DNA of 62,287 nucleotides, filler included. It is 8 parts of 8 records of this genome, joined end to end, with 100 filler letters (N's around TTAATTAATTAA, not from the genome) between each part and the next. Parts side by side here need not be neighbours in the genome. Positions count along the whole stretch, not along the records: positions 1 to 20,068 come from SRR15195285_392; 7 more parts are not named here. One strand, written 5' to 3'. This document shows positions 1-62,287 of the stretch, piece after piece. A model generated the notes under the pieces. It ran no database searches. It saw only the letters and a list, made by a program, of their open reading frames with translations, and was not told the origin of the DNA. Within the stretch, counting starts at the first letter, position 1, and each line of letters starts with the position of its first letter. A program made the position numbers and the translations under genes.

Positions 1-2
1 CC

Positions 3-317
3 TTCAGGATCGCTGGAAACCTGTGGCGATGTCTAGGAGCAACGGCGATTTCATACTACCACAGCTCCGAATGTGGTGATGGCACCACTCTGGACGACGC
101 GGTCACATGTGAAATAGCACGAACATTAGCTGACCTATTGGTGTTGGCGAACCTATTGTGGCGAGTGGAGCCCAAACGTCTTGAGGTGAGACAGAGACAA
201 TGGTCTTCGCTTGGAGTGAATGCGCAGCCTTGACCAGTGCTTGCACCGCAGGCGATGTTGCCCGTACTACGAGCTCGGCCCGAATTCCGAGAGTTCGTGA
301 GCTTGGTCTCGCCATAG
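3..317 (+). CDS. Possible 3' end of a hypothetical protein gene (5' partial; intron 186-251)
   Basis: Frame 3 is open from the window start (FRIAGNLW...PKRLE). A GTGAGA...CGCAG intron follows, then AMLPVLRARPEFREFVSLVSP-TAG. No recognisable domain. Confidence 0.3.
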
Positions 318-664
318 CAAGCCCCTTCGGAAAACGTGCTCCATTGCGCAGCTCATCAACGAATAATTGATCTCAGATTAACGTGGTCTGGATAAGGAAC
401 TGATTCGACCAGGTTCCATTTGCGCGTACGCTGCCATGAGTCACGCGTGCAGTCACCAGAACCATTCCGAGGCAGATGCGACTGGAGTCGGGTGATGATG
501 CAGACAGTTCTTGACGCTGGCAGCACGGCACATGCAGAGCATCTATTTGATCTAGTCTACTGGAGCATTGGGCCAAGTCGTGGCATGGCTACTCGGCTAG
601 GGGCTGAATCAATTGCTGGAAGAGTGTCCATGGCGTGGTCATGCTCTGAATCATACTCCGTTGG

Positions 665-1789
665 CTATAGCAGGTCGAGTTTGATAGCGAAGTACTCCAC
701 CTCGTAAGTCAAAGGAAGACTCTTCCACCAGCCACGCAACCACGCCCAGCTGCTCGGGTGGATACCATCAGCGACTAGCTGCTGCTTCAGTGATCGTCGT
801 TCCGACCAGCTTGGGGTGCCCGAGCGCTCCTTGTAGAAGTTCATAAAATGTGCTCGATCCCACGAATTTTTGTCGTGGATGATCCGCACGTAGATGCTAG
901 GATCATCTAAAACCACGAAGCGGAAGCCGTGCTTCTTGCTGGCTTCAACAAGCACCGAGTCTTCTGAGAGGCGTGTGTGCTGATACTGCACTGATTCAAA
1001 GACCCTTCGCCTGGCCATGATAGAACCAGCTTCTGTCGAATAGTGGGTGTTGTACCTGCACAGTGCGGCACTCAGCCCAGCTATACGATGGCGCACACAC
1101 GCATGATGATGCACAAGTCTCACGCACCAGAGGAGTCCAGTGAGGGTTTCGAAGAGGGTGTATCGTTGCAGAAGCACCGCATCGCCGCCTTGGCTCGCCA
1201 CCAGAGCTCTATATTGCGTCTCAACACGCTCGGCGCTATACCAGTCGTCGTCGTCCCATTGAACAACCACCTCACCGCTAGTAGCTGTGATGGCCTGGTT
1301 TCGCAGCTCACCGAGTGTCGCCGCCTTTCCTTTGTGGTTGACAACACCAATGACCCGCACGCCTGTGCCTGTACTCAAGGTCGCGTGCCGATCAACCACC
1401 TCGCTGGCACCGGCGTTGCCCACGTCATATACTACCACGATCTCCTTGTTCGGATAGGTCTGTGCCCTGAAACGCCGCAGCGCAATGTCGAGCATCTCGC
1501 TCCGGCCCATTTTCGTGATACACATGGCGGAAATCAGCGGCGACGCCGAGCTCAGTGCTGGCGCCTCTGGCTGCACGATCTCGTCTGGCGTGGTTGTAAC
1601 GCACCACTGTGGGGGCGACGATGCGGCGCACATCCTGAGGACCTGCACCGGGCCGTGTGAGCCGAACGACAGCGGGTCCCACCCCAGCATCCAGGTCAGT
1701 AGACACAGCGCTACGTAGCTACCACCCACCCACACGCACGCTCTGCGCCGTTTTCGTGCTCCCACTCTGCCCCCACAGTGCGGTAGCAT
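665..1789 (-). CDS. Glycosyltransferase family 2 (GT-A fold), N-terminal membrane anchor; one in-frame intron 1056-1127
   Basis: PLISAMCIT...AQTYPNKEIVVVYD, TLGELRNQAI and QWDDDDW (DxD) motifs. Hydrophobic N-terminal segment. The 72-nt GTGCGT...TGCAG intron splices to LLWYN. Confidence 0.8.
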   Translation of the reverse strand: MLPHCGGRVGARKRRRACVWVGGSYVALCLLTWMLGWDPLSFGSHGPVQVLRMCAASSPPQWCVTTTPDEIVQPEAPALSSASPLISAMCITKMGRSEMLDIALRRFRAQTYPNKEIVVVYDVGNAGASEVVDRHATLSTGTGVRVIGVVNHKGKAATLGELRNQAITATSGEVVVQWDDDDWYSAERVETQYRALVASQGGDAVLLQRYTLFETLTGLLWCVRLVHHHACVRHRIAGLSAALCRYNTHYSTEAGSIMARRRVFESVQYQHTRLSEDSVLVEASKKHGFRFVVLDDPSIYVRIIHDKNSWDRAHFMNFYKERSGTPSWSERRSLKQQLVADGIHPSSWAWLRGWWKSLPLTYEVEYFAIKLDLL

Positions 1790-2082
1790 CGATTCGACCT
1801 CAGCGCCGCGCGAACCAGCGAGCTGAGTGCAAACCAGCAGAAATCTTCGGTGCGGATCGTCTGGGCAATAAGGATCCTAAATATATGGGTGAACTATTGA
1901 TAGGTTGAGAACCCAATTGTTTTCATTAGATATGGCACTTCACGGTAGCCGTGGCGCGTGAGAGCCAGACTCGAGGGAGAGTGTCAGCTCAACGGTAGAA
2001 CGGTTGGCATGGGCAGGCATGCGCAGTGTTGTTGCGTGCGGCACGCGCGCGGCTGCGCGTGCAGCTGCTGCGTTTCAGCAGG

Positions 2083-3649
2083 ATGCGTCGCGTGCCGAAA
2101 GCATGCTGCACGCGCTCGGTGGTGCCAGCAGCACGACGGATCGAAGCGCCGCCGCGTCTACGCCGTCAGTTCAGCAGCGCGCTCGCACGAGACGAGGAGC
2201 AGGAAGCGATGCATCAGGCAATTCGCGAGTCAGTACAGTCCCTGTGCAAGTAAGACGCACTCACGGAAACTCGCGCTGGCGGCAGACAGAACGCCCGGCC
2301 AAGGGATTTGGGCTCTACACTCTGACCTCCACATGCCCGCTGTCCGCGTAGGCAGTACCCAGGCGAGTACTGGCGAGAGCTGGAGCAGAGACCACATGGC
2401 GAGAGCCGATACCCCACCGAGTTTGTAGAGCATATGCAACGCGATGGACTGCTGTCCATCTTGATTCCCGAAGAATACGGTGGCGGGGGGCAGTCTCTGC
2501 GCACTGCCTGCGTCGTCCTGGAGGTCCGTACGCACATTTTTCAACAGTTGAGAACACACGCAGTTCAGGGCATTACAACGTGCTGCGCGCTGCGCGCTTT
2601 TTTTGACGGCACAGGAGGTCCACCGTGCGGGGTGCAACGCTGCGGCAGCTCATGCACAAATGTACACCATGGGGTCGCTGCTTCACAGTGGTAGCGAAGA
2701 GCAAAAGGAGGAATGGCTCCCGAAGGTCGCGTCCGGCGAGCTGCGTCTCCAGGCGTTCGGCGTTTCGGAGCCCAACAGTGGGACTGACACGCTGTCTCTT
2801 GAGACCGTTGCCATCAAAGATGGCGACGAATATGTCATTAACGGCCAGAAGATGTGGACTTCGCGAGCCGAGTACTCGGACGCTATGCTGCTGCTTGCAC
2901 GCACGGGCTACCCAGAGCCCCCCCCGGAGGATGGACGTGCACGGGCAAAGGCACTCACACTCTTTATCGTTGACATGAGGGGTAAGGTAAACTGTGGGAA
3001 CGGAATCGAGATCTCCCCGGTGGAGACGATGATGAACCACTCGACGACCACGATATTTTTCGATAATCTCCGCGTACCTGTGGCAAACATTATTGGTGGT
3101 GAGGGGAATGGGTTCAAGACTGTTCTCGGTGCGATGAATGCAGAGCGGGTGTTGATCGCTTCAGAATGTATCGGAGATGGCCGGTTTTTTATCGACCGTG
3201 CTACACAGTACGCGAAGGATCGAGTCGTTTTTGGACGGCCCATCGGTGCAAATCAAGGGATCGCCTTTCCTATCGCAGAGGCCTACGCCGAGATCGAGGC
3301 CGCCGCGTTGATGGTCAATCACGCCGCCGATCTAATCGATGGTGGAGCCACTGCCGGCGAACAAGCGAACCTAGCCAAGTATCTGGCAGCAGAAGCATCG
3401 GTGAGTCTCTGTGCTGTATGTCTTGCTGGTGCATTTGAGCGAGTGCAATTTACTCACCCCTCCCGTTGACTGTAGTGGCAAGCAGGTGATGTGTGCTTGC
3501 AAACCCACGGTGGCTACGGGTTTGCGACGGAGTTCGACATCGAGCGCAAGTGGCGCGAGACAAGACTCTATCGTGTCGCCCCAATATCTACCAATCTGAT
3601 CATGTCTTTCGTTGCTCAAAATGTGCTCGGACTGCCAAGGAGCTACTAG
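2083..3649 (+). CDS. Acyl-CoA dehydrogenase, probable mitochondrial presequence; introns 2250-2351, 2524-2614, 3401-3475
   Basis: IPEEYGG, AFGVSEPNSGTD, YVINGQKMWTS, RVVFGRPIGANQGI, QTHGGYGF and ETRLYRVAPISTNLI motifs. All three introns are GT-AG and keep the frame. The N-terminus is Arg-rich and acid-poor. Confidence 0.92.
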
Positions 3650-4048
3650 CGATGACTCGCTGAGTTCATTATTGGTCTCATAAAGCAGTGCGGGGCATTC
3701 TCATATTGCCATTACTTTACACACATGGGACGCACGGCCATGCACAGCAGCAGACATGTAGCCAGGGTACATCCGTACTCGTGTGGGGTGTCTGCACTCT
3801 TATGCGTCGGCGCTGCGCTGGTGGTGCACTCGCGAAATTTACGAGGCCTGGCAAGTGGTATCGTTAGGGCGCGGTAGATGATTGTAACCTTCGCGATTCT
3901 GCAACGCCGACATCATGCTGTCTCGTTCCGTCGAGTCCTAGTGTAGTGGGGTATACGCTGAGCCGACCTGGTTGCCGCGCATGTTTCAGCATCGAACTCA
4001 CACGGCGCCAAGCGACGGTTGCTCCTGTCACCCCGTCAATGATGACGT

Positions 4049-4814
4049 TCACGTAGCCAGTTTGGCGGATTCGATAGCGAGCAATATATCCCTGTCCGGC
4101 TCTTTCTTCTTCGACTCCCTGATCTCAGAGCCATCGCCGGCTGCCCAAGCCCACGAGATCTGCGGTGGCTGTGCCGGTGCAGCAGCAAGCGCTGGTGCGT
4201 TGGCGTCGGCACCAACCACCACGGAGGTCAGTGCTAAGGAGTTCGCCAAGAGATGTGTTTTCTTCTGAAGCTTTGCAAACGCGGGCCCGCCGACGTCCGG
4301 CTGTGCAGAGATCGACACCAGACACGGAATTACGGAGGGTCGATGGCAAGCGCCAGCAAATAGGTGGCAGTGCGAGCTCACGCACCATCTTCGGTTTGGG
4401 CTTCCACGGCCCTTTCTTGCAGCGGGGCACGCACCCGCAGCAGTATTTCAGCCGGCGCTGCTCAAGCTTCGCATTTTTGGCTGCAACATCTTGCGTGTGG
4501 AGTACCTTGTTGACTTCCTTAAGGTTGTTACTAGCCTGCCCCATGCGGCTATTGAGCTTCAGAGCACGTTTGTAGTCGCGGCGCGCTAGCTGCAGGTGTT
4601 CAACATCGCCAAGCATCGCGTAGGAAAGGCCGCGAAGGTTGTGCACCGCCGCACGCTGAGCTTTATCCAGCTGGGTGTCGCCGTCAGCGGCAAGCAGCGT
4701 ATCGAAGGTCGAAATTATCTGGTGTGCCAGCTCTTTCTTCTTGCTCTCGTCCGGCTCCCACTGGGCCTGGGCCCACAGGTCCTTCGCTTGGGCGAACTCC
4801 GAGCCCATCGACAT
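4049..4814 (-). CDS. Small TPR-containing protein; intron 4301-4385
   Basis: TPR-like AAVHNLRGLSYAMLGD...ARRDYKRALKLNSRMGQASNNL. A GTGCGT...CACAG intron joins ORF 4125..4898 to ORF 4049..4381 in frame. Confidence 0.6.
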
Positions 4815-4928
4815 ACCTCTGAGCCTCTCAGCCCTCTGACGTGCCAAGAGGCCACCACCAGGTGCCCTGTTCTTTCCTCGACACGGGTGGTCGACCACGC
4901 TGCTGAACCACCAGCGGGAGCGGGATCA

Positions 4929-4982
4929 CTTGGGTCAGTATAGTAGCTCCCGAGGCCCTGCCTTGGGTCAGTATAGTAGCTC
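4929..4982. repeat. Perfect 21-nt direct repeat CTTGGGTCAGTATAGTAGCTC x2 with a 12-nt spacer
   Basis: Copies at 4929-4949 and 4962-4982, in the divergent intergenic region upstream of the TPR gene. Confidence 0.9.
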
Positions 4983-5295
4983 GCTCTTGTACACGGACAG
5001 CGGGAGCGGGAACGAGCGATGGCGAACGTCCTCGGAAAACGACCGTGTCAGGTTGATTCGCTGTATAGTGGTATACTAGATCTAGTACTTAGCTCTGAGG
5101 TATACCCCAGGGTAGCTAGTATCCAGAACTCACTGAGAAATACCGGTCACTCCGTTGACCATCTCGAGTTGCACATTTGATCGAAGATCAGAAATGAAAT
5201 TTCTATGTTCTGACCCAGCCCGTGAGTCTGAGTGCCAGGTCCCTCCCTGAACCCTGCTGACCAGGTGAGTCGTGCGCGTGCTGAATGACCGCGCG

Positions 5296-5314
5296 GCGCG
5301 CGCGCGCGCGCGCG
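5296..5314. repeat. Alternating (GC)n tract, 19 nt (potential Z-DNA)
   Basis: gcgcgcgcgcgcgcgcgcg lies upstream of the DUF4214 gene. A similar tract at about 43628-43641 lies upstream of the methyltransferase gene. Confidence 0.8.
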
Positions 5315-5533
5315 GTACGTAGGCAGGCGCGCGGGTACTGCATGGTACAGTACAGTAGGGGGTGCGGTGGGTAGGACTCCGGCACTCAGTCGTCTGCAAG
5401 GCAGTACCGTACGCGTACCCCGTAACGTGCCGTGCCCTCGCCCGCTCGCCAGGCTGCCGTGTGTCTGCTGCCTGAGAGACCAGATGAGAAGAGCGCAGGG
5501 GCTGCAGGCCAGTGGAGGGTGCAGGGGCATGGG

Positions 5534-6481
5534 ATGGTGCTGATTTTCTTAGAGCTGGCGTCCCTCCTCGTGGTAGCTGGGGCCGGGACCCAGGCTGGCG
5601 GAAAATTCACGATCACCACTGGCGAAGTATTCGTGGGCTCTGCACCGCCGGAGCTTGCGCACGAAGTTGTGACGCTGGCTTATCGTGGCATCCTGGGGCG
5701 CGAACCAGACGCAGGTGGGCTTGACAACTACGTGAAACACCTGCATGACGGACATCGCCAGCATCGCGGGATCGTCTGGTTGTGCTCCATCCTGCTGCAG
5801 AGCGCCGAGTTCAATTCCCGACGCGCCGATCCGCAAGCACTTGACCTAGCGACACAGCTCCACAAGGGTATCGAGGGTTGTGCGGATGAGGAACCTCTCC
5901 AAGCGACCCGCAGGCTGCTGATACGAGCGCGCGGCATGCCTGGTAGCTACACTACAAGGGAAACACTCGGTCTCATCGCCAGTCGGGCAGCATTTCTCAT
6001 CGCCCACACGACCGGTGCGTTGCTCCCTGATTAAGTGCTTAGGGTTGGGCCTTGGCTCCCCAGCCCGATGTTGCTGGTGGCCGCAAGCCCATTCAGTCAA
6101 GGACGCTCAGAGTCCTGCGTGTCCTACAACTGTTCGCTTGCCCAGGTGCATCGCTGTGGTCTGACGGCACTGAGTCTGCTGCGTCGTGGTCGGTTGCATC
6201 CACGTTACGCTACCTTGAGCATGCCACTCAGTCAATGCTGACGGTGCTGCGAGGTACGGCCCAGGTTCCGTTTGATCCATGCCACGCCTTCTGTAGCTCC
6301 ACCGTGCCGTGTGTCTGCTGCCTTACAAAATTGAACTGCCGCGTGGGCTGCACCTCGTTTTGGCGTGCGTGTGGGCATAGACCTGCTGGTTGGCATGAAC
6401 CGTGCCGCTTCAACAGGGATGGCAGGAATGGGCTCTGAAAGCAGAGACATGGACCAGCGCATTGCTTTGCGGGCGTGTTGA
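5534..6481 (+). CDS. Secreted DUF4214-domain protein; probable introns 6015-6145 and 6254-6380
   Basis: Signal-peptide-like MVLIFLELASLLVVAGAG. VVTLAYRGILGREPDAGGLDNYVKHL...ILLQSAEF matches the DUF4214 consensus. GTGCGT..CCCAG and GTACGG..CATAG introns extend the frame to ...IALRAC-TGA. The unspliced ORF would end at 6034. Confidence 0.65.
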
Positions 6482-6587
6482 TTCAATCGGTTGGCGTTGC
6501 GGAGCCTGTCGGGGAGCTGGTCGGCTCGAGCGCGTGTGCGCAACGTGTGTGGTTTATCACGTCTCAACTGAAATTGATACGGCTAGG

Positions 6588-9475
6588 CTAAGCCTGGCTG
6601 CTCGCGAGTTCGCCAGTGGTCTCAGCGGCGTCTGCGAGTTCAGCAACTAGCTCAGCGTCCACCAGACCGTCTATGCCCATACTGATGGGGTTCGAGTCCA
6701 GCACCGCCTGGTTGGCGCGATACCCTCCTGTCGCTACAACGTGCTCGATCCAGGAATTCCACACCGGGTCGTTGCGTAGAGTTGCTGTGCACCCAAACAC
6801 GACGATCCCACGCTTCGCACGCGTGAGAGCGACGTTCAAGCGCCGCCAGTCCGCAAGAAAACCAACCTTACCGTCCTCGTTGGCGCGCACGCTGGAGAAC
6901 ACGATCATCTCTTTTTCACGACCCTGATAGCCGTCCACTGTGTTCACTTCAACTCCATCAAACTGTTCCTCGGAGGCGATGAGCTTCTGGATCAACTCTT
7001 TCTGTCCCCGGTACGGAGTCACGATTCCGACGTGCTCTGGTTCCAACTCTCCCGCATCGATGACGCTGCGAAGCGTTTGCATCACCGCTTTAGCCTCCTC
7101 AGGGTTAGATTTTGAGGTACCGTCCAGCGTGACCTGCTCGTCAAAACCCGTTGTTGGAACAAAAGCGACAGGAATTTTGCCACTCTGGCCGACAGGCCAA
7201 TCAAATCCGGCGGGAGGCTGCAGTGCGCTAACAGCGTCCGCGTTGCGGAGCTCGCCTTGGTAAAACTGCTTGGACGGGAAAGCTGCAATGCCCGGATGCA
7301 TCCTGTACTGCGTGCTCAGCATGATAGAAGGCACCCCCATGTCCTGCAGACTCTCAAAAAGCGACCGGTTCAGGCCACCTTGCATTCCTCGCTGTTGGCC
7401 GCAACATGGACACGCGCAGCAAAACGTCGGTGAATGAGAATGGCGAGCGAGCGCGCGCGCGAGAGAGAGAGAGAGACGACAGTATCTACAAGAAAAACGG
7501 CATAATTCATCGCTGTAGATAGGTACCTCTGTCTTCACTGTCGGCGGGAGCTGGTTGCTGCATGGCACAGCAAGGCCGGTCTCGTCAATGTTACATGCAA
7601 CCGGTTCAGTCATGCAAACAGGTGAAGGCTTGCCGCACCTATCTCCAACCAGAACAAGCTGCCTACATCCCTTCGAGATGGGTACGAGGCAAGTTGGCAC
7701 GGTTGATTGGCTCGCCTCATCAATTAGCACTACCTTGAAAAGTCCAGAGTCGGCCAGCTCGCCGGCCGCGATGCACGTCGCGACGACCACTTCTGTGGAC
7801 GACACGATATCTGCAATCATCTCCTTCCGCAACTCGTCTAGCTGCGTGCGAGCTCGCTGCAGCTTCTCTTTTATTTCCTACCCCCAAACAGAGCGTTCAG
7901 TGAAGGACTCAATCAAGAAAGATTGCTGCGTGCCACACCTACCTGTTTCGTTTTAGGCGACCCAAAGCCTGCGACGGACTGGTCAAACGCTACGACACGT
8001 CCCAGCTGCGCGTGGCGGCCGCGCTTTTTCTTTTCCGACAATGGCGGGGGCGAGGCCTGCGCGGTCTCTTCGTCGTTGTTGTCGATATCGCGCAACTCAG
8101 AAGACAGGTCACGCACCATGGCCTCGAGCTGCTTTTCTACCTTGCGCGCCGCATGCCCCTCGATCATGTGCTGCATCGACGCGCTCTGCAGATGTGGGCG
8201 CACGCGCTCAACCTGTCCAGCACGAACTGCTTTGACACCCTGGGCAAGCAGGCCTTCGAGCAGATTGTCCGCAGCTGTATTAGAATTGGCGGTCGCTAGT
8301 ACTGTAGACTGACGAAGCACTGTAGCTGAGGCTGCAGCACCACCCTTGGTTCCGCGCTTTTTGGCCCCCGTCGACGCTGCGTTGCTGCGCTGGTGGGCAA
8401 CGAACAGCTTCAGCAGCTGCACCGCAGTGTGGGTCTTGCCAGTACCGGGAGGACCCTGAATCAGAGTCAATCGCTGGGACAGAGCAGACACCACCGCATG
8501 ACGCTGGCTGTCGTTCAGGCGCGCGTCGTCTAGAATGCCAGACAGCTCTTCGCTGTCTGTTCGGAACTCGCCGGTATCCAGGCGGTGGAAGGCGGTCGGC
8601 AAGCCCTGTGGGGTGTCCCGGGCGATCTTGGCGGGCTCAGCGCGGATTTCGCGCATCGTTTCCGCGTCATCCAGCAGGAGAGCTTTCAGCCACATATCGC
8701 ACGGCACGTCCGGAGCAGCCGATTCCGAGAAGCTCAGCAGAGCGTTCGTCTGCCTCTCTGTGCTCACTGCGTTCGCTCCGCGGTCCAGCCGCCAGGATCT
8801 ATCAAGCACGTCAGCGGGCAGGTCGACAGAGCCGCTGACTTTGACAAGAAGTGTGTGCGCGTCAGCGCGGACGATGAGGCCTTCAAACCGGTCCCGGCCG
8901 TCCACGTGCCGCTTGTCCTGTGTACGACACCACCGCACTCACACATCTAGTTGCCGACGCGCAAGCTGGCAGAGCACATCGCACACACCACGTGAACTCA
9001 CTTGCGGGTTGCCACGGCAGACTGTGATGGAGTCTCCGGACGAGAACTTGTGATCCTCATGTAGACGTCCATCACCGCTCGGAGTTTTCGGCGAGAAGGC
9101 GAGCAACATGTCCGTGCCGTTCGCGTAGCCGTGCACTCGTGCCGCCATATTATCCTGCGCCAGAGAACAACAGGCATCTCAGCTCCCCAACTCGCACGTG
9201 CTGATGGCGACGGCACGTGCTCGCACCATCATCTGTCCCTCTGCACGCAAGCGCTTCTTGCTCCAGTGTGCGATGCGACTCTGCGACGCAGCCGTGTCGG
9301 CGGCCTGCTCCCACTCGACCAGCTGTTTCCACCGGTCCACCCAAGTTGCCGTCGCCTCTCCGATGCGCTCCGTCGTCGCGGCCACCACCTTGGAGGTCGC
9401 CATTCCACGATGGTGCAACAGGCACGCTCCTGGCCTGCTGGCGGCGAGCCCGAACCATCGTGCACGGGAGAGCAT
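6588..9475 (-). CDS. Upf1-like SF1B helicase of the IGHMBP2/Hcs1 (DNA2/NAM7) type, probable organellar presequence; introns 9155-9226, 8918-9001, 7878-7942, 7558-7638, 7392-7526
   Basis: IQGPPGTGKT, ATANSNTAADNL, VLIDEASQ, LVGDSNQLPP (after splicing), SLFE, QYRMHP, IVTPYRGQ, NTVDGYQGREK and RRLNVALTRAK motifs. No Upf1 CH domain. N-terminus MLSRARWFGLAASRPG. Confidence 0.88.
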
Positions 9476-9806
9476 CGTCCCACCAGCACCGCCACCACGA
9501 ATGTGGCGTGCCAAATGTGGGGACGGCCACCGCGCACCGGTACTACTCGCGAGGACGCGGTACGGCGGTACGGCGGTACGCGGTAGCTACTAGTACGTAG
9601 TAGCTACATGTACAGTACGGTCGATACGCCGATACGGTACCGGTATCAGTTGGAACCTCCGGCACTCTACTCTCGACTCTGTCCAATGAGCGAGGTAGAT
9701 CTACCGGTATTAAGGCGCCAGGCGGACTGACCGCTGACCCATTGACCCTCGTGTTGGTGTTCCATGAGGCATGAGCCTTCTCGCTTCTGTTCGGTTCTGA
9801 CTGACC

Positions 9807-9846
9807 TGACGGCGGGGTGGGTGGTGACGGCGGGGTGGGTGGGGGG
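9807..9846 (+). repeat. Tandem 18-nt duplication TGACGGCGGGGTGGGTGG forming a G-quadruplex-type motif
   Basis: Copies at 9807-9824 and 9825-9842. G runs at 9814-17, 9819-21, 9832-35, 9837-39 and 9841-46. It sits between two divergent genes. Confidence 0.75.
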
Positions 9847-10260
9847 CTCACAGCGGCGGGCTCGCTGTACCCGGTATGGGCGTGCGTTGAGCCGCGAACG
9901 AGCGCTCGGCCCTCTTGATCGCTTCGTGTCGCGGCTCTGGGTGCTCATCTCACATCTGCATCACTCTTCCTGGCGAGACGATCCGTCGAACGGCTGCCAA
10001 CGCTCACCCGGTAGCCACGACACTACAAGGAGGGCCTTGACGAGACTACCGGGACTTCCGAGACAGGCTGGTCTGGTGTGGGTGGGGGTAGTGCCGGATT
10101 CTGTACACCCCTCTGAACACTAGCCCCCAGCCGCCTGTCAAGATTACCGAGACTTACCCGGTCCTGGCGGTGTCGAAGTTCCTCGGCTCGTAGGTGGTCC
10201 CTGGGTATCGCCTGTGCTCTTGCCGTGTAGAGCAAAGGGGGACAGCAGCAACGTCGCGCC

Positions 10261-13200
10261 ATGAAGAAAATGGGCAAGAAGGCCAAGGTCGGTCCCGACG
10301 AAACTGGCACAATGGGCGCCGGGAACCAGTTCTCGGCCGCACAGCTGATCCAGATGGAGATGGCCTCCGAGCTCGTCGAGAATAAGAAGCTCGTGCAAGA
10401 CCTGACTGCGCAGACCAACGCGGACGCAGAGCGAATGATGGGTCTCGAGCGGGAATTGGAGGAGATGCGAGTGGCGTTGGACGAGGCGTCCGTCTTGTCC
10501 GAGAGCATGCGATCTGCTCTAGTTCGGCTGGACCCGAGCTTCGGACGATCAAAGCTGCAGCCGCTGGTCGAAGGCGTCAATGAGGATGGCTCTGCTTTTG
10601 CTCCAGCGCCGTTCGACCGCCTCGCGCCGTCGGTCTTGGTGAACATTTGCTCCATGCTTACTGCGGAGGATATCACGCGACTGGGCATGGTGTGCAAGTT
10701 TCTTTTTGATAACACGCGCGCGGATGCTATCTGGGTCACATTTTATGCCAACGAAGTCATGCTGTCGGCACCGCACCTGCAAGGGTGCAGCAAACGGGAG
10801 CGCAAAAGGATGCTGTCTTTGCCGTTCCGTGAACAGTACTGGCTCGTCCACCCGAAGAAGACACATGCCATGAAGAAGGCCGACCAAGCGGTGGACCTTG
10901 CCATGAAGAAGACAGACGAGGCCACTAGCAAGGCGATGGAACAAATCAAGCAAGAGAACCTGATAGCGAAAGTCAAGGAGAGGACCGAGATGCTCGAGAA
11001 GAGCCACGACCTCGCAAGCACCGCCAAAGAAGTCGTTGTGGATACGCAGGCATTCGACGAGGCTAAGAAGTTGGTACAGTCCAATAAAGGCAAAGCCGTG
11101 GACGCGGGTGACGCGGTCATGGTTGGACAGACGATGCTGACGCAACTCATGGCAAAAAGCAAAACGGTCCAGAACTCGGAGAAGCAAGAGCTGAAAGCCC
11201 AGGCAGACTCGATCCTCAAGGACATGCAGGGAATCGCAGGCGAAAGCGTGTTTCTTTCCACTGGGCTGATGAAGGCCAAGCAGATAATGAGCAAGACTGG
11301 GGATGGCGCCAGCGAGGAGATCACCAAGCTCAGAAAGCACGGCCTCGATCTGGCAAAAGGCATTAGTTCGCCCATGGAGGCCAAGTTGGCATTGGAACAA
11401 AACCCGGAGTTTGTACAGGAGGTGAAAATCCTCGCGATGGGTTACGTCGACGAGGCAGTCACATCGGCGAAGATACCCACGATCAAAGGAAGCAAAGAAT
11501 GGGGAACATATCAGATCGAAGGCATCCATATCAAAAAGCTCCACATCACAGAGGAAAGCCTGGATGTTTCGATCACGAAACAGGTCACGGTCACAGTCAG
11601 CCAAGTTTCTGCTGACTTTGACGAATTCACTTTTCTCTACGACAAGACAACTTTTCCCAAGATGGAAGACACTGGCAAGGCCAGCGCCCAGTTGGTCGAC
11701 CTTAGCTCGACCATTTCGTTCGAAATCGTGGTTGATCCCGAAGGTATGTTGACAGTTGATAACGTCAAAGCCGCCATCAGAATCGGGGCGCTGGATGTGC
11801 AGGTCAAGGCTGGCAATCACAAGTGGCTTTACAACAAGTTGTTGAAGATTTTCAACGAACGCATAAAGAATACAGTCGAACGAGAAGTGCGCAAGACAAT
11901 CGACAAAAGCGTGACCGCACTCAAACAGAAAATGTCCGAGGTGACATCGGTGCTTTCGAAGAAAATGGCAGATGCCAAGGTTGCTGCAATCAATGATGGG
12001 GCTCTTGATGTCGACGACGACGATGATCACGAGGATGTGATCGAGGAAGGCCAGCCGCCCGTAGATGATACTGTGGACGTGTCTGGAGACGAGGACGAGG
12101 GAGAGCCAGCCGTAGCCATGCCAACGCCAGTGCTACGGCCGAAAAAAGTTAAAAAGAAGGAAGCCATGCCACAACTTGAAGGGTACTTAGGTAAGCAGAA
12201 AAAAGACAAGAAGCGCAACATGGGCCGGGTCGCGTACCAAAGACGATGGTTTAAGGTCGAAGGCACAAAGTTGGTTTACTACAAGTCCCATAGAGACCAG
12301 GAAAGGGTGGGTGACATTGGTCTGTCGACGATATCGGGTTGTCGGATCGACACGGAAGATTCAACTATTTTCCACGTAGAAGAGTTTTCGCGTGTATTTA
12401 CTCTCAAGGCGGAAACGGAACAGCTTGCCAAGGAGTGGGTCACTGATATCGAGCGAGCCCGACGTATCGCCGAGTCCAACGTCGGTGCAACCGCTGAAGA
12501 ATCAGACGAAGAAGAGGCGATAGGCACCTCGGTGGTGGTCCAGTTTTTCGAAGAACACGATCCCGTGACGGTTCAGGGAGCGATCCGTGCATCATGTTTG
12601 GCATGCTTCGATGGAGCCCAGGCTGACGACATGAAGGCGACTTTAGCGTCAGCTGAGATTGCGCTGGCAACTCTCATGGGAGTGTTGGATGAACTTGCAG
12701 CAACTGGGAATCTTGGCCGCCAAGATGTTGTCGACGGATACGCGCAGCTCTTCCATGAGCTAATCTTGGCTAAGCTTGAGGCTGCAGCAGCAACAAAAGG
12801 CGAAGCTCACGAATGGGATCGTACTGATGGTGTAATCTTTATTGCTTGGGCTGCAGACTATCACGATCGGATCGAATCTCGAGTGGACGATCTGCAGTTG
12901 GAACCAAACATGACTATGATGCCAGTGTTTGCGGCCTTGACTGATCGGTTCGTCCCTGGGTACCAGGGTTACATGGAAAAGAAGAGCCCCAAATCTGTTG
13001 CAGGTAAGACCAGGTGGCAGAAACGGTTCTTCGTTCTGAAGGACTGCTGTCTATTCTATTACAAGAAAGAGGAAGATTTAAAGGAGCAAGCCCCTCCTGC
13101 CGGAATGATTGCCCTCGAGAATGCAAAGGAGCTGAGGCGTGAGCCTGGGTCCACTGAAATTACAATGGTCGTTCGTGGTCGCAAGACCACTCTACGGGTT

Positions 13201-15888
13201 GAAAAGGAGTCTGACATGTTCCTGTGGCTCGATAAAATCCAGCGCTCTTACGACGTTGCAAGCGTGTATTGCAACGCGCAGGGTGGCAAGCAGAAAGTTG
13301 CTAGCCGGCGCGCTGAAGAGTTCGATGATATGGGGCCCACAGAGCGCTATTCTCAAATTCGTGAAAAGTTTGCTGAACAATTTGATCCGTTGTGTGCACA
13401 ACGCGACTTGCCGGGTTCATTGGAGGCTGCTGATGTGCTACTGAATGAATTGACAGAGATCGCTGATGATATTGCTGGCTGTCAACCTCCACGCCCTGAC
13501 ATATTCGAATTTTATGTATCCTCGTACAACGAGCGTGTCTACGCAGGAATTTGCCAGTACCTCGACGATAAAGAAGTTTTGGATGTGATGGAGAAAAAGC
13601 TTGTGCTAACTTTGGTAGCTTGGGTCTACTCGTACGATGATCGCCTGCAAAAACTCGGAGTAGAACAGGTGGAGCAGAGGCTGAAGGACCACCCAGCAAT
13701 GGAACACCTTACTACGATGGTCCCGTATCGAGCAGGTTATCTGCGACGTAAAGTAAAACGTACGCAGCAAAAGGGGGTGAAAGCATATAGAAAGCAGTGG
13801 TATGAACTGAAGAACTGCATCCTATCTTGGTGGAAGCAAGAGCCGACCCCAGGGCAACCGCCACTAGGTGACATACGCATGGATCAGTTGCGCAGCGTGA
13901 ATGTGGATGGGCTCCACTTCAACTTATGGACTGGTGACGTCACCTACAATCTTCTGGCTCCCGATCAAGAGGAACTGGACAAGTGGGTTGGTGCTATCGA
14001 CCAATCTACCATGCGCGGGATCGTACAGGCAGAAGACTTCGAGTCCACAGCCACGAATGAAGCAGCACGGCAGGCTTACGTGTCGCAGCACGCCAAGAAC
14101 TGGGATGCTCAGAGTGATTCGGAGAAGGAAGCCGAAAGTAGCGCGTTGCTTGAAGGTTTGCTCGAACCTCTCAGTGAAGGGCAAATACTCAACGAGGACA
14201 GCCTGGAGCACAGACTTGGTGAAAGCTTCGATTATGTCGAGAGGTTCTGCGATATTTTGGTTGACGTTGCGAAGTGTTATCCTCGTCGCGACGATGCGCA
14301 TGAATGGCTCACCCGGAAGTACCACACGCATGTGGCGGAGAAGCTGGATGCCTTCCTAGCTGCCTCTAGCGGCCAGCAATGGTCTCAGGGTATGATCCAC
14401 ACGTTAATGTCTTGGTTATATAGCTATCAAGAAGAACTCGAAAGGTGTCGGCCTAGAACAGAAGACTTTGATCTGTCGCCACAACTGTATGATTTGGAAA
14501 CCGTTGAGCAGCTTATGACGGTGTATGTTGAAAAGATGGTGCAAGTCATGCGGACGTGGTCTACAAACTTGCTGCAAATGGAAAAGGATAGCGCCCAGGT
14601 GGAAACTACGCAGGAAGGTACATGCTTCACGGTGGTCCCCAGTGATATGTTTAAGATGATAGCCCAGCAGATGACCCTGGCGGAGAGCTCAGGCCTGCCA
14701 AAAGTTGTTGTGAGTGTTTGCCAAGGGTTGATTCCAGTGTTCGAGTATTATCAGTCGACGTTGTCACGTCAGATTCGTGAAGGGTGGAAAAAGTGGGAGG
14801 TGGAGTACCTCTGTGCGCAAGTGAACGATGGGGCACAGTGTATGGAATTGCTGGACGATATCGCGGAGGAGGTGCGCGGACTAGTTGGTGACGAGTGGGC
14901 TGAGCAGGTAGACTTCGACTCTTGTCTCAATGGCTTCTTGTCTGTGTCAGCGGCAGCTGGCGAATGCATCGCACTGTCTTTCTTCCGAGATATGCAAGAA
15001 GTAATGGACCTGATGTTTGACCAAGTTTGGTTCGATGAAAAAATTGTTAACGAGTTGTTGGGCTCAACTGCCAACTTCTGGGAAGCTTTGGCTGATATGA
15101 TTCCTGATCCACGCTATCTTAAGCGAATTAAGAATGAGACATTTCAGCAGACGATCTACTCGTACATCGAGACAATGCTGTGCAAGAAGGCCGGCAGTGC
15201 CCTACACACGCTCTCGCCCGAAAGCTTGGCAGCTATTGAAGAGGACTTGCAGATTATTGAGGAATTCATGATGGAGGAAACCATTACAGATGAGCAGGTG
15301 GACGCAGCAACTGGCACTACGGTGACAACGTCGCGCAAGAAAGGGCACCTGAAACCCAAAGTAGTTGGGCAAGGTGTTGACACGGTGAGAGATGTTGTCG
15401 CATTAATGCAGTGTAAACCCAAGGCCAAAATGCCCGAAGTGCTGGAAAACATGCTGCAAGATTGCCCCGACATAAATCTAGGAATCATCGATCGGATCAT
15501 CAGTGTGCGCGGAGACTTCAAGCCGAAGAAACGCATGGAAATCTTGAAGGCGTGCAACGCTGTGATCGAGGCATCCGAAGCAAATACTGAAGAAGTTGAT
15601 GCGGAGGGCCCCGGTACTTACCGTGTTCTGAAGGCTGCTGCAGTGCGAGAGTACATCGAGACGACCAGCGACAAGGTTACGACGCTGGAGAAAGGCGAAA
15701 CGATTGAGGTGCTAGAGACGCAGCTGAATGAGAAAGGGCAGATGCGGCTGCGGTACGCCCAGGGCTGGACGAGTCTGACGTCGCGAGACGGGAAGGTGTT
15801 GCTGCGCAAGGTGGTGACAGAGGAGACAATATTTACCGAGCTGAAACAACGCAACAAGGGGCTGAAGCAAGCGCCGCGCTTGGCGTGA
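10261..15888 (+). CDS. 1875-aa single-exon protein: F-box, BPI/TULIP-like domain, three PH domains interleaved with Sec6-like helical segments, exocyst Sec6 (EXOC3)-like domain, C-terminal SH3-like module
   Basis: F-box PFDRLAPSVLVNICSML...RLGMVCK...AIW (~10609-10746). BPI-like KIPTIKG...FPKMEDTGKA...HKWLYNKLLKIF (~11443-11900). PH motifs EGYLGKQ..QRRWF..EWV, QGYMEKK..WQKRFFVLK..LWL and AGYLRRK..KQWYELK..KWV. Sec6-like PPRPDIFEFYV, TVVPSDMFKMIAQQ and EYLCAQVND. Confidence 0.85.
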   Translation: MKKMGKKAKVGPDETGTMGAGNQFSAAQLIQMEMASELVENKKLVQDLTAQTNADAERMMGLERELEEMRVALDEASVLSESMRSALVRLDPSFGRSKLQPLVEGVNEDGSAFAPAPFDRLAPSVLVNICSMLTAEDITRLGMVCKFLFDNTRADAIWVTFYANEVMLSAPHLQGCSKRERKRMLSLPFREQYWLVHPKKTHAMKKADQAVDLAMKKTDEATSKAMEQIKQENLIAKVKERTEMLEKSHDLASTAKEVVVDTQAFDEAKKLVQSNKGKAVDAGDAVMVGQTMLTQLMAKSKTVQNSEKQELKAQADSILKDMQGIAGESVFLSTGLMKAKQIMSKTGDGASEEITKLRKHGLDLAKGISSPMEAKLALEQNPEFVQEVKILAMGYVDEAVTSAKIPTIKGSKEWGTYQIEGIHIKKLHITEESLDVSITKQVTVTVSQVSADFDEFTFLYDKTTFPKMEDTGKASAQLVDLSSTISFEIVVDPEGMLTVDNVKAAIRIGALDVQVKAGNHKWLYNKLLKIFNERIKNTVEREVRKTIDKSVTALKQKMSEVTSVLSKKMADAKVAAINDGALDVDDDDDHEDVIEEGQPPVDDTVDVSGDEDEGEPAVAMPTPVLRPKKVKKKEAMPQLEGYLGKQKKDKKRNMGRVAYQRRWFKVEGTKLVYYKSHRDQERVGDIGLSTISGCRIDTEDSTIFHVEEFSRVFTLKAETEQLAKEWVTDIERARRIAESNVGATAEESDEEEAIGTSVVVQFFEEHDPVTVQGAIRASCLACFDGAQADDMKATLASAEIALATLMGVLDELAATGNLGRQDVVDGYAQLFHELILAKLEAAAATKGEAHEWDRTDGVIFIAWAADYHDRIESRVDDLQLEPNMTMMPVFAALTDRFVPGYQGYMEKKSPKSVAGKTRWQKRFFVLKDCCLFYYKKEEDLKEQAPPAGMIALENAKELRREPGSTEITMVVRGRKTTLRVEKESDMFLWLDKIQRSYDVASVYCNAQGGKQKVASRRAEEFDDMGPTERYSQIREKFAEQFDPLCAQRDLPGSLEAADVLLNELTEIADDIAGCQPPRPDIFEFYVSSYNERVYAGICQYLDDKEVLDVMEKKLVLTLVAWVYSYDDRLQKLGVEQVEQRLKDHPAMEHLTTMVPYRAGYLRRKVKRTQQKGVKAYRKQWYELKNCILSWWKQEPTPGQPPLGDIRMDQLRSVNVDGLHFNLWTGDVTYNLLAPDQEELDKWVGAIDQSTMRGIVQAEDFESTATNEAARQAYVSQHAKNWDAQSDSEKEAESSALLEGLLEPLSEGQILNEDSLEHRLGESFDYVERFCDILVDVAKCYPRRDDAHEWLTRKYHTHVAEKLDAFLAASSGQQWSQGMIHTLMSWLYSYQEELERCRPRTEDFDLSPQLYDLETVEQLMTVYVEKMVQVMRTWSTNLLQMEKDSAQVETTQEGTCFTVVPSDMFKMIAQQMTLAESSGLPKVVVSVCQGLIPVFEYYQSTLSRQIREGWKKWEVEYLCAQVNDGAQCMELLDDIAEEVRGLVGDEWAEQVDFDSCLNGFLSVSAAAGECIALSFFRDMQEVMDLMFDQVWFDEKIVNELLGSTANFWEALADMIPDPRYLKRIKNETFQQTIYSYIETMLCKKAGSALHTLSPESLAAIEEDLQIIEEFMMEETITDEQVDAATGTTVTTSRKKGHLKPKVVGQGVDTVRDVVALMQCKPKAKMPEVLENMLQDCPDINLGIIDRIISVRGDFKPKKRMEILKACNAVIEASEANTEEVDAEGPGTYRVLKAAAVREYIETTSDKVTTLEKGETIEVLETQLNEKGQMRLRYAQGWTSLTSRDGKVLLRKVVTEETIFTELKQRNKGLKQAPRLA

Positions 15889-16051
15889 TGGTCGACGAGC
15901 AGTGTTGCTGCAGTGCAATCCAATTCCTGTATTTTGTACTCGTGGGCCCTCGCGCGCTCGAAGCTCCTTTGGGCCCGCCACAGTGCGCCTAGGCACGTGC
16001 GGTCGCGCTCTGCTGCGGCAGTCTCCGCGCTGCTGCTCGAGCGCGTTCGCT

Positions 16052-19000
16052 TTAGATGTCGTCTGCGTGGTACAGCGAGCAATGTTACGTTAGGTGGCGC
16101 CAATATACGTGCAATGCTGGCCACTGCAACTGATGGTGCGTTCGCACCCAACTCCGGATCCATCCAATTAAAAAAGCCAGTCAGGAAATGGCCGAACGCA
16201 ACGAAACCCGACTGCAACACCCGCCCGGCACAGTTGAGACACGGTGGTCGCATACAAATTTTGTATTGCATGTAATGCATGCATCATCGAGAAACTCGCT
16301 TACTTTCTTTTCGTCGATGCTTGCCAGTTTCTCTACTGTAACCATGTCACCAGCCTTAGCTTCCTTCAGCTTCACCTCCACTCCTTGGAGAATAATCACA
16401 CCGTACCCCTAGCCGTGGCAATGGATGTCAACGTCAGGTGCACATCAATGCAGCACGCAGGTGCCGGGGATGGCGTGAGCGCGCACCTCATCCAGCTGAA
16501 TAAACGAGTCGATGGCACAATTGAAGGCTTCTGCGTACTCGGCGAAAGCGTCTTCGTTTCGCTTGCGTACTTTCCCTGGAATCACTTTCAATAGGAATCC
16601 GACCGCCTAGCAGCGCACGAGGTCACGAGTTCAATTCTGATCACCGCCGCGCACCGCAAAGCATCAAGAAACGACCTAGTGGCTCGGGCAGAAAATGGGG
16701 GAATGAGTCACCAGCATCACGAGGAAGTGGTTCAAGTCAAGTCCACCGGCCAGCGACTGGGCGAGTTCATCGGGAGTCATCGTGTTTTTAGCCCACGCCA
16801 TTTCTTCTTCAGTCATGATGAATTCAGTTAGCTCGTCGGGACCGTCTGAAACACCGACGAGTGATTCTTTCATCACAGTTGTATCTTGGTACCACCTGCA
16901 AGAGTGACGTCAGAGTTGTAGCGCAGACTAAAGGTCAATTGGGTGGCAGTTGAAAGACACATGCGAGTTGCAGGCAGTCGCCTTACGCTGTCTTGCCAAA
17001 ATTTACGGAGCCCTTTGTATTGTTCTTCACTTCGAAGTGCATTCGTGTGCTGTCCGGATCGTATTCTAGAACAACGCCAGTCTCTTGCGGTAGTAGTACC
17101 TGCACAGATGGGGCGCGTCAGCAGACGTCGATGCTGGAATCAGTGGAAAAACACACGCCATCGACTCACTCCCAATTTCAGAACGTTGTTCATGTTCTGC
17201 GATGCCGCCGCGTGTGTCAAGACTACGATGTCGCCGACTTTCGGCCTGCATCACGCGTGGCTCTCATCAGCTGAGTTCCCAACCACACAAGGCCTGTTGT
17301 GGTCGCCTTTTTGTGCTTGAAAGCTTTAACGGTTGACACTCACAAATTCGGATCAGGTTCCTTCTCCTCTTGTTCATCATCACCTTTGCCCTTGCTCTTC
17401 TTCTCGTCTTCCTCCTCTTCTTCAGGCTCGGGCTCGGGCTCGGGCTCATCTTGTTTGGTGTAGATCCACTCAGTTTCATCTTCATTCAGCTCCCACCCAT
17501 GATCTAGCAGCAGTGTCGCGAACGGCACGGCAGTTGTGAGCCACTCATCGGTGCGCCTGCCACAATGCAACGCAGCAGACACGTCGAATGAAGTCCATTG
17601 GCATCATTAAAGCGCACCGGTAGCTGTTTCATCAGGGGTGAAGGAGACCTGCCCGTAGTCGTAGCGCATCATGCGATCCTTGAGAAACCGCATGGCGCCA
17701 TCAGGATGAAGACCATGGTCAAGGCAAGATTGCTGCAACTCTTCATGTGACCAGCGGTTCCAGAACTTGTCGCGCTGTTGCCCTGCGGAACACACATTGC
17801 ATGAGAACATGTAAACAAAGACAAAGTGCATGTGTGGAGCGCACTTACAGAACAGGAGCTGGCTTTCTTTGGTCCAGGTCTTCAGTTCTGCAGGCTCCGG
17901 CAGCTGCTCAGATAGGTTGGGGAGAATCTTGTTGACAGTTTTGTCCACTGTGCCAAATTCAAGCTCTGGTGGGGCTTCCAGCGGCTCCGGCCAGGGTTTC
18001 CCGCTCGGACCACACAACACGTCTTCGCCTTCTTCTAGCTCACGCTTCTCCCACGGCATTACCCGATCACCCTCTCTTTTGCGATGCTGGTCTTTCACAC
18101 CAACGCGGTGTGGCGCGAACGCTTGCGCGGGTGGAGCAAACGCTTCCATGAACAGAAACTCCATCTCTTGCTCAGTGATTACTGCCCCCATGTCTTTCAG
18201 GGCGGCCTCCGCTTCCGCAAGCTCGATGGTACCATTGCCGTCCAGGTCGTACTCCTTGAATGCAGCCTGCAACTTCTGGAAGACGCGATGGTTCTGACTT
18301 GCCTGGGCCCTGATTGAATGGAACGTGCGCAGCTTTGCCTTGCCACCTGCTTTGCGGTCATGCAGCGCTTTCATTGTCTTCTGAACCTTGAGCTCGATCG
18401 GAGTTGCTGGACGGTACATGTGAGCTTTATACTTTTCACCAGCGAGTGCGCGGGTGACAATTCCTTTGTCGGCACGCAGGCGCTTTCGGCCTTGGTTGCC
18501 ACGCACGATTGCCTGCACTCTTTGCGCAGCTTCAAACTCAGTGGTTTCCTTTTCGTCCCACCAATCGATGATGTACTGTATTTTGAGTGTCGACTTCAGT
18601 ATGCCTACTGACCGCATGAACACGTCCGCCAGCGCTGATAGCAGTACGAAAATCTTTATCTCTGGACCGACCTTGCATTCACGCGGTTTGGGCTCCTGGA
18701 CAGTCACGTAGTCCCAGGCGGGGTCCTGCTCCGTTCCCAAGTTTGTATGAACCGGTACGTCGACGGTCATGTAGGGTGGGCCCCAGGTCCTGTTTTCCGC
18801 GTTCCATTCTGGGCCGCCCGGGCGTGGCTCGGGCTCCTCACAGAAGTCGACGAGATACCACAGCATGTAACCGGCCAATCCAATGCCGATAGCTGTGGCA
18901 ATGACACTAGCAATCATGTACAATTTGATACTGTCTGCCTTGTGATACGCTGCATTTGCAACAGAGCACGCATGATGTCAGTCAGCCCACGGGACAGAGG

Positions 19001-19849
19001 TGACGTGGACTTCCGAAACTGTGACGCACCGAAGGCTTTTCCGACGATGTTGCCCGAAGCCAGCGCTACAAGCACGGACATGGACTTGCTGATGTCCGAG
19101 GTGAAAACGGCGCTCACGATCATGCCTGCCTCGTAGATGAAGTGGAGCGTCACGTAGCCCTTCACGTCGAGGAAAGCCTGGCAGTCGACGTAGGCGATCG
19201 ATTTCGGGCCGTCGTCCGAGGGCCGCGGCGTTTCGTCAATGTCGACCACGACTTCCGCCTCCTTCGACTTTCTGGCCGTCGGATTGATGACGAAATCATG
19301 ATGGTCGTCGTCGTGCTCCTCGGTGCCCGGCCGAATGAACGTCAGAATCATCGGCCGTGGGCTGTCGAGCAGCAGGGGGATGATATCCTCCACCGTCGTG
19401 CCCGACTCCACGGACACGTCCTCGTCGTTGACCTTGATCAGGACCAGCCCGATCCGGACGTGCGGAGCTTCGCGGCGGACGACCCCGGTGGAGATGTGAT
19501 CGACCCGCGCGCCGAGCGGGCTGTCGTGCAGGACCATGCCCAGCGGCCCTTCGCTGCGCAGGGTAACGATGGTCTCCTTCGCCTTTTTCACGAGCACCTT
19601 CACCTGCAGGTCCAGGGGCCGCTGCTTTTTGTCGCCCAAGAGCTCGACCGCATCGGCCTTGGTCTTGCCGGACTCCAGAGAGACGTCCTGGCCCCGCACC
19701 TTGGTCAGCAGCAGGCCCGGGGCGACCTCCGGGTAGCGCTGCGTCAGGATCCCTTCCTTGACGTTGTCGATCAGGATGCCCCACTCCGAGTCCTCCAGCA
19801 CCAGCCCGAGCTCCTCTTTCTCCGACACGGTCACGTCCGTCGTCGCCAT
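16052..19849 (-). CDS. Multi-exon membrane protein: 2 PDZ-like domains, TM segments, IQ motif, CML21/22-like EF-hand module, SAP-like motif, (PE)n tract
   Basis: ELGLVL...GLLLTKVRGQDV and PLGMVL...GLVLIKVNDEDV...RPMILTF (PDZ). AAQRVQAIVRGNQGRK (IQ). FKEYDLDGNGTIE (EF-hand). EELQQSCLDHGLHPDG (SAP). About 10 GT-AG introns (e.g. 18950-19029, 17783-17848, 17504-17617) keep the frame to ...WMDPELDDI-TAA. The 3' exon structure is inferred by eye. Confidence 0.7.
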
Positions 19850-20068
19850 GACAACCACCCACAGCGAAGGCCACCCCCCCTCCCCGCCCCACGACCTCCC
19901 CCACCGGGCGAGAGGCAGTGTCGCCGAGCGGGCGGCGCGTGGCAAGCGCCAGCAGCACCGAGCAGGCGGTGGCGGTGGCGGCGGTGGCTGCGTCACTGAC
20001 TGTGGGGCGTGCCACGGAGCCACCGGACTGACTGTAGGGAGCGAGAATTGGTTTATGAGTGGGGGATT

Positions 20069-20168
20069 NNNNNNNNNNNNNNNNNNNNNNNNNNNNNNNN
20101 NNNNNNNNNNNNTTAATTAATTAANNNNNNNNNNNNNNNNNNNNNNNNNNNNNNNNNNNNNNNNNNNN
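20069..20168. other. Artificial contig linker N44-TTAATTAATTAA-N44
   Basis: Identical 100-nt spacer with stops in all six frames. Confidence 0.98.
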
Positions 20169-20267
20169 GAAGTCGGACCAGAGGAAGAAGAAAAAGAAGG
20201 ACAGGGGTAAGGGGACACGCAGGAGCTGATGGTGTCGGTACAATGTATTGACCGATACTGAGCCGCC

Positions 20268-23200
20268 TCATTCAAGGATGTCGTCGTCGTCGTCGTACGT
20301 CACATCCGGCACAGACATGCCCATCGACATTGTGCCGCCGGAAGGCATGTACGGCATCGGCGACGCTGCGCAGCACAGCACAGCACGATGTGTGAACACT
20401 CTCGGGGTAGAGACGGCGGTTCGCTGCTGCTTGGGCCAACGGTTTGCTGTGGTTTGCGCGTACCTTCGTCATCAGAGCCAGTAGTGCCGAGCATTCGCGC
20501 CATAATCGCATCTTCCTCGTCCTCTTTTGCCTTTGCCCGTGCGGCTTCTGCCGCAGCGGCGGCCTCAGCAGCTTCTGCTGCTGCAGCCGCGGCGGCTGCT
20601 GCTCTCTCTCGCTCCTCCTGCTCCTTCTTCTCGCGTGCTCCGTCCGCCTGCGCCTTGGCTTCTGCCTCCTTCAACTTCGCACTTTGCTCGAGACTAGCGG
20701 CGCTGGACGCTTGTAGTTTCGATGGAGATGTAGCCGACGCTGCCTTTGCTTTTGCCTCTGCCGCTGCCTTTTCCTGCATCGCCAAGCGAGCTACGCGCTC
20801 AGCCCGCGCTGATTCGGCACTTGCTGCGCTAGACGATGCTGTGGCTGCGCTTCCGGTCGAGGCTGGAGTACTCGCTCTGGGCGTAGTCGCCCCAGTCGGT
20901 GCTGCCCCCTGCGGCACGAGAAAGCGCACCGGCAACCACAGCTTGTTTGCTTTGTTTTGCACCCATTCACCGTCGGCTGCACCGTCACCGATCGAAATGC
21001 GCCTTTCTCCCACCTGTATGATCTCGCTTGGTTGTGCCTTTGCCCCTTGGTGACGATCAGCCATTCTCGGCGTGTTGCGATACGCCACGGCGCCGCCCTC
21101 GTCCACAGAATATGACAAAGGCGGAGCAACCGCCAAGATTACGCTCCCAGCACCAGACTTCTCATTGACCCAGCCTTTGCAAACTGGTTGTGAGGAGCTG
21201 GCTGAACCGATCGCCACTCTAGTAATGCCTGTCTCTTGGTTGACTTTGTAGCCCAGCGCTTCCACACGCTGTCCCTCCTCCAGTACACCGCACTCAGTAG
21301 AGTCCATTGCGAAGCCGCTGCGGATCTTTGTCTTGCTAGCACAAACGTAAATGCTACGCTGTACTGTTGCACCCGACTCGCCTATTGCTGTTGCCATGGC
21401 AGCTGTTGCAACAGCAGCATCCTGTTCCTCGTCAGTATCGCTGTCGGAACTATCCGAGTCGCTACCAGAAGAGTCCTCATCATTAGCGTTCGCGCCCGCC
21501 GCTCCTCCTTTCCCGTAGAGGTCACCGACGCCTTCTTTGGGATTGACCATCACAATCTCGAAATCATCCGGTATGTTGAGCTCTGCGTCGGGGATGGCCA
21601 ATGACCGGTCCAAGAACTGCGCAAGGTCAGCGTCACCACAGCAGACAAGCAGAACTTCATTCAGCCATGATTCAAGCAACCGCTTGCGCTTATGCACCAC
21701 CTCCACGTCGAGGCCCTGCCCTGTGATTGAACCCAGCGCGGTTGATGGAGGGAACTCAGTAGAGCGTATGGCAGGGTTTCCGTCGGCCAATAGCTTCGCA
21801 CGCAGTGTTTTGAACGCCTGGAAGCGCTTTTCCACCACCCAAGTCTCATCGGAATCTGGGAGGAAAACTTTCACCCAATATGCGGTGAAGATCTCTGTCT
21901 GCGTCTTCTGGTCCGGGTCTCCCTGTCGAGTAATGGCCTTGACGATGCTGATTTTCGATGGCATCTGGTCCATGCTCTGCAGCTTGCTAGATGCTGCCGC
22001 ACGTTCCTTCTCCAACTCCATGGCCTTGCCTGCGGCCTTGCGCTGCTCCGCAGCCTCATCTGCTACGCCCAGGTTGATGCCCAGCTGCTTGGCAAGGTCA
22101 ACTGACACAGATCCATCTTTGGCCAAAAACATCGACACAAGCTTGTCGCCAGGGCAGAGATCGACAACCTCATCAATCCAAGCCTGTAGCTGCTCCTTGC
22201 GTTCGCGAGACTCGCTTGAATCTGATCCACCACTGGGCTGCGCTTTGCTGCCGAAGAAGCTGCCAAAGCTGCTCGTAAAGCTCGAGAACATCTTTTTGTG
22301 TGGGAAGAAGATCCCCTTGACAGCTGGGTTGCCGGTGGCAATGAGATCCTTCTGCAGCTGGACAAAGCTCGAGTACCGTCTTGCAATCGGCCAGATCTCG
22401 TTGGCGGGTGTGGTGCACTTCATGATGTACGCAGGGTCTTCGATGTCGCCGTCAACCCGGATGACCAGCAACTCTACCTTGTTGGGGTGGTAGTTCAGCT
22501 CATCATCCTGGGCCTTGAGCTTCTCAGCTTTGGCCGCCTTGGCAGCAGCCTCAAACTCGGCTTTGGCCTTTGCCTCAGCTTCGGCCAGGGTCGGATTCTG
22601 GAGGAATTTTCCCACGTCGGAGTTGCCCGGGCAGAACAGGAGCACCTCGTTGATCCAGACGTCGAGCATCTCCTTGCGCTTAGAAATGACCTCGTCGTCC
22701 ATCCCTTGGCCCTGCACACTACCAAGGAAGGCACTCTCTGGGAACGTCATGCTGCGCACGGCAGGGTTGCCGTCCGCCAGCAGCTTCTCCCGCAGGGCCT
22801 TGAAGGCAGAGAATCGCTTCTCGATTACCCACTCTTCGCCGTCCGGCGCGAAGACGGTCATGCGGTAGACCATGTAGACCTCCGTCTGCGTGCGCTTCTC
22901 CTCGTCGCCTTGTTTCTTGACAGCCTCCGAAATGACCACACGGTCAGGCTGGCTCTCGACGTCGGACATCTTCGTCGCTGCCATCGCCTCCCTCAGCGCC
23001 TCCCCAGCCCGGCGGTCGCCACCTGCCTTGTCTGCTGCAAGCTCGGCGGCGCTGACGCTGACACCGAGCACATCCTGGGCGTAAGATGCGCGCACCGAGC
23101 CGTCGTGGGCGAAGAACGCAGCGAGGTCGGTGTCACCAGGGCTGAGCTCGAGCACCGCGTTCATCCAAGTCTGCGCCGCCTCTTGGCGCTGGCGCGACTG

Positions 23201-23884
23201 CGTGGCGTCAACGCTGTCCTTGCCGGCGACGGCCTCCACCCGCTCCGGGAAGGGGAGTGCCATGACGGCCGGCTCCTTCTCCTTGCTCTTGCGCAGGGCC
23301 TTGATCTCGCTGAACTTGCGCTTGATGCCCCAGGCTTTGCCGCTCGCGGTGTAGATCCTGCGCAGGCGCACAGCCGGCTGAGCGGGCCTGTCCCTCCTGC
23401 CTCACCTGACCTCCTGAGCGAGCGGGCGAGCGAAAGAGCGGGGGCGGGCTGCGCACTTCATAATGTAGGAGGGGTCCGAGAGTTTCCCCTCCACTGAAGC
23501 GGTGAAGATCTCGACCTTGTTCGGGAAGTTCTCCAGCTCGTCGTACCCGCCTGACCCCGACTCCGGCGACCTGCCAGGCCAGCCAGCCAGCGCAGCCGTA
23601 CACACGCGCACGCGCACGCGCACGCACACAGAGAGACCATCAGCGCCAGGGCCATCCGAACAGCGCTGCCCGCAAAGCCCTGGGCTGTCGGCGCGCAGCC
23701 TCGGACCGCTCGAGCCACCGTGAGCCATCCAATGCAAGGCCGCCGCCCTCAACTAGCATGCACCACATGTGCGTTGTTGTCGCTGCGTGCTGTGTTGGTG
23801 CGCGTGTGTGTGTGTGCGTGTGTGCGGGTCGCACAGTGAGGAGGGCCCGTCATCCATGTCCTCGAAGTCCTCCACCTCGTCCAT
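20268..23884 (-). CDS. Protein with four tandem PX domains, two SH3-like modules and an Ala/Glu-rich coiled coil; introns 23571-23834, 23358-23456, 20366-20463
   Basis: Four PX cores (IKRKFSEIKAL, IEKRFSAFKAL, IARRYSSFVQL, VEKRFQAFKTL), each followed by FP..., RK..L..W.NEV and a FL motif. The spliced model runs from MDEVEDFEDMDD to ...DDDDDILE-TGA. Confidence 0.82.
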
Positions 23885-24142
23885 CCCCTGCAGCCCCCCC
23901 CCCAGCGCCCCCAGCCAGCTCAAGCCGCCGCTAAGCGGTCGATCACTGCTGTGGACACTATGCTCTATAGTACTAGATTGCAATACAAGGACCATGGATT
24001 CGAGAGACGCTCGAGGGCTGCTGCGACTTGCGGCTGCTGAGACACGAGTTCTCAGGGGGTCTTCACTCGATTCACTCGATTCACCCCTGGGAAATTCCGG
24101 TCGGTTTGTGAGCCCCCTGAAATGGGCCTGGCTCAGAACGGA

Positions 24143-24242
24143 NNNNNNNNNNNNNNNNNNNNNNNNNNNNNNNNNNNNNNNNNNNNTTAATTAATTAANN
24201 NNNNNNNNNNNNNNNNNNNNNNNNNNNNNNNNNNNNNNNNNN
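24143..24242. other. Artificial contig linker
   Basis: N44-TTAATTAATTAA-N44. Confidence 0.98.
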
Positions 24243-24266
24243 TTGCCGCGATACTAGTATATCGCG

Positions 24267-27200
24267 ATGCCGCCCTGGCGCTGCTCGCTGCTCATCATGG
24301 CCGCTTGCTGGGCTTCCGTCGGAAGCGCGCAGCAGATCTGGACCAACCTCTGGGCCGCAGCGCACGGCATGGACGCGATTGACGCTGATCTCGCCACGGA
24401 CGGGGACAACACAACGCATATGCGCGCATTCGCGCCCATCCGTGCAGGTGCAGCGCTGTCGGTCGACCTGCGCAGCGCAGTGAAGATTACCCACCTAGTA
24501 CGCATCCGGCCTGCCTCTCCCACCCACCCGAACTGTTGCCGTGTTGCGGTTACGACCGCCGCGTTAATTGGCTGCCCTGCGCGGCGTGTGCGAAGGTACT
24601 GGTCGAGCACCCAGACGAGTACCTGCGCTCCGGGCGGCTGACTGCACAGAAGAATGGCAAGCAACTGACGGTAGCGTCGTGGAACGACGAAGAGATGGGC
24701 CGCACCCGGACTCCAGCTGGTCACACTGTCATCGCCCTGTCGCCGCCATTAAAGCTTGTGCACGCGCCGTTTGTATTCAACATCGAGGTGGCGGAGACGC
24801 AGAGAGTCGGGTGCGACCTCGGCCGGCTCTGCAGATAGCACCATTGATTCGATTTGTAGCTGACTGTGCGCGACCGCGTCCTGCACAGGTGGCAGCTGCT
24901 CGAGCTACAGATCTACAGCCCCTCAGCGGCACCTGTGGATACACGTAAGGGACAGATCCCTGGCAGCAGGCCACGGCCGAGACAAGAGCCAGTGCGCCCG
25001 CCGCCGCCACCCCCACCCGCACCTGCGCAACAGCCACGACATAACCAGGATTCGCAACACCAGGAGTTTCGAAAACCAAAGGCGGCTAGTGCGCGTTATC
25101 AGCCAGCCAACTCTGAGTTCACCCGTCCGCGCGATGAAGCTGACGGCACAAACGATCCGACATCGCACGGGCCGTCGGGCGTTGTCTGCCAGCCAACCTG
25201 TGAGCACGGTCAGTGTCAGATGGACCCAAGTGCTGTGAAGCATACCGGCGGATCCAAGCGGGGCAAGTGCATATGCACGGCAGGGTGGGGTGGGCGTGGG
25301 TGCGATTCTGCAGTTTGCCGGGACTGCCAGCATGGCGCATGTGTGAGTCCTGGCATCTGCGGCTGCCATCAAGGGTGGTCCGCCGCAAACTGCAACGTGT
25401 CGGGTGTGGTCACCTATGGAAGCTATGTTCAATTGCGCTCTAGAAAACGTTCTGATCACCTATTGTTCTCAGACAGCAGGACTCTTTCGCCGGGTAGCAC
25501 CGCGCAGGCTGTGCTGAACTGGCTCGAGCCGTCGAACCCAGGTGGTTCTGCCATGACAAGCGGAAACTGGTGGCAAGTCCTTGGTCCAGCAGGAACATCT
25601 CCTGGATTTCTACTAGGTTCGCCTGTTCTCAGCGGTGCAATCATAAGATTCAAGCACGTTTCCAGCGGGGCATTTTTGCGAGGAGATGGTTCGCAGCCCG
25701 CTTTCACTCGCAAAGACCTGCACGAAGTGAGCGCTGTAGGTGCTCACATCGATCGCACCAGTGTCGAATGGCAACTTGTTGTGAACGGAACGGCAGCTGT
25801 TCGTCTGGAGTGGGGGGTTGCTTGGGCCATTGCGCTGCGTCATGTGGCTACCAAAGACTTTCTGACCTGCTCCGGGCAGACATACCCAGTCTCTCAACCT
25901 GAAGTCTTCGGTAAGAAACACTACATGGTTCATGAGATACAGCTGCAGAAGTACATCGCCGGTGCTCTGGCCTTTCCTAAAGATCCTGGGTATATTTCAG
26001 TTGCACAAGTGTGGAGTCTGGCTAGACATCGTGCTCCTGCAACCTCTCCGGCTCGCAGTGTGCCGTTTTCTCTTCATGCCGTTGTTCGCCTCGCCAGTCC
26101 CACATCGATGTGCTATCTAAATTATCGAGTGCAGCCACGTGAGACAATGGCCGTAGATGACCGGTCAGCTGGACTCGGCTGCGAGACTACCGACGATATG
26201 AGCGAGCTGTGGGTGGTGCTTGCCCAGTCAGAGCCACCACAATCGCACGCACGGCCCAAGAGGAGTGGAACCAACTCGAGCGCGACTCAGTGTGCTGGTT
26301 TGCGGCTCGGCATCGATAATGGCTTATCACGCGACGAGTTGTGGGAAGAATTGACCAGGACAAAGCTGTGGCAGCTGCTTGAGAAAACGGATGCTATTGG
26401 CCTAGGCGAAGACGATGTTGATGGTCTCAGCAAGACGGAGGTGGTTGAACTGCTGCTGGAGAAGATTTTGGAGCGACGCTCGCTGGAAAAAGCCTGTCGC
26501 CGTGCATCTGCTGAAGTTGTGCCTACCGGCCCGCGCTTGCGGCGTGGATCTCGGATAAAGCTGATGCACTTGCTGACACGTCGGACCATCTATTGGGTGC
26601 ACAATGTGACGCACGGTCTTGCTAAGCTGGACGCTGCGCCGACCATCCGCCGGAATATATCGTTGGATGGGGAATCTGACTGCTTGCGCATAGATGACAC
26701 TGCAGATGTCGGCGTGATGGCACCGTGGGTTGCTGGTGAAGCTATCAGGATACGAGTATGTAATGAAAATGCTACACTGCAGAGTGTTGGACAGCAAATC
26801 AGGTGGCAAGCTGTGACACCAGGTACGGATGGCTCAGATGAGACCGTATGGATTGGTGAACGCGTGCGACAACTCGCTGTCAACGTCAGCTACCTGGAAA
26901 TGGCCACGAAACTGGCCCGGTTGTGCGAAGAAAGTGGTGCATATAAGGCTGCTGAGGGTCACCTTTCTGCTGCTATTAGCGAACAGAGATCGTTGCAGAT
27001 GACACCCCGAGAGCTTGCGAATGTCCACTTCAGTCGTGCACGGATGTGGATGCGCCTCGGGCGTTCGTCGTCAGCGATTCGGGACCTGGTCATTGCGCGG
27101 GAGCACTTCCCTGAATTTGCTGAGGCTGCTTTATACTATGGACGTATCGCAACTACACTTGGTCGATGGGATGAAGCCCACGAAGCTTTTTCTGCCGTGA

Positions 27201-30200
27201 CAAACAGTATCACGGACGATCAACCTCTCCATTATCGGGCGAGTCTGTATCTGCACCAGATCAACAACATCACAGGATCAATAGGCAAAGCTGCTGAGGC
27301 TCTGGATGTCTCGATGGATGCCTACAGTACAACTGGCCGGTGTCAGATGAGTGACGGTGATCGTGATGTGTTGCGATGGGCCCGACGATTGATGACAGAC
27401 GCACTACAAGCTGCTCCTGAGAGTATAGATGTCCGAATTCAGAGGGCCGAGACCAATCTTCTACTTGGAGACCTCGGGGCTGCCAAGTCAGATGCGACTT
27501 GGGTGATTCGCCTTAGCCGGAGCAGTCCCGAAGGGTATTTCCTACGCGGAAGGGCTCATTTGTACATGTTTGATCACGACACAGCCAAGTCGTACTTCAA
27601 ATGGTGTGTTAAGGTCGATATGGACCACAAAGGCTGCGCAGCAGCACTTCGTTCGTTAAAATCAGCGACTATCAATGCAGCAAATGCCTCATCGTCATTT
27701 CGTTTCGGAAACTTCAGCACGGCTGCACAAGCGTATCAAGATTCCATCGACGCGATGCCGAACCACTGTTTCCACGTGGCGCTGATGCGTTTGCAACGCT
27801 GCCGATGCCTGATATATTTAAATCGACCAGATGCTGCTGTCGGCGAGTGTCAAATAGCGAGTGAATTGGACCCAGAGCTGAGAGATGCAGAAACTCTGGG
27901 ACAAGATGCGCAAGCTATAGCCAATTCTTATCAAGAATGGGTTGCTGAAGAACTCAAGAAAAAACAGCAGAAAGAGCGGAGAGAAAGAGCACAAGAGGAA
28001 AAGCGAAAGGCAGAGGCAGAAGCGAAGGCACGAGAAGCTGAAAAGGAGCGTCTACGCAAGGAAGCAGACGAAAAGGGCGAGGAGTTCATCGATCCTGAGG
28101 ACCCGGCGGAGTATGCAAACCGCACTCGATTAGAAGTGAAGCACAGACGGCTGGAATGGCAAACAGATAGGATGGTACAGTCCATGGCGCTCTGTGAACA
28201 ACACTTCTATCGCCTCAATATGAGCTCGTTCAAAGTCCGCAGAGTTCGCTGTCTACAGCCAAAACTTCTACACAATGGAACTTTGTGTCAGAAGCTGCGA
28301 GGGTGCACTTGGGAAGAGACAGAAAATAGCACCAAGCCCAATGGTGACGGACCAGCAAGTGTTCGTGCGAACTCGACGACGGGTAATATCGTTGATGCGG
28401 CAAATGAGACCAACGGCACCACTACTGGTGACCCGAACCCAGGTAAATGCGTGCCGAAGCTGCCAACTACAAATGATGTGAAGCGCTCATACCGTCGAAT
28501 GGCAATGGCATGGCACCCCGACAAAAAACACAAACCACGTGCCAAAGAACGCGCCGAAAAGGTCTTCCAAACAATTGTGGAGTCTTACGAGTTTCTTAGC
28601 GACGATAAGCAGCTATCTCTGTGTAATGCAGGAAACATCAAGAAGGCAGAGCAGCATCATCAGCAACAGCAGAAGAGGCAAGAGAAACAGCAACAGCAAC
28701 AACAAAAGCCCAACGGAGCACCGAATGAACCACCGAAAAATAAACCACAACCGGGTCGGTCAAAGACCGAGCCACCGAAGCAAGAAGCACCCACCTGGAG
28801 TAGAATGGATTGGCACGTCAAACCTGCGCTATTTGGACTTCTGCCGGAACTGCCCCAAACTGACACGGGTGCACCCAAGTACCGTCACCGATATTCGTTC
28901 TCTGTCCTCATCTCGAATACTGAAGAGGTGAAATCATCTACCGTTTCGAGGCTCAGTTTAACTGGTCTGGAAGCGTATGGCAATCCAGAGACCCTTATTC
29001 ATTGGCAGTCTGCCCGTCCAGCATCCGTGAAAGGGAACTTAGAGGATCTGCGGAAACAGTTCGGGGTGAAGGATGAGTACGGTAAACACACGGCTGGTGA
29101 CGGGGCAAACGGGTGGGGTGACTCTGGCGTGCAGGCGGAAAAATCGTGGTTCATTCCTACCAGTGGTCGTCTTCAGCTTTTTTTCAACGTCGATGACTCC
29201 GGAACTGCAAAAGACAAGGACGCTGCGCCAGAACTGCCGCTCGAAATGCGTGTGTTCAATATTGACATCCGAGACTACGATTTCGCAGAGCTTTTGGATA
29301 TGCCAAACGAGCAGGCCGGAGTTTCGTTTCTCCGGCTGGACATTGACAATCGCCGAGGGCCAGTGGACGTCTTCGTAGGATTATCGCGAATTACTGGAGT
29401 GCCTGAAGGACACACCAAGCTACGCCTTGACAGCCTGACAGCTGTATTCAGCGATGAATATTGGACAATCAAAGATAGCTTGACACGGAAGATGGGGCTG
29501 CTAACAGAGGGTGGCATGGATGCAGCTGAAACGTCATCCATTCATCATGCTGTTGATGGTGACAACTCCACCACGTTTGAGACAGCTGAGGCACTAAAAG
29601 TGGACCAGGCTCTGGTGGTCGACTTGCAGGTGATATACAATCTGCGAAAGGCTGTTCTGGTTGAGCAGCCAGGTCATGAGTGTCATGCGTGTGCAATAGA
29701 AGTCAGCGTAGACAGGCTCTGGTGGTGGCCGCTCCACGCGTTTACGCAGGGAGTTGGCGAAAATGTTGAGTGGCGCCAACGCGGTGATGATAGCACCGGG
29801 CTGGGTCCCGCAGACTTCCCAATAGTGGCTCGCTACATTCGACTGATCGCGACAGCAGATGAGTGGAGAGAGCACGCGCCGCACTGGGGTGTGACAGAGT
29901 TTGAAGTGTTTGGCGACGAGCTTGGTGAATCGCTGGTTGCAGATGCACCAGTGTGGCTCGAGGGTGGCGATTCCATGACAGCTCAAGATGAAGAGATTGT
30001 GGGACAGGCAGATGGGTCGGAGGAGGGAGAGGACAATGAGGGCGAGGAGGACGATGATGATGACGAAGAGGATCCCATACGGCGAGGCCCGCTAAGTTAC
30101 GCCATAGATGGTGACACATCAACATCGTACGTCACTGCACATCCTCCAGTTGGCTTGCTGGAAAACGATGCGCTGGTGATCGATCTGCTAGACACATACA

Positions 30201-30481
30201 TGCTAGCATTGATCATTGTTTGGCAGAATGAGTCGCTTGCTTGCACGATGTGCATGATTCAAAGAAGTATGGACGGCGAAGAGTGGGACGACATACAGCT
30301 GATGGTGCACACAGACGGAATGGTCGTTGCCGGGTTCGGGCCCGATGCGAATGTGTCTGCACGGTATATTCGATTTGCCGTGATAGAGCCGATGTCGCAT
30401 GTCTGGGAAGTTACTGATATCCAGGTATATGGTGGACTGGTGCTCCAGCCAGAACCGGGTGAGACGGACGATGAGGTGTAA
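24267..30481 (+). CDS. Giant secretory-pathway J-domain protein: signal peptide, discoidin (F5/8C)-like, EGF-like repeats, SDF2-type MIR domains, DNAJC3-like TPR array, J domain, two more F5/8C-like domains; introns 24498-24595, 24811-24888
   Basis: MPPWRCSLLIMAACWASVGSA signal. CEHGQC..CICTAGWGGRGC and CQHGACVSPGICGCHQGWSAANC (EGF). VTYGSYVQLR...GAIIRFKHVSSGAFL...IALRHVATKDFL (MIR). TPR helices. DVKRSYRRMAMAWHPDK...FQTIVESYEFLSD (J domain with HPD). HAVDGDNSTT and YAIDGDTSTS...ARYIR (F5/8C). Confidence 0.85.
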
Positions 30482-30550
30482 CCCTGCAGCCCTAGGGCAC
30501 GGTATGAATAAGTACTGAATGGAATGATATATAATTAGCTAGCACCGATA

Positions 30551-33500
30551 TCATGCATCAAGACCAGCACTGCGCCACGGAAGGCTGGCGTCTGCAACTT
30601 GGTGCCGCGGCAAGTACTGCTCAGATAACTGCACAGCAGCACGGGCCGGGCAGCCTGTCAGAGAGCACCACATCTGTACGCTTACTGGTGGTATGTGCAT
30701 CAGGCAGCGTGCGTACCTCGTGAGTCAGTTCTGCTTTGAGGTTGGCCCACCTGTCCGCTGCTGATATTGCGCCCAGCTCGGATTCGAAATGCACCGTGCT
30801 GTCTTCCCCTCGTGCAGTAGCTTGGTCGCCTGCCCGCCGTGCTAACGCAGCTGCATCACGAGCCGCAGCCTCTTCGCGCTGCAGTCTTCGGACTGCCTCG
30901 CCAATGAGGTTCCAAGGTACACAAGAACTGAGGACGAAGTAATTCTGACCCCGGCTCGTTTTCCAATCCAACCGCTGGTCGTAGCGCGCGCTAAGGAGCC
31001 CCCCCGCTCTGCAATGATGAAACACAGAGACTCAAGAGCAAGGACGCCAAGTGGGTGGGAAAATCTGCGGACGCGTGCAGAGAAAAGCGCACCGGGAAAG
31101 CCGTAGACCAACCGGGCCACCTAGCTGCAGCAAATGGTCGATATGGTCCAGACGGGTTTGTCCAGGTTCATCATCAAAAACGAGCCACGAGTCTGAGCCA
31201 TTGCCTTGGCTGACGGAATTGTGCCACACAGCGAGTATCTGCAACGACAGATGCAGCCGTGAAGGAACGCGCGGTGTGACGCAGGCGAGCAAAGGGACGA
31301 GAGCACACCGTATCGCTTGGGTGCACTAGCCCCTGCAAGTCCGCGACTCCACCTTTCCGCACAGCGGCGATAACTACGTTGCCTGATCTGCGGGTCGTAT
31401 CGCACCTGCAAGGCATCAAAATCATCTGACGCGTCAGACAAGCCGCCAAAATTCAGACAGGACATGCCGTTTGCTTGTCGCACTCACTCAAATCGAATTC
31501 CCAGCGGGGTGTTGAGCGATGCAGCATCAAGTACATCGTCACGGAAAAACACCTCTAGAATGTGCGAGTTTTCTGCGACTGCACTATCATCCACTTGCTT
31601 CAACTTGTTGATGAGCAGTTGTGCGGCCTCTCTTAGGTGACCCCAGTTCAGATGAAACGCGAGCAGGGCCCCAGAATCTGTCACGCGCCGCATCAGCGTC
31701 AGTGTTGAGGTCCGGCGTTTATCTACAGTTCCACAAGGCGACCAGTGTTTTAGTTACGCACTATCGATGTCTGGATCCGTACTCGACTGGGACGGCTTTT
31801 CTTGCAAAGCCGAGCGAAGCCACGGTGGAAGTGGCTGATATGCTGAACTAGCGGCCTGCTTTTGCATCTGCATGATTGTGTTTGCGAAGTAATGATGCAA
31901 CCAAGAGCTGGAGGTATCAGCCATAGCTTGCCCTTTGTCCATTGCGCCTCGCAAGTCCCATCTTGGCAGATTATCCCCATCATTGCGCTTTGCGTGCTGT
32001 GCAATAAGCCGGTGCGCGACCTTTCCAGTATCACGCGCGGCACGAAGATCATCACAGGACGCGACATAAAGCAAGGCAAGCTTGTGCAGGATCGACCGCA
32101 TGTCGACCTGCGCCGCAACAAGATGATGGGTGAGCAATCTGCGGGGTGGAACCCAGCTTTCACTGTGTAGAAGCGCGCATTACCTGGTACAGGTTGCATA
32201 GCTTCCCAGCAAGTTCGCAATCTGACCATCGTACATCGTCATGGTGATCACCCCTATCATCGCAGATCAATGCCTCTATTGTAGCGGAGACTAGGTCGAC
32301 TGTGATGTGTCCGTCCGGCAGCACAGGCTCATCTATGCCCCCACGCTCCAACAAACGCAACCTGCACACAAGCAGTTCTAAATTACGACAGCATGACCGG
32401 CAGCAATGCAAAGGCATAATCATCTTACCTCGCGGTCAACAGTGCATGTTCTCCTTCCAAAGCAGTAATGTGCAGCGGGGGCGCCGGTAGGTGGTATTCC
32501 GATTCAGATGTGGCTTCGCTCGCGTTCTCTGCCTTCAGTTCCTCACCAGCGACGGGCTTGTCTTCATTGAACAAACTTGCGCTGTGGAAAGCTGCTTTTG
32601 CAAGCTTCCGCTTCCCCCCCTTTCCCACAGCCCGGTCCGCGTTCAAATCAAATGCTGTGCCACGGTGCTGCCGCTCGATCCATCTCACAGACTCTGGGCA
32701 CATTCGAAGAGAGCTAATGGCAACCATGAGGTAATCTGCTGCCTGACCGTAGTCGTGAGTATCGTTGTTCTTCGCACCGGACGCTGTGAAGCGCTCAGCA
32801 AGAGCGTACATAGCCTCTGCTGCCTTCTGCATGTTCTGCTGTTTGGCATGGAAAGCATACAGAGACTTGAAATATTCGTCACCACCCGCACGGGCACGTT
32901 CGAGCAGAATGCTAGCCACCTCACCCTGAAGACATACTCCCACAGCGTTCCGAGAATCGGTGCCAGAGAAACGGGCTGGAGCTGCCACAAGCGGCTTCTC
33001 GAAAAGAATCTCTAGCTGTTTGCTTTTGTGCAACGCGTGCACCAACATTTTCAAGCTGTTCGTCCGCTTTTCTCTATCTGGGTTGCTTGTCATCGCATGA
33101 TACGCGCTTTCGACGTCGTTGATCTTCAGCGCATACCCAAATGTTTTGGAGAGAAGTCTTGCTTTCCATCCTGTCTCTTCTTGCAGAGTACTCTCGACGT
33201 AGGCCTCAATGCGAAGCGCAAGACTGGAAAGCTCCAAAGCGGAAGCAGGATCCTGCTCTAATGCGTCCATCATTTCATCGATCTCGGCAAGAATGTTCAC
33301 ATCACAATCTTCTGCTGCAAATTGAGCAACAGGTGCAAGAAGCAACGACTTCGCGGCTCCGAGAAAATGACGCCGCGCGTCGGCGAATCGGCTTAAGCGT
33401 GCGTAGGATTGCCCGACGGTCTTATTGATCTCCACCCGCCACTGGATTGCACTGTCTGCCATGTGGCTAGCATCTGCTCCTAGTAGCTGCAGAATTTTGT

Positions 33501-35652
33501 CCGCAACCTCTGGTCGATTGACGTCATTACAGCACAAGCCTTTTACAAGAGAACAGACGCCAGAACTCCAAACCTGCTCTGGGGTCATCGGGACAGCACG
33601 GCTGATTATCCCGCATGCCACTTTAAGACGATTAGTCAAGCTGGTGGGGTCTCTGGAGGTGCTGCCGACCGGACCGATACGTCGCCACACGCTGCAGCTC
33701 CCTAGGATGTACTTGCACGGCAGTGCAATGCGCAGTGAGGAGAAGCGCTCCTCCAGATCAGTACCGTCATCAGAAAACTTACGCCCGGCCAGATAGCATA
33801 TAGCCATATTTGCACGCACTAGCTGGTCCACTCGAACAATGTATTTCTGCTGCAGGGTTGTTGGTAGGATTGGGCTCTGTAAGGCCAGTCGCTGTCGGAG
33901 CATGTAGGCCAGGCAAAACAGCATGTCTTGCGCGATATCCAGGCGACTCTCGCCTATGCGTTTACAATATTGTCTTTGCAGTGCGCCGCATAGCAGCTGC
34001 CCGCTGCTGGATTGCATTTCATCTAAAGTGGCTGGGAGCCCGGTCAAATGCCCGATCGAAGAGTCAATGTCAGCAAACACTGCAGCGAGCACTGCGCCAT
34101 CATTGTGGCACAAAAATTTTACGGCTTCGTCGTGACTGTGCTTCTTCAGAGCTGCCAGCGCCGACATGGCAATTTGCAGTGGCCGTTGCTCACCGGCATG
34201 TAGCTGACTAGCGAAACTGGCACGCGCTTCTTGCCGGCAACGAGCAAAGTCATCTTCATCTGTCAGTCCTCGATACAGTGTCCGAGCAAGTCTCGCCAGC
34301 GGGCGACTAGCCGCGGTTTCCACCTCCAGAGGGTGAAAAGAATCCCAGACGACGAGCAGCAGACACGTGTGCGATGCAATCACGAGCTTGTTGCCGTCTT
34401 TGCCGCACTCAAGATCTGCGCTCAGTAGCCACGGGTCTTCGATTGCTGACGCAGCTTGCGTCGAGTCAGCGTCACTGACCAGCCCACGCATCCAGTGCTT
34501 GCTGTCGCTTGCCTGACGTTCTCGGTACAAGAGAACTAGCTTGTCTGCTGATGATCGCATCAGAAAAACTACCACAGCCTCCTGATTTTCACCAATGACT
34601 TGGACACCAAGCATCTCTCCGTCTGCCGGTGGTGACTCTATCGGCACAGATCTTGGCTGGTCCCGCCGGTTTTGTTCAATGTGCCATAGCGTCGCTACGG
34701 TGGTATTGCCATCGGTCGTGGCGGCCACCAACACTCGCACGGAGCCGTTCGCATGTACATTGGACTCCACCACGCTCTTAGTCACGCGGAGGCCGCGCAT
34801 ATCGAGGTGCTGCTGGAACAGAAATTGCGAGCTTGGGGCTGGTCCCGACAAGGCCAGCTGCCACACAGCCACTTTGCCATCGGCGTGTACCGCAGAGATG
34901 ATGCCAGACGCACGGTCGCTCAGGCAAGCAGACACCATGACGACTGCACTTGTCGGCTGCCCGCGACCGAAGAAGGCGAGCATCCCGGCGCCTCCCTCGC
35001 CGAGCGGGACGACGACATGCGGGCTTGCCTGTTGCGCGTGAAAGCACACCGCAACAGCCTGGCCATGGTCAGTGCCGTACACGCACGCCTGCGCGCCAAT
35101 GGCATCGAGTGCGGTGACACGGCCTTCCACTGGCACGTTGTGTGTTGGCTGCAGTCCATTTGCCAGGCCGCTTGCGGGATCAAACGGGGCGGCGTCGGGG
35201 GGCAGTCGGAGCTCGAGCCGGAACAGCCGGGCACCGCTGTCTGCTGCGAGCAAGGCGTACAAGACTAGCACGTCCCCGTCGGGATCTGCAGCGGCACAGC
35301 ATTTAAATGCCTGCGGTCCCCCGCTGTAATCTCCCGGCAGCAGTACGCTCACGGCGGAGGTTTCGCAGGCGCGCTCCAGGTCGCCCGGGCGGCGCCCGTC
35401 CTCGGCGCCATCTCCGTTGTCCTGGTACGGCTTGAATAGACGCAGCCGGCCCAGCACCAGCTGCCACGCTCCGCGCGCGTCGTGCACAAGCTGCCACAGC
35501 ACCTGGCTCCTCCCCACGGCGAGCAACCCCGTGCGTGCGCAGGCGGCGGGGGCAGCGCGGCCGTCCCCGACAGAGAGCGCGATCGAGGGCAGCTCATCGC
35601 TGAAGTCGACGAGCGGGAATGCTCGCAGCAGCCGATCGCCACCGTCACCCAT
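30551..35652 (-). CDS. NUP160: Nucleoporin Nup160/Nup120 with a PDZ-like insertion near the C-terminus; 7 introns in the 3' part
   Basis: Nup160 C-terminal signatures: FGYALKINDVESAYHAMTSNPD...SLKMLVHAL, EVASILLERAR, YFKSLYAFH..QNMQKAAEAMY, YLMVAISSLRM...WI, LPPWL, CVPWNLI. Beta-rich N-terminus. Introns 32362-32428, 32108-32183, ~31723-31782, 31406-31487, 31239-31308, 31009-31092 and 30629-30716 keep the frame. Confidence 0.8.
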
Positions 35653-36025
35653 CACGTGCTGCTCACTGGCGTCCCGCCATGCGCTGCTACTTGTAATGCC
35701 CCCCGCTACTCCTACCCGGTAGTAGGTGGGCCCGCGACAGCCCTTGGCCAGTGTGTCCACACTAGACGAACAGTAAGCGGTAGCTCGCGAATTGATTCGC
35801 GGAGTGCATCGCAGCTCAGCAGTCGAGGCTGACCTGGGCACTATAGGATCCTATCGGGACTCTTGAGGAGTCTCAGCCTGACTGATCCCTAGCTAGCGGT
35901 AGGAACTTCCCCTCCATCGACGGCATGATTCGGCCATGCACCGGACATCTGCCTGTCGTCGGGAACACACGGACTCGCCAGCAGCGAGCCGAGCGAAAAG
36001 GGCAGCTATTGAGCACGGAGGCGGG

Positions 36026-36553
36026 ATGAGCGAGGCCATGCTGGAGAGGCTCAAGGACGAGCTGGAGCTGGACCAGACGTTGAGTGGAGAGCAACTGGTG
36101 GCGGCTGCGCGGGAGTCTTTGCACCTGCCAGAGACCGAGAATGATCTTGGGTCGCAGGTGCGCGAGATCTGCGAGGAGCTTGGAATCGATCCGGAGGAGG
36201 AGGGCACGCATCAGCCGGGGCAAGGGATGTCGTTGGTAGCAGAAGAAGGGGTGCCTCCTTGCGGCCGGGTCACGGCGGACCACAGCGATGACGGTACTGC
36301 CGCGGGTATGGTTGCCGGCACGACCGAACAGGCGCATGCACCTGGCACTGCCCCACCGTCCTACGACGCCGCCCTGGACCTGCTCGAAGACCCACGCCAG
36401 CTGCACGCACGTGTGGCTGCAAGCCCGGACAGGTTTTCCAAGACGTCGCCAGTGCCATGGGCACAGCAGCTGCTCGCACAGTTGTCGCTGCGCAACGAAT
36501 TTCAGGGCGACCGGCTGCACAGATCCTTCATCAGGCTGGTGAGAGATGACTGA
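36026..36553 (+). CDS. Hypothetical protein (small acidic helical N-terminal domain, PPSY motif)
   Basis: Open frame with protein-like composition, divergent from NUP160. Begins MSEAMLERLKDELELD...VREICEELGI. Confidence 0.55.
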   Translation: MSEAMLERLKDELELDQTLSGEQLVAAARESLHLPETENDLGSQVREICEELGIDPEEEGTHQPGQGMSLVAEEGVPPCGRVTADHSDDGTAAGMVAGTTEQAHAPGTAPPSYDAALDLLEDPRQLHARVAASPDRFSKTSPVPWAQQLLAQLSLRNEFQGDRLHRSFIRLVRDD

Positions 36554-36636
36554 ATGCACTCTGACCCCCGCTTCGATGCAAGCTTCACAGTGCCTTAGTC
36601 CTCGAGATCCGATACTACCTGGTTTACTTGCGCTCT

Positions 36637-36736
36637 NNNNNNNNNNNNNNNNNNNNNNNNNNNNNNNNNNNNNNNNNNNNTTAATTAATTAANNNNNNNN
36701 NNNNNNNNNNNNNNNNNNNNNNNNNNNNNNNNNNNN
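36637..36736. other. Artificial contig linker
   Basis: N44-TTAATTAATTAA-N44. Confidence 0.98.
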
Positions 36737-37103
36737 GGTCTATAGGCACAGGAGGGCCAGTCGCCCCTGCACCTGCTGGCAGAGCCGCCGGGTTGAGGTA
36801 GACGCAACCGCACGTCGCTTGATCGGCTGCTCACTGATCTGCGGTTCATCAGTGAGCAGGCACGAGGCAGGTGAACAATTCACTCGCGCTCGCGCCTGTA
36901 TAGTACAGCGAACTACCGGAACTAGTGCTGCTCTAGTAGCGTGGTGAAGGTAGTCCACTCTATATCCCTGCGGCAGGCAGGAGACAGAGTTGCGTTCGAC
37001 AAGTGACGAGTGAACGACAGACGGACGAGCGCAGTGCGCATCAGGTGGCGAGAGGGTCGCATCGCCCTGTGAGACTAAGGCCTTCAAGAGTTGCATCATC
37101 TAG

Positions 37104-40100
37104 ATGTCGCTTCGGCTGGCGCCGTCGGGCAGTACGCGCACAGCGCAGGCGCGGGAGAGCGCGAGCTTGCGGCGGCGGCTGCGCGCCGCCCACGGCGAAG
37201 CGCCAGCGTCGCCGGAGCTCAGTGGCAGCTTCGCACGGAAAGAGGTGCGGGTTGTCGATGCTCAGGCGCAGTACGCTGAGAGGATTCGGCGACGGTTGGA
37301 GGCCGCGCTCGAGCCACCGTCACCAACGTCACCAAGGTCACCCAGCGCGTGGAGCAGTCCGGGAGGTTCGATTGGAAGTGAGCGCTCGTTAGCGTCATCG
37401 ACGGCATCTGCATCCACGCGACCAGCTTGGGACGACTCGCCGAAGACCGATGGCTGGAGAGCAGCCTCTGCACGCTCGCCAGTCAGTGGTCAGATGGCAC
37501 GCGCCTACTCACCAACGCGAGAGACTTGGTTTGGCGCGCCCAACAAGGACTTGTCCTGGGCGGCGTGCGAGAAGGAGGCACGACAGCTTGCTCAAGCGGG
37601 AGCCGAGGCGCGTGCAGCACAGCAGAAGCGAGTCGAGCAGATGACCGTGGTCGCCAACAGCCCGGTTCCTGCCATGGCACTTGCCCGCAGCGCAGGTTAC
37701 TCGACATCTGAGTGGGACGGAACGACGAGGCGCCAGAGACGCCGACCATCAGTCACGGGGTCTACCTTCCCGGCCTCACACACAGACGATCACACGAGCA
37801 GGTCTGGCTACAACCGCTCGCCAAGTCCACGCAAAATACCATCAAAGTCACTGAGGCGCCGAGTGAACATGGACGCAGTCCCTGCCGGTTGGGAGACGGC
37901 AACATCGCAGACCACAGGAAACGTCTACTATGTCAACATGCTCACTGGAGAGAGCACCTACCAAACGCCAACTGCACCGGCGGCTGCCGCCCGGCGTTCC
38001 CGCGCCGGCGGACGTTCCGGAGAGGAGTGGGCATCGGATGTTCTGAGTCAGCTCGATTCGTCCTCATCACCTGCTCCAACCGGGGTAAAGTCGGAGGTAG
38101 TTGCTCGGGCGGCTAACGAGGCAGCACGCAAAGGCCGTGAAAGCAAGCTCCAGAAGCAGATGAACAGTGCGGTGGATCGAGAGCTTGCTGCTCAAGAGGC
38201 TGCCCGACAGAAATCGGACACGAAACAGGCCAAGAAGCGAGAGGAAGAGCAGACAAAGCTTAGAGTCGCTGAGCGGAAGGCAGCTGAGAAAGCAGCGAGA
38301 CAGAGAATGCTGGCGGAGAAGAAGGCAGCACAGAAGCAGGCTGCTGCCAAAAGGCAAGAAGCACAAGAGAGGGCCGCATCGGACAAGAGGACAGCATTAG
38401 ACCAGGCGAAAGCCCTTCGGGCCGCGGCTTACGCGAAGAAGAGAGTACCGGAGGCGCGCGAGCCGTCTAGTGCATCTTCCCTGGGTAAAGGACGTGATGG
38501 TGATGCAGAGGTACTGCCAGAAGGGTGGGAGGAGCATCGATCGAAGAGTACTGGAGAGATCTATTGGCTAAGTACTGTGACGTGGGAGCCCGTGTTTGTT
38601 CAGCCGACTGCACCCGCTATTGATGCGAAAACACCAACAGAGACTCAAAGTCAACCTACCGACGGGCCGAACGAGATATCGATTAGTGCGGAGGCAGACG
38701 TTGACCTGCAAGCACAGCCTCACACCAACGTTCACCAGGAGGCAGCGTCGAAACTGACACCTAAACCAGGAATGGTTACTGCAGCACAACCTGAACACCT
38801 CCCTCAGGCTCAATCTGAAACTGTGCTCGAACCTGAAACCAAGCCTGAACCAAAGCGTGAACTCAAGCAGGAATTCAAGCGACAGACCAAAGATGGCAAG
38901 GCCAAAGACCTGGCAAAGAGGCAAGCAGTCGCAGAGAAGAAAGCGACCGAGGAACTGCAAAAAGCGCTCACAGTTGAAGAGGAGTCACAGTTAATAGAAC
39001 CCGAGCCCGAGCCTGAACCTGAGCCCGAGCAGGAGCCCAAGCGTAAGAAAAAAAACAGAAAGGCCAAAGAAGCGGCGCAGAAGCAAGCAGCCGCAGAAAA
39101 GAGAGCGGCTGAGGAACTGCAAAAGGTGCTTGCAGCTGAGGAGGAGGCGGCGATGCTAGAGCAAGCCGACAACTCCTTCTCCAGTACATTGTCCTTACCC
39201 ACCGGCTGGGAGGAAGCGCGATCTCGGAGCAGTGGTGAAGTTTATTACCGCAACTTAGTCACAGGAGAGAGCACGTATGAATTTCCAAAGTATCCGGCTG
39301 ATATTCCCACTTCAGTGACGGATAGAACCGACAACCCTGATACAGATGTTGGGCTAGCGTCATCTACTACTCCCGACAGCAGCGCTGGCACAGAGGTAAC
39401 GGGTGCAGTCAACGACAGGTCTGAGCATTCAGCGACTCTCGATTCTGTGTCTGAGCGAATGGGAATTGCACCATCAACTTCATCTGCAGCGTCTGACGTT
39501 TCAGCTGTCCTTGCTCCCAGCAGTACCACTCTACAGTCTGAACTTCAGCAGCTCAAGCTGCAGGAACTGCGCGCGCGTGCTGCAGATTTGGGAGTCGATG
39601 CGGCTGCAATCGACGTAGCTAGGGATGCACATGACCCCGAGCAAGAGCTGATTGTGCTGATAGTTGACGCGGAAGCATCGCGTCTGTCCGCACCGACGGA
39701 TGAATCTCAGGCTGCTGAACCGCAGCAAGTGCTTAGCATTGACCTGAACTCTCTGCGCGACGAACTGACGATCTATCACGCATCTGGCCAGAAGAAACAC
39801 CCCCGATTTTTCTGGTTGACTCCTCAGTCAGACGGTCAGACCCAGAATGACCATTTGTTGCATTGGGGCAAGAAGCTAGACGCTCGACAGGCTAAGTTTG
39901 AGAAGCTTATTCGAGTGATTGATAAGCCAACGATCCCAGATGCTGAGCGGCTCTTCTATGATATGGACGAAGACGACTCTGGCTATCTAGATGACAAAGA
40001 AGTTGCAACGCTGTACAAAAAGGCCAGGGGTGAAAAGCTTAGCAAGAGCAACCTAGGCAAGGCAATGCGTGAGATGGACAGCAATGGCAACAACCAGGTC

Positions 40101-41643
40101 AGCATTGACGAGTTTCGGGCATGGTGGTTGAAACATGGCGGTGACCTGGAGCAGCATCGGGACCGGGCTTTCACGTTTGTGTGCCAAAGTGGCGCTGAGG
40201 TGCTGGTGGTGGCTAAGGACATGGAGACAAAGAATCGCTGGGTTGGTAGCTGCGCTCAGCTGCTACCGACAGCAGCATCCGACAACCTGGCACCGTCCGG
40301 TTTACTCACGTTGTACCACATGACAGGACAGAAGAAACACAGTCGCTTCTTCTGGATGAACGCCGAGTCAAAACACATCAGCTGGGGCAAGTCATTGAGA
40401 TCGAAAACTTGCAAAACAGAACCGTTGCTTCGGGTTATCGGTGCACCAGGGATACCAGACGCCCGCGAACTTTTCCACCAGACCGACACAGACAATTCTG
40501 GGTACCTTGACTCCATGGAGGTTGCGGCGCTATATAAAAAAGCGCGTGGGGAGCGCCTCGCTGGGAAGAAGCTGAAGGAGGCGATGAAAGTCATGGATAG
40601 CGATGGGAACGACCAGGTGAGCTTGACAGAGTTCGAGGAATGGTGGGCGAACAACGGCGGAGATTTCGAGCAACATCGCACCCGGGCGATGACATTTGTA
40701 TGCGGCAGCGGCATCGAGCTTCTTGTCGTTGCGCCGGACATGTCTACCAAGCGCCGGTGGTTGAAAGGATGTAAGAAGCTCGGTTTGCTCGAGTGCGTCA
40801 ACGAGGCTGCCCCACAGGACGCAGTACCTCAGCATGGTAGTCATGTAGATACGATGCGATTGCAGCAGTTAGAGAACACCCTACCCGTTGGCTGGGAAAC
40901 AGCCACATCGCAGAAAACGGGTGATTCCTATTACATCAACACACTGACTGGGGATAGCACCTACGACATGCCAACGGCGCCCGCTGATACATTACAGACA
41001 GAATTCCAGGTGATGACCCCGGCTGTCCCAGCACCAGCACAGACACCAGAGGTGGTTCAGCAGCCCACAGCAAATTCACAGGACAGCCAGAAAAAAGCCG
41101 CCGACTTTGACAAGCAGGCGGAGAAGGAATTAAAGAAGCTTAAGAAAGAGGAGGCAAAGCGCGCCAAGAAGACTGCGAAAGACCAGGCTAGAGAGCAGAA
41201 GGCAAACAAGAAGAAAGGTGGAGCAGAACCGCCGCCACCTGATCTCACGGCGCTTGCGAACGATCTGCCTGCTGGCTGGGAACCTGCCGAATCGCGCAGC
41301 ACCGGCGATATATACTATGTCAACACCGTTTCTGGAGAATCAACTTACGATCGACCATCCGAACCAGCTTTTACCGACTCGTTTTTGTCGACGGCGGGTT
41401 CGGAGGAAGTCGGTGCGTTTCGTCCCTTGCCTATGCCACACACACGTTGTTGATGTGCTAGCTTGTGGCGATGACTCTGACAATGATTGTGACTGTCCCT
41501 GCATGATATCAGATGCCTTGCCCGAGGGTTGGGAAACACGTGAGTCCCGCTCAACAGGTGAAACATATTATCTCAACGTCTTCACAGAGGAAAGCACGTA
41601 CGACTGTCCGACAGAGCCTGCGCCGAGAATTGCGCAGGGCTGA
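37104..41643 (+). CDS. Scaffold protein with six WW-like domains, coiled coil, (PE)n tract and two PH domains each interrupted by an EF-hand pair; intron 41413-41512
   Basis: Six LPxGWExxxSxxTGxxYYxNxxTGESTY-type repeats. Two units of LTxYH..GQKKHxRFFW...WGK...[DxDxSGYLD, DSxGNxQVS]...RAxTFVC..LxVVAxD..TKxRW. The GTGCGT..ATCAG intron adds the sixth WW. Confidence 0.85.
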
Positions 41644-41913
41644 GCAATATCAACGGCTAGTGATGCACTAATGGATATGACGTGGTATCTGTTATGAAAC
41701 TCCAGCGCGTTCATTTGCTCGTATCAAACGTAACCAGACCGCCGGCTCGCGAGCAGGCTGCTGCCCAAGTTCATACAATGCGCGTGGACACTCGCAAAAT
41801 TGTAGACAATCATGCAATGATTGTGTACAAAAGACGATGACAAGCGTCTGTAGATGTACAATGAATTCAATCGCTTCAGCCAAGACTCGACCCCGCAGCA
41901 GTATGATGGAGTA

Positions 41914-43328
41914 CTAGAGCACTGGGGAGTACCGTATGGCTGTGTAGTAGCCACACAAGAGCGTAAAGGCGGCCATCACCGTATAAGGATGGACCTTATG
42001 CTGTGCTGCCAAGCATATGGACAGCACCACAGCCGGCCACCAAATGACGAAAGTGTACCACGGTGCGCCCAAGAACAGCGCGTGCATAAAAGATTCTTTC
42101 TCGTCCTCGTGCAGCCCGACCAGTGAATTGTCGGGAAAATCCGTCTTGGCATGGATGCGGAAGGTTGACTCTGGTGGTACGACGATGAGCAGCGTCAAGA
42201 CTTGCAAGCAAAGGTTGACTAGCAGCAATACCACGGACGCCGGGACAGCTGGGAGCTGCATCTCTCCGAGGTAGTAGCGCCGGACCATGCTCTCGGTTCC
42301 GCTTCGCCCTAGCTGCAGAGGGATCACGCTAACTAACGTGAACCACGGCGAGGTCTCTTTGATAGCCACAACATGCTTCAGAAAGAAGTGCGTCGACATG
42401 CAGCAGCTGTGCAACACCAACACCCCAGCACAACACGCCGCCCGAACCGTAGGGGACGCGTGCCTCGCGCCAGACGGTTGCAGCCCGAAGAGATCGTACA
42501 GCGGGATCCCGCAGGACCGAAGCACCCAGTACCCGAGCCAGATTCCAAAGGCGTTGAACGTCAGGACGTCAAGCCCCCAGCTGTCCCAGACACACTCCTT
42601 AAAGTTCGGTAGCACGTGCTGAAATGAACACTCACAGATCTCAACCAACGGCGAAAGCAAGCAGCACAGGTAGAAGTCACGGTAGGCCAGCATCACTAAG
42701 AAACAGGTGATGAAGTGGAAGAACAGGAAAGCGTCTACTACTTCGGCAGGTGGCCACGGGCCTCCAGTGACCCACAGTTGACAGCTGCCCTCGGCCGCGT
42801 AATCGACCTGCTCGCCCCCGCGTTTGCCACCGACAGAGGCGGCGAAGTCGTCGATGTCGTTTAAGTACAGCACACGCGCGAAGAACATGCAGGACGCCAT
42901 CGCGAGTAGCGCGGCGGCCGCATCAAAGTAGCGCACAAACATCGACGCTGGAGTCGGCCCGGCCCTTCGGTGACGCCAGCAGTCGGGGTCGGGCTGTGCG
43001 GGGTCGGGGCAGGATGAGGCCGGCGCGGGAGTGGAGGCCGGCGGAGGAGGAGTGAACACCTCGGACACCTTGAGCAGCGCTGTTCACACACCAGCATGCA
43101 AAGATCAGCGCGCGACGAAGATACAGTACTAGGCACGAAGCGTATATCCATAGGCAGTCGCGTTTGCTCACCCACAGCCAGCAGGATGGCTGCACATCCT
43201 GCTGTCGTCCCAGCGGCCTGCGCCGCCGGCACTCCCTGCCAGCCGAGCACGCCAGCGACGAGCGACACAGCGGCGGCGGTCCACGGCGAGCGCAGGAGCT
43301 CCACAGCAGCTGCGCGCCCCTTCGACAT
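41914..43328 (-). CDS. Base-exchange phosphatidylserine synthase (PTDSS/PSS family); intron 43080-43171
   Basis: DAFLFFHF...LVEICECSFQHVLPNFKECVWDSWGLDVLTFNAFGIWLG keeps the His/Glu/Glu/Asn/Glu/Asp/Asp/Asn pattern of PTDSS1/2. Many TM segments. Confidence 0.82.
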
Positions 43329-43496
43329 ATATCGCACTGCACGGCGCTCGGCGGGGTGATGGCGTCCCTGTCGACCTCGAGACCAACGTGTCGACGGAAG
43401 GGGTTGACTGATGGTTGGAAGGACTGTGTACTGTGTACACACTGTATGACTCTGAGTGATACCTGATAATAGTGATACGCCGGAATCATGATCAAG

Positions 43497-43596
43497 NNNN
43501 NNNNNNNNNNNNNNNNNNNNNNNNNNNNNNNNNNNNNNNNTTAATTAATTAANNNNNNNNNNNNNNNNNNNNNNNNNNNNNNNNNNNNNNNNNNNN
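43497..43596. other. Artificial contig linker
   Basis: N44-TTAATTAATTAA-N44. Confidence 0.98.
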
Positions 43597-43740
43597 GCAT
43601 GGGATAGATGGCATATGTGGTTCGGCAGCGCGCGCGCGCGCGGCAGTCATTGACGCCGCCGAGGGAGGGACAAATTTCGCTCGGCTCCCTTGGCTTTGTG
43701 ATAGCCCACTCCTATGTGCTGGTGATATCTAATCCCATAC

Positions 43741-44544
43741 ATGGGTGAGCGACGCACTGGAGCACGACGGCGACGATATGGAGTGGGCCACAAAGTCGAC
43801 GCTGCTGACCGAGAGACCTTGACCTTTCGCCTTGAGAGCCCAGATGCAGAGCCAGCGAAGCTGATCATCAGCAGCACGTCTTACGATGAGCAACTGAGTA
43901 TAGAGCGCGATCAGCTAGGCGGCACAGACGAGTATTTCTACGGCTGGACCGGCGCTCGGGTGTGGGAGGCGAGCCTCATCATGGCACAGCTTGCTGACGC
44001 ACGCGGTCGGTCATTTTGGCGAGATAGACGCGTGCTCGAGCTCGGGTGTGGCTGTGGTCTAAGTGGCATTGCGGTGGCTGCACTCGGTGCGGACGTCGTG
44101 TTGACCGACCTCGTGACACAGCAGGCACAGGCAAATGTCGCACAGACATTCCGCTCCCACATGGAGCCACCTGCTGTGTGTCGACTGCGTTGGGGTGATT
44201 CGGGCGCGGACTTATCGCGAGTGGCCGAGGGCGGGAGTTTCGATGTGATCATTGCAACAGATTGTATTTACAACACAGCATCGTGGGCGGCACTCCTTTC
44301 GACGATCTCGGTGCTGAGCAGACCGGGAACAGAGGTGCTGATTGTGTCAGTGCAGCGTGGTGATGGGCACTCGGAATTTTTCGAACTGGCACTTTCGAAA
44401 GGCTTTTTGGTTGAAAACCGGACGCATAGTGCCGAGTTGCGGCGAGTTCTGGAGAGCGAGACGTGGCGTAGGCAGGCCGGTGGCGCGCAGCCACATGCAT
44501 TAGAGTACCACCATCTCGTTTGCACAGCACCGGCTCGCATATAG
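43741..44544 (+). CDS. Protein-lysine methyltransferase, METTL21/Methyltransf_16 family
   Basis: TGARVWEASLIMA, RVLELGCGCGLSGI, VVLTD, LRWG and FDVIIATDCIY motifs. Confidence 0.9.
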   Translation: MGERRTGARRRRYGVGHKVDAADRETLTFRLESPDAEPAKLIISSTSYDEQLSIERDQLGGTDEYFYGWTGARVWEASLIMAQLADARGRSFWRDRRVLELGCGCGLSGIAVAALGADVVLTDLVTQQAQANVAQTFRSHMEPPAVCRLRWGDSGADLSRVAEGGSFDVIIATDCIYNTASWAALLSTISVLSRPGTEVLIVSVQRGDGHSEFFELALSKGFLVENRTHSAELRRVLESETWRRQAGGAQPHALEYHHLVCTAPARI

Positions 44545-44776
44545 CCGTCAAGTTGCGGCGCCGGCGCGCAGAGCACACTGCGCGCATGTGGACCTTAGCG
44601 CTGGGTGTGGTTTCACCTCTGCTCAGCGGTTTTCTAGCTGTCAGCGGTTTTTTACCGATTGGGTACCATGAGCAGCGAATGAAATGATACAACTTATTGT
44701 TTTCGGTTGTGGGCCCATCGCACGTAGCACAACACCACAGTGCATTGGATACAACGATGTTGCGCGGGTGCTACTA

Positions 44777-47700
44777 CTAGTTGCCTGACGGTTTTCGCAT
44801 GACAAGATCGCGCACTCTGCTCCATCTCTTTGCGCCCTGTACAGTAGCAGCATATAGAATGCACCAGACACCAGACAAACAGAAACCACATAGGACTGGT
44901 CAGTAGACGGTACACAGGCTCAATAGCAGGCACCATCCCGTGTTCGCACCAGTCGAGAGTGTATCTGCTCCTTAATGTCTCGCTCTGCGTTTGCGATCTC
45001 TGCGAGCTGCTTTTCGTCTAGCTCATCACCGACAGCACTCCGGGCCCTCAACAAGGGCCTCTTCACCTGGCGGCGGAAATTCAGTGCTAACTGAACGGTT
45101 ATTTGGAGCCCTTCGGTATCTGGGCCTGTGTCTGTGCTCTGCTCGATCCTTGGTGAGACGGCATTGCGCTCCTCTGCAGCCTTCAGCCGCGACTGAATCT
45201 CCTCTTTTGGCACGAAATCACCTGAGCACACGAACAAAAATTCGTGCACACCACGAGTGGCAATGCAATGAGTGCAACGAATGTGTGCAAAACCTCAACA
45301 GTACCGTGCAAAAGGATAAGGCGCAGAGTGGCAACACAAGTGCTGATGCAATGTAGTCCGCACCGTCCGCATCGAGCATCCAATCTTTCTCCCAGTCCTG
45401 CGCCTGCTGATCGAATTCGTCAACATTCCCAACTTCGGTCTCGTCGAAGATGTTGTGCTTCCAGAACGATGCTGTCTTCATCTGGTGCACCCCCTCTACT
45501 CCTAGGATGCTGGAATTGCTGGTGGCGTGCGGGTCGTGAACGTCGGCTCGGGCATTGTGCTGGACCGGGTTCATTTGCAGCAACGAGAGTTCATCCCGCA
45601 GCTTTCTCTCAGTCTTGATCACGTCCCCTGCGCTGCCTCCACCTCGGACCATCTCGGCGTCAATGATCAACGAAACGAGTTCCCCTCGTGGGTCTTCACA
45701 ATCTGCTGCGTCCCGATACCGCTTCTGTAGTTTCTCGTCGTCGCCAATGGCTTCCAATGCACGCGCATTGAGCGGGCACACGGCGAGAGTTGTCTTGTAG
45801 CGGCCTCTTCCTGGCGCCAGAAGAGCGCGGCAAAGAGGAAGCCGCAGGGCTAGTGACGCACCATTCCGCCGGGTATTGTAAGTAGTGCAAAACATGCCCT
45901 GATGTGGAACACCCGAGTCCCAGCGATTCTCCACTTCAATGTAGTTGCCGTTGTATGTCTCGTTGACAGTATTGTCGCCGGGTTCTGCACTAAGCACTAT
46001 TAGCAACTCTGCTACCGTACGTTGATCTTGCTGCCCTTTCTTGTCACCGTGAGGATGAGTATCATCCGGTGGCGTCTCAGCCCAATCCCTGAGGTTGAGA
46101 GCGTATTCTTTTTCTGGGAAGAGAGGATTGAAGAGATTCGCGTGGCCGAGTCTATGGCACGCCTGCAGGTAGCGCTGGCTGTTGACATCTGGTGATGACT
46201 CGCTGTGAAGCTGTGCGAGCTCGTCCTCTGTGATCCAGCCATTGCCGTCGCTGTCAAACGTCGTATGCCCTAGCAGTTTGCCGACGTCCAGCTGTTCGAT
46301 GTCAGTGATACGAGAGAACACGGTGACGATTGCTTCGACATGAGCCGAAGCTGGAATGGCTTCCAATATCTTCGTGCACTGCGCAACACTAAAATACCAT
46401 TGCGCCGTGCAGCGGCGCAGCATCAGTAGCTGTCGTTTGGCGATTGTCCGTAGCCGTGCGCCTTTCGACATCTCGACGACTTTCCGATATTGCTCGCTAA
46501 TCCACCAGCAGTTTCTCATCTTACGCCTCGGAGGCTTCTTCTGAGTGATGAAATGTTCAGCCACACAAAACACATCACTCCCAAGCGATGCGCCGGAGCG
46601 CGGCACTTGCATCTCTCCCGCCCGCGCCTTCTGCGAAGCTTGTGCCAGTTTCTGAAGTTCCTCCTGTCTCGCCCTCAAACTAGCTGCAGCACGTTTTTTG
46701 GCTGCGTCCATGCGGCGTACCATCTTCCCTCGCCACAAGGCTTGGATAAGCTGAACCGATTCCGTCTCCTTCTTGCCAAACTCATCCAACGATGCCGACT
46801 GCTTCGTCTTCTTCTTTGTCTTTGTCTTCGTGTTCTTTTCCTGCTGCTGACTATCGAAGTTGGCAAATGCGCCCTCTGGCACTTGCGCCGGCTCCGACTC
46901 CGGCTCCGGCTCAAACTCTTGTGTGTCGTTTAGACTGGCCTCAGTCCCCAACAAGAACCCTGAATTCACTGTGTCATTTAGCTTGCCGTGCTCAGCTTGT
47001 TCTCCTGATTGATCTTCGTCATTCTTGGATGAATTAGCCTTCCCTCGTCGTACCATATTTTCCATAACATCGACACAATGCCGCACCCGGAAGAGGTCCA
47101 ACAAAAACAGATCAAAGACATCGTCATTCATTGGTGGCAGGTTTAGCAACCGATGGGCGACGGAGGTAGAGACGTAGTCAAATTCTAAAATAGCAGGAGG
47201 CTTCAGGTCTGCGTTTCCAGAGGATGCATTTGACGTGTCGAAATCATATTTCTCTTTGTTGAGCGTCTCGTTGCGGAAATTCTCCCAATCGCCGTGCTGT
47301 GACGTGTCAATCGTCTGACCGCCATGATTGGCGACATTCTTCTGCCGAAAATCCTTTTCTTCTTTCGCTATTTCTACCAATTTCTGCTTGACAATCCTGT
47401 GATACGGGTTGACCAGATCCAGTTTGTAGTGACCCGTGGGGTTTGTTGGCATGAAGTGGAAAAGAATACCCAGCTGGGTTTCGAGCTTGCGCGTTTCCGC
47501 TCTTGTGAGATAGTCGAGGACGTGATACTGCGCGTTTGCAATATCGACAATTCGTGGATATAGCGCAGCCGCAGCAATCATACGAGACTCGCTGTCTTTC
47601 TGCATCTTCACCAGCAAACCGACATACTCGGCCGTGAACCAAAACTCTTTCGCTGCGAGCCGCAACAAGGCCATCCCGTGGTCAGTTACCTCTTTTTCAT

Positions 47701-50392
47701 TCATCATCTCTAGTAGCCTGATGAGCATTGGTGGTTCTACGACATCCTTGAAGCGAGGCACGCGCGGAGTGTTCGTGTAGTTCAGCGACAGAAGACCAGA
47801 GTCCGGCAAAACTGGATGGTCTGCCCTCATCCAGATTGCTCCTGGCTCAGGCTCTTCGAGATTGAAATCAGATCCGTCGATTCGTTCGTCAGACCAGTTT
47901 TCTCCCTCCTCTGTCCATGCCAGCTCAACAAGCTCCCAGGCAACCATTCGCTGGTAAGCGTCCTCTAAGTTGCACTTGTGGTGCCCGCCAGCGTCTGCAG
48001 GATCGAACAAGGGTTGGTCGTGGTCAAATTGTAAGATCTTGCGAGTTGTTCCCGTCTCGCCAGTCGATGATGGGTCATCGACCTCAACCCACCGTGTTGT
48101 ACCGACCTGCGATTCATCCACGAGCTGGAAGTTGGATCGAGCAACGCTAATCTTGCGAGTCCAACCATATTGCAGCATTTTTCGCAACGCGCGCAAGATT
48201 GCGCGTCCACCTCGCTGTCCGACTGGGTTTTCATCCAGCTTGATTTCCTCTAGCCCTTGATTCTCTTTGAGTACATCTGCAATGACCATCGCACCACGTT
48301 CACCGATCCCAGTTCGCGTGAGGTTGAGAGTCAGCAACGCCTTGTTTGGTCGCAACGCATCAGCAAGAGCCATCGCTCCTTCATCGCCGCACGAATTCCA
48401 GCTCAAATCAAGCCGCTGCAGGGAGTTATTGAACTTCAGTGAGACCGCCATGAGCTCGAAATGCCGGGCGCTCAGGTTGTTATAACTCAAGTTTAGCGTA
48501 TGTATTTGTGCCAGGCTGGATTTGTTCAGCATTGTTGCCATCTTTGCAGTTGCAGATGTTTTCGAGTGTATCGTTGCTGGGCAAGCTTCGTCGCGACACC
48601 ATGCTCCAGCTCCAGCACCAAGCTGGTTCCGTGATAAATCAAGGTAAGTGATGGAGGAGTTTTGAGACAGAGATTCAATTAGATGTGCGCCGTCCTTGTC
48701 TTCGATGTTGCAGTTAGACATTGAGATTTGCTGAATCATAGGGTGGCTCTGCAGTGCCTTTGCCAAGGCCTCACTTGCCTGCTCACTGAAGTCATTTGAT
48801 GACATGTCGATCACTCGTAGCGACGGACAGCTATGTATCGTCGCTGCGATCGCTACGATTCCGCGCGTTGTCAAGTTGTTCTCACGAAGTTTCAGCTCTT
48901 CGAAAAGGACATCTTGCTGTGCTGCTGCCTTCAGCAAAGCGCCAGCGTAGGCACTGCCAGTCGTGTTACCCAGCCGACGGTAGCTCAGATCGATTACCTT
49001 GGTGGACTTATTCTGGACAAGAATTGGTTGTGGGACTTTGTGTGTTCGTTCGCATTCCCGAAGATAGTGACGCCTTCCACTGTCTGGTTCAGCGCCTTCT
49101 GCATCATCGTTTAGCATTCCTTCAGCACTCCACTCTCGATGTTGCACCTTCGTTAGGTCAAAAAACGCCTGACGTGCGCTGGCGCCGATGAAAAGCTCCG
49201 GGCCTGCCGCAGCAGCTTTGGCTCTCCATTCTACCCCTTTTGGCTCAGTGGGAACCGCCAGCTGCTCTGGCACCTCCTTTGAGGACACGGTCTCACTCTC
49301 GGGCTTCTGCCACCAAAGCTTTTGCTCACTTCCTGGCCCAATGAGTCCAAAGTTATTGACGGTCAGCGCTTCTTTGTGAAACGTTTCGCCTCGCGACGGA
49401 GCTCGAGCGAGTTGCTTTGCAGCCCGCCCTCGTTCGCGTACAAGTGTTTCCATCTGCGTCTCGCTGCGTGATGCAGCAGCTGCGTCTTCGCCTGCGTCCG
49501 AAGCAGCCTCGCTAGCGGTGTCATCCGCAAAGTCATGTGGGCACACAATCTCTTTTGCCTCACGCCATTCCTGCACGCCCCTTCCCAAGGCACGCTTGGG
49601 TCTTGACGGCTTTGGTGACGAGACATGGAAGCCCACAACACTCGACATTCGCGTGGTCAATGGTGGAAGGTCGTCAGGATCGTCAATGATCTCCGCAGTG
49701 TTTGGGCGCTGGTAGCCCTCGCCTCCGTGTGCGAGTGCGTCTAGCAGTGGCATGTTTGCGTACAACCCAAACAGGCTCATGTGGTTGCTCTGATTGCTGC
49801 CACCCTCATTTTCTTCCGGCACCTCGGCGGGCTCATGCACGCGCATGTGCCGGCTTGGGGTCATAGGAGTCAAGATGTCGCGCTCCTCCGCGGCCACTTC
49901 GGCGGCATCAAATTCCAGCTCCTCCTCCACCACCTCCTCTTCCTCTGCTTCCGCCCCTTCCACCAAAAGCTCCGTCGGAGCGGACGGATTTGCCTCACCG
50001 CTGCCAGACACCGTCTCCTGCACAGCACGGGCTGCCGTCTTGTGGTCATCTTCTGAGAGGTGACCCCGTTGTTTCATCTCGTCTAGCTTTTCCAGCGAGC
50101 GGGCGCCTTTGCCACTGCGTCTCGGCTTCTTGGTGGAACCACTGCCTCGCTTCCGCGAGCGGCCGTACTTGCCACGCTTCGGGGAGGAAGCGTCGTCGCT
50201 GCTCAGTTCCGGCAGTCTGTTTGGGGACGGCGACCCGCTCGTCCTCCTCGCCGGGAAGGACATCTCATTTGCCAGCCGCCGTTTGGTCCCGATACTGGCA
50301 CGGAGCTCGTGAGCGTGCGTCAAGCTCGGCGGCTGGATCGAGTGGCGCTTCTCGAAGCTGAGCATCTGCTGCGCCAGCATGGTGCCCGCCAT
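44777..50392 (-). CDS. Large RNI-like leucine-rich-repeat protein with IQ motif, EF-hand and three internal repeats; introns 45222-45363, 44837-44949
   Basis: LRRs LKLRENNLT, IDMSSNDFS, LDLSRNQLG, LNLSYNNLS, LDLSWNSCGDEGA. IQ motif IQALWRGKMVRR. EF-hand FDSDGNGWITEDEL. Spliced end ...MRKPSGN-TAG. Confidence 0.82.
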
Positions 50393-50500
50393 CCCCCCCA
50401 CACCGCCCCGCGCTCTCCGCCGGGGACCCAACAGCCACCCAGCTGCTCGAGGGGACTACGGAGGGGCTACACCGTTCCGTTCCAGCCAGTGGTACAAAAC

Positions 50501-50715
50501 CGCCCCCCAGTCAACTGTATGGGAGGGCTTTTTTTTCTTCTCTCTTCTACAAGTATGGGAGATCAGGCTAGCGTACCAGTACCGCCCTCAGCAACCACAC
50601 AGTGCGGCTGAGAAACAGGGCGACCATTGCCGCCCACTCAGCAGTCCTTCGTCAGGAGCCCCCACTCAATAGTATGGGGGAAAACTCCGCTTTTTCGCCC
50701 CAGTCAATAGTATGG
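50501..50715. repeat. Three imperfect copies of CCCCASTCAAYWGTATGG(G) at the contig end, upstream of the LRR gene
   Basis: Copies at 50501-50527, 50658-50680 and 50696-50715 (the last is cut by the contig break). The full copies have CCCCA...TGGG self-complementary ends. Confidence 0.7.
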
Positions 50716-50815
50716 NNNNNNNNNNNNNNNNNNNNNNNNNNNNNNNNNNNNNNNNNNNNTTAATTAATTAANNNNNNNNNNNNNNNNNNNNNNNNNNNNN
50801 NNNNNNNNNNNNNNN
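50716..50815. other. Artificial contig linker
   Basis: N44-TTAATTAATTAA-N44. Confidence 0.98.
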
Positions 50816-51014
50816 GGTACATGCATTCGTAGGCCGGATCGTTGCGGCGCGCGCCGGGCGGGACGCGCGGACCCGCGCCGGCGCCGGCGCCGCGCGCCGC
50901 GGCCCGCGGGACGGACGAGCGCGGCGTGCGGGCAGCTAGCTCAACTTTGCCTACCGAGAACGTTGCAGCACTACTCAGATTAGGACTACTACAGTTGTAC
51001 AAGCCAGTCGATAT

Positions 51015-52654
51015 ATGCCAGCGCCCGCCAGCGCAGTGCTCGATGCTGCTGTTGCCAAGTGCTCCACACTGACGCCAGAGGAGGCCCGGACCTTTCTCGA
51101 TACGGGGTGGGTAGAACTATTCTAGAATTTACTGTCGCCCCCCGATACCCTCTGTAGCAATGCTCCCGTCAGCCACCACTGTGGTGTTGCGACGCGATCG
51201 CACGAGCGTGCGACAATCGTCTGATTAGGACGGAGGCTTTGGTCGGAGCAGGTGGGTGCTGATCAAGGGGGCGTTTCCACGCGAGCTGGCCGCCCAGTTT
51301 GTGGCCGAGTCGTGGCAAGAGCTGATCGAAGACTACGGCATTCTACCGGACGACCCGACGACATGGGAACAGCACCCGTACGTGCGGACTGGGGACCAGC
51401 CAGCCGTCCACATCATGGCCAGCCGAGGCGACAAGGCTGCCCAGGCCCAGCTGAAGGCCAGGCGCCCACCGAAGCTGAGCGAGGTTGCCACTCGCGCCCT
51501 TGGAGCAATCAGCGACGTGGTGGCAGGGAACATCGAGGATGTCGGCGCGATGGACCTACCACGCTCACTTGCTGTCAACTTGTCTACTAAGAATCCCGAT
51601 GGCTCTCAAGAGTGGCAGCCGCCTAGACTCGACTGGCCCGGGTGGTGAGTCGCGGCCCTCCTCCCACTTGGCTCATCAGCCCAAGGCTGCTGTCCTCTGT
51701 GCTGACATGTCATGGCTACAACAGGCACAAGGACGGGTGGCAATACAGACATTTCTTAGACTCACCTGAGCAAGGGTTGCTGCTATGCTATTTCTACGAT
51801 GACGTTCTACCACAGTCTGGTGGCACTCAAATTTCTCTGGACTCAATCGAGGTTGCGGCCCGTTTCTTTGCAGAACATCCCGAAGGAGTACACCCAGATC
51901 TTGCCCAGGGCGCAGTACTTAATCCGTTCTTGAAGCAGGTCGACGGAGACGGGTGCTTCGAAGAGCTCACAGGTGAAGCTGGCGACCTCGCGATCATTCA
52001 TCCGTGTACGTGCTCTTTCGTTGCGGTGCTTCATGTTGTGAAACAGCAGCCACTCATGCCTCTCTGTGGCGTGGTTGCGCAGACATGATGCACCGAACTG
52101 CCCCAAATCATTCGGGCCGCGCGCGCTTCGCACAGTTCCCCGGGATTTTCCTCAAAACACCGATGGATTTTAGTGAGTGCCCGGCGTCTGCCTGTCCCAC
52201 AGTTTTCTCACGGGAGTTTTGCTCCAGCTAGCTGAAGGAAATCGTATACCTGTTGTTCCATCCCTTCTTTGTGCTGACATTCACTATGACGGGAACGTGC
52301 TATGCGCGTGCCGCGTTTGCTATCGAAGATCGGCCCGATCCCACAGACTTTTCACTCGTCGAGCTTGTGACTCTCAAGGCACTTGGTGCGCAGCCCCAGA
52401 TAGAAAACAGTAGCTCATCATTGAGACAAACCATGGTCCATCGTTCTGGTCGGGACAGCACGTGAAAGCTCAGCTCTGTGTACATTGAGCTCTTTTGTTT
52501 TTGTTTCTTGGCAGGTAAAGATCGTTTTGATTTTGCAGCCCTGGTGGATGCCGTGGGTGGCGAGCGCGAGCTGGTCACACCACCGCCTGCACGCACCGCC
52601 GAGGATAAAGCAGCAGAGACAGAGCGGGTGGAAGAGGAGAAGAGGCGGCTGTGA
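51015..52654 (+). CDS. Phytanoyl-CoA dioxygenase-like (PhyH-type) Fe(II)/2OG oxygenase; 5 introns (first two 51107-51251, 51645-51724)
   Basis: LTPEEARTFLDTGWVLIKGAF, WHKDGWQYRHFLDSPEQGLL (HxD), GGT and GEAGDLAIIHPYMMHRTAPN..GRAR (distal His, Arg) after splicing. Confidence 0.82.
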
Positions 52655-52883
52655 GTTGTCAACCGCAGTTCCTTTCTGCTACGAACGCCATGCTGTTGAA
52701 ATACCTCACATTTACGCTCGTGCTATGTGAGCAGCTCTACCTAACGTGGGCGCTTGCATTGCTTTCACAGGAGAGCACGCCATGTTGCATTGGCTCATCT
52801 CTAGAGTTGTTTTCAGTAGAGTTGGTGGCCGCAAGAAAGATGCCGATACGTCAAGGTTGGGAGTTATCAAAACAATAGCTCAT

Positions 52884-54277
52884 TCACAGACGCGACACAA
52901 CGACCCCCTCTGCCTCCGCCTCCGCCGTCGCAACTTGCAACTCACGCAGTGCGGTCACCAGTCGAGCGACCTCCTCTCGTGTGTTGTACGCATGGGCTGA
53001 AACTCGCACTGCCGTATCGAGATGTGCGGCGATCAGGATGTTGCGGTCTTGACACCACTGCGCAATCTTCTCGCCACGGAGCCCTTCGACAGCAAACGCA
53101 ACAATAGTAGAGCTCTCGTCATACGCTCGTGGTGTGGTCACCGTCACACCCTCTAGCGCCTGCAACGAATCTTTGATGTAGCCCGTCAGCTCAGCAATTG
53201 CCGCGAAGAGATTTTCCCAGCCGACTTCGTCCCGCCATATCTCTAGAGCTTTGCGCCAGCCTGCGTGGTCAGAAATGTTTCTGTTGCCAAACTCAAAGCG
53301 TCGTGCTGATGGCAACAGTTTGAACGCCTCGGGGCTTGCGTCCGAACCTATGATCTCTCCGTGACAGCCAACCCAGGATGGAAGGACGCTATCAAGCTTC
53401 TGCCGTGCAATGTAACACGCGCCAGTGCCGGTTGGAGCCATGCAGTACTTGTGGCCGTTGACCGTGTAGTAGTCGCAGCCAATCTGCTTAACGTCGACAG
53501 GGATTGAACCGAACGCTTGGGCCCCGTCGATAAGCACCGGTATCCTGTGTTTGTGCGCCACAGTGACGATATCTTTTGCTGGCAGACGCACACCTGTTCG
53601 GCGTGAGACGTGGGAGAACGACAGAAGTTTTGCTCGTTGCCCAAGCGTTGCTAGGCGCTGGTCCAGATCGGACAGCAGCTGTGGGTTCGGCACAGGTTGA
53701 GGGTTGTCGTTCTGCGTGCCGTGGAGCTCATCTGGAACGCTCGCTATCTCAATCCCCCGACGTTGCGCCAGTGCGTACCAGGGAACACGATTTGATGGAT
53801 GCTCGTTCTCGAATGTCACGACGACGTCGCCGGCTTTCCAATCAATGCCATTTGCGATGAGATTTATCCCGACGCCCGCAGCCTCGTTTAGCATCACTTC
53901 ATCTGCGTGGCAACCCAGCGCTTCCGCAACAGCGCTCCTCGCGGCCTCAAGCTGTCGTCCAGTATAGTACAAATCCTCACTGACATTAGCGTTTGCCATG
54001 CCTTTCATCCCAAACTCCATCCAGTAGATTGCTTCACGAATGGCAGGTTCCAGCTTCAGCGGGAAACCCTGCACGACGTCACCAGTTTCGAAGACAAATG
54101 GTGAGAGGAGCAGTGAATTAGGACGCGTGGGGCGAACTCCGACCTGCTGGATGTTGGTGGCTTGGTGAATGCATGGTCCGGCGTCGGTGGTCTCACTGAG
54201 TTGCCGAAATAAGCATTGTCGTCCGCGTGCGCCACCAAGGGTCGTACCTTCGAGCATACAGCGGCGTGTGTTTCCAT
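52884..54277 (-). CDS. Class-V PLP aminotransferase-fold enzyme (cysteine desulfurase/desulfhydrase or isopenicillin N epimerase-like) ending in PTS1 -SRL; intron 54069-54196
   Basis: ARSAVAEALG, GDVVVTFENEHPSN, FSHVSRRTG, LIDGAQAFG, NGHKY (PLP Lys), RFEFG and VRVSAHAYNT motifs. Exon 1 METHAAV...AYFGNS splices in frame to GFPLKLEP. Confidence 0.88.
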
Positions 54278-54887
54278 GGCGCCCAGGCCGGCGTTGCAGA
54301 TACGTAAGCGAGGGAGTATCCGTCGCGAGATACGCAGGCCACACCACGCCGTGCAAACGCCGCGTTTGCAGGGCGTGCGTGGCACGCACTGCCGCGGCGG
54401 GTGCCAGTGGGGGGGCCGCCGGCGCACGCACGCGTGCGTGCCGCCGTCGTCCATGCATGCTAGAATGCACGCGCCCCCGGGCCGGAGGCGCCCGCTGATG
54501 CGCGCACGCGCCCCCACGCCCTGCCGCCCACGAGCAGTCAATGCAGGCACACCCTCGCCGAGTACGTATCGGAATTTGCCGGGAGAATGGTGATTCGAGA
54601 TGATTCGGCCGTTGCCTGCGTGATCCTAAGAACTCGGATTCATTGCCTGGCCATGACCAATTTACCATCCAGTAATTCCTAATTGGGTGATGTGCAGCGA
54701 GCGAAAATTCAGATATGAATCGGCCGAAAATGTGCCAGTCGAGCACACCCATAGCGGTGTTAGGCGAAGGGGTGTTGTTAATATCTAAATTGTCGGCGCT
54801 ACTATTTTCAACCATTAAACCGGTAGTACTAGTATGTATCTTATACCAAGCTGTCAAGGTGCTCGTTTTCCTGACCCTTTCTAGACC

Positions 54888-55225
54888 TCACAATTTTGAT
54901 TGCCGCACAACGGCTGCAGATGCCGCTGCTACTGCTTTTGGCATGATGGCAGCACGACCAGCCCAATCGATTGGCTCGAGGTCAAAGCTCGCGATTGGAT
55001 GCACCCAGTCGCCATAATAACCTATCGCACTTCCGTGGGTCTGGACACGTACACAATTGTGATTGTAAGGCAAAAATAACTGGGATGTGAGCAGAGCATA
55101 GACCATGGAGGTCTGCAGTCGCAGCGTAGCTCAGGAGGCGGAAAATCAGAAGGGCACACACTCACATCATAACCGCAGAGCCTCTGGAGCTGCTTTGGGA
55201 AATGCCGAGCAATGTGTGGTGGTGC
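54888..55225 (-). CDS. 3' fragment of a probable second PhyH-like dioxygenase ending in PTS1 -SKL (5' part lost at the contig end); intron 55041-55165
   Basis: Spliced APPHIARHFPKQLQRLCGYD-THGSAIGYYGDWVHP...VRQSKL resembles the PPE.A..LP..LQRLLGY...LGY C-terminal motif of PhyH-family proteins. Confidence 0.6.
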
Positions 55226-55253
55226 CTGTGGGCCAGTGACGCAGGTGGAAGCA

Positions 55254-55320
55254 GCACACACGCACGCGCACGCGCACGCACACGCACACACACACGCACA
55301 CGCACACGCACACGCGCACA
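55254..55320. repeat. Intronic (CA/CG)n microsatellite at the contig break
   Basis: gcacacacgcacgcgcac... tract. Similar intronic tracts at about 23600-23630 and 23800-23826. Confidence 0.85.
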
Positions 55321-55420
55321 NNNNNNNNNNNNNNNNNNNNNNNNNNNNNNNNNNNNNNNNNNNNTTAATTAATTAANNNNNNNNNNNNNNNNNNNNNNNN
55401 NNNNNNNNNNNNNNNNNNNN
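55321..55420. other. Artificial contig linker
   Basis: N44-TTAATTAATTAA-N44. Confidence 0.98.
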
Positions 55421-56241
55421 AGAATCGGACGCTAACCAAAATCAGTCAGGCAGGATCCCGGTCACCGGCTGAATTCGTTCATGATTTTGAGTGTCACTGA
55501 CTCGGACAATCAATTTCCAGCGGAGAACCATGATCCAAGATTTGACCGGCGGTAAGCGCCGGAATGAATTTTTAAAAACTCGCGCCAGGCCTACTATAAT
55601 AGTAGGTGATCGCCCTCACATGAGACCAAATGGTCGATTTCGCCGAAAAATGAGATGTGCTACCCGGGGAGCGGGAGCCCAGATCGGCGATTCTAAAATC
55701 ACGGTATAATAGGCTCTGTCGATCGGTGGTATACTGGTCAGGAGCACAGTTTAGGACCTAAATAGCGCACACCCCAGAATTCCAATACGTTGAGAGATGA
55801 GATTCGCGTTCGTTCGGCGGAATCGACGACGCACGAAGACGCGCATCAGGAGCGGAGGGAACTTCAACCTGAACGCGCGCGCGTGCCTCCAAAATTCCGG
55901 TACGCGTACGCGCAGAGGCGACAGCACTGGCAAGACGGAGCTCCTTGCTTGTTGCTGTCCGTTGCTGCTGCTTCTGCCGCTGCTGCTACTCCTGTTGCTG
56001 CCGCATCAAAGGTTCGCAGAAGTGTGCACGTGCCGCGCGGGGCTGGGCGAGCAGCCTTGGCGGGTGACGGCCTCAGCGGGTGAAGAGCGCTTGGGTCTGG
56101 CTGCTGCTGGCTGCTTTCTAGCTTCGGCGTCGGCTGCTGCGACGGTCAGCGCTATCGCGCTGGGAACAGCCTGGGCAAACGTTGTAGAGGCTTCGCGGGC
56201 GTCTCGCGTTGGCGCCCTGCGGCTCCTTCTATTCGCAGAGG

Positions 56242-57581
56242 ATGGAGGTCGCCGCCGGGACATGGTGCGTCAGGACTGTCTGAATCCGACTGTCTGCCCT
56301 TGTGCACATCGATCATAAAGCCTGCGCGTGCAGGTGCAACAAGTGCATGACCCCGGCACAGCTGGCTGAACAGAGCCTGCTATTGACTTCATGCTCACAC
56401 ATCCTGTGCGAGAACTGCGTACGCGAAATGGGGCCGGACTATGCGCGTGACGTAACCTTCTGCGCGGCCTGCAACGCGGATTGTCGAGCTATGACCGTGA
56501 CTCGGGAAAACTTCGCCAGCCAGAGCCCTGAGATTCAGGATGTCTTGGCGCCGCGTGCATCCGAAGTCATCCTTGACCAAGCTATTCAGCGCGTAGCGCG
56601 CATCGAAAGCTTTAAGCGCCAGCAGTTTCGCGATCAGATCATTGTGCAGCAAAAGCGCAGCGCAAAGCACGAGCAGCAGATACAGAGCCTGCGGCGCAAC
56701 AATGAGCAGCTGCAGCATCAGTACGACAAACTGCGTCAAGAGAACAAGCGGCTAGCTCGAAGTCAGGCGCCAAGCTCATTAGCCAGCAGGTGCGCATGCT
56801 TGAGGCTACAGCCGCGGCGCGCCGTGGCTGAGCATGCTATCGTGGTTGTGCATCTGTGTGCGTCCCAGCGCTAGTGAAAGCACCGGTGCCGAGGGCGGCT
56901 TCTTTGCACAGAGTGCTCAGCACAGCAGCCGGCCGCGCACACAGAGCGCCGAGCGTAGCAGCCGGCCTCGTACTTCGCGGACAGCCGGTCGTGCGCGAAC
57001 CGCTGCCCCGACCTCGTCGCCATCACCGGCGACCTTCGCTCGCCCTAGCTCTCGCGGGGGGAGCGTGAAGCGATCTCAGTTGCTGCATCAGACACCTCCG
57101 CGTCGGCCATACACGGTACGCAGCGTTGATACACGTACTGTGAACTCTCTTTGCCTGACAATCGTAGCATGACTTATTTCGTGGGCTGTTCAGCCGGGAG
57201 AGTCCGCACAATCAGCCGTCGGTCAAGTTCTGGGCGGCATGAGCAATTACCAGCGCAGCGCGCTTGATCAAAGCCCTGGAACTGCGGATCACCGCGGCCA
57301 GCGTATTGACCGATTCGGTAAGCACGGTCAACCTGCACCAGCACACCGCACGCTGCCTGACACTCCTACTGCGGTGGTGCGCTGTTGCTGATGTAGAGGC
57401 AGCGCGGGGCATGCACGATGTTAAGTCACCGGGCACTGCCTCGGCTTCAGGGCGGACTGCAGGGGGACTTGCGGGATACTCTCGTTCTTCGTCGATTGCG
57501 CCGCAAGGATATGCACCGTCGCCCGCGGTCCATCGCCAACGCCCTGCACGCTTAAGTGGACGCTCGGCCTCAGCACGCTGA
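56242..57581 (+). CDS. RNF212/Zip3-like RING protein (RING - coiled coil - Ser/Arg-rich tail); 4 introns (first two 56265-56333, 56790-56868)
   Basis: Spliced N-terminus MEVAAGTWCNKC...LLLTSCSHILCENC...CAACNADCR, then PEIQDV...RIESFKRQQ, a coiled coil and a low-complexity tail. This is the RNF212/HEI10-family layout. Confidence 0.7.
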
Positions 57582-57945
57582 GAGGTTGTTTTTCAGAACT
57601 TTTACTGCAGCTGAGCACAGGCAGAACTTACTTCTGTCGCGCAGTACAATGGTTGGCGCTATAGCTGCCCACTCTGAGAGCGAAAGTTACTGCCGTCGCG
57701 TAGAAGAACTTGACAAACTTGCGCATACTCTAATACGCAAATAACAACATGCTGCCGCTTACGGCACTTGAGCTATATCACTGCCTCCAGCTACATGGAG
57801 CTGAACTGCTGCGCACGAGAGGCTGCGGCTACAATACCAGTCCCGCCGCGGCAAAAAAATCAATGTATTTGTCGAGCTGCTCTAACCGTTCTCTCACCCG
57901 TCTGACTGCAGGCCACAGTGTGATGAATCCATCATACGCAGCCAA

Positions 57946-58581
57946 TCAGTCTTGGGGGACGGTGTCCATTTCTCGCAATAGCCTGCTCCTGCCAGCAAGC
58001 GATTCCCCGCTAGCGCCTAGTCGCTTCCCGTCGCCTAATCGCTGCCCAGGACCACCGCCTGCGCTGCCGGTGGACGTCGTGCCTGCTGGTTGCTGCATGG
58101 GGTTAGCTCTAGGCACAGCGCCTCCAGCTGCTGAGGTGCTGCTACTGGCTGGTGCGGGCGTGCTGACGCCAGCCGCAGCATTGATTGAGCCACCGCTGCC
58201 CTCAGAAAGCTTTGAAAGTCCCCAGAGAAACCCCACGGCGAGCAAACCTCGCGGGCCGGCCAGAAAATAGACCAGGGCGACGATGAACAGAATCTGCACT
58301 GTGAACGCGATTTCCGGAATCTCGTAACCGCCGGGGAGCTCGACAGAGGGACTTGTGAACACGGGCTGGCTGTTCTCGCCCAGATAGCTGCCGAGATCGA
58401 TGCCTAGGCCCTCAAAGAACCCCCCGCCCTCCTCACCATCGACAACAGTTGTCGTATCGTGCTGCACGCGACCGATCGGGCGCTGCCGCACCTGGGCGCC
58501 AGCGCTGCCCCCCGGTGCAGCGGCCGGGCGCAGCCGCGGGTCGTCGTCCTGCACGATCTCACCATTCAGAATCTTCACCAT
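57946..58581 (-). CDS. FAM241/DUF4605-like small membrane protein
   Basis: The N-terminus MVKILNGEIVQDDDPRLR matches the FAM241 start motif. Hydrophobic hairpin ILFIVALVYFLAGPRGLLAVGFLWGL. Confidence 0.72.
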   Translation of the reverse strand: MVKILNGEIVQDDDPRLRPAAAPGGSAGAQVRQRPIGRVQHDTTTVVDGEEGGGFFEGLGIDLGSYLGENSQPVFTSPSVELPGGYEIPEIAFTVQILFIVALVYFLAGPRGLLAVGFLWGLSKLSEGSGGSINAAAGVSTPAPASSSTSAAGGAVPRANPMQQPAGTTSTGSAGGGPGQRLGDGKRLGASGESLAGRSRLLREMDTVPQD

Positions 58582-58835
58582 TGTCACACCCGCCTAGCCG
58601 TCCCCGCCACCCAGCCAGCGCGCCCACCGGCTGGTAGTGCGGACCCCTTAGCTTCGCTGCCGCCACGCGGCCGGCGGGCACCGCCGAGAAGTGCCGCCGC
58701 GGGCCGTCGTATAATATTCGGATATTATGCACCCGCCCGCCCCGGGGGGCCGTTCGGCAAATAGCCTCTACTAGCTAGTGCCGCATGATGGTGTTATATA
58801 CCTTCGATTACTTACGTAATCTAGGTATTTGTACA

Positions 58836-58935
58836 NNNNNNNNNNNNNNNNNNNNNNNNNNNNNNNNNNNNNNNNNNNNTTAATTAATTAANNNNNNNNN
58901 NNNNNNNNNNNNNNNNNNNNNNNNNNNNNNNNNNN
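58836..58935. other. Artificial contig linker
   Basis: N44-TTAATTAATTAA-N44. Confidence 0.98.
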
Positions 58936-58936
58936 G

Positions 58937-61900
58937 GAGCCCGAGCCCGAGCCGGAGCCGGAGCCCGAGCCTGAGCCTGATCCTATGATTGGCCTCGGCT
59001 TTGGGTGCCCACCTCGCCAAATCATGGACTGCAATAGTCTGTGTATGCCTGCGATGTACCTGGGCGATGGTACGTGTGACGACGGAGCGTCCGGGAACCT
59101 TTGGTGTGAAGAGACGCAGTTTGACCAGGGTGACTGTCTGCTGCCAGAGGAAGATACCGTAGCGGATTGCTTGGGGCAGATCGCGCCGATCCTGTGGATC
59201 GGGGATGGGGTGTGTGACAATGGTGTGAATGTTCATGACAACGCCTGGATCGACCTCAACTGTGCGAAGCATGAATTCGATGGGGGTGACTGCGAAGGTG
59301 ATGCCGGGAGAATAACGCAGTATCAGTGTACCCAGCTTCTGCAATCCCTGGACTCATGCGAGTCCGTGGCTGACAATCGGTTCCACGGCTGTCGCAACAA
59401 CGGGTGTGCGGAGGCGATCGTACAAATGCGTGTATCGTGGGATGATTGCCATGGACAACTCGGCCTTGGTGTACAGAGCACTGATGACCTCATTCGCGAG
59501 TATGAGCTCATCTGTGGGCAGTGTAGCCCACTTCCTGAGCTGGATATTTGTGGGATCTACGGTAGCTTCCCAACTACGCAGGAGTGTTCCAGCATTTGTG
59601 CTCCCACACTCATCACTTGGTATGAGGAGCACTTCAATGAATGCCAAGTCCACATGCGGGAGATGGAGGCGTCCGAAGAAGATCTACAGCAACTAACTGC
59701 GTTTTACGACCGGTGCAAAGAAACGCCAGTGGATTTCGTGCGGCCGCAAGATGAATGCGATGCGTCCCCACTGGGGGTTGATGTCGGAGAAGCGAGGGTG
59801 CACACCAAAGATGGGTCAGGAATCTGCCGCCTCGACATGGTCATTTTTCAAGAAACCTGTGGTGTACGTGCAACTTCAGTCTTGGGTGTCGAAGTCTCAC
59901 GCCCCACGTATCTTGTAGAGTGTCTGACCCAGTTCCATGGCTGCTGAGCAGGTCCACCTCACAACGTGTGTCGAACAGTTTGAACTTGACGCGATCTCTT
60001 CACGACCACTACGTAGGCCTGGAGCGTGCAAGCCAGTATTCCTTGGACCCGACGTTGGTTGGCAGGATTCCGTCTTCGATGAGCATCGTTCGTGCCGCGA
60101 AAAGTATGCCATCATTTGTTGTTATGCAGATTGTTGCAAACGCTGTATCGTCCGAACAAGTTGCATTCTCGAACCTGACAGCTCTCTGACCGATTGTGAC
60201 GATGCAGCATCACTCGAGTTGAGCAAGCCTGCGGGGTGTTCTTTGTCGAGTGTGTACTTTTCATGGACGTACTCCATGAACATCCCACTCAAAATACTGG
60301 GGCAAGCATGCAAAGATGGTCGGCGAAAGGGACACTTACTCTCGCGTCACATGTGGGCGTTGGTGTGCAAGGTTCTCAGGAAGAGACGGTCTTCGTTGCG
60401 ATGGTACGAAATGACCTATCGGTTGCGCTTGACATCGACAAGAATTACATTGCCGTTGTTAACATCCAGACGCCCACACCCAACCCTACAGAACAGCCTC
60501 CTAGCGGGGAGCAGTGGTACTTCGTGACGTACTCTGTCACAAGCGAAGTAAGCGAGGTCAATGTGCTGCGTCAAATTCATGCGATTGAGCACCAGTCCAC
60601 ACAGCCTGAAAGCTTGCTGCTGCAAGGTGATGCAACGGAAACAGTGATCTCTGCTGGTGAGATTGACCGCGAAATCGAGCTGCACCCCTGTGCTCCTGTA
60701 TTCCTGGGCCCTGACGTCGGTTTCCTGAGCATACGTCAGTGGGATGAAGCAGCCGCAGAGTGCGTTCTTGACATGCCGGAACTGGAGCGAGTGTGTGGCC
60801 ACTTCTACATTGAGTGTCTACGCTCTCTGTTCCCGGGAGAGCAGTGCTCAGAGGGTCTGGTCATCGCGAACAGCGATCGGAACCGTGCAAATCCATGCGC
60901 GGGGGAGGTGGGTGCGTCCTGCGAGTACACCTGTGCCGACAGCTTTGCGGCAGCCGGCGACCACATATGCCGACCGACAGGTGTGTTTGAAGGAGGAGCG
61001 TGCGATCGAATCCCAGGTTCGAGTGCAAGTGGCACAGACCATTGGTATGCGTGCATGGCGCAGGACCAGTCATCTGAATGCGCGTCCTACAGAGATGAGC
61101 CGTCGTGTCTCTCTGCGTGGACACAAGATGGACAGGACTGTCAATGGGGAGATATTGGGCACCCTCCTGATCCAGTTGGCTCTGTCATAGTCAGTTTGAC
61201 GCTTGCGATCGACATCGCAGATGTTCCTCAGAAGAGCCTGATGATGGGCGACGTCATGCGCGAAAACCCAGCGCACTCTGCATGGGTCGAGCGGTTTATC
61301 GGCGAGTTGAGCTACGTAATGCGATGCGATGCCAGTCGTTTGCGTTTCGACAGCGTGCGCGCCGCGTCCGTGGTCGCCACATTTGTGATATTTCCTGGAA
61401 CACCGGACGTGTGGGCGCTGGTAGACACCCTTGCACAAGATATCGCCGATTTGGCGAGCCCTTTATGTGCGCATACATTTCTTTGGTGACGCTGTCAGTG
61501 TCTCTTGGATGGCATTTTAGCTGTGTGCACGCACAAACGTTTGAACGTTCATCCGTCTGCTGTGATGGTGGCGTGTAGGGACAATGACGGACATCCTTAG
61601 TCAGACTGATCCAGACATCGAGTTGATGGTTCACCAAATCGAACCAACCTCATCGAGGCCGCCACCACCTGCGCCACCATCTGCAAACTTCGTCACTCCC
61701 ACGAATACCAGCGATGGTCACAGTTGTGATCCCTGCGCCGGGCCCAACGTGTGCCCGGGGCAAGAGTGTGCAGGTTCAGATCAACAGTTGATCATGATGT
61801 TGCTAGTCGGTGCTGTGGTCGCTGTACGTATCCCAAGCGCGTTTGTGGGTGGCATAGATTCTCGAGCGTCATTGCATTCAGGCTCAACGACTTGTGAATG

Positions 61901-62224
61901 AACCTTGCATCTCAGGTGTTGGTGGCTGGGGTTGCGAAGAAGGCTTGCTGCGGCAAAAAGGCTGTGGGTGCTGGATCAGATCCCTGGCAAAATAGCGGCG
62001 ACGCGGCTAAACTTCCGGCGGAGCAGTCGTCGTTTTCGGGCGCGCCAACAACGAGCAATGTTTCCCACACGACTCCCAACCCGGTGGCAAACGCCACCCC
62101 GAGCTGGGGCAACCAAAGTGCGCCTGCCACGACTGCGCCAAGCCCAGTTTTTGCTCCTGCTGCGGCTCCCAACCCGTGGGGTGCCCTCGAGATCGACGAG
62201 TCAGGTGGTGGCGCATCGTTCTAG
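58937..62224 (+). CDS. 5'-partial type-I membrane protein with (EP)n tract, LNR/Notch-like repeats, an unrecognised Cys repeat x3, Sushi-like and SEA-like segments; introns 59864-59951, 60104-60207, 61467-61578, 61824-61915
   Basis: YLGDGTCDD...FDQGDC and WIGDGVCDN...FDGGDC (LNR). VGASCEYTCADSF...HICRPTGVF (Sushi-like). RLRFDSVRAASVVATF (SEA-like). TM segment LIMMLLVGAVVAVLVAGVA, then KKACC and a Pro/Ala cytoplasmic tail. Confidence 0.78.
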
Positions 62225-62287
62225 AATACCATTCGTGACCCGAATAAATACAGTAGGGGCCGCAAAGAAGAAGTTGTTGAAATGCCA

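Follow-up and report, generated by a model that had tools for sequence, protein, structure and literature searches.

A predicted 1875-residue protein of a picozoan-like protist in which a TULIP domain and three PH domains accompany a Sec6-type CATCHR rod

An open reading frame (ORF) in DNA of a picozoan-like protist is predicted to encode a protein of 1875 amino acids (aa), and the combination of domains found in it, namely a TULIP domain, three units of a PH domain plus a helical bundle, and a Sec6-type rod, appears not to have been described before. It was found in a window of 62,287 nucleotides, which is the whole stretch of DNA that was analysed (eight parts of one genome joined by filler). 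The gene is probably intact, conserved and nuclear, and its product would be a soluble member of an undescribed PH-Sec6 family of Sec6 paralogues. With regard to function, the reading that we favour is that of a stand-alone, phosphoinositide-anchored CATCHR tether of this paralogue family, which would bear a lineage-specific lipid-binding head. Vesicle tethering by CATCHR proteins and non-vesicular lipid transfer by TULIP/SMP proteins at contact sites have been treated as separate machineries, and a conserved fusion of a tether to a TULIP domain, with three phosphoinositide readers, would offer a test case for their coupling on one molecule.

The frame is free of stops over window positions 10231-15888 of the plus strand, comprising 1885 codons from stop to stop, with the upstream in-frame stop ending at 10230. 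Taking stops as 3/64 of codons, the chance of such an open frame is ~e^-90. The features of the ORF, with window coordinates, strand and the grounds on which each was placed, are the following:

10261..15888, plus strand: whole ORF, 1875 aa and stop; first ATG at 10261
10312..10314, plus strand: second candidate start codon, M18
10333..10560, plus strand: N-terminal helical, coiled-coil-like stretch, aa 25-100 (hydrophobic residues at 75% of a/d positions when the heptad register fits best)
10630..10746, plus strand: F-box-like motif, aa 124-162 (PF12937, sub-threshold)
10861..11403, plus strand: K/A/E-rich region, aa 201-381 (no family match)
11404..11994, plus strand: single TULIP domain, BPI/LBP/CETP N-terminal-like, aa 382-578 (PF01273, predicted structure)
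11995..12171, plus strand: acidic linker, aa 579-637, net charge -14, with a basic patch at its end (composition)
12172..12459, plus strand: PH domain 1, aa 638-733 (best PF00169 stretch; PDB PH-domain matches)
12532..12951, plus strand: Sec6-like helical segment A, aa 758-897 (canonical Sec6 HMM, hhalign; helices modelled at pLDDT 84-95)
12961..13281, plus strand: PH domain 2, aa 901-1007 (PF00169, model)
13306..13716, plus strand: Sec6-like helical segment B, aa 1016-1152 (Pfam Sec6, hhalign)
13729..14010, plus strand: PH domain 3, aa 1157-1250 (PF00169, model)
14050..15585, plus strand: segment C and Sec6 CATCHR rod, aa 1264-1775 (Pfam Sec6, VIA, Foldseek)
15586..15828, plus strand: SH3b-like module, aa 1776-1856 (SH3_3, sub-threshold)

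The same architecture, for which a wider search had been advised in an earlier note on this DNA, was found in full-length relatives of 1874-1909 aa and 79-94% identity, distributed over four 90%-identity clusters and recovered from Logan, JGI, ENA and EukProt on contigs of up to 35 kb. The relatives that carry names are Picozoa. Conservation among the relatives starts at M18, where relative P0005 begins in the alignment (MGAGNQFS...) and from which the invariant columns also run, and identity is 52-70% upstream of this codon versus 75-90% downstream. The most divergent of the full-length relatives is 79.6% identical overall, the modules reaching 71-88% and the linkers falling as low as 66%. 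In more distant relatives (55-71% identity), the end of the TULIP domain, PH1, segment A, PH2 and segment B lie within one ORF. It was also observed that 7 of the 12 in-ORF variants from other runs are synonymous. In RNA-library contigs, which are not proof of transcription and whose uncovered bins prove nothing, 26/30 (X13) and 16/30 (X15) bins of the ORF were covered, with no splice joints. Neither a transmembrane-grade hydrophobic window (maximum KD19 1.41) nor an N-terminal hydrophobic segment, signal peptide or membrane anchor was found in the 1875-aa protein.

The domain mix is unusual enough to raise the suspicion of an artefact, that is, an assembly or gene-model chimera of unrelated genes. 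This explanation is extremely improbable: the architecture recurs at equal length in the four clusters, from several sources, and the coverage check that the earlier note had called for revealed independent metagenome contigs tiling the ORF with no joints. DNA contigs from two other runs covered 30/30 ORF bins at a minimum of 99% identity, and a single 2792-nt contig spanned 11272-14063, from the TULIP domain through PH3, bridging the domain borders; the best DNA holders may include the sample of origin. The ORF is a real, conserved gene of a marine picozoan-like protist.

The C-terminal rod carries the assignment to Sec6. Pfam Sec6 (PF06046) matched aa 1335-1754 with E 9.6e-47 and 160.1 bits versus a cut-off of 29.7, covering profile positions 125-536 of 537. 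The AF2 model of the rod, with pLDDT mostly of 80-95, superposed on the Sec6p C-terminal domain (2fji) with Z 29.0 and an rmsd of 4.5 Å over 346 aligned residues, and on yeast Sec6 in the exocyst (5yfp chain C) with Z 22.9, aligned from chain residue 274; Foldseek likewise related it to Sec6 (E 7.3e-10). The Sec6-like domain with a CATCHR fold announced in the earlier note was thus confirmed, and Pfam matches lie at each of the positions it had assigned to Sec6, the three PH domains, the BPI-like part and the F-box.

Upstream of this rod, a unit composed of a PH domain and a Sec6 helical segment is repeated. PF00169 matched three stretches (E 1e-31, 110 bits versus a cut-off of 25.1), bearing out the three PH domains that had been proposed there. 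PH2 and PH3 were both modelled, the former resembling solved PH domains with Z 14-15 and an rmsd of ~2 Å in VIA, and the beta1-beta2 regions of the PH domains have net charges of +6 to +9. A basic motif in this region is the rule for phosphoinositide binding by PH domains. The canonical-Sec6 HMM matched aa 778-886, 1030-1143 and 1272-1795 at HMM positions 265-359, 247-361 and 233-712, respectively; the three matches share HMM positions (~233-361), and each of them directly follows a PH domain. Profile-profile comparison with 25 canonical Sec6 proteins placed segments A (E 4.7e-5), B (E 1.5e-15) and C (E 1.7e-11) on the same Sec6 region. Segment B alone scored 36.8 bits against Pfam Sec6, at profile positions 81-198, and matched yeast Sec6 residues 305-373 in the PDB profile search (E 7.4e-6). 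Moreover, the PH-plus-segment units align with one another (250 columns, E 5e-9; 211 columns, E 4.6e-9). One region of the Sec6 HMM is matched three times by units that align mutually, and the triplication pointed out in the earlier note is real. Because the A, B and C copies each find their closest match in the corresponding copy of P0035 and P0036, it must have arisen before these two relatives diverged. It also illustrates neatly how a helical-bundle tether is lengthened when a unit is duplicated.

The canonical Sec6 N-terminal third is absent from the protein, and the three tandem units of PH domain and Sec6 helical bundle stand in its place. The pairing of PH and Sec6 is not restricted to the 1875-aa protein. 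Both PH and Sec6 were detected in 15 of the 150 representatives listed, including Picozoa SAG31, Goniomonas pacifica and Rhodelphis marinus, and a simpler PH-plus-Sec6 core was found in other Picozoa, Rhodelphis, Goniomonas and unnamed marine protists. The canonical Sec6 N-terminus is missing from PH-Sec6 proteins: the Sec6 HMM match begins at position 153-298 in 14 of the 15, the exception being P0056, in which it begins at position 52. In the tree, 51 canonical Sec6 rows without a detected PH domain lie on one side of a branch with SH-aLRT 94, and all 15 PH-Sec6 rows, with the 1875-aa protein, lie on the opposite side; the tree was built by a fast search, and since the branches of the PH-Sec6 rows are long, a long-branch effect might account for their separation from the canonical rows. 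On this tree, three changes of the PH label are required, and two rows of the PH side, P0170 and P0144, show no PH domain. Rhodelphis contributes one protein to each side of the branch. The wider group suggests that Sec6 paralogues exist outside animals, the group from which M-Sec and EXOC3L are known. Surveys of exocyst evolution, as far as consulted, list no such paralogues (PMC6784791). Within the window, an ORF of 1873 aa at 24860-30481 was considered as a paralogue of the present gene on account of its similar length and proved to be unrelated.

The N-terminal half adds modules that, together with the C-terminal module, set the picozoan-like protein apart as lineage extras: a coil is followed by an F-box-like motif, a K/A/E-rich spacer and a single TULIP domain. 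The TULIP domain was recognized by PF01273 (LBP_BPI_CETP) at aa 393-550, scoring 34.4 bits in the full-length protein and 37.3 bits in the segment alone, where the cut-off is 28.8; among the three relatives scanned, two were above the cut-off (33.7 and 35.3 bits) and P0003, at 28.6, was just under it. The AF2 model of this part, of moderate confidence (pLDDT 65.1), shows in order a helix, a long twisted sheet and a long helix. Foldseek returned 36 matches with an E of 0.001 or less, headed by LBP, BPI and CETP, of which LBP was the best (E 1.2e-7), with a TMq of 0.61 for BPI. In the VIA search, which is independent of Foldseek, BPI was matched with Z 13.1 over 202 residues and CETP with Z 12.6, and the SMP proteins Mdm12 and Mmm1 with Z 5.2-7.1. 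The BPI/TULIP-like segment of the earlier note therefore stood, on both the Pfam score and the model. Pfam detected neither a second barrel nor a C-terminal BPI domain, finding a single PF01273 stretch. In the absence of a signal peptide or membrane anchor, it probably resides in the cytosol, as SMP domains do, though its sequence is nearer to the BPI type. The acidic linker that follows it is among the two least conserved parts of the protein, with 66% identity to P0005, level with the link at aa 734-757. As a side observation, Atlas leads for the TULIP domain and the C-terminal module scored 0.80-0.86, to be taken as leads only.

The F-box called in the earlier note held in its position and failed in its score. 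PF12937 scored 20.8-22.8 bits (whole protein and segment), below the cut-off of 24.3, and the motif recurs at the same place in 5/5 relatives scanned with 15.8-23.7 bits, 0/5 of them reaching the cut-off; no F-box chain was returned by the PDB profile search at E <= 1. Between this motif and the TULIP domain, the K/A/E-rich region at aa 201-381 gave no Pfam match, is 76-93% identical to its counterparts in relatives, and is presumably helical, judging from its composition. No stand-alone relatives of the F-box/TULIP half were found in a search limited by word seeding, its 16 shorter matches being all pieces of close relatives (46-91% identity).

Comparison with known systems indicated where precedents exist. 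Sec6/EXOC3 (PF06046) shares family and fold over the CATCHR body; unlike it, the present protein lacks the N-terminal third, has one helical bundle in three copies with PH domains interleaved, adds the TULIP, F-box-like and SH3b-like modules, and falls outside the canonical tree group. M-Sec/TNFAIP2 (5b86), a metazoan Sec6 paralogue, is likewise a Sec6-related rod of helical bundles, and is described in PMC5024327, as far as that account goes, as bound to membranes through phosphoinositides and working beside, not inside, the exocyst. The rod model matched it with Z 21.3, at a poor rmsd of 16.5 Å, and with a Foldseek E of 9.2e-6. However, M-Sec binds PI(4,5)P2 via an N-terminal polybasic region rather than a PH domain and has neither a TULIP domain nor a repeated bundle, and the likeness does not imply orthology. 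CAPS and Munc13 (PH/C1/C2 plus a MUN CATCHR domain) share the logic of joining lipid-binding domains and a Sec6-like CATCHR rod in one chain; for CAPS, the outline in PMC3849599 has the PH domain binding PIP2 and MHD1 binding SNAREs. The rod matched the Munc13-1 MUN domain with Z 19-20, a similarity that is structural only: by Pfam, the 1875-aa protein has no C1, C2 or MHD match, its family is Sec6 rather than MHD/MUN, and it has three PH domains, each with a duplicated bundle. The trafficking protein Rcy1p, in the portion of PMC2175155 that concerns its domains, combines an N-terminal F-box with a Sec10-like C-terminal region. In proteins of this Rcy1p/Pof6 type, the exocyst-like part resembles Sec10 instead of Sec6 and PH and TULIP domains are lacking, whereas in the present protein the F-box match is sub-threshold. 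As for TULIP proteins (BPI, LBP, CETP, Takeout/JHBP, Der f 7, SPLUNC1 and the SMP domains of Mmm1/Mdm12), fold and Pfam agree over aa 382-578; BPI, LBP and CETP are secreted and have two barrels, whereas this protein has one barrel, no signal peptide, and its TULIP domain is fused to a CATCHR tether. In the literature searched, no published description of this domain architecture was found, and none that brings together TULIP, lipid transfer and CATCHR. The novelty claimed in the earlier note accordingly applies to the whole combination and not to most of its pairings, for which CAPS, Rcy1p and M-Sec are precedents; the only pairing without a precedent found is that of TULIP and CATCHR.

From these domains, a mode of action may be proposed. 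The three strongly basic PH domains would hold the elongated rod on a phosphoinositide-rich membrane, and the CATCHR body, in the manner of Sec6, M-Sec and CAPS/Munc13, would engage a vesicle or a SNARE/GTPase partner. At the tethered interface, lipid could be bound or shuttled by the TULIP head, and the F-box-like motif, if functional, may recruit Skp1, as in Rcy1p. The protein would probably act alone or beside the exocyst rather than as its Sec6 subunit. The idea put forward in the earlier note, that one chain couples tethering with lipid transfer and with ubiquitin control, is an inference from domain content.

Another reading regards the protein as the sole Sec6 of its lineage, a working exocyst subunit to which PH, TULIP and further modules were added and which would enter the octamer by contacts that do not involve the canonical N-terminus. 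The strong Sec6 match over the whole CATCHR body and the presence of an N-terminal coil agree with it, as does the failure to find a picozoan canonical Sec6 among the proteins checked by name (20 for this point, 24 in all), which is not evidence of absence. A profile of 28 canonical Sec6 proteins run against a 5.8-billion-protein set retrieved two proteins, the first of the profile's own sequences and a JGI protein of 1101 aa, and was uninformative on Picozoa. However, of the 728 positions of the canonical Sec6 HMM, the match covers none before 233, so that the first ~230 are missing, and it is the N-terminal part of Sec6, with its coiled coil and first bundle, that, in the outline given in PMC3849599, holds dimerisation and the binding of Sec9 and Sec1. 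The coil, tried as a CorEx-like helix of Sec6, gave no signal against canonical Sec6 N-termini (hhalign probability 1.5%). Besides, the Pfam score of 160 bits contrasts with the 264-400 bits reached by five canonical proteins scanned at full length, and Rhodelphis has both a PH-Sec6 protein and a canonical-side Sec6. This reading is thus unlikely, and the earlier description of an exocyst Sec6 with extras probably does not apply, given the missing positions and the place of the protein outside the canonical tree group.

It could also be supposed that the accessory modules are decaying or purely structural and that the protein is just a PH-anchored scaffold, in which lipid binding by the TULIP-like part has been lost and the F-box-like motif resembles an F-box by chance. 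The F-box scores, below threshold in the protein and in all five relatives, would fit this, as would the modest TULIP Pfam score, with P0003 under the cut-off, and the moderate confidence of the TULIP model. Against it, conservation is highest in the TULIP domain and the C-terminal module, which are 88% identical to those of the most divergent full-length relative versus 79.6% overall, and the F-box-like stretch is 82-94% conserved among relatives and still recognizable in P0192 (23.7 bits), whose N-terminal region is 46.5% identical. We consider such a scaffold quite improbable and retain the stand-alone tether with a lipid-binding head.

A broader and more tentative proposal is that PH-Sec6 proteins are old, unrecognised stand-alone CATCHR tethers, and that the picozoan form is the first tether joined to a TULIP lipid-transfer module. 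They might then belong to heterotrophic relatives of Archaeplastida and Cryptista, with PH domains replacing the exocyst-assembly end of Sec6, and their rod might have been lengthened by the duplicated unit of PH domain and bundle. If this speculative scheme were true, one picozoan molecule could both dock a vesicle or an organelle and transfer lipid over the intervening space. Picozoa have an unusual feeding membrane traffic, to which a TULIP-tether could be tied.

The C-terminal module was present as the weak SH3-like match that the earlier note had indicated, at a score short of the family threshold: SH3_3 (PF08239) gave 13.9-18.2 bits (whole protein and segment), below the cut-off of 27. 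The AF2 model was poor at this place (pLDDT ~30), and the Atlas leads specific to the module did not exceed 0.80. Among six proteins sharing it, four reached the SH3_3 cut-off, and many of the proteins that match it carry 2-7 tandem copies, at 36-45% identity.

The gene lies in an open frame of 1885 codons at 10231-15888 (+), and the ATG nearest the frame start, at 10261, gives a protein of 1875 aa. The window DNA is eukaryotic nuclear, with long genes and few interruptions, and the coding strand is purine-rich across 10231-15888 (GC skew +0.09 to +0.16, AT skew +0.09 to +0.19). The Pfam scan of the whole 1875-aa protein, read against the cut-off of each family in bits, gave the following matches:

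Sec6, aa 1335-1754, E 9.6e-47, 160 bits (cut-off 29.7)
PH, three stretches, the best at aa 638-733, E 1e-31 (cut-off 25.1)
LBP_BPI_CETP, aa 393-550, 34.4 bits (cut-off 28.8)
F-box-like, aa 124-162, 20.8 bits, under the cut-off of 24.3
SH3_3, aa 1793-1836, 13.9 bits, under the cut-off of 27

When pieces were scanned separately, the BPI-like piece scored 37.3 bits and the F-box-like piece 22.8 bits, and segB, the second of three Sec6-like helical segments (segA, segB and segC) that each follow a PH domain, matched Sec6 with 36.8 bits at profile positions 81-198. The F-box-like match occupied the identical location in all five relatives scanned (15.8-23.7 bits), none of which reached the cut-off. 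Phosphoinositide-binding PH domains follow a basic-motif rule, and the PH domains of this protein, with a net charge of +6 to +9 in the 28-29 residues of their beta1-beta2 regions, resemble them. No transmembrane-grade hydrophobic window was found in the protein, the maximum 19-residue Kyte-Doolittle mean being 1.41 against a threshold of 1.6.

Such an arrangement could be an artefact, and this explanation was rejected on several grounds. Full-length relatives of 1874-1909 aa, with 79-94% identity and the same Pfam set, formed four 90%-identity clusters and came from Logan, JGI, ENA and EukProt, on contigs of up to 35 kb. DNA contigs of two runs covered 30/30 bins at ≥99% identity with no joints, and a single 2792-nt contig bridged TULIP to PH3 (11272-14063). 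Fourteen sequencing runs contained at least 50% of the gene's sampled words, and 19 runs from 14 studies contained at least part of them. In the two tiling runs, 7 of the 12 variants within the ORF were synonymous, a count that leaves out two listed variants located outside it. Identity to the most distant full-length relative was 88% for TULIP and the C-terminal module, 86% for segA, 80-83% for the PH domains, 78% for the Sec6 core and 66% for linkers. At greater distance, ORF fragments (P0191-P0199, P0033, P0034 and P0037, all database relatives) began or ended at aa ~386, ~514 and ~1147-1154; because these breaks fall at shared protein positions, they suggest introns there in distant relatives that are missing from the window's copy. 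Two distant fragments (55-71% identity) carried the end of TULIP, PH1, segA, PH2 and segB in a single frame.

The earlier note had also proposed a triplicated unit of PH domain and Sec6 segment, which was borne out, since the three segments share one Sec6 region and the units align to each other. In profile-profile comparisons of sub-alignments from close relatives, the segments matched with E values of 7.3e-8 (B/C), 1.1e-4 (A/B) and 0.01 (A/C), and whole PH+segment units aligned over 250 and 211 columns (E 5e-9 and 4.6e-9). When they were compared with 25 aligned canonical Sec6 proteins, the three segments fell on one and the same stretch, residues ~237-373 of a 760-aa Sec6, with E values of 4.7e-5 (A), 1.5e-15 (B) and 1.7e-11 (C). 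The HMM built from the same 25 proteins matched at aa 778-886, 1030-1143 and 1272-1795, corresponding to HMM positions 265-359, 247-361 and 233-712. In the AF2 model of aa 735-1875 (41-sequence input, mean pLDDT 79.8, ~30 in the last ~100 residues), helical segA, PH2, helical segB, PH3 and a long helical rod follow in order, and each segment ends in three long helices of ~24, 25 and 20 residues.

The modelled rod found the C-terminal domain of yeast Sec6p as its top match in the structure search (Z 29.0, rmsd 4.5 Å, 346 residues), and Foldseek was concordant. Yeast Sec6 in the exocyst gave Z 22.9, its chain aligned from residue 274. M-Sec reached Z 21.3, but at an rmsd of 16.5 Å, and Munc13-1 MUN domains reached Z 19-20. 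Membership of the Sec6 family held. The exocyst label probably does not fit, given the tree side and a match that lacks the Sec6 N-terminus, and Sec6-family paralogue, PH-Sec6 type, is the name to use in its place. This reading draws on a quick IQ-TREE of 68 Sec6 bodies, which has long branches for the PH-Sec6 rows and requires the PH label to change three times. In that tree, 51 rows without detected PH shared one side of a branch (SH-aLRT 94), including Palpitomonas, Cyanophora, Mesostigma, Planoprotostelium, a heterolobosean and a partial Rhodelphis Sec6; the opposite side held 15/15 PH-Sec6 rows and two rows without detected PH (P0170 and the fragment P0144). Rhodelphis holds one protein of each kind, PH-Sec6 and no-PH-side Sec6, since its two proteins fall on opposite sides.

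Close relatives were named by their sources as Picozoa sp. COSAG02 and Picomonas judraskeda, with one fragment from COSAG05. A search with aa 735-1875 against 1.84 billion representatives gave 580 matches at E ≤ 0.001; among the 150 listed, our own HMMs detected Sec6 in 86, PH in 26 and both in 15. Beyond pieces of close relatives, the PH + Sec6 proteins among the matches listed were:

P0035, 1359 aa, four PH domains + Sec6
P0036, Picozoa sp. SAG31, three PH domains + Sec6
P0045, two PH domains and two Sec6-HMM matches
P0046, Goniomonas pacifica, two PH domains and one Sec6-HMM match
P0056, Rhodelphis marinus, PH + Sec6
P0102, P0103, P0113, P0120 and P0135, PH + Sec6

The segB HMM found the helical segment twice in both P0045 and P0046. 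Each of the three copies was most like its own counterpart in P0035 and P0036 (A with A, B with B, C with C), and because of this pairing the triplication, judged from sequence comparison, is older than the split from these two proteins. The TULIP and F-box-like parts were absent from all Pfam-scanned PH-Sec6 proteins outside the close relatives.

The TULIP fold is supported by the agreement of the Pfam match with structure-model matches. The AF2 model of aa 375-600 (11-sequence input, mean pLDDT 65.1) comprised one helix, long strands that form a sheet, and a further helix of 58 residues. Foldseek against PDB returned 36 matches at E ≤ 0.001, led by LBP (E 1.2e-7), BPI (TMq 0.61) and CETP, then Der f 7, Takeout, JHBP and SPLUNC1. 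A structure search independent of Foldseek placed BPI on top (Z 13.1, 202 residues, rmsd 4.3 Å), with CETP at Z 12.6, Der f 7 at Z 10.6 and the SMP proteins Mdm12 and Mmm1 at Z 5.2-7.1.

A plausible function, proposed by analogy, is that of a tether that would be anchored multivalently to phosphoinositides by its PH domains, would lack the exocyst-assembly end of Sec6, would hold a TULIP head for lipid binding at the end of a long spacer of helical and acidic stretches, and might also bear a Skp1-binding motif in its F-box-like part. Published work offers parallels: dimerisation and the binding of Sec9 and Sec1 sit in the N-terminal part of Sec6, CATCHR rods serve as scaffolds for SNAREs and further partners, and CAPS joins a PIP2-binding PH domain to a CATCHR rod (PMC3849599); M-Sec is a Sec6-like rod on PI(4,5)P2 with RalA and the exocyst as partners (PMC5024327), and Rcy1p, which acts in endosomal recycling, combines an F-box with a Sec10-like region (PMC2175155). 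Literature searches on exocyst/Sec6, M-Sec, TULIP lipid transfer and Picozoa trafficking turned up no account of a PH-Sec6 or TULIP-CATCHR protein, in line with the earlier note, which knew of no described protein with this architecture. A survey of exocyst evolution (PMC6784791) names no PH-Sec6 paralogue in its passages on the topic.

At the start of the protein, conservation across relatives begins only at M18 (third ATG, nt 10312), with which the start of one relative coincides, and the true N-terminus may be MGAGNQFS... The Gly at position 2 of this candidate start would allow N-myristoylation, a modification whose rule disfavours Gln at residue 6, the residue found there. A stop-free frame of 527 codons at 10549-12132 (-) runs antisense to the gene's N-terminal part and most likely arises from the compositional skew of the coding strand. 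The ~85-aa C-terminal module (15586-15828) occurs in 2-7 tandem copies (36-45% identity) in many other proteins, P0047-P0051, P0066 and P0098 among them, and looks like an SH3b-type repeat family expanded in these protists. One such protein, from Picozoa SAG22, is 2052 aa long and has cyclic-nucleotide-binding domains.

The other genes of the window included:

6588-8938 (-), Upf1-like helicase (AAA_11 + AAA_12) in two adjacent open frames, 7913-8938 and 6588-7877
20300-23401 (-), protein with three PX stretches (PF00787, E 3.4e-32), 1033-aa open frame
24860-30481 (+), EGF-like, TPR, DnaJ and F5/8 type C (discoidin) matches, 1873-aa open frame
37104-41453 (+), four WW domains then several EF-hands, 1449-aa open frame

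EF-hand proteins, a Nup160/120-like protein, an LRR protein and a class-V aminotransferase were also present. The two helicase frames are probably separated by a short intron or a frame change. The 1873-aa frame was considered as kin of the PH-Sec6 gene for its similar length, but is unrelated to it. The three-PX gene is a second phosphoinositide-reading multidomain gene, ~4.4 kb downstream of the PH-Sec6 ORF along the joined window, whose parts need not be genome neighbours.
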